From assembly GCF_018398935.1 (NCBI RefSeq), contig NZ_CP074694.1, forward strand, positions 1,740,001 to 1,772,000: a stretch of 32,000 bases of DNA, written 5' to 3'. Below are positions 1-32,000 of the stretch, piece after piece. Both the position numbers and the translations under genes were made by a program. Every line of letters starts with the position of its first letter. Position 1 is the stretch's first letter. The notes under the pieces were generated by a model. It had not been told where the DNA came from and made no database searches. It saw only the letters and a program-made list of their open reading frames with translations. This stretch comes from Telmatocola sphagniphila. Its GTDB lineage: Bacteria; Planctomycetota; Planctomycetia; Gemmatales; Gemmataceae.

Positions 1-1975
1 CCACAAGCGGGGAATAGGAAACCATATCCTTCCCGGCGATCTTCGTTGTGAAACGAACTCCAAAGGGCAATCGCCCGGCCGGCAATTTGGGATCGACCTT
101 CAATGTGAATTTGGCTTGGGTCTCCCCTTTCCCGATTGGTTTCACGTTAGCGGTAACACCTTCGGGCAGACCGACTAACGCAACATTCACTTCCTCGGTA
201 GCGGCTGCACTCCGCTCCAGTTTGATGGTGCATTCCAGCGGCTTATCGCTCTTGAAGGTGGGAGAACTCAATTGAATGGTCCCGCGGATCGGTGGCGAGG
301 AAATTACCGCCACGGCCACCTGCCGGGTAATGGGAATGGGAGGATGTAAGAGATTATCCATCTCTTTTCGCACGGCCTCCAATCGATCCGCATAGCGTCG
401 TTTTACTTGACCATTAATCACGATCTCGCCTAGGACGCCGAAGACATAGGCCGGCTTCAAATCGGAACCAGTCAGTTGGATCGGAAGCAAAGCCTGATTG
501 GAATTGGCTGGAACTACGACACTTCCGATCACTTGCTCGGGCCCTTCGACAGAAAGTCGAATTTCTCCCCCATAGTTTTTCCGTTTAATGGCCACCGGAA
601 GCAGTGTCCCGGTCATCATCGAAGCTTCGCAGCGGTCGAGGGGAAGTATCAGCTCGAAATCGGGTTCATCTTCCCGCACTATCAAGTGATATAACTCGGC
701 CGGTCCGAAAAGATAATTCAGGTGTTCCGCCTTGATGAACAGTTCGGTATCGCTCGTTGCAGCGTACTCGAGACGAGCGGTAGTTTGCATCGGGTCGCTC
801 TTGGCAAGTTGTTTCTGATCTTTGTCCAAAAGTTGCAGATAGACCTCGGCCGGGGTATTGATGTCGAAGGTTTCTGCGGAGATGAGGTATTTCACCCCCT
901 TTTTGGCGGGGAAACGATAGTAATCGACATCTCCCTTGGACTGAAAACCGGCCGAGACTCCACAGGGCACTGGAAGCTGCATCGCTTCCGTCGGCTTATT
1001 GTTGGGCGCTTTCTCCAAAAGTTCCGGCACGTCCGAAATTCGAACCTGCAAGGGCCAGCCCGAAAGTTCGCCGATTTTCGGGACTACCGCAATGGCTCCG
1101 GTAAGCGAAGTTGCAGGAGCAGTCACTTCAACCCCGAGCACTTTCGTTATGCTGGCTCCGGGGAATTGAACTGTCGCTTTTTTCCCTGCCTGAATGTACA
1201 GGGGTTCGACGACTTGCCCGACGGGAAAATCGCCGATTCGCAACCGATAGTGATGGTTGGGGCCGCCCCGATATTGCGTATCGCGCATTTCGATCAGATA
1301 CTCGCCGGCCTCGGCAAAAGTATGGGTAATTCGGGCATCGTTCTGCAAACCGGGTGGATCGTCACTATAAGTTCCCGGGATTTCGAGACCGGTAGCGGCA
1401 CTATAAAGCTTTAAAATGGGATCGATCGGATTACCGAGTCTATGGCCGAGGGTTTCGAAACTGAGTCGTTGGCCGGGAGATACGGTGAAGCTGTACCAGT
1501 CGCTCTTATCCTCGTCGACTTTACCAGCCACTACACAGGGAATCGTCAGTTTTTGAGGCGTTTTCTTGTCCTGATGGCCGGACGTCTGCAAAACCTGAGG
1601 CAAGTCGTCCACGCAAATGAGAATCGCATTCGAAATACCAAATTCGGTAATCACGCGCAAATGGTGGTAACCCACCGAGGCCTCTTTCGAGACATCGAGT
1701 GTCAGCGTCACTTCCTGCGCCGATTTGGCTTTAACGGACGCCTGCACCGGGAAACTGGCCCAAACCGCTTTGGCAGTTTCCAGTTTGCTTCCGGAAATTT
1801 TTAATTCCGATTTGGTGCCGCGGGATAGGCCATGTGGAAACGCCGGTGAAATTACCGGTGCCTGCGGCGAAAGACTTACTGTCGAAGCCGGCGCGGGAGA
1901 ATCGGGCTTTTTTTGAGCCACGGCCAAGGATGTCAAAGAAAGAACGAGAAACGCTGCGAGTTGGCGTTGGTGCAT
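1..1975 (-). CDS. Secreted multi-domain protein with pre-peptidase C-terminal (PPC)-like repeats. The C-terminal end is cut off by the left window edge.
   Basis: It is absent from the ORF track because it has no stop codon inside the window. The minus-strand translation from the ATG at 1975-1973 reads MHQRQLAAFLVLSLTSLAVAQKKPDSPAPAS..., which looks like a signal peptide. I checked this frame for stops at 1-181, 661-721, 1381-1441 and 1741-1975 and found none. DWYSFTVSPGQRLSFE and GDVDYYRFPAKKGVKYLISAE resemble PPC-domain motifs. The + ORFs at 722-1414 and 1442-1804 are antisense shadows. Confidence 0.7.
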   Translation of the reverse strand, partial: MHQRQLAAFLVLSLTSLAVAQKKPDSPAPASTVSLSPQAPVISPAFPHGLSRGTKSELKISGSKLETAKAVWASFPVQASVKAKSAQEVTLTLDVSKEASVGYHHLRVITEFGISNAILICVDDLPQVLQTSGHQDKKTPQKLTIPCVVAGKVDEDKSDWYSFTVSPGQRLSFETLGHRLGNPIDPILKLYSAATGLEIPGTYSDDPPGLQNDARITHTFAEAGEYLIEMRDTQYRGGPNHHYRLRIGDFPVGQVVEPLYIQAGKKATVQFPGASITKVLGVEVTAPATSLTGAIAVVPKIGELSGWPLQVRISDVPELLEKAPNNKPTEAMQLPVPCGVSAGFQSKGDVDYYRFPAKKGVKYLISAETFDINTPAEVYLQLLDKDQKQLAKSDPMQTTARLEYAATSDTELFIKAEHLNYLFGPAELYHLIVREDEPDFELILPLDRCEASMMTGTLLPVAIKRKNYGGEIRLSVEGPEQVIGSVVVPANSNQALLPIQLTGSDLKPAYVFGVLGEIVINGQVKRRYADRLEAVRKEMDNLLHPPIPITRQVAVAVISSPPIRGTIQLSSPTFKSDKPLECTIKLERSAAATEEVNVALVGLPEGVTANVKPIGKGETQAKFTLKVDPKLPAGRLPFGVRFTTKIAGKDMVSYSPLV

Positions 1976-2060
1976 GATGGATGTAATACCGGGCCAGCAA
2001 TTAGGAGGGAAAGTTCGGCGTGTATTCGATCGCATCTGTTAAAAGTAAATGCGGCCAAAC

Positions 2061-2420
2061 TCAATTCTTACTGAAATCCAGCTTGAAAGCTTCGCGATTC
2101 AGCGGATCTTCGAGGAATTTCTTGTGGCACTGCGGACAGAGTTCGTAGCGAAATTCTTTAAAAGTGGGTGCCGGTCCCACCGGTTCGAGCATCATTTCCT
2201 CGAGATCATCAATGCCATCGTCGTCCGTCTCAGGCAGTTCCACGACTTCATCTTCATCCAGAGCGTCCGAGGAAATCGGCAGATCCGATTCCTTCATGTT
2301 GTGGCATTTGGGAGCGAGGTGGGCACTCATTTTCAGCACATAAATATCGTCTGTCGCGGGATGCATTTCTTTTCCACATACATCGCAAGAATAGTGTAGC
2401 ATATCCCCGACCCTCGACAT
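2061..2420 (-). CDS. Small zinc-ribbon protein with an acidic central segment
   Basis: The ORF is 2061-2567. It has two CxxC pairs (CDVCGKE ... CPQCHKK) flanking a D/E-rich linker (DEDEVVELPETDDDGIDDLEEMM). I prefer the internal ATG at 2420 (MSRVGDM...) or 2402. The 2567 start would sit 2 nt from the divergent ATG at 2570, and the extra 49 codons (W/C/Y-rich, AT-rich) do not look coding. Confidence 0.55.
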   Translation of the reverse strand: MSRVGDMLHYSCDVCGKEMHPATDDIYVLKMSAHLAPKCHNMKESDLPISSDALDEDEVVELPETDDDGIDDLEEMMLEPVGPAPTFKEFRYELCPQCHKKFLEDPLNREAFKLDFSKN

Positions 2421-2569
2421 GATTGTGGCGTAACGATTACGCCGATAATTCTTATCTATCCATTCGTGCCAGAGATACCAGGAACTGTCAAGCACAAACT
2501 GCATGCGAAACGAAAAAACGTCGCTATAACATCTGAGTGAATCTTTAGGGCATTCAAGGAAATTCATTC

Positions 2570-3829
2570 ATGGCGGACCAGCCTTCATCCAGTACTGCGG
2601 CAGATCCCTGGTTTCAAAATCTCTTCGCCGAGCGCATCGGTGGTGCGAAATATGGTAAAGGCACCGAGATCTACAAATTCGAAAAGATCAAACGAGCGAA
2701 ACGGAAAGCTCTGGCGGAGCACCCGGAGCGTAAACTGCTGGATTTTGGCATCGGCGAAAATGACGATATGGCCGCGGCCTCAGTCCGCGAGGTCATGAAA
2801 AAGGAAATCGACAAAGTCGAAAACCGCGGTTATGCCGACAACGGCATTGCCAATTACAAGGAAGCCGCCGCTGAGTTCATGCAGCGTCAATTTGGCGTAA
2901 AACTCGACCCGATTACGGAAATTTGCCACGCGATTGGCTCCAAACCGGCTTATGCGATGCTGCCCGCCGTGTTCATCAACCCGGGCGATGTCACTCTAAT
3001 GACCGTTCCAGGTTATCCCGTGGCCGGTACCCACACCCGCTACTATGGCGGCGAAGTGCATCGGCTGCCCCTTTTGGAAAAGAATGGTTTTTTCCCGGAC
3101 CTCGATGGCATCCCGGCCGATATCAAAAAACGCGCGAAATTGATGGTTATCAATTTCCCTAACAGTCCCACCGGAGCTGTGGCGACCAAGGAATTTTACA
3201 AAAAGGTCATCGAGTTCGCGCATCAGAATCAGATCGTGATCGTACAGGATGCCGCCCACATTCTGCTGACCTTCAGCGGCGAGCCCTTCAGTTTCCTCCA
3301 AATGGACGGTGCCAAGGAAGTTGGAGTAGAAGTCCATTCGATGTCGAAGGGCTTCAACATGATCGGCTGGCGACTGGGATTCGTCTGCGGGCATCCCAAA
3401 ATCGTCCAGGCCTTCGCCGACGTCAAGGACAATAGTGACTCAGGCCAGTTCATGGCTATCCAGCATGCGGCGGCAGCGGCACTGAGAAATCCGGAAATTC
3501 CCATCCAGATCTGGGAAAAGTATCGCCGTCGTATCAAGAAATTGGTCGATGCTTTGAACGCTGTGGGATTCCAGGCCAAGATGCCCGGAGGGTCTTATTT
3601 CCTCTATGCCAAGGCTCCGATTTCGGCGGGCGAGCTGAAATTCCAGAATGCCGAGGAGGTCAGCACTTTTCTCATTCACGAACAGTCGGTCTGTTGCGTG
3701 CCCTGGGATGACGCGGGTCCCTATCTGCGTTTCTCGGCGACCTACATCGCCAAGGATGAGGCCGAGGAAGATCAGCTGATGAAAGAAACTGTGGAGCGAC
3801 TGGGTCGCCTGAAGCTTCAATTTGCCTAA
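2570..3829 (+). CDS. PLP-dependent class I/II aminotransferase, LL-diaminopimelate aminotransferase-like
   Basis: 419-aa ORF with an ATG start. INFPNSPTG matches the class-I NPxNPTG-type motif, and SMSKGFNMIGWRLGF matches the SxSK PLP-lysine motif. The N-terminus (FAERIGGAKYGKGTEIYKFEKIKRAKR) resembles DapL-type annotations from memory. Substrate specificity cannot be verified from the sequence. Confidence 0.75.
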   Translation: MADQPSSSTAADPWFQNLFAERIGGAKYGKGTEIYKFEKIKRAKRKALAEHPERKLLDFGIGENDDMAAASVREVMKKEIDKVENRGYADNGIANYKEAAAEFMQRQFGVKLDPITEICHAIGSKPAYAMLPAVFINPGDVTLMTVPGYPVAGTHTRYYGGEVHRLPLLEKNGFFPDLDGIPADIKKRAKLMVINFPNSPTGAVATKEFYKKVIEFAHQNQIVIVQDAAHILLTFSGEPFSFLQMDGAKEVGVEVHSMSKGFNMIGWRLGFVCGHPKIVQAFADVKDNSDSGQFMAIQHAAAAALRNPEIPIQIWEKYRRRIKKLVDALNAVGFQAKMPGGSYFLYAKAPISAGELKFQNAEEVSTFLIHEQSVCCVPWDDAGPYLRFSATYIAKDEAEEDQLMKETVERLGRLKLQFA

Positions 3830-3844
3830 TGGAGCGAAGGGAAA

Positions 3845-4519
3845 ATGAAGATTGTCATTACGGGAGCGACTCGCGGGCTTGGTCGAGCCTTGGTTGCACC
3901 GCTGGCAAAAAAGGGGCACACGGTTTACGGTTGCGGCCGAAATGAGGCGAACATCGCCTCTCTTTCCGCCGCTTTCCCGGCCCCACACGATTTTGAGGCA
4001 CTGGATGTTCGCGATTTTCGGGCGGTTCAGCGCTGGGCGAGTCGAATTCTGCTCTCCGTCGGCTCGCCCGATCTGCTCATTAATAACGCTGCTGTTATGA
4101 CCACTCCGGCCAATCTCTGGGAAGTCTCCGAGGAAGAATTTTCACGTTTAATTGATGTGAACATAAAAGGTGTGGCCAACGTCATTCGGGCTTTCGTACC
4201 GGCGATGGTCTCACAAAAGCGGGGAGTGATCGTCAACTTATCCTCGGGTTGGGGGCGTTCGACTTCGCCACAGGTAGCCCCCTACTGCGCCAGCAAATAT
4301 GCAATTGAAGGTTTGACTAAGGCCCTGGCTCAGGAATTGCCACCCGGAATGTGTGCCGTCCCTTTGAATCCGGGTACGATTGATACGGACATGTTAAGAC
4401 AGGCTTGGGCGGACACGGCCAGTAACTATCCAAAACCGGAAGCCTGGGCCGAAAAGGCGGTTCAGCTACTTCTCGGGTTATCCGCAAAGGATAACGGTAA
4501 GTCCTTATCTGTACTGTAA
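3845..4519 (+). CDS. Short-chain dehydrogenase/reductase (SDR) family oxidoreductase
   Basis: ITGATRGLGRAL fits the TGxxxGxG cofactor-binding motif. NNAA and YCASKYAIEG (YxxxK) are the catalytic motifs. The gene lies 15 nt downstream of the aminotransferase, with GAAGGG upstream of the ATG. Confidence 0.85.
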   Translation: MKIVITGATRGLGRALVAPLAKKGHTVYGCGRNEANIASLSAAFPAPHDFEALDVRDFRAVQRWASRILLSVGSPDLLINNAAVMTTPANLWEVSEEEFSRLIDVNIKGVANVIRAFVPAMVSQKRGVIVNLSSGWGRSTSPQVAPYCASKYAIEGLTKALAQELPPGMCAVPLNPGTIDTDMLRQAWADTASNYPKPEAWAEKAVQLLLGLSAKDNGKSLSVL

Positions 4520-4554
4520 TTAACCTAAAAATATAGAAGAAATTTCAGGCCGGG

Positions 4555-4586
4555 ACGAATACTCGTGCGCTCGCACGAGTATTCGT
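4555..4586. repeat. Perfect 15-bp inverted repeat (hairpin), a possible terminator or operator
   Basis: acgaatactcgtgcg (4555-4569) is followed by a 2-nt spacer and cgcacgagtattcgt (4572-4586), its exact reverse complement. It sits 36 nt after the SDR stop codon. No U-tract follows it. Confidence 0.5.
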
Positions 4587-4675
4587 TACAATCCGACTTC
4601 CTAGTACATATTTCCCTTGCTGTCAAATTCTACCTCGGTTATACCAATTAAAGGTCATAATCGGGAGAATCGAAA

Positions 4676-5815
4676 ATGTTAGCAACTAAAAAAGTTACGT
4701 TAAATTTGACCGCTTTGGAATCTCGCGCCCTGATGGCAACGAACGTTCTGGGCGTCGCTTCGGGATACAACGGTTTCTTTTTCAATAATTACGATGCGTC
4801 ATATTCCGACGTCCAGGGAAAGCTGGCCGCCGGGGGGAATGTTTCGCTGACGGGTTACTCCGTGGGCGACAAAATCTCCAACGCCGGTCCGGAACTGGTC
4901 GTCGGAGGTAACCTGAACTTTACCAACGGACAAGTGGACGGCGGCGGTGTAACATATGGCGGCACCCTGACCACTAAATGGTTTGGGACGAATGGCGGAA
5001 CCATCAGCCAGAAGTCGGGAGTCGTTGACTTTGCGGCGGCTCAGGCATCATTGACTAGCACTTCGGAAGCCCTCGCGAACAAGCCCTCCAACGGAACCGT
5101 GGTCAATCAGTGGGGTGGACTCATCCTCACTGGAACCAGCACGGGCACCAATTACTTCTCGCTCAATGCCTCCCAGCTATCCAGCTCCTGGGGTATTACG
5201 ATTAATGCACCGGCAGGATCCACGGTTATCGTGAATGTGCACGGAATGTCGGCCAGCATGAAGTTCATGGGCTTCCAACTCCAGGGCGGCGTTACCGCCG
5301 ATCACGTTCTGTTGAATTTCGTCGATGCTCAATCGCTGGTGCTGGACGGAGTAGGAATTCAAGGAAGCATTCTCGCACCCAACGCGAATGTAAAATTTGA
5401 CAACGGCCAGATCAACGGAACGTTGGTAGCCAATTCGATGTGCGGCTACGGCCAGTTGAACTGGGTGCCACCGAATATCGAAGTCTGCGGCTGTCTGTAC
5501 AACCCGACTCAACCTGCCAGCTTATCCGGTAGCATCTCCACATCGATTTGTGGGTGCGGCCAGGTGCATGTTCAGTTGATCAATCAGACCACCGGAGCCG
5601 TCGTTGGAGATGTAATGGTTTCCAAGGGGGGGACTTTCTCGTTCGCTGCCGTACCTCCCGGTGTTTATAAGCTGACGGCTTCCCGGGCACATGGCACCAT
5701 ACACGCCACCGCTGGAAACGCAGGGGGCAATTTGATGGCAGGCGACACGGCGACGATTTATAACATCGATTTGACCAGTGGGGCCAAGGCGACCGGTTAC
5801 AGTTTCGGTGCCTAA
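4676..5815 (+). CDS. Choice-of-anchor-A family protein with a C-terminal Ig-like/carboxypeptidase-regulatory-like domain
   Basis: GGGAGA lies 8 nt upstream of the ATG. YNGFFFNNYDASYSDVQGKLAAGGNVSL and VLLNF...IQGSILAPNANVKFDNGQINGTLVANS match my recollection of the choice-of-anchor-A signature (D.EGrvAvGGn ... GsvlAP.a.v....g.i.G). The C-terminal segment VHVQLINQTTGAVVGDVMVSKGGTFSFAAVPPGVYKL looks like a beta-sandwich. Confidence 0.75.
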   Translation: MLATKKVTLNLTALESRALMATNVLGVASGYNGFFFNNYDASYSDVQGKLAAGGNVSLTGYSVGDKISNAGPELVVGGNLNFTNGQVDGGGVTYGGTLTTKWFGTNGGTISQKSGVVDFAAAQASLTSTSEALANKPSNGTVVNQWGGLILTGTSTGTNYFSLNASQLSSSWGITINAPAGSTVIVNVHGMSASMKFMGFQLQGGVTADHVLLNFVDAQSLVLDGVGIQGSILAPNANVKFDNGQINGTLVANSMCGYGQLNWVPPNIEVCGCLYNPTQPASLSGSISTSICGCGQVHVQLINQTTGAVVGDVMVSKGGTFSFAAVPPGVYKLTASRAHGTIHATAGNAGGNLMAGDTATIYNIDLTSGAKATGYSFGA

Positions 5816-5835
5816 GCCTTTGAAGGACTTGCCAA

Positions 5836-5874
5836 GGCTCGTAGAAGTGATTTTTACGAGCCGTTTTCATTTTT
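5836..5874 (+). terminator. Rho-independent terminator after the choice-of-anchor-A gene
   Basis: The stem ggctcgta (5836-5843) pairs with tacgagcc (5855-5862). It is extendable by G-U plus 2 A-U pairs to a 5-nt loop. The T-rich tract gttttcattttt follows, 20 nt after the stop codon. Confidence 0.6.
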
Positions 5875-5975
5875 ACGGCCTATCTTCTGTCAAAAAATCT
5901 CTTTACGCACATTGGTCCTCGCCTCTCATTCGATAAGTTGAACCTGTCTGTGAAAATCAGAAAGGCGACCAGCGA

Positions 5976-6842
5976 ATGACATTAGTTCACGCGATAATTC
6001 TGGGAATCGTCCAGGGACTAACCGAGTTCCTGCCAATCAGTAGTACCGCCCACTTAAGAATCACCCCTCCCCTGCTCGGTTGGGATCACGGCGGCGGACA
6101 GGCTTTCGAGACCGTTATTCAGATGGGCACGCTGGTGGCTGTGATCTGGTACTTCCGCGCGGATATTCTTCATCTGCTCGGCGGCTTGAAAAGAGACGTG
6201 CAAGCCCGCAAGCTGGCCAGCAATCACGAATCGAAGTTGGCCTGGATGATTGCGATTGCCACTGTGCCGGTGGGCGTATGCGGTTTACTCTTAGAACATA
6301 AAATCAAAAACGAATTTCGAGACCTGCGCTGGGTGGCCTTTTTCATCGGCTTCTTCGCCCTGGTGCTTTGGGCCGCGGAAATTTATTCGCATAGAAAGGC
6401 AAAAGCGGGGAATCCTGGAAAGCCGGAATCCGAAATAGGATTCTTCAACGTGATCACCATGGGGTTATTTCAATGTTTAGCATTATTCCCGGGTGCCTCA
6501 CGTTCGGGAACAACTATTAGCGGGGCACTTTTTTCCGGCTTGGATCGGGCAGCAGCGGCCCGCTTTTCGTTCTTGCTGAGTCTGCCCGCGATCACCGCCG
6601 CGGGACTCTACAAGCTTTATAAAGATCGCCATGAACTGTTTGCCACGCAAGAAGGCATCATCAATCTTGTCGTATCTACCGTGGTGTCCGGAATCGTCGG
6701 TTACTTTGCCATCGCCTGGTTAATCGGGTTTCTCAAACGCTACTCGACAACCGTTTTTATCGTTTACCGAATTCTGTTGGCGATCCTGCTGATCGTACTG
6801 GTTCAGCAAGGCATTATCTCGCCTCTCGAAGAACCCGAATAA
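5976..6842 (+). CDS. uppP: Undecaprenyl-diphosphate phosphatase
   Basis: The N-terminus AIILGIVQGLTEFLPISSTAHL and the later PGASRSGTTI motif are hallmarks of UppP/BacA. The protein is polytopic and 288 aa long. Confidence 0.9.
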   Translation: MTLVHAIILGIVQGLTEFLPISSTAHLRITPPLLGWDHGGGQAFETVIQMGTLVAVIWYFRADILHLLGGLKRDVQARKLASNHESKLAWMIAIATVPVGVCGLLLEHKIKNEFRDLRWVAFFIGFFALVLWAAEIYSHRKAKAGNPGKPESEIGFFNVITMGLFQCLALFPGASRSGTTISGALFSGLDRAAAARFSFLLSLPAITAAGLYKLYKDRHELFATQEGIINLVVSTVVSGIVGYFAIAWLIGFLKRYSTTVFIVYRILLAILLIVLVQQGIISPLEEPE

Positions 6843-6872
6843 TAACATCGAAGTATTGGAAGGTACTTTCAA

Positions 6873-7427
6873 ATGAATCTCTTTGAAAAATTCAGCGCGG
6901 CCTTACCGCTATCGGACTTTCTGACCAAGCATGGCATCCCCGCCCATAAAGAACGTTGGGACCGCACGTTCAATCAGATCGCACTGACGGAAGATCAAAA
7001 AAACCTGCTCAAGCAATTCAAGCGGGAAACGCCCGTCCTGGTGCTGGCCGGGGCGTGGTGCGGCGATTGCTCCGGACAGTGCCCGGCGTTTGAGAGATTC
7101 GCGGAAATTGCGCCTTGCTTGAAAATTCGCTATCTGGATCGGGATGTCCATGCGGATGTTCAGGCTGCCTTGAAGATCAATGGGGGCAACCGCGTGCCTG
7201 TGGCGGTGTTTTTCAGCGAAGATGGCATGGAGGTTTCCCGCTATGGCGAGCGGACTCTTTCGCAGTATCGCCGCATGGTCGAACAGCAGACCGGTGAAGC
7301 CTGCGGCAGCGGCATTGTCGGCAAGGACGCGCTAGCGCAAATCGTTCAGGAATGGCTCAACGAGTTTGAACGGGTGCAATGGATTCTCCGCCTATCTCCC
7401 CGCCTGCGAACCAAGCATGGCGATTAA
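6873..7427 (+). CDS. Thioredoxin-fold family protein
   Basis: The WCGDC (CxxC) active-site motif follows a beta-strand (PVLVLAGA). A cis-Pro-like RVPVAVFF segment is also present. The protein is 184 aa. Confidence 0.7.
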   Translation: MNLFEKFSAALPLSDFLTKHGIPAHKERWDRTFNQIALTEDQKNLLKQFKRETPVLVLAGAWCGDCSGQCPAFERFAEIAPCLKIRYLDRDVHADVQAALKINGGNRVPVAVFFSEDGMEVSRYGERTLSQYRRMVEQQTGEACGSGIVGKDALAQIVQEWLNEFERVQWILRLSPRLRTKHGD

Positions 7428-7530
7428 TTTCGATCCAATTCCCGGGATTCCGCCGGTTTTACGCACACGGCGGAGTCAGTTCGCTAAAACAACTCCAAGG
7501 AAAATCGTCGAAACTTCGCCATTGTGATGC

Positions 7531-9468
7531 ATGGAAAACCCGACCGGTAATAAACCCGAACGCAAGCGTACTTCTTTCACCTTGAACTACGCCCCGATTC
7601 TCGTCATCGCCTTATTCGGTGTGATGCTTTGGTATCAGAGCAAAGAACCGACGATTCAGACGATTCCGTACGGAAAATTCAAACAGCTGATCGGCGCCCC
7701 CGGTATCACGTTCCGCAGCCTGAAAGTGGGCCGCAACGATATTCGCGGGGAGATCATCACCCGCGATAATATTGCCGGCCCCGAGGATGTGGAACCCAAG
7801 AGCGATCAGCCCCATATCACTTCTTTCAAGGTTCTTAGGCTAGGCGTCGAACGGGACGAACAACTCTACCCGCTTCTGGATAAATACGTCGTCGATTATC
7901 AGGCCGAGGAAGAAGACAAACCGATCCAGACCGCACTGAGTACGTTTCTCTGGCTGGCGTTGATGCTGGCGGGAGGCGTGGCGATTTTGTTTCTTTCGAT
8001 GCGATTTTTCGGTGGTTCGCCCTTTTCTTTCGGCCGCAGCCGTCACAAAGTCTTTGCTCAAAAAGACAGTACGAAAATTACGTTCGAAGACGTGGCGGGC
8101 ATTGATGAAGCGAAAGCGGAATTGCGAGAAGTAGTCGATTTTCTCAAGAAACCGGAAAAATATCAGGCTCTGGGAGGCCGCATCCCCAAGGGCGTTCTTT
8201 TGGTCGGCCCACCCGGTACCGGAAAAACGCTGCTCGCGCGTTCAGTGGCGGGTGAAGCGGGCGTCCCCTTTTTCAGCATCAGCGGCAGCGATTTCGTCGA
8301 ACTCTTTGCCGGCGTCGGAGCATCCCGGGTCCGGGATCTGTTCCGGGACGCCGAGTCGAATGCTCCCTGCATCATCTTCATAGACGAACTCGATGCCATG
8401 GGTAAGACTCGCTCCTCGAATTCCATGATGAGCCACGAAGAACGGGAACAGACTCTTAATCAACTCCTGGTGGAAATGGATGGCTTCGACACCAATCGCG
8501 GCGTCATTCTGATGGCGGCCACCAACCGCCCGGAAACGCTCGATGCCGCCTTGCTCCGGCCGGGCCGATTTGATCGTACTGTGGTTGTGGATCGGCCCGA
8601 TATCGACGGCCGGGAAGCCATTCTGAAAGTTCATGCGCGAACGGTGAAACTGGCGCCCGATGTCAATCTTCGCAAGATCGCCGCTCTCACGCCGGGCGCT
8701 GCGGGGGCCGATCTGGCCAATCTGGTAAACGAAGGGGCTCTTCTGGCGGCTAGACGGGGTAAATCGTCCGTGACTATGAGCGAACTGGATGAGGCCGTCG
8801 AACGTGGCGCGGTCGGCTTAGAGCGCCGTAGCCGTGTCATGCGACCGGAAGAGAAAAATCGGGTCGCCGTGCACGAAGCCGGACACGCACTCGTGGCCTG
8901 TGTGGTAGACGGCTGCGATCCCGTTCACAAGGTCTCAATTATTCCCCGAGGGATGGCCGGCGGCTATGTACTTCAACGACCGGATGGGGATCGCACGCTG
9001 ATTACCCGGCATGAACTTGAAGCGCGGATTAAGGTTGCTCTAGGGGGGACCATTGCCGAAGAAATTATCCTCGGTGAAATCTCCACCGGCGCGACTTCCG
9101 ATCTTCAGACTGTCAACGACATCGCACAGCGCATGGTTCGCGAGTTCGGCATGAGCCGACTGGGCCGGGTTTACCACGCCGGGGAACAGAACTCGTTTCT
9201 TCCGGGCTTCATGGAGAAAAGTAACGTCAGCGAGCAGACTTCCCGGGAGATCGATCTGGAAGTTCGCAGCATCATCGAACAATGCGTTAGCACAGTGAGA
9301 GACCTCATCGCCAATAACCAGCCGGCCCTCAACGAGTTGGCGCAATGCCTGATCGATAAAGAGGTTATTGAAGGTCGGGAACTGTATCAGATTCTATCCC
9401 GGGTTGGGGCGCCGCTCACGGAAGCCGCGATGAAGACTCTTCTGGAAAGCAAAGCCGAGATTCCCTGA
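7531..9468 (+). CDS. ftsH: ATP-dependent zinc metalloprotease FtsH (canonical, membrane-anchored)
   Basis: There are two N-terminal hydrophobic helices ([15 protein letters not shown] and [18 protein letters not shown]). Walker A is GPPGTGKT and Walker B is IIFIDELD. The SRH is [20 protein letters not shown], and the M41 zinc site is HEAGHA with a downstream GATSDLQ. Confidence 0.95.
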
Positions 9469-11634
9469 TCACTGGTCGATGCATTCCACCTTGTAGACTT
9501 CGAAGTGATGCTTGCGGGTCGAGAAGCAATCGATCCGAATCTTCTTTTCGCCCGGCGGAATCAACCAGTCCTGTTCCAGTGTGGTCAACTGCTCAGTGAT
9601 GGGGAATTTCGGGTCGGTTTGGCCATCCACCAGAGTGATAGTCGCTTCTTTTTCCGGAGTTTCCATCTCGGGATCTTTCTCCGTTCGCGATTTCAATCTC
9701 ACTTCGATTCTCAGGCGTATTTTGCGTTCGACTTCGGTCGGATTCACCAGCCGTAATTCGGTGCCAGAGTCGCAGAATCGGCCGATGCCTTCCAACCCTT
9801 CGAATTCAATTCCCGCTCCTTTGCCCCAGAGGCCCAGCACCGGGTAACGCTCCTGACGATGCACTTTTTCCCACTCCTCAGGATCCAGGGAAGCAATCCG
9901 CCGCGCTTGCAGATTGCTTAAAGTAAAGTAACTCATCCGCTCGTCGGGCGAAACGATCGGCTGCGTTTTCAGCTTCTGGCTTAAAAGCCGTTCCATCTCG
10001 ACGGCGTTATCCTTGTAGGCTTCCCGAAATACCATCACCCCGGCACAATCGGCATCGGCCAGGGCAATCAAGCGCTCTTCGACGGGCTTGGATTCCATGC
10101 GTTTAGCCCAGGCATCGCCATAACGACCGCGGGGTGCCCCGAAGGACCAGTGCAAGGTTCGCGAGTGCAATTGCGGCCGGAAGAGATCGGTCCATTTGAA
10201 CAGAATCCCCTGCGGCTCCCCTTCCGCTTCCGGATAAGGCCGAAACGGAAGCTGATAGACAATTTTCCCCGGTTCAATGTCGCGTTCGACGTTGGCCGTG
10301 AATTCTTTGTCGCTGGTGTATCGACGTTTGAGATTTTCAAAATGCGGCATCAATCGGGGGGTCGTCTGATCGGCCACGCCGAGAACGGTCAGCAGAGCGA
10401 TGAGGAGACCAACCAGAGTTTTTTGAACGGTCGTCGTGGCCCGCTGAGTCAACAGGTAATTCAAGAATAGAGCAACGCTGGCTAAGGCGAATAAACCAAT
10501 GAAGACGCTGATACGGTTATAGCCGCGTATCCAGGGACTGACGAAGAAGGCAAAGAAGGAGCCAAAGGCCCCGACGGTGCCCAGAAGAAAGCCTCCCACC
10601 GCGAGTAGAGCTAGTGCATCGAGAAGGCGATTTTCCGACTCGCCGACTGGCCGGCGAGCCAAGAGCAGAAAACGCAGGAGCAGGTAGCTGAAGCCCACCG
10701 CCCCGATTAAGCCGAGGGTGGCAGTTTGATTTTCGGTATTGATCGGCGTACGCGAAGAGTAATGTTCTTTGAACTTCTCAAAGAGCGGCAAGCGGTGACC
10801 CGTGACGGGAACCAGCAGTTGCATCATCTTCAGGCCGAGTGTTTCGGACTCCGCAGGGAGGCGATAAACCGCATCCGGATTAAAGGGAGATTTACGCTTG
10901 TGTTGAATGGCCGGGAATAAGGCAACCAGCAGCGTGGTGAATATTACGGCGATGCAGGCTATGGACTTCAGGAGTGGCTTCCATTGGCGATCCAGAAGAG
11001 ATCGGGATAGGCCGCACAGCAGCAGAAAATAACAGCTGAAAAAGGCGAAGTAGATGCCGGAGAGGCCCAGAATCAGGCCGATGATCAACGTTCCAATCTT
11101 CGACAGTGGGCGACCTTGATAGAGGCGTATCGCCGGCAGAATTCCCAGTGGTATCGGCCAATAGGACACTAGAAAGAAATGCCCCATCCTCATGAAGTGA
11201 AAAGGCAGGCAGGTGAACAGCAAACTGCTCATCAATGCGGGTAAAAAACGCAGGCCGAGTTGTCGTAAAACGAAGAGTGTCGTCCAAGAAGTAAGCACGC
11301 ATCCCAGAAGATAGTAAATATTGAAGACCAGCGCCGGATCGGGAAAAGCTTTCGCTAGCGGCCAGAGAATTGCATAGTGCAAAATATCCGCTGAGGGAAA
11401 TTCGTTGAGATCCATCCCGTCCGGGGCGCCGAAGCGTTCGTTGTAGCGATACCAGCCGGTTTCAATCATGGTTTCGATCCATAATTGATGTTGGATGGCA
11501 TCCCCTTCATAGCTGAAAGGAACGTGCGGATCGGCCTGCCAAAGCTTCATCGGAATTCCCACGGCCAGAAGGCTGAGAATACCGGCGAGCGTATACTCAA
11601 ATACGGTTTTACGAAGCGAAGGTGTCTCTTCCAT
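9469..11634 (-). CDS. Large polytopic membrane protein with a C-terminal soluble domain, possibly a GT-C-type glycosyltransferase
   Basis: 721-aa ORF with an ATG start. About 12 hydrophobic segments occupy the first ~400 aa, followed by a ~300-aa hydrophilic domain. The function call is architecture-based only. Confidence 0.6.
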   Translation of the reverse strand: MEETPSLRKTVFEYTLAGILSLLAVGIPMKLWQADPHVPFSYEGDAIQHQLWIETMIETGWYRYNERFGAPDGMDLNEFPSADILHYAILWPLAKAFPDPALVFNIYYLLGCVLTSWTTLFVLRQLGLRFLPALMSSLLFTCLPFHFMRMGHFFLVSYWPIPLGILPAIRLYQGRPLSKIGTLIIGLILGLSGIYFAFFSCYFLLLCGLSRSLLDRQWKPLLKSIACIAVIFTTLLVALFPAIQHKRKSPFNPDAVYRLPAESETLGLKMMQLLVPVTGHRLPLFEKFKEHYSSRTPINTENQTATLGLIGAVGFSYLLLRFLLLARRPVGESENRLLDALALLAVGGFLLGTVGAFGSFFAFFVSPWIRGYNRISVFIGLFALASVALFLNYLLTQRATTTVQKTLVGLLIALLTVLGVADQTTPRLMPHFENLKRRYTSDKEFTANVERDIEPGKIVYQLPFRPYPEAEGEPQGILFKWTDLFRPQLHSRTLHWSFGAPRGRYGDAWAKRMESKPVEERLIALADADCAGVMVFREAYKDNAVEMERLLSQKLKTQPIVSPDERMSYFTLSNLQARRIASLDPEEWEKVHRQERYPVLGLWGKGAGIEFEGLEGIGRFCDSGTELRLVNPTEVERKIRLRIEVRLKSRTEKDPEMETPEKEATITLVDGQTDPKFPITEQLTTLEQDWLIPPGEKKIRIDCFSTRKHHFEVYKVECIDQ

Positions 11635-11700
11635 GATGCACTCGTTTTAGTCCCGGAAAGATAGTAATCAAATGCCAGGAAAAATGTAATCAGGGAATTT

Positions 11701-12675
11701 TCAAACGATCACTTCAATGGCCCGGATTCGACGGTGCAAATAAAAACAGCAGACGAGAGTCACCGCGGCAAGCACGAGCGCCGCTTCGTGGTATTGCGGC
11801 TGCATCTGCCAGGAAGGTCTCAAATTTTTCGGAGGGCTGCCGAATGACCAGTGTCCCAGCAAATAGAGATCGTTCCAGAGATCAAAGAGCCGCCAGCGTT
11901 CCGAAAGTTTCAAGCCGTCGACGAACCAGGAAGCCAGCGCCTTGCCGAGAATAAATAAGGTCGTCCAGATCATCACCAGCGGCACGGTTTTGCGAAGCCA
12001 GGAGGCCAGCGCCAGCAAGAGCGAGCCGAGGACGATAGTAATTGCCCCACCGTAGATCAGAATCCCCAGAAGTAGACGCCAGGCGGTGAAGTAGTATTCC
12101 CAGGACTCGATGAAACCGTACTCGATATAGAGAGCCAAGGCCGGTAAAGTAGTCATCAAATTGATCAAGATCGCAATCGCCAGCGCTTTGCCGAGAATGT
12201 AGTGCCAACGGTGGATCGGCTTGGAAAGATAGAACGGCAGCGACCCATGAAGAAAGTCGTTGCCCACGCATATCGAGCCGGTGAAGGCCATGATGACCAG
12301 CACAATGTAACCTTCGAACCAGATCAGATTGGCGTAAGTATCTGCTGTTCCATTCAACTGAAGGCCATCTCGAAGGCTCTTCATGATGATTTCGGGATTC
12401 ACCTGCCTTTGAAACAGGCCTCCCACTCTAATCGTACCGTCGGTTATCTTCTGCTCGATGAACACCTGCAGATACTGGCCGAAGAAGTAAAACAAAAACG
12501 TCAGTGTGGCCAAGCCGAACAACCACCAGAATAATTTTCTGCGAAAGATGATGGTGAGAGAGCCGCGAGCAATCGCCCAGACGCCCGTGAGAGGACCTCG
12601 AAAAGTGCCGCGCCAGGGCCGATAGCGCAATAGGCCGGCCCCCTGCTGCCCGTGAGATTGAGCGGGCGCGTTCAT
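11701..12675 (-). CDS. ABC-2-type transporter permease
   Basis: 324 aa with about 6-7 hydrophobic helices. Its ATG overlaps the stop of the upstream ABC ATPase by 4 nt (ATGA at 12672-12675). Confidence 0.7.
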   Translation of the reverse strand: MNAPAQSHGQQGAGLLRYRPWRGTFRGPLTGVWAIARGSLTIIFRRKLFWWLFGLATLTFLFYFFGQYLQVFIEQKITDGTIRVGGLFQRQVNPEIIMKSLRDGLQLNGTADTYANLIWFEGYIVLVIMAFTGSICVGNDFLHGSLPFYLSKPIHRWHYILGKALAIAILINLMTTLPALALYIEYGFIESWEYYFTAWRLLLGILIYGGAITIVLGSLLLALASWLRKTVPLVMIWTTLFILGKALASWFVDGLKLSERWRLFDLWNDLYLLGHWSFGSPPKNLRPSWQMQPQYHEAALVLAAVTLVCCFYLHRRIRAIEVIV

Positions 12676-13640
12676 ACTTTTCCTCCAGCTAACAGATTCT
12701 CAGTCTCGGCCCCTTCCACGGATCGCAGGAACAATTCCTCGAGCGTTTCATCGTCGGGAATTATGCCGCGCAGAACCACCTGGGATTTACGAGCCAGCTC
12801 AAAGCCCTGTTGGGGGGCCCAATCGCGGGAAACCTGAATTCGAACTTCCCCTTTGATCGTCTCATCGAGAACTTCGACGCCCTGATCGCGCAAGAAACCG
12901 GCGAATTTTTCGCGATCTCCCTGAATTTGCAACCGATATCGGTCCTGTCTTCGCGAGCAGAGTTCTTCCACCGTCCCCTGCCCCCGAATTTGACCGTTAA
13001 TGAGCAGCACGACCTGATCGCAGACGGTTTCCACATCGGCGAGCAGATGAGTCGAAACGATAATCGATTTTCCGAAATCTCGTCCGATTTCCAGCATCAG
13101 TCTCAGCATCGCATCGCGGCCGGCAGGGTCGAGACCGCTGGTCGGTTCGTCCAGGAGCAGCACCGGTGGATCGTGGATCAATGCCTGGGCGAGCTTGATT
13201 CGCTGTTTCATACCGGTCGAGTATTCTTCCAGCTTGCGATAGCGGGCGTCTTCCATTTCCAGATAAGTCAGTATTTCATGGGCTCGGCGTTGAGCTTGCC
13301 GGCGGGGCATGCCGCACAATTCCCCGGCGAGTGTGACATATTCCACGCCTTTTAAGCCTGGCACAAGCGAATCGGCTTCTGACATGAAGCCGATCAATCG
13401 GCGAAGCTCCATATTTCCCTGGATATTGTTCCCGGCGCGAAGCGGGATTCCTAAAACTGTGCCGCTTCCCAAGGAAGGAGAGAGAAGCCCCATGAGGATT
13501 TTTAAAAGAGTCGATTTACCAGCCCCGTTGGGACCTAAAAGACCGATCCGACCCGGCTGCAATTCCAGCGTGATTCCCTTCAGAGCGTGATAGACCCCGA
13601 AGTGACGTTGAATCGAGTTGAGACTGATGAAATCGCTCAT
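12672..13640 (-). CDS. ABC transporter ATP-binding protein
   Basis: Walker A is GLLGPNGAGKST, the signature is YSTGMKQRIKLAQAL, Walker B is LLLDEPTSGLD, and the H-loop is VSTHLL. Confidence 0.9.
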   Translation of the reverse strand: MSDFISLNSIQRHFGVYHALKGITLELQPGRIGLLGPNGAGKSTLLKILMGLLSPSLGSGTVLGIPLRAGNNIQGNMELRRLIGFMSEADSLVPGLKGVEYVTLAGELCGMPRRQAQRRAHEILTYLEMEDARYRKLEEYSTGMKQRIKLAQALIHDPPVLLLDEPTSGLDPAGRDAMLRLMLEIGRDFGKSIIVSTHLLADVETVCDQVVLLINGQIRGQGTVEELCSRRQDRYRLQIQGDREKFAGFLRDQGVEVLDETIKGEVRIQVSRDWAPQQGFELARKSQVVLRGIIPDDETLEELFLRSVEGAETENLLAGGKV

Positions 13641-13646
13641 GGGCCC

Positions 13647-14837
13647 TTAGGTCGTGTAATCGGCGTTTAATCGAACGTACTCATCGGTCAGATCGCAGGT
13701 GTAGAAAGTGCATTTCCCCTCACCGAGCGTGAAAGTGAGCTTTAGGTGCACTGTTCGGTTATCGCGAAGATAGGCCGAGGCGATCTTGGCATCGAAGGGT
13801 AAAGGCCGTCCGCGTTCGTAAAGCAACGTTGGCCCCATCGTCAGGGAGAGATCCTTTTCCTCGAATATTACCCCGGAATAACCGGCCGCCGAAACCACCC
13901 TACCCCAATTGGGATCTGCCCCGAAAATGGCGGTCTTTACCAGAGCGCTATCGGCGATGGTCTTGGCAACCGTTTTCGCCTCGGCATCCGTGCGCGTTCC
14001 CACAACGTCAATGATCACCAGATGCTTCGCCCCTTCGGCATCGGAAGCGATCCCGCGCGATAATTCGGAGCAGACTTCCTGAACGGCCATGGCGAACTGC
14101 TGCAAGCGTTCACCACTCAGCGGTTCGCCTCGACCATTCGCCAGTATCAGGACGGTATCGTTGGTGGAGGTATGCCCTTCCACGCTGATGCAGTTAAATG
14201 TGTGCTCCACGGAATTTCGCAGAATCATTTGCAGATCCTTGGGATCGACGCTGGCATCGGTCATCACGAACCCGAGCATCGTGGCCATGTTGGGGCCAAT
14301 CATGGCGGCCCCTTTGGCGAATCCGGTGATGCAAATGCGATCTTGCCCCAGCATCAATTTCCGAGTCGCCACCTTGATTACCGTATCTGTAGTCAGAATG
14401 GCATGGGCCGCATCGTTCAAGCCCGCTTTATCTGCGGAAAGTCTATCCACAGCCGAAGGTATACCAGCTTCCATAATCGCCATCGGCAATGGTCGGCCGA
14501 TTACGCCGGTGGAGCAGACCAGGAATTGATCCGGCTGGCAACCGAGTTTGTTCGCGGCAAGTTCGGTCATACGGCGAGCATCGGCCATGCCCTGATCCCC
14601 GGTGCAGGCGTTTGCATTGCCGGAGCATATGACGATACCGTGAATTTTCGAAGAAGGAACCCGTTCGCGGCAGATATGCACGGGCGCGGCGGCCACGCGA
14701 TTCTGAGTGAAAACGCCCGCGGCGGCCGCGGGGCTTTTCGAATAGATAACGGCCAAATCCCGACGATTTGGTTCGTTACGTAGCTTACTGACTATCCCGG
14801 AGTAACTGAAACCTTGGGCCAGTTGCCATTCTTCCAT
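13647..14837 (-). CDS. argJ: Bifunctional glutamate N-acetyltransferase / amino-acid acetyltransferase
   Basis: GFAKGAAMIGPNMATMLGFVMTDA contains the ArgJ autoprocessing ATML site. The C-terminal ...YVRLNADYTT ending and the 396-aa length are typical. Confidence 0.9.
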   Translation of the reverse strand: MEEWQLAQGFSYSGIVSKLRNEPNRRDLAVIYSKSPAAAAGVFTQNRVAAAPVHICRERVPSSKIHGIVICSGNANACTGDQGMADARRMTELAANKLGCQPDQFLVCSTGVIGRPLPMAIMEAGIPSAVDRLSADKAGLNDAAHAILTTDTVIKVATRKLMLGQDRICITGFAKGAAMIGPNMATMLGFVMTDASVDPKDLQMILRNSVEHTFNCISVEGHTSTNDTVLILANGRGEPLSGERLQQFAMAVQEVCSELSRGIASDAEGAKHLVIIDVVGTRTDAEAKTVAKTIADSALVKTAIFGADPNWGRVVSAAGYSGVIFEEKDLSLTMGPTLLYERGRPLPFDAKIASAYLRDNRTVHLKLTFTLGEGKCTFYTCDLTDEYVRLNADYTT

Positions 14838-14927
14838 TCTGTAATTTCTCGCAGGTCGGACAAATTCGCCCGACAGAATCCTTTACACCACGAGTCGCAC
14901 GACCCGACCTACGGAAAACGATATGAC

Positions 14928-17387
14928 TCAGCGCTTCAGCGAATAGAGGAGCGCGGCAGAAGCGATTTTTAAGGCACTGTCGAAATCGTGTCCCATGCAG
15001 GCACTCGACTTGTGTTTTTCCAACGCGCAACCGATGTCATACTTACTGTAAATCACCACCCAGCGGCCGTTGATTTTTATCCCTTCCAGGAATGGCGGCA
15101 TCGTTTCAAATTCGGCATTCGGCGAGCCATCCGGCTTTTCGGTTCGGCAGCGGACCGATTCGATCTTCGCGCCGTTGAGGGATTCGCTGAAGAGGAAATC
15201 TTCCGTGGAAATTCTCTGCAAGCGCTCGTTGGGGAAAACTTTGGCTATGAATTCACGAAAAGCGGTATCGAATTCCTTCTTCCCGCAACACGCATCCGCA
15301 AAGAGTACACCACCGGTGGTGAGAGCGCCGCGAACATTCCGCAATTCCTCATCATCGTAGGTGAATTTCTTTCTTCCGTGCATGTACAGGAAGCGATGGT
15401 CGAAAATCGCGTCGCTGTTCATGCGCACTTCGTCTTTTCGGAGGCTGATATCCAGCTTGGCGGAATCACGCAGATACGCGGCCAGTTGTCGCATGGCTTG
15501 AGGGGCGGGCTGCCAGTCGCCATCGTGCCGCAGTTGACCGATCTGCAGCGAATCGCGGGGAATGACTTTATCGTCCTTCACATCCAGAATCTTCTTGCGC
15601 GTCAAACGAGGTTGCGGAGCTTCCAAACCGGTAGCGTAGGCGATGATGTTACCCGCCAGCTGATAGGCCATGTTGCCTCGTTCTAGGCCGACGGCGTTTT
15701 TGGCTTCCGCGGCATTGGCCGGATCGTATTTGCTTTCTTCCCAATAGCCCGCGAGCGGGGCCGGGCTGAACATTACGATGGTCTTGCAGCCGCGTTCAAT
15801 GCCTTCGAGTGGTGGATCGAAGTAGTTCGGTTTCACGACCTTGTGTGCCGTCCAGACCGGGTGATCGGCCCGCAAAGGCATCAAGGGGCTGTCCGGGTAG
15901 ATCTTGGCCATCAGTTCGTGGAATCCATTGGTGAATTCTTTGGAACCGCAGCAGGCATGGCCGAAAACGAACCCCCCTTCCTCGATGTAGCGTTTTAATA
16001 TTTCGATCTGTTTATCGGTCAATTCCGGCTTTTTGTGCCCTGTGATGTAGAGAATCGGCGATTGCACCAGCGCGGAGAGCTCTTGATCGAAGACTTCTTT
16101 ATCTGGGAGATTGGTTTTCCGGCAATCAAAAGTTTGCCAAGCCAGCGGAATATTTTTGAAAAGTTCCCGACTGGAGTATTCAACGAGGTGCCGCGAATCA
16201 CTGCGTTTGTTGTTCCAGGAGTTTTCATCGCCGTTGCGGGCGTTGAAAGCGAGTTTCGAAATCAAGATGGGCGTGCGGCCCTTGGACAGAAACAACAGTG
16301 CGAAACTCGTACTTAGCACCTTGCTCCCATCGACCCCGCCCGAAGGAGAGCCCCAGGAACCATCGGGTCGCTGGGCGAAATCGACGAACATCGGATTCTG
16401 TCCCACCAGTATCTCGCACCCTTCACGATACCAGTCGTGATCTCCGATGAAGCGCTGACCCGATAACCGGCCCACCCGTTCGAGACCGTAGATGTTGTAG
16501 AAGCTATGCATTCCGGAACGAAAGCTGAAGTGGCCGTTAACGCTCATCCAGCGTAGTCCTCGGGCAATCGCTTCACTTTCGTCGTAGACGCCGCAATTCT
16601 TGGCAATCCCGGTTTTGGGGTCGAAATCCTGTTTGCTGACATCCAGCTGTTCCCCAGCGATGATTAACCCGGAAATCCCGGCCGGGGTCATGGTCTGTCG
16701 ATTATCGTGCCCCTTCTCTCTCGTGTAGTAAGTCCAGAAGCCCTGATCGACTCCTTCTTGGCGCTGAGCCTGTTCGTAAAATTCCTTGATCTCATCCCAG
16801 ACTTTGGGTTCGATGGTGACGCCCGCTTTTTTGGCCGCATAGAGCCCGAGCATGGCGTACTGAGTATTGGAGCCGTCTCCTTGAGACAGGGAATTGTTCC
16901 CGTAGCTCCACCCATCAAGCTTGCCGTTGACACGGACTCGGTAGGCTAAAAGTTTCTTGACATTTTCCTGCATCAGGTCCAGATCCCTGGGATCTTTCAA
17001 TTCCGCCAGGGCCATCGTTTGAAGTGCGATGACATAAGTGGAAGTGCTTCGCAGGGATCGGAGATAATCGACGGAACGCTGGATGACCGGATCTTTCGGG
17101 TCAACCCCGGCGGTGAGCAACGCCAGCATGGTCAGCGTGGTGAAACCTCCCTGAAATGCGAGGGATAACTCATTGTTTTCCCAGTTCCAGGTTTTATTGC
17201 CTCGATCAGACTGGGCTTTTTTGAGAAACAGGATACCGCGATCTATGGCATCGCGGACTTTATCCGCGAGAGGTTCTTCCACTTTTTTGGCTTGTGCGGC
17301 GGCTCGCCCCGCCCCGGTGAGGAGCAAGGTGGTCGTCAGCAGGGCTGCAACGAGTTTTCGACCCGGCATTAATCGGAATTTGAGCAT
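14928..17387 (-). CDS. Secreted fusion protein: prenyltransferase/squalene-oxidase-like alpha-toroid repeats plus two DUF4159-like domains
   Basis: The ORF track start at 17423 is a TTG. I prefer the ATG at 17387 (MLKFRLMPGRKLVAALLTTTLLLTGAGRAAAQA, a signal peptide), which has GGAGG about 11 nt upstream. The N-terminal half has repeats of the type GWSY...SNTQYAMLGL. The C-terminal half has two copies of a [H/D]ACCG[S/K]KEF...F.E[L/F].AK[I/V][Y/F]P module. Confidence 0.75.
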   Translation of the reverse strand: MLKFRLMPGRKLVAALLTTTLLLTGAGRAAAQAKKVEEPLADKVRDAIDRGILFLKKAQSDRGNKTWNWENNELSLAFQGGFTTLTMLALLTAGVDPKDPVIQRSVDYLRSLRSTSTYVIALQTMALAELKDPRDLDLMQENVKKLLAYRVRVNGKLDGWSYGNNSLSQGDGSNTQYAMLGLYAAKKAGVTIEPKVWDEIKEFYEQAQRQEGVDQGFWTYYTREKGHDNRQTMTPAGISGLIIAGEQLDVSKQDFDPKTGIAKNCGVYDESEAIARGLRWMSVNGHFSFRSGMHSFYNIYGLERVGRLSGQRFIGDHDWYREGCEILVGQNPMFVDFAQRPDGSWGSPSGGVDGSKVLSTSFALLFLSKGRTPILISKLAFNARNGDENSWNNKRSDSRHLVEYSSRELFKNIPLAWQTFDCRKTNLPDKEVFDQELSALVQSPILYITGHKKPELTDKQIEILKRYIEEGGFVFGHACCGSKEFTNGFHELMAKIYPDSPLMPLRADHPVWTAHKVVKPNYFDPPLEGIERGCKTIVMFSPAPLAGYWEESKYDPANAAEAKNAVGLERGNMAYQLAGNIIAYATGLEAPQPRLTRKKILDVKDDKVIPRDSLQIGQLRHDGDWQPAPQAMRQLAAYLRDSAKLDISLRKDEVRMNSDAIFDHRFLYMHGRKKFTYDDEELRNVRGALTTGGVLFADACCGKKEFDTAFREFIAKVFPNERLQRISTEDFLFSESLNGAKIESVRCRTEKPDGSPNAEFETMPPFLEGIKINGRWVVIYSKYDIGCALEKHKSSACMGHDFDSALKIASAALLYSLKR

Positions 17388-17543
17388 AATTCCCTGCCTC
17401 CAGCAAAGACTTGGTGTTTCCAACAGGTTCCTTCGTTATTGTCCGCTTCAAATTTGAAACGTACAAACCGATTTCAATTTTTATTATTAAAAAGCAAAAA
17501 TAATCGTTCGCTCGAAACCCCGAGTAACCCTCGACGTATGCTG

Positions 17544-18815
17544 TTACTTCCCGACGGTCATTCGATATGGCTTCCAGTAATCCCCCTGGATCGCATCAGG
17601 CGTCTCGTGAATCAGCAGTAGAAATGCCAGCGAAATCAACAACTGGCTCAAAGCGATCAGCACTAAGAACCATCGACCGGGTCCGAAACGCAAGCCCACG
17701 TAACCGAGACTGACGTACATCAAAGGAAAAGTGAGCAGCATATAGTGGCGATGCACGGGCAGAAGACTCAAGGTGAATATCAGCCCGAAGCCGAGGGCCC
17801 CGGCCAAGATCGTAAAACGCGTCGGGGATGCGGGATCGCGAAGCAGGGAACCTAAATCTTTTCGAAGCGAATACACTTTATTCCCCCCCTTCCAAACAAA
17901 ATATCCCATAGCTAACCCAAGAAAAACATGCAGTGCTCCGATGAGATATGTCGGAAACCCGGCCACCCTCGGTCCTGCAAGAAATCTCGGGAAGTCTTTA
18001 TCCAGGGAGTAGCTCAGGCTGAAACCAAAAGCTTCGGATATCCAGCGCGTCCAGAATTTGAATTCGAAAGCGTTTCCTGGTTTCCGCTGACTAATCGGAT
18101 TGATGGCCATCGTTTCAAAAGCGTATCGCAACCAGGGAACCAGTAAAAGCAGGCCGATGCTGCTGCCAATGACCCAGTAAAGCCAGCGTGCCGAGTTTCT
18201 CTGAAACAAAAATACCCATAGAGCGAAGCCCAAGGACACAAACATCCCGGCCGGATGAATCTGTGCAAGTAATAATCCGCTCAATCCCCAGCAGAAGGCG
18301 CCAATCCGGCTCGAACGATACCAAAATGCCATGGTGAAGAGCATCACGAAGAGTGGAGCGATCGACGGGGGCCAGATTTTTCTCTGGAGTACCACAGCGA
18401 GGGGATTCACTGCAGCGAAAACGCTTCCCCAGAGCCAGTATTCTCGCTCCGGTCTCGGTACGCAAAATAGGCCAAAGATTGCGACCAGGAGTACAGCCGC
18501 ACAATTCGTGAGTTGACAGGCCCGGGCCAACTCCAACGGTGTACGAGTCTGAAAGAGCCAGGCGAGTGCCTCAAAAATGTAGACGGTACCACTGGGATGG
18601 CGAAGATCGTAACTGGTGGGCATGCCAAGCCAGGGATGCGGATCGTTAGGATCGGTGGCCAAAGTCCTATGGAAGGTCCAGGCTTCGTCTCCCTTATACT
18701 CGATGTCCTCAACCCAGACCAAACGAAGAAAGACGCCCGCACAAAGAGCGAACACCAAGCCGAGAATGGCCCAAGCGCTAAGACGTCCCTGCAAACTCTG
18801 TCGTGGTAAATCCAT
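17544..18815 (-). CDS. Polytopic membrane protein, GT-C/ArnT-like glycosyltransferase candidate
   Basis: 423 aa with an ATG start and about 10-11 hydrophobic helices. An early loop carries a D/E-containing motif (VEDIEYKGDEAW), like the first-loop acidic motif of GT-C enzymes. The function is inferred from architecture. Confidence 0.55.
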   Translation of the reverse strand: MDLPRQSLQGRLSAWAILGLVFALCAGVFLRLVWVEDIEYKGDEAWTFHRTLATDPNDPHPWLGMPTSYDLRHPSGTVYIFEALAWLFQTRTPLELARACQLTNCAAVLLVAIFGLFCVPRPEREYWLWGSVFAAVNPLAVVLQRKIWPPSIAPLFVMLFTMAFWYRSSRIGAFCWGLSGLLLAQIHPAGMFVSLGFALWVFLFQRNSARWLYWVIGSSIGLLLLVPWLRYAFETMAINPISQRKPGNAFEFKFWTRWISEAFGFSLSYSLDKDFPRFLAGPRVAGFPTYLIGALHVFLGLAMGYFVWKGGNKVYSLRKDLGSLLRDPASPTRFTILAGALGFGLIFTLSLLPVHRHYMLLTFPLMYVSLGYVGLRFGPGRWFLVLIALSQLLISLAFLLLIHETPDAIQGDYWKPYRMTVGK

Positions 18816-18847
18816 TCAGAAACGGTATGGGATTGGCATCGGCGCGG

Positions 18848-19276
18848 CTAATTCTGAGTATGAGCTTTTCGCACGTGATCGGCGGCCAGTTCGACCGGTA
18901 GATGCCAGCCGCAGTCATCGCAGGCCGGCAGTTTTTCGTAACAGTTCTTGCAATAGAGCGGGCCGCCATGCAGAAATTGTTCCAAGCGTTTGCGATCCGT
19001 TTTGGCAATCCCTTCCGATTTCATGGGGAAAGGTTCGTCGCCACCGCACTTCTCGCAGGGGTGGGTGTTATTGTCGGTTATGACCTGCTTGTAGTGGTTG
19101 TGGATTCCGCACGGCACCACCCCAGTGCCGGAACAAAGCGGGCATTCCATTCCGAATTGCGCGACAATCGCTTTTCGAATGAAGTCGCTTTTGTTGGGCA
19201 ACTTATTCAAAAAATCCGCGAGATCCTCTTCGACCTTAAAAGCGACGATCTGAGTCTTATTAGTTTTTCTCGCCAT
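18848..19276 (-). CDS. Ribbon-helix-helix DNA-binding protein fused to a Cys-rich (DnaJ-like CxxCxGxG) zinc-finger domain
   Basis: GGAAGAGGGA lies upstream of the ATG. The N-terminus TQIVAFKVEEDLADFLNKLPNKSDFIRKAIVAQF has a beta-alpha-alpha RHH pattern. It is followed by CPLCSGTG, PCGIH, CEKCGGD, CKNC and CDDC. Confidence 0.7.
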   Translation of the reverse strand: MARKTNKTQIVAFKVEEDLADFLNKLPNKSDFIRKAIVAQFGMECPLCSGTGVVPCGIHNHYKQVITDNNTHPCEKCGGDEPFPMKSEGIAKTDRKRLEQFLHGGPLYCKNCYEKLPACDDCGWHLPVELAADHVRKAHTQN

Positions 19277-19624
19277 CCGCTTGTTCCCTCTTCCTTACTC
19301 CCATTCTACTAATCGAAGCCAATAATCAACGTTTCGAGGACTATTCGAGATGCTCAGAAGTTCGAAAAAATGTCCAACTGCCCAGCCAATTCGAACGCGG
19401 ATTCCTGCCAGTAGATTGCGGACTTTATAACCATCTGTCTTTTCGGGTAAAATACTCTCAAAAACAAAAATTGAGATCGCGCCGAAACTGCCGAATTTGC
19501 ACTGGAAATAGTGAAGCGATTACCCCTGCTTCTAGACAATTTCTCTGCCAGAATAGACTTCGCCCGATGGGCCTATCTATAATTCCGGTGGTAATATTGA
19601 CCCACACAATAGTGAACAGACGGT
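19277..19624. promoter_or_regulatory. Divergent intergenic or leader region between the RHH gene and the six-gene operon
   Basis: This is the largest non-coding gap in the window (348 bp). A perfect TATAAT lies at 19578-19583, with TAGACT 18 nt upstream (19554-19559). TTCGA(G/A) occurs four times at 19333, 19344, 19361 and 19390. CTGCCAG(T/A)A..TAGA occurs at 19405 and 19545. Promoter rules for this lineage are not established, so these assignments are tentative. Confidence 0.4.
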
Positions 19625-20233
19625 ATGTTTCTCAAGACGGCTCAAATTGTCGATTGTACCGAGGCAGAAGGACCTGGTAGGCGTTTCGCGATCTGGACCC
19701 AAGGCTGCCCACTTCATTGTCCCGGATGCTGCAATCCGGAATTTATACCTGAAACTGGCGGCACCCTGCTTTCAATTGAAGAAATTGTGAAGCAGGTGGA
19801 ACTGGCCCACCAGAAACATCGAATCGAAGGGGTCACATTCCTCGGGGGGGAACCTCTGGCCCAACTGGAATCGGTGGCCGCGTTAGCTTCGGAAATTAAG
19901 ATTCGCAATCTCAGCGTTGTAGTTTTCAGCGGCTATACGATCGAAGAGATCCAATCCAGATTGAATCCCGCCGCGCAGCAGCTATTATCGGTTACAGATA
20001 TTTTGATCGATGGTCGTTATCTGAAAGATCAGCCGGATACCAAACGCCGCTGGATTGGCTCTACGAATCAGAGAATCCATTTTTTAACCGATCGCTACAA
20101 GCCGAATGATTCCTATTGGCAGAAATCGAATACACTGGAGATTCGGGTATCTGGCAATGAACTCTCGGTGAATGGTTTCCCCTCAATCGGCGGAAAAGCC
20201 TTATGGAGAAGACCCAAGCCCCTGTCGGAATGA
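19625..20233 (+). CDS. NrdG/PflA-type radical-SAM activating-enzyme-like protein (4Fe-4S single-cluster domain)
   Basis: EGPGRRFAIWTQGCPLHCPGCCNPE carries the CxxxCxxC cluster motif in the NrdG-like context. GVTFLGGEPL is the SAM-binding GGE motif. VVVFSGYTIEEI, DILIDGRY and WIGSTNQRI follow the NrdG family pattern. The protein is 202 aa. Confidence 0.8.
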   Translation: MFLKTAQIVDCTEAEGPGRRFAIWTQGCPLHCPGCCNPEFIPETGGTLLSIEEIVKQVELAHQKHRIEGVTFLGGEPLAQLESVAALASEIKIRNLSVVVFSGYTIEEIQSRLNPAAQQLLSVTDILIDGRYLKDQPDTKRRWIGSTNQRIHFLTDRYKPNDSYWQKSNTLEIRVSGNELSVNGFPSIGGKALWRRPKPLSE

Positions 20234-21333
20234 ATCTGGCCTCTCCGGTCCAAATTGATGCATTTGAAGCAAGACTAATTACGCTGGCTCGACTGCCGTT
20301 CCCGGTAGCCGCCAGCCAGCAATTTCGCAAGTATTTGCAAACCCCTTCCTTCTTACATCGGCGATTCACCTCCGACACCAGCAAATTGTTGAAGGACTCC
20401 TTGCGTAAAGGTTGCGCTTCGTCGCTGGCACGACTGGGCGGCTGGAAAAATGAAAAGGCTTGGAACGAATCGCTCCCGCCCGGACCCGTCTGGAAGCGCA
20501 ATGAGAGGCAGAGTTTAAGTCTGCACTTCTCAAGTCGATTACCGGAAATCCTGGTTCAATTCACAGCCTTGGGAATTGGCCAGTTCGAATCGCAGAAGGC
20601 CATCACGTCGAAGGAGTTGTCTCCCGGGGACCTGCTCTATTTTTTCCTGTTCTATCGCCAGGCGCGGCCGGAAAAGGAAGTCATGGCCGTTCTGCTAAGA
20701 TTACCGTTATTTCAGCAGAATCCGCTCGTTCAGCTTGCCTACCCGACCGACTTTCAGGAGTATCCAGAAGATGTTATCAGTGACTGGGAGCCGTGGATGC
20801 GCGGCCAATACGCCATGATCCTGGATGCGTTGCAAGGCTATTTGAGTGAGGAGTGGCTGAAAGCGGAAAAGGCCAAGAGTAGTATCCACTCCTGGGAGAA
20901 TATGAAAAGGCTGGGTTCGGTGTATGAAAAGTTATTCGATGGATATTTAAAAGCGGTCGAGAGCTCCGGCCGATGGGATCTGGCCCGATTTCTGTTAAGG
21001 ATGCTGAATTCCCTCTTCCAGTACCAATCTCTCTCACTCGAATTCTGGATAGAACAGTTGAAGGATCAAGATATTCCGACAAAACTGTCGGATCGCTTGC
21101 TGGTCCATCGTCAGGCGATAGTAGTCCCGAGAGTTCTAGAGCGAATGCGGCAGTGGACCGAAAGGGCTAGAGCTGTGGCGTTTTTCGAAGAAGATTATTC
21201 GAAAGCGCAGTGGTGGCTGCGAGAATGGGAAGAACATAATGGACCGCGACTGGTAGAATATGTTCGAAGGTTGACCCAGGAGGCGGAACCGCTCCGCCTC
21301 GGGAGTGGTGCAACCCGGGAGAAGCCAGCATGA
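20230..21333 (+). CDS. Hypothetical, predicted all-alpha protein (operon gene B)
   Basis: The ORF is 20203-21333. The ATG at 20230 gives an ATGA overlap with the stop of the radical-SAM gene (MNLASPVQIDAFEARL...). The ATG at 20203 is equally possible. I recognise no catalytic motifs. The C-terminus is W-rich and helical (AQWWLREWEEHNG). Confidence 0.7.
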   Translation: MNLASPVQIDAFEARLITLARLPFPVAASQQFRKYLQTPSFLHRRFTSDTSKLLKDSLRKGCASSLARLGGWKNEKAWNESLPPGPVWKRNERQSLSLHFSSRLPEILVQFTALGIGQFESQKAITSKELSPGDLLYFFLFYRQARPEKEVMAVLLRLPLFQQNPLVQLAYPTDFQEYPEDVISDWEPWMRGQYAMILDALQGYLSEEWLKAEKAKSSIHSWENMKRLGSVYEKLFDGYLKAVESSGRWDLARFLLRMLNSLFQYQSLSLEFWIEQLKDQDIPTKLSDRLLVHRQAIVVPRVLERMRQWTERARAVAFFEEDYSKAQWWLREWEEHNGPRLVEYVRRLTQEAEPLRLGSGATREKPA

Positions 21334-21899
21334 GCAGAGCCTACCGGATCAGTTTGCGAGAGAGCAGTAAACGCGACATTAGCGCATCGGATGAAATTTG
21401 CGCGGAACTCGAACTTCTGGAAATTCTCCCCGCCGAGCAGATGCGAGCGCTTTTGCAGGAAGAACTCCTCCAACGTGGTTTCACCCAGCAAGGAGAAATC
21501 CTCGTTCGGCAGAAACAGGGGTTAAATATTGAAGTGAATCCCAAGACCGGCGAGGTGAAAGTCGGCGCGGTGCACTCCTCCGAGGTCGAAGTGGAATCGG
21601 AACGGGACTGTCTGGGATTCGATGACCTGGGGCCTTCGCAAGAAGAGTTGAAAGCCAGACTTAAAAAAGAGATTGCGGCCGATCTGGAAAATAAGCTCGG
21701 CGAAGAGCAGAAGCGACTGCAGGAATTGACCAGCGAAAAGCTGGAAAAATCGGTTCAGAAAACCTCGGAGGAACTCGACCGGATCGTCAACGCCGTCACT
21801 CGGGCGGCCCTCAAGAAAAAAGCGGCCAGTATGGGCCAGATTCAAGAGATTAGCGAAGATCCCGAAACGGGTTCACTCACCATCAAGCTCGAAGTCTAA
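21330..21899 (+). CDS. Hypothetical protein with an N-terminal alpha/beta region and a C-terminal coiled coil (operon gene C)
   Basis: It has an ATGA overlap with gene B. The heptad-like charged segment is EELKARLKKEIAADLENKLGEEQKRLQELTSEKLEKSVQKTSEELDRI. Beta-hairpin-like strings are LNIEVNPKTGEVKVGAV and EDPETGSLTIKLEV. Confidence 0.7.
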   Translation: MSRAYRISLRESSKRDISASDEICAELELLEILPAEQMRALLQEELLQRGFTQQGEILVRQKQGLNIEVNPKTGEVKVGAVHSSEVEVESERDCLGFDDLGPSQEELKARLKKEIAADLENKLGEEQKRLQELTSEKLEKSVQKTSEELDRIVNAVTRAALKKKAASMGQIQEISEDPETGSLTIKLEV

Positions 21900-21902
21900 C
21901 AC

Positions 21903-23993
21903 ATGTCTTTGATTTCCGAAAAAGAACTCGCCGTCGAGCTGAAAACGGAGCAATCCGTGGAAGCGGCTTACAGCCGCGAACTGGTTCAGGTGACTGCCGA
22001 TCTGCGGCGTGGCCTGCCGACTCTAATCGAGTGCGACAAAGAGCTGGCCCCTTTTGTTTTCCTGCAAATCCGAAACCGGCTCAAGGAGTTTTCCCTGAAA
22101 TGCCAGTATCTGGATGGCCGGCAGCCCGCGACTTCCGAAGGCGGTATGACCGTCGGCTTATTGGCCAGCATACTCAACCAACTTCGCGAGGCGGTTCGCG
22201 GCGCCACCGAGCAGAAGGTCCTTATCCTTCCTCATCTGGATCTGCTGACCACCTCTCAGGGGGGCCTGACCTCCGAAGCTCGCGAAGCCGTGGTGCTGCT
22301 CTACGAAAATCCGAACATTGTCTGTCTGGGATTTAAAGACCCTTCCTTCCCATTACCGCGCGTGATTGAGAATCTTTTCCCCAGACGCGTGAATCTGCTG
22401 GGAATTCCTCGCGATCGCCTGCGCTACCTGATCACGCAAAAGGAGAGCCGCAAGTTCGGCCGGGAGTTAAATCCTTGGGCGCTTTACAAATATGTTTCCG
22501 GTATGAACGCCGTGAGATTGCGACGCGTACTGAGTACCCTGGAAGGCGAAGATTATCCCACCGATCCGCGCAAAGCCTACAGTGAAATCCGCTCTGCTAC
22601 GCTCGCTGGTTCACTGGAGATGCCGGAAGTCGATTTGAATCGCGATATCGGCGGCTATGCCAAGGTGAAAACCCGTTTACAACGAGAAATTCTGGATCTT
22701 TTGCTTCGCCGGGAACGCGCCGAGAGTGAGGAGGCTGCCAGCCGTTTGGAGGAACTAATTCCGCGCGGTCTGATTTTCTGGGGACCGCCCGGCACCGGCA
22801 AAACCTTTTTTGCAAAAGCGATGGCAACCGCCATCGGCGCGGCCATCACCATCGTCTCCGGTCCGGAACTCAAGAGCAAATGGGTCGGGGAATCGGAGGA
22901 GAATCTCAGGTTGATTTTCCACAAAGCCCGCCAGGCTGCTCCATCCATTATCGTCTTCGACGAGCTGGATTCCTTCGCTTCCTCGCGAGGTACCTACTCC
23001 GGCAGCGGCGTGGAACACTCGATGGTCAATCAGCTTTTGACGGAAATGGATGGATTCCACAAGGACGAACTGGTCTTCATCGTCGGGACCACGAACTTTG
23101 TGGAAGCGCTCGACCCGGCCCTGCTGCGCCCCGGCCGCTTTGAGTTCCATCTTCATATCCCCTACCCCGATGCTGAGGATCGCCGGGCAATTCTGAAGAT
23201 TTACGATCAGAAAATGAACCTGCAGTTTACCGAGGCGGCTTTGGAAATGGCCGTTAAGCGAACGGGCGATTTCGTTGAAGGCACGGCGGATGATACTCGG
23301 TTCAGCGGCGACCACATCAACGCCTTGTGTCGATCCATTGCACGAATTAGGCTGCGGGAAAATAAAACTGGCCCGACCGCTGCCAGCGAGATCGAACAGG
23401 CGCTGATGGAATATGTGGATACTCCCAAGCTATCGGCTCAGGAAGAACTCGTGGTGGCCACCCACGAATCGGGCCATGCGGTATGTGCCCTATTCTGCCC
23501 GAACTCCCCGCCCATCGAGCGAATCACGATTCAAAGCGACTCCGCTCGAGCTCTGGGCTACGTTCGCTATCAGGATCGCAATAATCGCTTTGTCGTCACT
23601 CGCAATGAATTACTCGATGACATCTGCGTTCTGCTCGGTGGTCGCGAAGCCGAATCGTTACTGCTGGAGGACCTTTCGATTGGTTCGAGCGATGACTTGA
23701 AGCGAGCCACCAGTTTGGCGCGTTATCTCGTCGAAGAAATCGGCATGGGAGGCGACGAAGTCGGCGTGGTGCGCTACATGGAAGACTTCCGGCAAGGTGC
23801 CACTCGCTGGTCGTCGCTTTCTGAGGAGCAAAAACAGATCCTGGATCGCCGGGTGAAAGAGATACTCAAGGAATCGCTACAGCGGGCGGCGGCGATTCTC
23901 CGCGAAAATCGCGCTCTGCTGTTATCCTTGCGCGACCTGCTTTTGGATAAAAAAGTCATCGATTCGAAAACTCTGCAGGAACTAAAAAAATAA
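21903..23993 (+). CDS. Soluble FtsH-like protease: degenerate N-terminal AAA-like domain + Cdc48-type AAA+ ATPase + M41 zinc peptidase
   Basis: Walker A GPPGTGKT is at 22782-22805 and Walker B IIVFDELD at 22947-22970. SKWVGESEENLRLIF is Cdc48/p97-like. The SRH is [28 protein letters not shown] is at 23463 onward, with a downstream GSSDDLKRAT. There is no hydrophobic helix in the first 290 aa. That region instead shows AAA-like strand/helix spacing without a P-loop (KVLILPHLDLL, VVLLYENPNIVCLGF). Confidence 0.85.
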   Translation: MSLISEKELAVELKTEQSVEAAYSRELVQVTADLRRGLPTLIECDKELAPFVFLQIRNRLKEFSLKCQYLDGRQPATSEGGMTVGLLASILNQLREAVRGATEQKVLILPHLDLLTTSQGGLTSEAREAVVLLYENPNIVCLGFKDPSFPLPRVIENLFPRRVNLLGIPRDRLRYLITQKESRKFGRELNPWALYKYVSGMNAVRLRRVLSTLEGEDYPTDPRKAYSEIRSATLAGSLEMPEVDLNRDIGGYAKVKTRLQREILDLLLRRERAESEEAASRLEELIPRGLIFWGPPGTGKTFFAKAMATAIGAAITIVSGPELKSKWVGESEENLRLIFHKARQAAPSIIVFDELDSFASSRGTYSGSGVEHSMVNQLLTEMDGFHKDELVFIVGTTNFVEALDPALLRPGRFEFHLHIPYPDAEDRRAILKIYDQKMNLQFTEAALEMAVKRTGDFVEGTADDTRFSGDHINALCRSIARIRLRENKTGPTAASEIEQALMEYVDTPKLSAQEELVVATHESGHAVCALFCPNSPPIERITIQSDSARALGYVRYQDRNNRFVVTRNELLDDICVLLGGREAESLLLEDLSIGSSDDLKRATSLARYLVEEIGMGGDEVGVVRYMEDFRQGATRWSSLSEEQKQILDRRVKEILKESLQRAAAILRENRALLLSLRDLLLDKKVIDSKTLQELKK

Positions 23994-24244
23994 TGGCGGA
24001 ATTGACCATAGAACTGCGACGCGATCCGTCTTCTGGAAAGCACGACATCCTGATCCATCTGAAATCGGATGAGGATGCGCTGCCCCACGAGCACGAGCAG
24101 ATGCATCGCGAGATGGTCGAAAAAATAATCGGTAAAGGAAAAGTGGGTAAAGTGATCGTTCAGCGCGAGACCGAAAAAATTTCCGGAGACAATCCGAGTC
24201 ACTCCCAACCTTCCTCTTCGGAACCGCAGGGGCAGACGGGATGA
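23993..24244 (+). CDS. Small 83-aa protein or peptide (operon gene E)
   Basis: Its ATG overlaps the stop of the protease gene by 1 nt (TAATG), and its own stop overlaps the next ATG (ATGA). It contains MAELTIELRRDPSSGKHDILIHL, the His/Glu patch PHEHEQMHRE, and a low-complexity tail SHSQPSSSEPQGQTG. Confidence 0.6.
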   Translation: MAELTIELRRDPSSGKHDILIHLKSDEDALPHEHEQMHREMVEKIIGKGKVGKVIVQRETEKISGDNPSHSQPSSSEPQGQTG

Positions 24245-27200
24245 TTCTCGTTTTTCGCACAGAAGCGATTCTCCGCCAGGCGCTGAAATTGAATCTGCTT
24301 CCCGAAGCGATGCTTCAGGGGCCACTGAAATACCAACGATCTCCCGAGGGAGTGCTCCGGCTGGAGACACTCAAGAAGCATTTCAAAAAGAAATCACTCG
24401 ATCAACTCTACCCGCTCGGCGTTTCAGTCGAAGACGATTTTCCGGCGGAGGAAATACTCACCACATCGCAGATTTGGCTACTGCTGAATCTGGAAGCGGC
24501 TCCTCAGGAGATAGCGCAAGTTGCCGACGGAGCGATTCTGTTTGAATTGGATGTTTTGCACGAAGCCCAGATCGTTCCCGAACTTCTCCGACTCGGTAAC
24601 GACCGCATCGGCTACTTTCCCTCCCGCTTCGAGGGGGAAATCGTGTTCTTTCGAGTGCAATCGCCGCCATTTTATACGCTCTTGCGAACGGTGGAGTCTC
24701 AACCGGGAATCTGTCGATCCTATTATGAAGCTGCTCCGAACTGCTGGGTGCGAGTCGGCTATCGCTTCGAGTTCGCCAAACGGATTCGGATTACCGCGGA
24801 GGAATTGCTTCTGGTGAACCCGGGCCGGGATTATCGCCGGATTCCCAAGGAACCTTTGATTGATGTTTACGAACGTCTGGAGTTCGAAATCTCCGGGGTG
24901 CCGCAGCCGATCCAGATCGAGAAAGTCGCCGAGAAAATCCGCATCCCGCTCCGACTGACCGATGCGGACGCGGAAAGCGACACCTCCTTGTGGGTATTCC
25001 GCGGAAAGGAAATTTCCGCTTTCGAGCAGTGGGTTCAGGGGGAGAACGAAGCGACGCTAGCCCGCTTTCTTTTCGGATTGGGGAAAGCGGAAAGTGATCC
25101 CGTCATCATCGTTCAAGCCCGGCCGACGAAGGATTTCGTTCCGTTGCTTCCGGAGTTTCCCTGCGAGCGTTATCGCACTTATTGGAAGCTTCCCAACCTT
25201 TTTTTGCCCGTCGGAAAGCGCTTGCAGCCGATTCTGCGAAGAGATCGCATTCGGGAATTACTCCTGGGAAATTCCCAGGAATTGGTCTGGTTAAAAGCGC
25301 TGCCCGATAACAATTTTCAGCTCGAATCAATTCACGAATCGTCCTTTTACCCGCTTAACGATTGGGTGGAATATGTGCTCTATCGGGAACGGCAGTCGCT
25401 CACCGAGTGGATGAACAGTTTCACGTTCGATTTCGAGGATTACCGGCTGATTGAGGAGAATTCCAGCAGACCCAAGCCACCCGATCGTGCTCCGGAAGTC
25501 AAAACAGAACAGAAAAAAGCAAGCCCGATTGTTCCGAAAGTAGAGATCGTCCAGAAATTTCTCGCAGAGGAAATCGCACCGGTTGTACCGCAGGAGGAGC
25601 CGGAGAAAAACGCCTTAAAACTGGAGCTGCAACGTTTAGAGAAAGCCTTCCTGACGTTGGAAAGTCCGATCGAATCTGAAGATCGGCAGAGGCTCTGGCC
25701 GCAAATCGCGGAATTGTGTGCGGCTCTGAATGAAGTGCAGGACGCCGGCTTATGCTGGGTCAATGCCGCCTGGCAGCTTCCAGAAATACCTGCCGAGTGG
25801 CTGGGAATGTGGAAGAATGCGGAACACCGCGTCTCTTGGGACCCGGAAGATCGGTGGAAGAATCCACTCCCGGAAAATCCGAGTGCGAGCGAGTTGCGTA
25901 TGCTGGCCGTGGAGGTGCTGGCTGCACTCAGTTCGCCTGTCGTTTCGACCTCGATTTCAGCTCGATTAACGGAGTTGATGAGCTACTTCGAAAAATACGA
26001 TTCTCTCCTGTCTGTACGAACCGCTTGGCTTCTTTGGCAAAAAATGCTCACCGTCGCCGGCAAGGATATTCTGCGGCTGGCCAAAGTGCGGGATCGCCTC
26101 CTGGAGCGGTTGCGAATTTCCGGGCTCAATCTCGAAAAAGACCTGCCGATGTTTCTCCGCTACGGGGAGGACAAGGAAGGTGAACGCCTGCGTGGAGTCC
26201 GTTCGAATCTCGAAACGCTTCGGGACAACGTTCGAAACTGGCACAAGGATACGTTGGCTGTCAACGAGCCATACATTGATCTCGTCTTTGCCTTTGGCAT
26301 GGCCAGATTGGGCCAGGAAACTACCGCGCAGGAGTACGTGCAGAAGGCCAGCCAGAAATTAGCCCATCGGGAGATCGTAAGTAAACCGAAGAGCAAAAAG
26401 GATCTGGTCGGTCCCTTTTTGCTGAAAGCCTTCTCGTACCGAATCGAACAAGCGATTGAACGGAAGCCGACCAATAATCTTTTCCCGGAAGAATTTGTCC
26501 TGGAACTGCTCGCGATTCAGGCTCAGTCCTCAACCGGGAATTCGCTGAGTAGTACCGAGTTCTATTCAATCGAACGATTTTTCGAACTCTCCTGGATACT
26601 ATCTCCCAACGGCGCTCCCGATCCTTATCGCAAGAGCAAAGAGCAGAAGCCACTCCTGTTGGAACTCGACAAGCTATTGGAATTGCGAAATCCGGAACGG
26701 ATGGTCGAACGATTCAAGACGCTTCAGACTGAAGCCAGTCGACAGAAAGACAAGATCTATCGAGAATTGTTGTTATTCGCAAAATCGCTGCCGCTGGCCG
26801 CCGGCATGGGCGAAGAGTTCGCCGTGCGAATCCTCAATCAGGTCCCCAAACTTTGGGACGAGTTGAGAGCAGTGCCGGAAACCCTCGCCAGTGAGTACAA
26901 AATCTACGCCGGGGAAAATGAGATCGCCTTGTTGCAGCAGGCCTTACTTCTGGCCGCCCATTTCAACCAGGTGGCACTGGCTAAAGAATTATTTTTGCGG
27001 CTATCGAATCACCTCAAAAAGTTAAACCCGGCCAATCTCTACACTTCGGCTCAGAAAATTGCTCGGAGTGTGGTGCGCGGTTTGCGAAAGTTGGGATTGC
27101 GCGAGGAACTGAAGAAATTCATCGAACAGGTTTACGCTCAGCTGGTTCCCAAAGGAGACCTCGCCCAGGCCCGGGTGTCCAGTGGAAAGGACTGGCCCGA

Positions 27201-27615
27201 TGCCTTAACGGCTCTGCTGGCCATCGCGGAGGCTTGGGAAGCCATGAATCTTCGCGAACAGGCTCTGCCGATCTTTCAGGAAGCGAGAAACTATTTATTC
27301 GACGAGAAGTCCGCGGCTCAGGCATTGAAATATACACTGGTGGCGCGAAGCTATGTTGCGGCTTTAAGTCAATTGCCCGCTGCGAAAATGTTCGAACGGA
27401 TCGCAGAACTCTTCAGCCGGCTCGCTCCACTCCCGAATACGCAGACGCCGTCTCCTTTTTACTCCCGCCTGCACTTGTTGATTCTGGAGGAGACGATTCG
27501 AACATTGATCGGTGAGAATCAGGCGATCAGCCCCGAAGTAAGACGCTGGCTGGAAGACGATGAATTCCTGGTTCGCCAGAGAATTCATCGAGATATGCAA
27601 AAAGCCCTTCAATAG
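24241..27615 (+). CDS. 1124-aa protein: ~400-aa N-terminal alpha/beta region, Pro/Lys/Glu-rich linker, ~650-aa helical-repeat (TPR/HEAT-like) region (operon gene F)
   Basis: This is a long uninterrupted ORF with an ATGA-coupled start. The linker is SSRPKPPDRAPEVKTEQKKASPIVPKVEIVQKFLAEEIAPVVPQEEPEKN. The C-terminal two-thirds is dominated by amphipathic helices. I recognise no enzymatic motif. Confidence 0.85.
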   Translation: MILVFRTEAILRQALKLNLLPEAMLQGPLKYQRSPEGVLRLETLKKHFKKKSLDQLYPLGVSVEDDFPAEEILTTSQIWLLLNLEAAPQEIAQVADGAILFELDVLHEAQIVPELLRLGNDRIGYFPSRFEGEIVFFRVQSPPFYTLLRTVESQPGICRSYYEAAPNCWVRVGYRFEFAKRIRITAEELLLVNPGRDYRRIPKEPLIDVYERLEFEISGVPQPIQIEKVAEKIRIPLRLTDADAESDTSLWVFRGKEISAFEQWVQGENEATLARFLFGLGKAESDPVIIVQARPTKDFVPLLPEFPCERYRTYWKLPNLFLPVGKRLQPILRRDRIRELLLGNSQELVWLKALPDNNFQLESIHESSFYPLNDWVEYVLYRERQSLTEWMNSFTFDFEDYRLIEENSSRPKPPDRAPEVKTEQKKASPIVPKVEIVQKFLAEEIAPVVPQEEPEKNALKLELQRLEKAFLTLESPIESEDRQRLWPQIAELCAALNEVQDAGLCWVNAAWQLPEIPAEWLGMWKNAEHRVSWDPEDRWKNPLPENPSASELRMLAVEVLAALSSPVVSTSISARLTELMSYFEKYDSLLSVRTAWLLWQKMLTVAGKDILRLAKVRDRLLERLRISGLNLEKDLPMFLRYGEDKEGERLRGVRSNLETLRDNVRNWHKDTLAVNEPYIDLVFAFGMARLGQETTAQEYVQKASQKLAHREIVSKPKSKKDLVGPFLLKAFSYRIEQAIERKPTNNLFPEEFVLELLAIQAQSSTGNSLSSTEFYSIERFFELSWILSPNGAPDPYRKSKEQKPLLLELDKLLELRNPERMVERFKTLQTEASRQKDKIYRELLLFAKSLPLAAGMGEEFAVRILNQVPKLWDELRAVPETLASEYKIYAGENEIALLQQALLLAAHFNQVALAKELFLRLSNHLKKLNPANLYTSAQKIARSVVRGLRKLGLREELKKFIEQVYAQLVPKGDLAQARVSSGKDWPDALTALLAIAEAWEAMNLREQALPIFQEARNYLFDEKSAAQALKYTLVARSYVAALSQLPAAKMFERIAELFSRLAPLPNTQTPSPFYSRLHLLILEETIRTLIGENQAISPEVRRWLEDDEFLVRQRIHRDMQKALQ

Positions 27616-27617
27616 CA

Positions 27618-28487
27618 TCAGGGGCCGGCGGGCGGATTTTCGACCGGGGGAGCTACCGGCGCAATAGGTTGTGGTGCAACTGGTACCCCGTTCATAACCC
27701 CCGCCGCCGCGGCGATGCCGGGTTGACCGTCGTTGCGATTTTCCGGAATCATGGGGATTTGCGGAACCAACGTGTCGCCGTCGCGCAGTTTATCAGCCCG
27801 CTCCTCGGAAGTGATGTAGATCACGCCGCCGATGCGAACCGGTTTCAAGCCGGCCATTTCCGTGGCTAGTCGCAGGATGGTTTCCAGGGTGGCTTCTTCG
27901 AGTTCGAGCGTAATGGGAGTTTCGCTCGCTTTCGATTTCCTAGCCTTCAAATCGAGTACCATGTTCACGGAATATTTGGAACTGAGGGTTTTGATCAGAT
28001 CGGATAAAGGAGTCTCTTTGCAGGAAATTGGAATGTATTGTCGCATCTGGCGAGCGGCCAAGCCCTCTTCCGAACTGACCCAGATGGTATCGCCCACCAC
28101 CCCGAAGCTCAATTGATAAGCCAGCGTCAATTTTCGCAAGGCCTTACGCAAGGGCATGCCATCGGTTTCCAGGGATACAGTCAAACCTTCCATATCGCCG
28201 GGCTGTTGGGAAAGAAACGCCGTATCGAATTTGATTTTCGCGCCTGTCTGCTGCGAGAGATCGCTCAGAACCGCTTTCAATTCCATCTCGAGAAAAGAGC
28301 ATTTCACATTCTCCGAAAGTAACTTTTGCAGTTCTTCCGGAGTCTTTTCCTTCACTTTTGGGGCGGCAATCTTTGACTTGGCGGAATTTTTCTCCGGCGG
28401 CGGATAGCTGCCCTGAACGGGAGTCAGCGACACCATCCCCAGTATGGCCAGAACCAGAACTAGAGGGCGAAGAATCGGAATTCGCAT
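27618..28487 (-). CDS. Secreted protein with two tandem STN/secretin-N-like small domains and a Pro-rich C-terminal tail
   Basis: The signal peptide is MRIPILRPLVLVLAILGMVSLTPVQG. There is an internal duplication: LKAVLSDLSQQTGAKIKFD...LTVSLETDGMPLRKALRKLTLAYQLSFGVVGDTIWVSSEE versus LSDLIKTLSSKYSVNMVLD...ITLELEEATLETILRLATEMAGLKPVRIGGVIYITSEE. The tail is PVAPQPIAPVAPPVENPPAGP. Confidence 0.7.
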   Translation of the reverse strand: MRIPILRPLVLVLAILGMVSLTPVQGSYPPPEKNSAKSKIAAPKVKEKTPEELQKLLSENVKCSFLEMELKAVLSDLSQQTGAKIKFDTAFLSQQPGDMEGLTVSLETDGMPLRKALRKLTLAYQLSFGVVGDTIWVSSEEGLAARQMRQYIPISCKETPLSDLIKTLSSKYSVNMVLDLKARKSKASETPITLELEEATLETILRLATEMAGLKPVRIGGVIYITSEERADKLRDGDTLVPQIPMIPENRNDGQPGIAAAAGVMNGVPVAPQPIAPVAPPVENPPAGP

Positions 28488-28512
28488 ACAGGCTCCGCTT
28501 TCATTAAAAACA

Positions 28513-29487
28513 TTAAGGCTTTTTGAAATGATCGACGGCCGGTTTCAAAATGGTCAGAATATAAAGCGCGGCCCCCACATGGGTGGTATCCACCCAGTGA
28601 ATTTCCTGCTTGCCCGTTGCTTCCCATAATTTTTGGGCCATTTCCGGGGGCACGACGTCATCTCTTTTAGCCGCCACGATCAGCAAGTCGTGTTTTTTCA
28701 GATTCTCAGCATAAGTCAAGGGATCGGCCGGTTCCACTATTTTTTTCAGGTTCTCTTTCCCGATCAAACTGAGAATTGGCAGATACGGCTTTGCTTTGGG
28801 GTGCTGCCAATAGGAATCGACGATTCCCCCGCCCCCTAATAACAACGCAACCCGATGCAGGCGGGATTCGGATGCCGTCGTCAAACCGGTCATGAAGCTG
28901 CCCAGACTGGTGCCCAACATCCCCAGTCGTTTGGGGTCGATTTCTGGCTGCGATTCGAGCCAGGCCGCCGCGCAACGGCAATCCAGGACTGTTTGACGAA
29001 TGGCCGCCATCGTGTGATCGACATCCGGAGTCAGCAATTTCGGGCCATTAGGTGGTCGGCGTGGACCATAGTAAGCCATTTGAACGAACAGCGCTGCAAT
29101 TCCGTTTTGCGCAAAAAAGGTCGAGATACCGCGAGAGAGCTTCTGATCGCCGCCCAGCACATCCAGGACTATCACGCCCGGAAACGGGCCTGGCCCATCC
29201 GGCCGATAGTATTCCGCAAATACCGTATTGTTCTGAACGTGTTCGGATTTCACCGGCGATGGATAGGTCAATGTGTAAATTTGCACGCCACAGACGGGCA
29301 GATCCATCTTGGGCTGCAACTGGTATTCAAAGCAGTATTCCCCCAGTTTGTATCGATCGGCAACTTCTTTCTGATCCCCTTGAGGCGTAAAAGTCACCTT
29401 GCCACTTTTGGAATGCAATTCGCCAGCCAACACCGGGAAATAATGGGTCACATATAAAAGCAGACCCAGACTCAAAAGGTATTTCAT
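28513..29487 (-). CDS. Secreted alpha/beta-hydrolase (dienelactone hydrolase/prolyl-oligopeptidase-like)
   Basis: The nucleophile elbow is GTSLGS (GxSxG). A VAAKRDDVVP Asp region and a C-terminal TTHVG His are also present. I prefer the ATG at 29487 (MKYLLSLGLLLYVTHYFPVLAG, a signal peptide). The ORF-track start at 29721 would overlap the divergent ABC gene. Confidence 0.7.
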   Translation of the reverse strand: MKYLLSLGLLLYVTHYFPVLAGELHSKSGKVTFTPQGDQKEVADRYKLGEYCFEYQLQPKMDLPVCGVQIYTLTYPSPVKSEHVQNNTVFAEYYRPDGPGPFPGVIVLDVLGGDQKLSRGISTFFAQNGIAALFVQMAYYGPRRPPNGPKLLTPDVDHTMAAIRQTVLDCRCAAAWLESQPEIDPKRLGMLGTSLGSFMTGLTTASESRLHRVALLLGGGGIVDSYWQHPKAKPYLPILSLIGKENLKKIVEPADPLTYAENLKKHDLLIVAAKRDDVVPPEMAQKLWEATGKQEIHWVDTTHVGAALYILTILKPAVDHFKKP

Positions 29488-29705
29488 TCGAACATCCTGA
29501 TCGGAAGTATTGAGATCCCACAGGACGCGGGGGCCCACCGGAAATTGTCCATATTCTATGGTATGTCCATGCTGCATTGCAAGCTCGACATGAAACGGAC
29601 GGCTCTCAGAAATAGTCGCGTAGATTTCCAAAAGGCAATTCCAGCAAAAGCTACTGGAGAAAATACGCTTTTGAATCTTTTCAATTTCATATCCTACCCG
29701 GAAGG

Positions 29706-30683
29706 ATGAATGAACTCGCAAACAATCCGAAGCCGCCGATCCTGCACTTTGAACAGGTTTCCAAGTGGTATGGGGGAGTCATAGGCGTCAATCACGTCTC
29801 GCTTGAACTCAATAAGGGAATTACCGGGTTAGTCGGTGCCAATGGGGCCGGTAAGAGTACACTGCTTCGACTGGCCACTGGCCAATTGCGGCCCAATCTC
29901 GGAAAAGTCCAGATTCAGGGCATCGATGCTTGGAACTGGCAAGCCAAGCAGAAAGTTGGCTACTGTCCCGATAACGACAATTTCTACGAAGAGATGTCGG
30001 GCCGGGAATTCGTGCTAACGATGGCCCGTTTGTGCGGTTTTTCGGCTCCGCTGGCCAAATCCCGCACGGAGGAAGTTCTCGCTCAGGTCGGGATGGCGGA
30101 GCGAGCGGACCGCAAACTGCGCGGCTATTCCAAAGGTATGCGGCAGCGGGTAAAACTGGCCCAAGCTTTACTCAATGATCCGCAATTGCTGGTTCTTGAT
30201 GAACCACTTTCCGGCATCGATCCGATTGGTCGTAAAGAAATGCTGGACGTTTTCCGGAGTCTTGCGGAAGAAGGAAAGTGCCTACTGATTTCCAGCCACG
30301 AACTGGAAGAACTGGAAAAGCTCACCGATCATGTGGCCATCATGGCCCGGGGTCGGATTGCCGCCGTGGGCACGCTGACCCAAATTCGAGAATTGATCGA
30401 CGATCAGCCTCTTTCGGTACGAATCGACGCACCGAATATCCGACAACTGGCCGCGGCCTTGTTGCAACTCCCCGAGGTGGTGGGGCTCGATCTGGAACCG
30501 AAAATCTTGAAATCCGCGCAATCCCAAAGCCTGATCGTCTTCGTACGCCATCCGAAACGATTCTTTGAAGAATTTGGCAATCGCGTGCTGGAGAACAACT
30601 GGCAGGTCTCGCGGTTGGAGGCCCTCGACGATTCCGCGCACGCCGTGCTCGGTTATCTGCTGGGGGGCAGTGGCAAAACTTAG
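29706..30683 (+). CDS. ABC transporter ATP-binding protein (no adjacent permease)
   Basis: Walker A is GLVGANGAGKST, the signature is YSKGMRQRVKLAQAL, Walker B is LVLDEPLSGID, and the H-loop is ISSHEL. GGAAGG lies immediately upstream of the ATG. Confidence 0.9.
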   Translation: MNELANNPKPPILHFEQVSKWYGGVIGVNHVSLELNKGITGLVGANGAGKSTLLRLATGQLRPNLGKVQIQGIDAWNWQAKQKVGYCPDNDNFYEEMSGREFVLTMARLCGFSAPLAKSRTEEVLAQVGMAERADRKLRGYSKGMRQRVKLAQALLNDPQLLVLDEPLSGIDPIGRKEMLDVFRSLAEEGKCLLISSHELEELEKLTDHVAIMARGRIAAVGTLTQIRELIDDQPLSVRIDAPNIRQLAAALLQLPEVVGLDLEPKILKSAQSQSLIVFVRHPKRFFEEFGNRVLENNWQVSRLEALDDSAHAVLGYLLGGSGKT

Positions 30684-30687
30684 CCTA

Positions 30688-31740
30688 TCAAATCAGCGGT
30701 ACCTGCAATCGGTCCGCTTCTTTAACCAGTAATTCCCAAGTGCCTATTGGAATGGTAATCCCCTCCTTCAAGCGTTGAATCCGGGTCAGCCGCTCGGGAT
30801 CACCCGGCAGCGTGATGCCTTTCACGCCGGGAGCCGTCGGACAAGCTCGGACGTAATCGGTCAGCTTGCCCGATTCGAAGAGAAAATGTTCGATTCCTCC
30901 GAACATTTCGATGTTGAAGAGCACGAAGAGAACGGAGTTACCGAGCCCCGGTAATGGGGCTTCTGCCCGGCTGCACTCCCCACCGGACAAGCCACCCGCA
31001 AGTAGGTCCAGTAATAACCCCAGTCCAAACCCCTTGTAAGTTTGACTGCCGCCAAATGGTAAGATGCTGCCGCGATTTTTTTCATCGTAAATCGTGGCGG
31101 GATCGGTGGTTGGCTGCCCCTGCGAATCGAGCAGCCAACCTTCCGGCACCGCTTCCTTTTTCTGGAAGTACACACGCACTTTCCCCTCAGCCACGGCACT
31201 AGTACCGATATCCAGAACCACAGGATCTTGGGGAGTGGGCGCCCCAACGCAAAGAGGATTCGTGGAAATTCTTCCTTCGGTTCCGCCTGGCGGAGCTACG
31301 CGCCGACCACTGCCGTGAGAATTCACGGTGCCCAGAAAAGCCAGATTATTTTTCGCGGCCCATTCCGCATACTCACCGAGTCGCCCGGTATGGCCGCAAC
31401 GTCGTAAAGTTCCAGCCGCTAGGCCGATAGACTTCGCTTTGGGCAGGAGTCGATCGAGCAATCGATAAGCCTGCACTTGACCTAAACCCCAGCTGGCGTC
31501 AGCACTTAACATGGCCGGGGTCTCGGTCAGGATCTCCAATGGGCGATTGCAGGTGAGCTTTCCCTCCCGCAGATTGGTGAGATATTGCGGCACGCGCATG
31601 ACGCCGTGCGAGTCGTGTCCGCAGAGATTCGCATCGACCAAACTACGGCTAACTCTGTCGGCTTCCTCAGCAGGGACGCCCGCGGCTATAAAAAGATTCC
31701 TTGTGAAGTCTGTCAGAACGTCGGCTTGATAAAGAGGCAT
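30688..31740 (-). CDS. Ldh_2 family (malate/L-lactate/ureidoglycolate dehydrogenase-type) oxidoreductase
   Basis: CGHDSHGVMRVPQY and the later GGSQTYKGFGLGLLLDLLAG segment are typical of the Ldh_2 family. The ORF-track start at 31764 is a TTG, so I prefer the ATG at 31740 (MPLYQADVL...). Confidence 0.75.
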   Translation of the reverse strand: MPLYQADVLTDFTRNLFIAAGVPAEEADRVSRSLVDANLCGHDSHGVMRVPQYLTNLREGKLTCNRPLEILTETPAMLSADASWGLGQVQAYRLLDRLLPKAKSIGLAAGTLRRCGHTGRLGEYAEWAAKNNLAFLGTVNSHGSGRRVAPPGGTEGRISTNPLCVGAPTPQDPVVLDIGTSAVAEGKVRVYFQKKEAVPEGWLLDSQGQPTTDPATIYDEKNRGSILPFGGSQTYKGFGLGLLLDLLAGGLSGGECSRAEAPLPGLGNSVLFVLFNIEMFGGIEHFLFESGKLTDYVRACPTAPGVKGITLPGDPERLTRIQRLKEGITIPIGTWELLVKEADRLQVPLI

Positions 31741-31778
31741 GGGATATTTTCCAAACGAGAACAAGAACCGGGTGAAGC

Positions 31779-32000
31779 ATGTTGTATCAGGTTCAATCGG
31801 AAATTCGGAAGGCCGGAGATCGTACCGGCCCCGTGGTCACTTTGCAAAGCCCGTCGGGCGCCCGAGCCGAAATCTGGTCGGCCTGCGGTTTCAACTGCCT
31901 CAAGTGGGCCGTTGCTCCGGGGCGCGAAGCCCTGTTCGTCATGCCCGATTGGGAGTCTAATCCGGTGCCGACCCGGTCCGGCACGCCAATTTTGGCTCCG
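31779..32000 (+). CDS. Aldose-1-epimerase-like protein, N-terminal fragment running off the right edge
   Basis: It is not in the ORF track because it has no stop in the window. The ATG at 31779 gives MLYQVQSEIRKAGDRTGPVVTLQSPSGARAEIWSACGFNCLKWAVAPGREALFVMPDWESNPVPTRSGTPILAP. The pattern ..aEiw.a.GFNC..W.v ... PTRSG.PiL.P matches my recollection of planctomycetal aldose-epimerase N-termini. Confidence 0.5.
   Translation, partial: MLYQVQSEIRKAGDRTGPVVTLQSPSGARAEIWSACGFNCLKWAVAPGREALFVMPDWESNPVPTRSGTPILAP

Follow-up and report, generated by a model that had tools for sequence, protein, structure and literature searches.

A six-gene operon of Telmatocola sphagniphila probably represents the trimmed core of a predicted FtsH ternary system

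The six genes A–F of Telmatocola sphagniphila described here probably form the trimmed six-gene 5′ core of the "simple" FtsH ternary system. We assign this reading, together with the working model proposed below, a probability of about 0.8. The FtsH ternary system was defined computationally by Kaur, Burroughs, Iyer, and Aravind in 2020 (eLife 9:e52696, PMC7159879), who read it as a predicted NTP-dependent conflict system of bacteria with a multicellular habit. In their "simple" subtype, a radical-SAM enzyme is predicted to modify a stand-alone peptide ("peptide-effector"), and the FtsH carries an inactive N-terminal AAA+ domain (PMC7159879). The initial annotation of this DNA had proposed an NTP-dependent conflict module, which matches the published reading of the fvmX families. 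It had also held that the linkage to a radical-SAM enzyme was unrecognized; because Kaur et al. described the "simple" system with its radical SAM, this linkage is in fact already known, computationally. The operon would be a trimmed copy of an already catalogued predicted conflict system, for which we infer a mechanism. T. sphagniphila forms rosettes and dendriform aggregates, a habit that matches the link drawn in the paper between the system and multicellularity. Our literature search found no experimental work on any system member and nothing past the 2020 paper. The system is not among the PADLOC models, and PADLOC returned only generic AAA matches to IetA and TRIP13. An immune role is suggested by comparative genomics.

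All coordinates refer to the window, which is the whole 32-kb stretch of DNA analyzed (Table 1). The ORF check places the six genes on the plus strand at 19625–27615. They are coupled, as first annotated, by junctions of −4 (A/B, ATGA), −4 (B/C, ATGA), +3 (C/D), −1 (D/E, TAATG), and −4 nt (E/F, ATGA). Upstream of A is a 348-bp gap (19277–19624), which is the largest internal gap between long ORFs in the window. The stop of a convergent gene (27618–28487, minus strand) lies 2 nt from the F stop at 27615. These junction lengths are exact, but the accompanying claim that they leave no room for internal promoters can only be inferred, since coding sequence can itself contain promoters. The promoter candidate in the 348-bp gap, approximately 40 nt 5′ of gene A, is a consensus match only, and promoter-like sites occur in the region at about chance frequency (8 seen versus 4.8 ± 2.3 expected). 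The divergent putative regulator, previously taken as operon context, is not conserved with the system; no homologue was found in any related locus. The GC content of the operon (0.532) equals that of its flanks, the flanking genes are housekeeping genes, and no tRNAs, Rfam elements, or bounding repeats were found around it, in line with the earlier view that this is not an obvious mobile island.

Table 1. Features of the operon and its upstream region (window coordinates).
Feature	Position	Strand	Basis
Putative regulator, RHH + Cys-rich (Zn-ribbon-like), 142 aa, divergent, context only	18848..19276	-	Weak family matches, below cutoffs
Sigma-70-like promoter candidate, TAGACT-N18-TATAAT	19554..19583	+	10/12 consensus matches, top-scoring in scanned region
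Gene A, NrdG/PflA-type (glycyl-radical-enzyme-activase-like) radical-SAM enzyme, 202 aa	19625..20233	+	Pfam Fer4_12 1.4e-34, Radical_SAM 8.7e-13
Gene B, fvmX6 protein, 367 aa	20230..21333	+	Pfam PF20004 fvmX6 1.9e-59, protein residues 9-348
Gene C, fvmX5 protein, 189 aa	21330..21899	+	Pfam PF20003 fvmX5 1.9e-56, full length
Gene D, residues 1-235, degenerate AAA+-like N-domain (called from model)	21903..22607	+	AF2 model, Foldseek
Gene D, residues 236-505, active classical AAA+ module	22608..23417	+	Pfam AAA 1.1e-40
Gene D, residues 506-696, M41 zinc-metallopeptidase domain	23418..23993	+	Pfam Peptidase_M41 1.5e-38
Gene E, fvmX3-analog protein, 83 aa	23993..24244	+	Pfam PF20002 1.4e-25
Gene F, residues 1-393, beta-rich alpha/beta N-terminal module (fvmX7 domain)	24241..25419	+	Pfam PF20005 9.8e-42, residues 136-380
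Gene F, residues 456-1124, all-alpha TPR/HEAT-like solenoid	25606..27615	+	AF2 model

The assignment rests on family membership and gene order. Pfam places B, C, E, and F in the fvmX6, fvmX5, fvmX3-analog, and fvmX7 families, as the initial annotation had suggested they might be. Spurious matches are excluded because the scores lie far above gathering and the synteny is conserved. At the level of sequence, family membership of all six genes is shown, and the catalytic motifs noted earlier in A (CxxxCxxC) and D (Walker A/B and HExxH) are present and intact. The order X6-X5-FtsH-X3a-X7 recurs on one strand in 35 of the 39 informative loci, that is, Gemmatales loci with enough upstream sequence, and the radical-SAM gene lies immediately 5′ of fvmX6 in 31 of those 35. 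The arrangement is therefore not due to chance, and the proposal of a co-inherited multi-gene system stands. The same gene order is found in Tuwongella, Thalassoroseus, and metagenomic planctomycetes, with other planctomycete orders covered too.

Two complete eight-gene loci (L085 and L091) have a core order identical to that of Telmatocola and carry bpMoxR and a helical-N/vWA gene (ivWA) directly after fvmX7. Neither gene was found in the 32-kb window by Pfam or tblastn. The absence of these name-giving genes had escaped the initial annotation. Because the defining MoxR-vWA pair is missing, the "ternary" logic cannot be demonstrated at the Telmatocola locus. The 25 fully sampled Gemmatales loci divide into 6 that are core-only, as in the window, 13 in which a second X7 is the sole addition, and 6 with MoxR; vWA was found in cis in none of the 25. 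A Gemmataceae MAG carries a stand-alone ivWA gene, and the JGI name of ivWA matches is "vWA domain found in the FtsH ternary systems". Gene content is labile across the loci: the radical SAM, MoxR, ivWA, the second X7, and RtcA are each present in some loci and absent from others, and some loci are split. The distribution is patchy, with the system present in 278 species-level genomes according to a pattern scan.

Gene D encodes the probable engine of the system. Its AAA+ module has a Walker A motif (GPPGTGKT), a Walker B motif (DELD), an arginine finger, and a Cdc48/VAT-type pore loop (KWVGESE). In sequence searches of the PDB, VAT and p97 D2 scored best (E = 2.5e-91). The M41 domain has an intact HESGH motif and downstream Asp (SDDL), and HExGH and the Asp are kept across 40 homologues. 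FtsH structures align over residues 278–692, and the top Foldseek matches are FtsH, AFG3L2, and YME1 (E = 5e-26). Against the NCBIfam FtsH model D scores 288, far short of the 600 required. The description of D as FtsH-like and free of transmembrane segments was correct in that no TM-like segment was found anywhere in the protein (the canonical FtsH at 7531–9468 has two); it had missed the extra N-domain and the Cdc48/VAT type of the active module. The N-domain has no P-loop (ECDKELAPF is found in its place), and PHLDLL replaces Walker B. Its conservation matches that of the active module. In the AF2 model it has the same beta-alpha order as that module, with a helical lid, and in Foldseek p97 (D1-D2) aligned along 574 columns and had the highest query TM-score of the matches listed. 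No PDB match was found for it at the sequence level. An hhalign comparison sets VLILPHLDLL against IIVFDELDSF and KDPSFPLPRVIE against a 12-letter segment, weakly and not significantly (E = 0.36). We call the domain AAA+-like on the model (pLDDT approximately 70–90) and the indirect Foldseek result, which support a predicted tandem AAA+ plus M41 layout for D.

Gene E lies always directly 3′ of D, and this adjacency is the most constant feature of the loci. Its family comprises 191 representative clusters, nearly all of them stand-alone proteins of 50–125 aa, and no PDB relative was found. In an alignment of 59 orthologues the N-terminal 60 residues are nearly invariant, and G15, D28, P31, E33-H34-E35, H38, G52, and R58 are fully so. 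The C-terminal tail of approximately 25 residues is variable, of low complexity, and rich in P, Q, and E, with no Cys, Trp, or Lys cross-link pattern. E is a candidate for the "peptide effector" or radical-SAM substrate. Its conserved 60-residue domain looks more like a folded protein than a typical modified peptide.

The radical-SAM enzyme A has an N-terminal C28-x3-C32-x2-C35 cluster, a GGEP SAM motif, and a (D/E)GPGxR motif, with no SPASM or RRE domain. Its median identity across Gemmatales is 54%. Its only PDB relatives are PFL-AE structures (3c8f/3cb8, E = 1.2e-9), and the alignment pairs EGPGRRF..QGCPLHCPGCCN of A with DGPGIRF..QGCLMRCLYCHN of PFL-AE. It scores below the PflA equivalog cutoff. 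No NrdD or other glycyl-radical enzyme was found in the window; the sole glycyl-radical-like motif is RLGGW in B, which is not conserved as a whole. As T. sphagniphila is an obligate aerobe that does not grow under micro-oxic or anoxic conditions, an anaerobic ribonucleotide reductase is an unlikely partner for A.

The two largest accessory proteins are the most variable. F had been described as a helical-repeat giant; the solenoid is there, but it follows a beta-rich N-terminal module of 390 residues and a disordered linker (residues 394–452). The pLDDT of the N-module is mostly 80–92, and its mean column identity over residues 101–393 is 0.65–0.68. It contains the most conserved motifs of the family, E[MIL]LRLGNDR, PPYY[TS]LLRA, and KLPNLFLPVG. 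Conservation is lowest in the middle of the solenoid (0.49) and high in the last 34 residues (RRWLD[DE]DE..). Foldseek gave only weak solenoid matches (top E = 9e-3), and neither the model nor Foldseek revealed a vWA domain in F. The UniRef name is "FtsH ternary system domain-containing protein". F is approximately 30% identical across families and has been repeatedly duplicated into old paralogues, often in tandem. B also evolves fast (family median identity 30%); it has no known fold assignment, a conserved G[GA]W turn at residues 70–72, and a possible alternative start at 20203 that would give 376 aa. C has a family median identity of 48% and no PDB relative that we could find. D is 62–72% identical across families. 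Between the orders Gemmatales, Planctomycetales, and Pirellulales its identity is 65–72%, and more than 2,455 clusters match it at E ≤ 1e-100. The contrast between D and the fast-evolving F and B suggests a constant engine with variable sensors.

In the working model, D would form a soluble hexameric unfoldase-protease, with its degenerate N-terminal ring, C, and B as a docking or regulatory layer. F, with its peptide-binding-type solenoid, may be the large sensor or scaffold that couples a trigger to the machine. A, of a type built to act on a protein loop, would take a hydrogen atom from the backbone or a side chain of one of the proteins of the system, with E as the top candidate. D may then unfold or process modified E, so that an effector or signal is released or destroyed. 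Where present, MoxR-vWA would set the assembly threshold; in Telmatocola the switch may be encoded elsewhere or be dispensable.

The same genes could instead form a non-immune planctomycete machine for regulated proteolysis or quality control, in which the soluble tandem-AAA+ FtsH has B, C, E, and F as dedicated adaptors and is joined by a radical-SAM maturase. Such a machine would occur throughout the lineage, be vertically inherited, and serve normal physiology, for example development, stalk or rosette formation, or stress. The conservation of D across three orders and of the first 60 residues of E fits this explanation, as do the native GC, the lack of mobile-element marks, the housekeeping flanks, the missing PADLOC model, and the frequent absence of MoxR-vWA in cis. 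The setting of the operon among housekeeping genes with native GC, and a conservation of D and E that is unusual for conflict genes, speak against a conflict role. Yet the fvmX families were defined within MoxR-vWA ternary systems, the sister subtypes of which carry caspase, TIR, and Ubl effectors (PMC7159879). The rapid evolution of F and B and the duplication of F are typical of sensors under diversifying pressure, and the labile gene content, split loci, and patchy distribution also argue against a housekeeping machine. We consider such a machine unlikely.

Far less probable is a RiPP-like cluster, an alternative raised in the initial annotation, in which E is a precursor with a conserved leader and a variable core, A modifies it, and the M41 domain of D cleaves off the leader, yielding a natural product that is either secreted or kept in the cell. 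The division of E into a conserved part and a hypervariable tail would suit a precursor, a radical-SAM enzyme and a protease share the operon, and the paper itself mentions a modified "peptide-effector" (PMC7159879). Nevertheless, A is an NrdG/PflA-type enzyme of 202 aa that lacks SPASM and RRE domains, no gene for export or immunity consistently accompanies the operon in related loci, and the E domain with its invariant EHExxH is unlike a leader peptide. B and F, together approximately 1,500 residues, would have no role in such a pathway, and D is an ATP-driven unfoldase rather than a leader peptidase. That A is an ordinary NrdG activase beside an unrelated five-gene unit by chance, as its top NCBIfam match (NrdG equivalog TIGR02491, 9.9e-30) might suggest, is effectively refuted by synteny, since a radical SAM of the same family precedes fvmX6 in 31 of the 35 core loci and in distant orders, and is further opposed by a score of 103.5 bits against the curated cutoff of 126.1, the ATGA overlap with B, the lack of a glycyl-radical enzyme in the window, and the aerobic host.

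Our preferred reading, the trimmed FtsH ternary core, can be set against known systems. A shares its small size and all three motifs with the glycyl-radical-enzyme activases PflA and NrdG; unlike them, it sits in a protease/scaffold operon with no glycyl-radical enzyme partner. D shares the order of AAA+ module and M41 HExxH zinc peptidase with the canonical FtsH of the window (31% identity over 450 residues) and mitochondrial AFG3L2 and YME1. Unlike canonical FtsH, D lacks both a transmembrane anchor and a periplasmic domain and carries the additional degenerate AAA+-like domain, and by its pore loop and top sequence matches it belongs to the Cdc48/VAT/p97-D2 type. Radical-SAM RiPP clusters (sactipeptides, streptide, and epipeptides) likewise encode a small product, a radical-SAM enzyme, and a peptidase together, but the operon differs from them in its radical-SAM type, in having no transporter, in a "peptide" that is mostly a conserved domain, and in two large non-enzymatic proteins as obligatory partners. 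With the "simple" FtsH ternary subtype, Telmatocola shares all four accessory families, the degenerate-N FtsH-type protein, the radical SAM, the stand-alone small protein, and a planctomycete host of rosette/dendriform habit. In contrast to complete systems, it has no MoxR or helical-N/vWA gene in the operon or window, and NEFF1, the second fvmX7 paralogue, and the RtcA neighbor are also missing from the locus. The VMAP and iSTAND MoxR-vWA ternary systems and TRIP13-HORMA-regulated CBASS follow the same proposed logic, in which an AAA+ protein gates an effector and a large variable protein acts as the sensor. Unlike these, the Telmatocola operon has no recognizable toxic effector domain (caspase, TIR, nuclease, or pore-former), and its AAA+ protein is itself a protease.

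The operon is a fresh example of a catalogued, predicted system, the FtsH ternary system; its form is trimmed, as is common in Gemmatales. Pfam assigned gene B to fvmX6 (1.9e-59, score 201.9 against a gathering cutoff of 27), gene C to fvmX5 (1.9e-56, 191.3 against 24.2), gene E to the fvmX3-analog (1.4e-25, 89.6 against 27) and gene F to fvmX7 (9.8e-42, 143.9 against 24). The initial annotation had guessed at the fvmX families for these four proteins, and the guess was right. In the same search, D matched AAA and Peptidase_M41, and A matched Fer4_12 and Radical_SAM. F (QVL33676.1, KIH39_07140) already carries the UniRef label 'FtsH ternary system domain-containing protein'.

The fvmX families originate in the computational work of Kaur, Burroughs, Iyer and Aravind in 2020 (PMC7159879). 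There, the ternary system consists of MoxR, a divergent vWA protein and an FtsH whose N-terminal AAA+ domain is inactive. Several elaborate conflict systems are known purely from prediction, and this is one of them; its predicted role is in anti-invader immunity or programmed death. The linkage to a radical-SAM enzyme, initially not recognized from any characterized system, is reported in the same paper (PMC7159879). It was thus already described, in computational terms only. A literature search found no later or experimental paper on the system, and the accessible part of the supplement of PMC7159879 holds no Gemmataceae or FtsH entries. PADLOC-DB v2.0.0 contains no model for it; D gave only generic AAA matches (IetA, TRIP13), and the pVip and cyclase matches to A and C are marginal. 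The system is associated there with hosts of a multicellular or aggregative habit among the planctomycetes, actinobacteria and deltaproteobacteria (PMC7159879). The host of this copy, T. sphagniphila (Gemmataceae), is obligately aerobic and grows as rosettes and dendriform structures (PMC3327967), a habit that fits this association.

The six genes lie on the plus strand as first called, with junctions from A to F of −4, −4, +3, −1 and −4 nt. In a promoter-consensus scan of the region, the best-scoring site lies in the 348-bp gap on the 5′ side, and the convergent gene ends 2 nt past F. Gene B has two candidate starts. The one in the Logan gene call gives the longer form, which overlaps A by 31 nt, and the start at the ATGA overlap gives the shorter one; the conserved fvmX6 region begins about 6–9 residues into the short form.

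Features of the operon, its surroundings and the related loci (window positions unless a locus is named)
Feature	Position	Strand	Product or content
Gene A (radical-SAM)	19625-20233	+	202 aa
Gene B (fvmX6)	20230-21333	+	367 aa; 376 aa with start at 20203
Gene C (fvmX5)	21330-21899	+	189 aa
Gene D (FtsH-like)	21903-23993	+	696 aa
Active AAA+ module of D (236-505)	22608-23417	+	
Gene E (fvmX3-analog)	23993-24244	+	83 aa
Gene F (fvmX7)	24241-27615	+	1124 aa
Promoter-like site	19554-19583		
RHH + Cys-rich putative regulator	18848-19276	-	142 aa
DUF4159 protein	14928-17423	-	831 aa
pAdhesive_15 protein	4676-5815	+	379 aa
Glycosyltransferase, locus L084	22913-23375		PF20706 'GT4-conflict' domain
RtcA gene, locus L005	2331-3374		
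Tandem fvmX7, locus L008	10001-16983		
Tandem fvmX7, locus L003	10001-18048		
Second radical-SAM family, locus L002	14631-16776		
Second radical-SAM family, locus L086	18392-20424	-	
Second radical-SAM family, locus L087	14959-15702		

The GC content of the operon (0.532) is that of its flanks, and no tRNA, Rfam element or bounding repeat was found around it. A mobile island is therefore rejected, in line with the initial annotation. The divergent putative regulator upstream was also discarded as a system part; it has no homologue in about 90 related loci and, on this sequence comparison, is best regarded as a Telmatocola-specific neighbor. The DUF4159 protein and the ice-binding-like adhesin (pAdhesive_15) of the left flank appear unrelated to the operon. 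On the Telmatocola contig, outside the window, the glycosyltransferase gene lies a few genes, about 9.5 kb, 3′ of F.

A scan of genome contigs with F as the single query protein returned no relatives. These were instead obtained from an alignment-based scan, which gave 278 species-level genomes, of which the best 80 were fetched. About 125 homologues of F are full-length, with 27–35% identity. The upstream counts rest on loci with 6.5 kb or more of upstream sequence, 39 in all. Co-occurrence across genomes, proposed at the outset as the check on this operon, held: fvmX6, fvmX5, FtsH, the fvmX3-analog and fvmX7 keep the same order and strand in 35 of these 39 loci, and the radical-SAM gene is directly 5′ in 31 of the 35. 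E directly follows D in every such core locus. From the locus and the survey together, the conserved unit is the radical-SAM enzyme, fvmX6, fvmX5, FtsH, the fvmX3-analog and fvmX7.

The downstream counts rest on 25 loci that are complete on both sides. Six of these have only the core, as the window does, and in 13 the only addition is a second fvmX7 paralogue. A bpMoxR gene follows fvmX7 in six of these 25 Gemmatales loci. The fvmX7 paralogues are 25–41% identical and are thus old. In 30 related loci a second full-length fvmX7 stands in tandem after the first (e.g. L008 and L003), sometimes with an ORF of 290–337 aa and of no known family between the copies; the window has one copy. The full set, rSAM-(ORF)-X6-X5-FtsH-X3a-X7-bpMoxR-[ivWA-helical_N + ivWA], occurs in L085 and L090/L091, and the Thalassoroseus locus has the core and MoxR. 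In L086, L087 and L089 the set is incomplete or split. Split or orphan arrangements include fvmX7 alone (L007 from Zavarzinella formosa, L052, L073), the fvmX3-analog and fvmX7, with or without MoxR, lacking FtsH, fvmX5 and fvmX6 (L019, L087), and FtsH and the fvmX3-analog lacking upstream fvmX5, fvmX6 and the radical-SAM gene (L089, Pirellulaceae).

An RNA 3′-phosphate cyclase gene (RtcA) lies directly 5′ of the radical-SAM gene, on the same strand and with gaps of roughly 30–125 nt, in 25 of the 35 core loci (L005, L013, L020 and 22 more Gemmatales loci). The window has no RtcA gene, and none was found in the non-Gemmatales loci L085, L088 and L091. This linkage may reflect synteny specific to the lineage, or it may hint at contact between the radical-SAM module and RNA. 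Another radical-SAM family (247–249 aa) is present at the MoxR end of divergent loci (L002, L086 and L087), usually accompanied by two ORFs of no known family. The radical-SAM enzyme meant in the 2020 paper may be of the A type or of this second family. When the unassigned ORFs of 84 loci (1,707 in total) were clustered, nothing recurred beyond the second fvmX7, MoxR and RtcA, and the accessory ORFs of the relatives matched no Pfam family. Several MAGs with the planctomycete-type operon (L014, L017, L031, L038, L064 and L056) are labelled 'Alcaligenaceae' or 'Bacteroidales', which probably reflects binning or labelling errors.

Residues 236–696 of D form a complete AAA+ and M41 unit that shares 31% identity with the window's canonical FtsH and keeps all catalytic motifs intact. 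Against the FtsH equivalog TIGR01241, its nearest family in NCBIfam, D scored 288.4 (cutoff 600), with architecture and active sites present. Unlike canonical FtsH, it lacks the N-terminal transmembrane anchor and the periplasmic domain. A hydropathy scan found no convincing transmembrane segment in any of the six proteins and two in the canonical FtsH, so the first description of D as free of such segments stands. The pore loop of its active AAA+ module, KWVGESE, is of the Cdc48/VAT type, and the best PDB sequence matches of this module are VAT and p97 D2 rather than FtsH. By these two features, D resembles a tandem AAA+ protein of p97 style to which an M41 peptidase has been fused.

Residues 1–235 of D are as conserved as the active AAA+ module. 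They have no sequence match, and a profile search against the PDB found nothing. In the AF2 model of D (pLDDT 73), this region shows a beta-alpha order like that of the active AAA+, plus a helical lid, and Foldseek aligned the tandem AAA+ p97 (D1-D2) to D over 574 columns. With hhalign, the PHLDLL strand pairs with Walker B and DPSFPLPRVIE with the arginine-finger segment of D's own AAA+ module, at a non-significant E of 0.36. Since neither this alignment nor the PDB profile search is positive, it is the structural evidence that suggests an AAA+-like fold. We consider the region, with moderate confidence, to be an inactive N-terminal AAA+ as described in the paper.

Neither MoxR nor vWA was found in the 32-kb window: no long ORF has a Pfam match to MoxR, tblastn with two MoxR queries gave nothing there, and Pfam and tblastn were also negative for vWA. 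A cryptic vWA domain in F was rejected; Pfam gives only fvmX7, AF2 a beta-rich module and a solenoid, and Foldseek only weak TPR/HEAT matches. Genes for ivWA are present in cis in L002, L085 and L091. The JGI names of the ivWA matches ('vWA domain found in the FtsH ternary systems / N-terminal helical region...') indicate that PF19996 and PF19997 are the vWA component of the paper. One Gemmataceae MAG has a solitary ivWA gene surrounded by unrelated genes, so the family does contain split arrangements. Most Gemmatales loci do not encode the MoxR-vWA 'switch' next to the core; Telmatocola would either encode it at another site or do without it.

Across the family, identity in residues 1–60 of E is about 60–80%, and G15, D28, P31, E33-H34-E35, H38, G52 and R58 are invariant; the remaining 25 or so residues form a variable tail with many P, Q and E. 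The invariant EHExxH (E33, H34, E35, H38) is a zincin-like HExxH within the 60-residue domain, and this motif suggests that E binds metal. Nearly all of 191 representatives are small stand-alone proteins, and no informative fusion partner was found among them. E and C have no relative in the PDB. F, initially described as a helical-repeat giant, does have an all-alpha solenoid (456–1124) in its AF2 model (pLDDT 83); residues 1–393 are a beta-rich alpha/beta module, followed by a disordered linker (394–452). Foldseek gave only weak TPR/HEAT-like similarity for F and no vWA. Conservation in F is highest in the N-terminal module and the last 34 residues and lowest in the middle of the solenoid.

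The only solved relatives of A are structures of the PFL-activating enzyme, and the alignment to one of them (3c8f) spans the cluster motif and (D/E)GPGxR. Like the glycyl-radical-enzyme activases NrdG and PflA, A has an N-terminal CxxxCxxC [4Fe-4S] motif and a (D/E)GxGxR motif, both invariant in 31 orthologues. In the PFL-activating enzyme, the (D/E)GPGxR motif contacts the glycine loop of the substrate. Unlike NrdG and PflA, A falls below both equivalog cutoffs (103.5 against 126.1 for the nearest family, NrdG, TIGR02491; 65.3 against 231.75 for PFLA). The absence of a glycyl-radical-enzyme context also held up: neither the window nor any of the related loci holds such an enzyme (NrdD, PFL etc.), and B to F have no conserved RVxG[FWY]-type glycyl-radical site. 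A single similar site in B, RLGGW (0.045 expected), was dropped as a signature, with only G[GA]W conserved. The operon raises a concrete question, namely which role an activase of the glycyl-radical type plays in an obligate aerobe.

In the working model, D would act as a soluble unfoldase-protease, with its degenerate N-ring, C and B as a docking layer. F would be a large, fast-evolving, often duplicated sensor or scaffold. A would direct its radical chemistry at a protein loop in one of the system's components, the best candidate being E, and E would be handled by D, its constant neighbor. Where present, MoxR-vWA would gate assembly, as the paper proposes (PMC7159879). D is 62–72% identical across the family and the E domain is very conserved, against about 30% for B and F, which supports a split between engine and sensor. 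No part of the system is more constant or more conserved than the D-E pair. No substrate signature for A was found in the system proteins.

In a more far-reaching reading, the six-gene core would be autonomous and independent of MoxR-vWA. The radical-SAM enzyme would act on E or another system protein, either by a one-off backbone modification or through an oxygen-labile radical that cleaves the target, which the soluble tandem-AAA+ FtsH would then unfold or process. We consider this unlikely as a whole, at a probability of roughly 15%. If true, it would be a radical-SAM-triggered proteolytic switch, a new chemistry with no characterized precedent in immunity or regulation.

The serious alternative to a conflict system is a proteolysis machine that is inherited vertically and has no immune role. 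The strong conservation of D and E, the native GC content, the housekeeping genes in the flanks and the lack of a PADLOC model are in its favor, against the fast evolution and duplication of F, the labile gene content and the relationship to ternary systems that bear effectors. Should the immune reading fail, the operon would be a widespread, unstudied planctomycete proteolysis machine. A RiPP cluster, suggested initially as an alternative reading, is unlikely: the radical-SAM enzyme is of the wrong type (no SPASM or RRE domain in A by Pfam or NCBIfam), there is no exporter, with no conserved transporter found among the related loci, and E is mostly a conserved 60-residue domain with a variable tail. 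That A is a chance NrdG neighbor of a five-gene unit is excluded by its synteny with the core and by the aerobic lifestyle of the host, which argues against a NrdG role (PMC3327967).

With only six genes and a cultured organism as its source, the operon offers a compact construct for biochemical reconstitution. It differs from the simple subtype of the FtsH ternary system in having neither the bpMoxR-type MoxR-clade AAA+ ATPase nor the divergent vWA protein with its N-terminal helical domain (PF19996 and PF19997). Like that subtype, it has fvmX5, fvmX6, fvmX7 and the fvmX3-analog, all above cutoff, together with a radical-SAM enzyme (A) and a stand-alone small 'peptide-effector' gene (E). The FtsH-like protein also agrees: its second AAA+ is active and its N-terminal domain has no P-loop or Walker B. 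Since the system is already catalogued, the operon is a new case of a known kind.

Follow-up and report, generated by a model that had tools for sequence, protein, structure and literature searches.

A gene of Telmatocola sphagniphila, located within the window (the whole stretch of 32,000 nucleotides that was analysed), is predicted to encode a cytosolic protease in which a dead AAA domain is followed by an active AAA domain and an M41 peptidase domain, and in our judgement it quite probably represents the FtsH ternary system in its 'simple' form. This system has been defined computationally as the combination of an inactive N-terminal AAA domain with an active AAA domain in an FtsH-like protein, together with the surrounding operon, and a regulated role in biological conflict was predicted for it (Kaur, Burroughs, Iyer, Aravind, eLife 2020, PMC7159879). 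A literature search for experimental studies of the FtsH ternary system found none, and on sequence grounds the gene described here is a further example of the system at the level of prediction. It shares with the described system the inactive and active AAA copies, the fvmX families and the radical-SAM gene in its operon, the gene set of the 'simple' subtype and the occurrence in Planctomycetes. It differs from the described system in that MoxR and the divergent vWA are not encoded near the locus, and in that its active AAA copy falls outside the FtsH clade whereas both AAA copies are called FtsH-type in the original description.

The open reading frame starts 3 nt past the stop codon of the upstream gene fvmX5 (Table 1). 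Using Pfam models, an AAA domain was placed at aa 290-421 (E=1e-40) and a Peptidase_M41 domain at aa 510-694 (E=1.5e-38; PF01434 133 bits), and the motifs quoted in the initial annotation were each present where expected. The lid of the active AAA domain has a short insertion. The search for orthologues yielded 62 intact sequences of 697-755 aa, and the counts of invariant residues given below refer to these together with the T. sphagniphila protein (63 orthologues). Homologues without the M41 domain were considered as well and rejected, the short matches (<500 aa) being frameshift-broken genes in draft assemblies.

Table 1. Positions of the FtsH-like gene, its predicted domains and motifs, and the other genes of its operon (nucleotide positions refer to the window).
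Feature	Residues (aa)	Position	Strand	Basis and remarks
NrdG/PflA-like radical-SAM enzyme	202 aa	19625..20233	+	First operon gene; Pfam Fer4_12 1.4e-34, Radical_SAM
fvmX6	376 aa	20203..21333	+	Pfam PF20004 2e-59; conserved in 46/61 loci
fvmX5	189 aa	21330..21899	+	Pfam PF20003 1.9e-56; conserved in 47/61 loci
FtsH-like soluble tandem-AAA metalloprotease gene (predicted)	696 aa	21903..23993	+	ORF, ATG start
Degenerate AAA domain	1-240	21903..22622	+	AF2 and Foldseek
Strands of degenerate AAA domain	beta1 40-44, beta2 66-69, beta3 105-109, beta4 139-145, beta5 161-165			AF2 model
Helical lid of degenerate AAA domain	170-211			AF2 model
Linker helix of degenerate AAA domain	223-234			AF2 model
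Active AAA module (predicted)	239-505	22617..23417	+	Pfam, motif and HMM evidence
Walker A, GPPGTGKT	294	22782-22805	+
Pore loop 1 (KWVG) block, SKWVGESEENLRLIF	325	within 22875-22919	+
Walker B, IIVFDELD	349	22947-22970	+
SRH with arginine fingers	396	23088-23144	+
M41 zinc-metallopeptidase domain	510-694	23430..23984	+	Pfam PF01434
HESGH of M41	521	23463-23477	+
GSSDDLKRAT with third-ligand Asp D598	594	23682-23711	+
fvmX3-analog	83 aa	23993..24244	+	Pfam PF20002 1.4e-25; 41/47 loci
fvmX7	1124 aa	24241..27615	+	Last operon gene; Pfam PF20005 at aa 136-380; 38/47 loci

The proposal that the N-terminal region is AAA-like and has no P-loop was borne out by structure prediction with AF2 and by Foldseek. 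In the AF2 model of this domain (pLDDT 93.3, pTM 0.89; full-length model pLDDT 88.7) the AAA-like fold is preceded by no more than two short helices and begins at about aa 15-40, and when the model was searched against the PDB the top 50 Foldseek matches were all classical AAA ATPases (probability 1.0, E from 1.5e-6, 250-280 aligned columns). The assignment of the fold rests on the predicted structure because the link to AAA was not significant by sequence alone: aa 1-289 had no match in Pfam, the domain had none in NCBIfam or in a phmmer search of the PDB, and its hhalign comparisons with AAA profiles gave E=0.005-0.5. The position of the P-loop is occupied by ECDKELAP and that of the Walker B DE by PHLD, and as modelled aa 1-240 are a degenerate AAA copy lacking both the P-loop and the Walker B acids. 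The segment KVLILPHLDLL is found at aa 105, VVLLYENPNIVCLGF at aa 130 and RRVNLLGIPRDRLRYLI at aa 161; the reading of the first of these as a Walker-B-like strand agrees with the AF2 model. An hhalign register that placed VLILPHLDLL on the sensor-1 strand was dropped, as both the AF2 strand order and the alignment with Cdc48 D1 assign this segment to the Walker-B strand. Conservation of the dead AAA domain comes close to that of the live one (0.87 for aa 101-240 and 0.92 for the AAA core), which points to a specific function in docking or regulation.

The affinity of the active AAA domain was examined by comparison with FtsH and Cdc48, including the canonical FtsH that is encoded in the window at 7531-9468 and that carries the FtsH-type block previously named for it. 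Whereas this canonical copy scored 734 bits with TIGR01241 (curated equivalog cutoff 600), the score of the tandem-AAA protein was 288 bits and thus under the cutoff; with TIGR01243 (Cdc48) it obtained 201 bits (cutoff 803). Per-domain scores were used, since the whole-chain scores of tandem proteins sum two domains, and whole-chain PDB phmmer scores were for the same reason discarded as a sign of Cdc48 affinity. In the AAA-only region the protein scored 199 bits with CDC48, 162 with PAN and 155 with FtsH, the corresponding values for canonical FtsH being 241, 291 and 493. The profile-profile score of the target family was 477 for Cdc48 D2 vs 407 for FtsH, and the mean distances from its AAA domain were 1.07 to D2, 1.14 to D1 and 1.36 to FtsH, the most distant of the clades compared apart from Vps4. 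Trees were constructed by NJ only, a crude method, and in these the FtsH clade received 94-99% bootstrap with the family outside it, a grouping of the family with FtsH received 1-7%, joining of the family to Cdc48 D1, D2 or both did not exceed 47%, and the split of D1, D2 and the family reached up to 47%. The counterparts of the pore-loop block are SKWVGESEKAIREIF in VAT D2, SKWMGESEKLVKQLF in yeast Vps4 and TMWFGESEANVREIF in plant CDC48A D2; SKWVGESE is accordingly not exclusive to Cdc48, and the pore-loop signature is common to Vps4 too. The earlier designation of this domain as Cdc48-type therefore holds insofar as the domain lies outside the FtsH clade and nearer to Cdc48 D2 by HMM, profile and distance, but the low bootstrap values, the hub position of D2 described below and the pore loop of Vps4 do not carry it further. 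By these comparisons the active AAA differs from the canonical FtsH subtype, and its deep placement is left at a similarity nearest to Cdc48 D2.

A possible, though in our view somewhat doubtful, alternative is that the protein is a chimera, in which a Cdc48-like type II AAA protein gained the M41 domain and its D1 subsequently decayed, the ATPase part then being no FtsH paralogue. The bit scores, profile scores and distances given above, the exclusion of the family from the FtsH clade, the match of the pore-loop block to VAT D2 and the alignment of the tandem model with p97 across both rings all point in this direction, but the groupings with Cdc48 were all under 50% bootstrap in the NJ trees, and Cdc48 D2 was also the best non-self profile match of true FtsH (549). 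Cdc48 D2 thus behaves as a hub in profile comparisons, and the resemblance may stem from a slowly evolving D2, not from common ancestry. The N-domain of Cdc48 is moreover absent, and the N-terminal domain of the protein has no preferential similarity to Cdc48 D1. To our knowledge M41 is otherwise known only in fusion with FtsH-type AAA domains, so that an early-branching or fast-evolving FtsH lineage is equally possible. More speculative still is a functional extension, in which the ATPase half is a Cdc48-like type II AAA covalently fused to an M41 chamber (a bacterial 'p97 with built-in protease') whose highly conserved dead D1 ring acts as a regulatory receptor for the private partners of the operon, the six-gene core working without MoxR-vWA.

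The operon context argues for the FtsH ternary system as the preferred assignment. All junctions of the operon overlap or abut, with ATGA overlaps between fvmX6 and fvmX5 and between fvmX3-analog and fvmX7, and a TAATG overlap between the FtsH-like gene and fvmX3-analog; fvmX6 may in reality start at the ATG near 20230, which overlaps the stop codon of the radical-SAM gene. The radical-SAM protein scored 103 bits with the NCBIfam NrdG model, under the cutoff of that model, and its gene is located upstream in 37/61 related loci. The part of fvmX7 comprising aa 381-1124 had no family match, and fvmX7 is present as two tandem copies in 18 of 47 loci. In Planctomycetota the same gene order is found in 80 loci. 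The window and about 17 kb of extra flank were searched with Pfam and an iterated profile, and neither MoxR nor vWA/ivWA was found within about 27 kb on the upstream side and about 18 kb on the downstream side, whereas in the related loci MoxR follows fvmX7 in 17/47 and ivWA in 4/47 (ivWA being found at L001/L057, L054, L062 and L076). The ternary logic may not apply here, given the local absence of the MoxR-vWA pair, although a MoxR gene could lie elsewhere in the genome.

It is conceivable, if unlikely, that the operon is instead a housekeeping or biosynthetic module, for example one for the maturation of a protein or peptide modified by the radical-SAM enzyme, in which the protease would be a dedicated maturation or quality-control factor. 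Consistent with such a role, housekeeping genes (ArgJ, ABC transporters, BacA, canonical FtsH) surround the locus with no obvious defence island, neither MoxR/vWA nor any recognisable effector domain is present, PADLOC gave no specific match at the locus (generic AAA matches only: IetA, TRIP13), and some orthologues contain inteins, elements typically seen in genes that are important and conserved. The distribution is, however, patchy and lineage-restricted, related loci contain MoxR-ivWA and distant ones kinase-trypsin or WD40 giants, and the expansion of fvmX7 paralogues fits the diversifying pattern described by Kaur et al. (PMC7159879).

The second AAA domain and the M41 domain are predicted from their residues to be active. 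In the active AAA domain K300, E354, N398, R409, R412 and W327-V-G329 are invariant in the 63 orthologues, in M41 the same applies to H521, E522, H525 and D598 (63/63), and the M41 catalytic residues are kept in 27-30 of about 30 diverse representatives covering M41; the catalytic sites are hence as intact as originally claimed. We therefore consider it very improbable that the M41 domain is only structural and the protein a protease-dead unfoldase or scaffold, a reading that would fit the M41 domain being the least conserved one (0.62) and the Ycf2-FtsHi subunits being among the good Foldseek matches. The chloroplast FtsHi proteins have lost the catalytic residues equivalent to H521, E522, H525 and D598.

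The protein is, as judged by hydropathy, soluble and membrane-free. No TM segment was found in any of the 63 orthologues by Kyte-Doolittle analysis, the maximum 19-residue mean being 0.87 for aa 1-290 of the T. sphagniphila protein and 1.34 for this region across the 63 orthologues, and reaching 2.31 in the hydrophobic segments of the canonical FtsH at 7531-9468. The N-terminal membrane anchor that characterizes FtsH (two TM helices around a periplasmic domain) is accordingly missing, and the absence of a hydrophobic helix from the first ~290 aa, noted at the outset for this protein, extends to its 62 orthologues. That it is an ordinary membrane FtsH with a mis-called start or a mis-assembled N-terminus, to which only the AAA and M41 architecture would conform, is refuted by the in-frame stop two codons ahead of the ATG, by the identity of the upstream sequence as fvmX5, by the conservation of the N-domain with the same start in the 62 orthologues, by the lack of a hydrophobic segment together with the low TIGR01241 score, and by the true FtsH encoded elsewhere in the window. 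The initial annotation had named a TM anchor, a non-AAA N-domain and a placement inside ordinary FtsH with a mis-called start as results that would contradict it, and none of the three was obtained.

Compared with canonical FtsH, YME1 and AFG3L2 (3kds, 7tdo, 6az0, 6nyy), the protein shares one active classical AAA domain and an M41 domain with HExxH, and its AAA and M41 domains aligned with these structures in Foldseek across some 460 columns (target-normalised TM 0.78-0.80). In contrast to canonical FtsH it has no TM or periplasmic domain, contains an extra dead AAA domain and has KWVG in the pore loop in place of FVG/FAG. With Cdc48/p97/VAT it has in common, at the level of the fold, two AAA domains in tandem (the full model aligned with p97 over 565-574 columns), a D2-like pore-loop block and its best HMM and profile similarity, which is to Cdc48 D2; unlike these proteins it has no double-psi-barrel N-domain and its first AAA domain cannot bind nucleotide canonically. 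Cdc48-type unfoldases furthermore use a separate 20S proteasome, whereas the peptidase is covalently attached here. The chloroplast Ycf2-FtsHi complex (8xku, 8xqw, 8xks) is likewise FtsH-derived with degenerate and active modules and was matched in Foldseek by the full model as well as by the N-domain, but in FtsHi it is the protease that is dead and the proteins are membrane-bound, while the protein studied here is predicted to be soluble, retains its protease motifs and has as its dead part an additional AAA domain.

In the mechanism that we propose for the cytosolic tandem-AAA protease, the dead AAA domain (pseudo-D1) takes the place that the TM and periplasmic region has in ordinary FtsH. 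The analogy with FtsH and type II AAA proteins suggests a hexamer in which a ring of pseudo-D1 domains is stacked on the ring of active ones. Polypeptides would be threaded by the active ring through its KWVG pore loops and so enter the M41 chamber, and the dead ring, being strongly conserved, would provide a platform for assembly and the docking of partners. The gene is the central one of six that form a translationally coupled operon (radical-SAM, fvmX6, fvmX5, the protease gene, fvmX3-analog, fvmX7), and the protease would most likely process, unfold or degrade operon-encoded partners or targets and not act in membrane quality control. Action on operon-encoded partners is plausible in view of the tightly coupled and conserved operon.

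Three points are added to the 2020 description, namely that the active AAA differs from the canonical FtsH subtype, that the dead AAA ring is constrained nearly as much as the live ring, and that the six-gene core recurs without adjacent MoxR-vWA and may therefore be the true functional unit. The classification is unaffected by these points, and the biological role stays a predicted one. A double-ring cytosolic AAA+ protease whose M41 chamber is covalently attached would be set apart by its design from other proteolytic machines of bacteria, and the family offers a compact six-gene operon for studying soluble FtsH-like proteases.

The protease gene is an ATG-started ORF of 696 residues, and every sequence element that the initial annotation quoted for it was located in its expected place. 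Pfam assigned residues 290-421 to AAA (E=1e-40) and residues 510-694 to Peptidase_M41 (E=1.5e-38), and assigned no family to residues 1-289. The N-terminus proved to be free of a hydrophobic helix, as had been claimed: the Kyte-Doolittle 19-residue mean was at most 0.87 over the first 290 residues and reached a maximum of 1.34 in the same region of 63 orthologues. A mis-called start was excluded because the frame 5' of the ATG, which is that of the preceding gene, closes two codons before it and because 62 intact orthologues have the same start point. The comparison copy in the same genome is by its sequence a bona fide FtsH (TIGR01241 734 bits, cutoff 600; hydrophobic anchors with 19-residue means up to 2.31), and the different sequence claimed for it, a 17-residue stretch, was found there. 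Its hydrophobic segments lie near aa 22-40 and 135-157, and its zinc site is HEAGH.

Motifs of the protease (aa positions) and genes discussed in the text (window positions)
Feature	Position	Strand	Sequence or basis
Soluble tandem-AAA protease	21903-23993	+	
Walker A	aa 294		GPPGTGKT
Pore-loop block	aa 325		SKWVGESEENLRLIF
Walker B	aa 349		IIVFDELD
Second region of homology	aa 396		19-residue stretch
Zinc site	aa 521		HESGH
Third-ligand block	aa 594		GSSDDLKRAT
NrdG/PflA-like radical-SAM enzyme	19625-20233		Pfam
fvmX6	20203-21333		Pfam
fvmX5	21330-21899		Pfam
fvmX3-analog	23993-24244		Pfam
fvmX7	24241-27615		Pfam
Canonical FtsH	7531-9468	+	
142-aa ORF	18848-19276	-	
423-aa protein	17544-18815	-	
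721-aa protein	9469-11634	-	

Residues 1-240 (the N-domain) had no sequence match in Pfam, NCBIfam or PDB, and profile-profile comparison with AAA profiles gave colinear but non-significant alignments (E=0.005-0.5); the AAA fold came from the predicted structure, which was decisive where sequence methods found nothing. AlphaFold2, run on 36-45 aligned and diverse members of the protease's family, gave the whole protein a pLDDT of 88.7; for residues 1-240 alone it reached 93.3 (pTM 0.89). The N-domain model has five strands (40-44, 66-69, 105-109, 139-145, 161-165) with helices between them and then a four-helix lid (170-211), the same succession of elements as in the active module that comes after it. 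When the isolated domain was searched against PDB with Foldseek, the best 50 matches were all classical AAA ATPases (p97 D1, Vps4, proteasomal Rpt subunits, ATAD1/Msp1, katanin, spastin, Rix7, YME1 AAA and FtsHi; E from 1.5e-6, probability 1.0, 250-280 columns, 8-16% identity), and 252 matches had E<=0.001. Model and matches bear out the proposed dead AAA-like domain lacking a P-loop. The P-loop, Walker-B acidic and sensor-1 positions of the model are occupied by ECDKELAP, PHLD and GFKDPSFP, so that the domain as modelled cannot bind ATP canonically; KVLILPHLDLL had been read correctly as a Walker-B-like strand, with PHLD at the acidic position. Even so, the domain is strongly constrained: conservation averaged over columns is 0.87 for residues 101-240, 0.92 for the active AAA core and 0.62 for M41. 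Its invariant residues (E43, C44, K46, G72, H111, D113, E135-N-P137, R170, E181, R183, K184) occupy positions matching the nucleotide pocket and pore loops, and we propose structural and docking functions for the dead ring.

In the C-terminal half, ATPase residues K300, E354, N398, R409 and R412, the pore loop W327-V-G329, and peptidase residues H521, E522, H525 and D598 were invariant in 63/63 orthologues, and most of them were also kept in representatives with identities down to 32%. The full model aligned with FtsH, YME1 and AFG3L2 over ~460 columns (lowest E 2e-31; TM 0.78-0.80 when normalised to the target) and with p97 over 565-574 columns, covering both AAA folds. ATPase and peptidase activities are therefore both predicted to be intact, as the initial annotation had held. 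An FtsHi-like dead protease is unlikely given the invariant peptidase residues.

The description of the active AAA module as Cdc48-type stood in part. For residues 240-505 only, NCBIfam gave 199 bits to CDC48, 162 to PAN and 155 to FtsH, against 493 (FtsH), 291 (PAN) and 241 (CDC48) for the canonical FtsH AAA. In per-domain phmmer comparisons the module scored 108 bits against the FtsH AAA of the window and 145-168 against Cdc48 D2 domains, and the family profile scored 477 against D2 and 407 against both FtsH and D1. Neighbour-joining (NJ) trees of 86 AAA modules (211 columns) were built with three distance corrections, the long-branch variants being either included or left out, using reference sequences checked against PDB entries (M. 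jannaschii PAN, yeast Vps4, VAT D1/D2, Arabidopsis CDC48A D1/D2, E. coli FtsH AAA) and database proteins classed as CDC48 or FtsH by NCBIfam. FtsH modules formed a clade without the family in 94-99% of bootstraps and the family grouped with FtsH in 1-7%, which contradicts placement inside ordinary FtsH. The family joined D1 in 28-35%, D2 in 3-21% and the D1+D2 side in 14-47% of bootstraps. The Cdc48 label goes beyond this evidence: the true FtsH profile also scored best against Cdc48 D2 (549), which is therefore a slowly evolving hub, and the SKWVGESE block is common to Vps4 too. In our reading, the active AAA is a separate lineage, not of the canonical FtsH subtype and most similar to Cdc48 D2.

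The neighbouring genes match Pfam families named after the "FtsH ternary system". Adjacent genes overlap or abut at each of the five junctions, with ATGA, TAATG or a spacer of 3 nt, and the operon stops at fvmX7, facing convergent genes. The scan of species-representative genomes yielded 80 related loci, nearly all in Planctomycetota and mainly in Gemmataceae (including Gemmata sp. IIL30, G. algarum and Zavarzinella formosa), with 56-68% identity to the N-domain; an exhaustive representative search gave at least ~50 clusters of N-domain carriers at 50% identity. The order radical-SAM-X6-X5-protease-X3-analog-X7 was conserved: where enough upstream sequence was available, X5 was present in 47/61 loci, X6 in 46/61 and the radical-SAM gene in 37/61, and where the downstream sequence was long enough, X3-analog was present in 41/47 and X7 in 38/47. 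These sequence comparisons demonstrate a tightly coupled, conserved putative operon. MoxR followed X7 in 17/47 loci and ivWA was found in 4; two tandem X7 copies take up the available flank in 18 loci. Like the operon in the window, four other loci (L028, L033, L047, L049) stop at X7, with an adjoining glycosyltransferase gene.

Tandem fvmX7 paralogues (~1100 aa each) follow the small X3-analog gene in Gemmata-type loci (L003, L005, L012, L014-L016, L023, L048, L061, L067, L069, L074). A variant of ~965-981 aa carries the dead AAA, two AAA modules and M41 (P0124, P0128, P0134, P0145, P0165; L084:10001-12946); in locus L084 the radical-SAM, fvmX5 and fvmX3-analog genes persist, together with an additional giant WD40 protein. 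Inteins interrupt the active AAA of some orthologues, HNH-type just after the P-loop in P0121 and LAGLIDADG-type near the pore loop in P0127 and L010:10001-13597. Database proteins P0162, P0167, P0230, P0236, P0267 and P0190, with two or three FtsH-type AAA before a single M41, are unrelated to the N-domain family (TIGR01241 >1000 bits in P0162 and P0230, the two scanned). The distant family member P0177 (32% identity; L082:1798-5758) directly follows a protein kinase-trypsin fusion gene, a different context with a putative effector. Many database proteins of the family that are <500 aa long are frameshift fragments from draft or long-read assemblies; L001 and L057 hold such broken members, and in L001 the gene falls into two parts, one of 494 aa with the AAA and one of 186 aa with M41. 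In the window, the 142-aa ORF divergent from the radical-SAM operon has a ribbon-helix-helix-like N-terminus (KTQIVAFKVEEDLADFLNKLPNKSDFIRKAIVAQF), several CxxC pairs and no Pfam match; the public record lists it as a gene, and it may regulate that operon. The 423-aa multi-pass membrane protein had no Pfam match; the 721-aa protein had no match in the scan and is DUF6311 in the public record.

Kaur, Burroughs, Iyer and Aravind (eLife 2020, PMC7159879) place the FtsH ternary system among MoxR-vWA-centred conflict systems and describe a "simple" subtype with a radical-SAM effector. The main structural inference is thus correct but not new, because the architecture had already been described there; a literature search for an experimental study of the system found none. 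In contrast to the MoxR-vWA-centred system, no MoxR or vWA was found on the source contig from ~27 kb upstream to ~18 kb downstream. With housekeeping genes on both flanks and no recognisable effector, the operon may have a biosynthetic or housekeeping role. Following the literature, the operon would instead be a regulated conflict system in which the protease acts on partners encoded in the operon or on the targets of those partners. By analogy with FtsH and type II AAA proteins, the protease would assemble as a hexameric double ring, the dead ring would be a platform for assembly and docking, and ATP-driven threading past the KWVG pore loops would feed polypeptides to the M41 chamber. The observation itself was confirmed and its interpretation was largely right, except that the Cdc48 label was over-stated. 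Sequence and model together establish a protein predicted to be soluble, in which a dead AAA fold is followed by a live classical AAA and by a live M41 site; it adds one more member to a family already defined by computational work.
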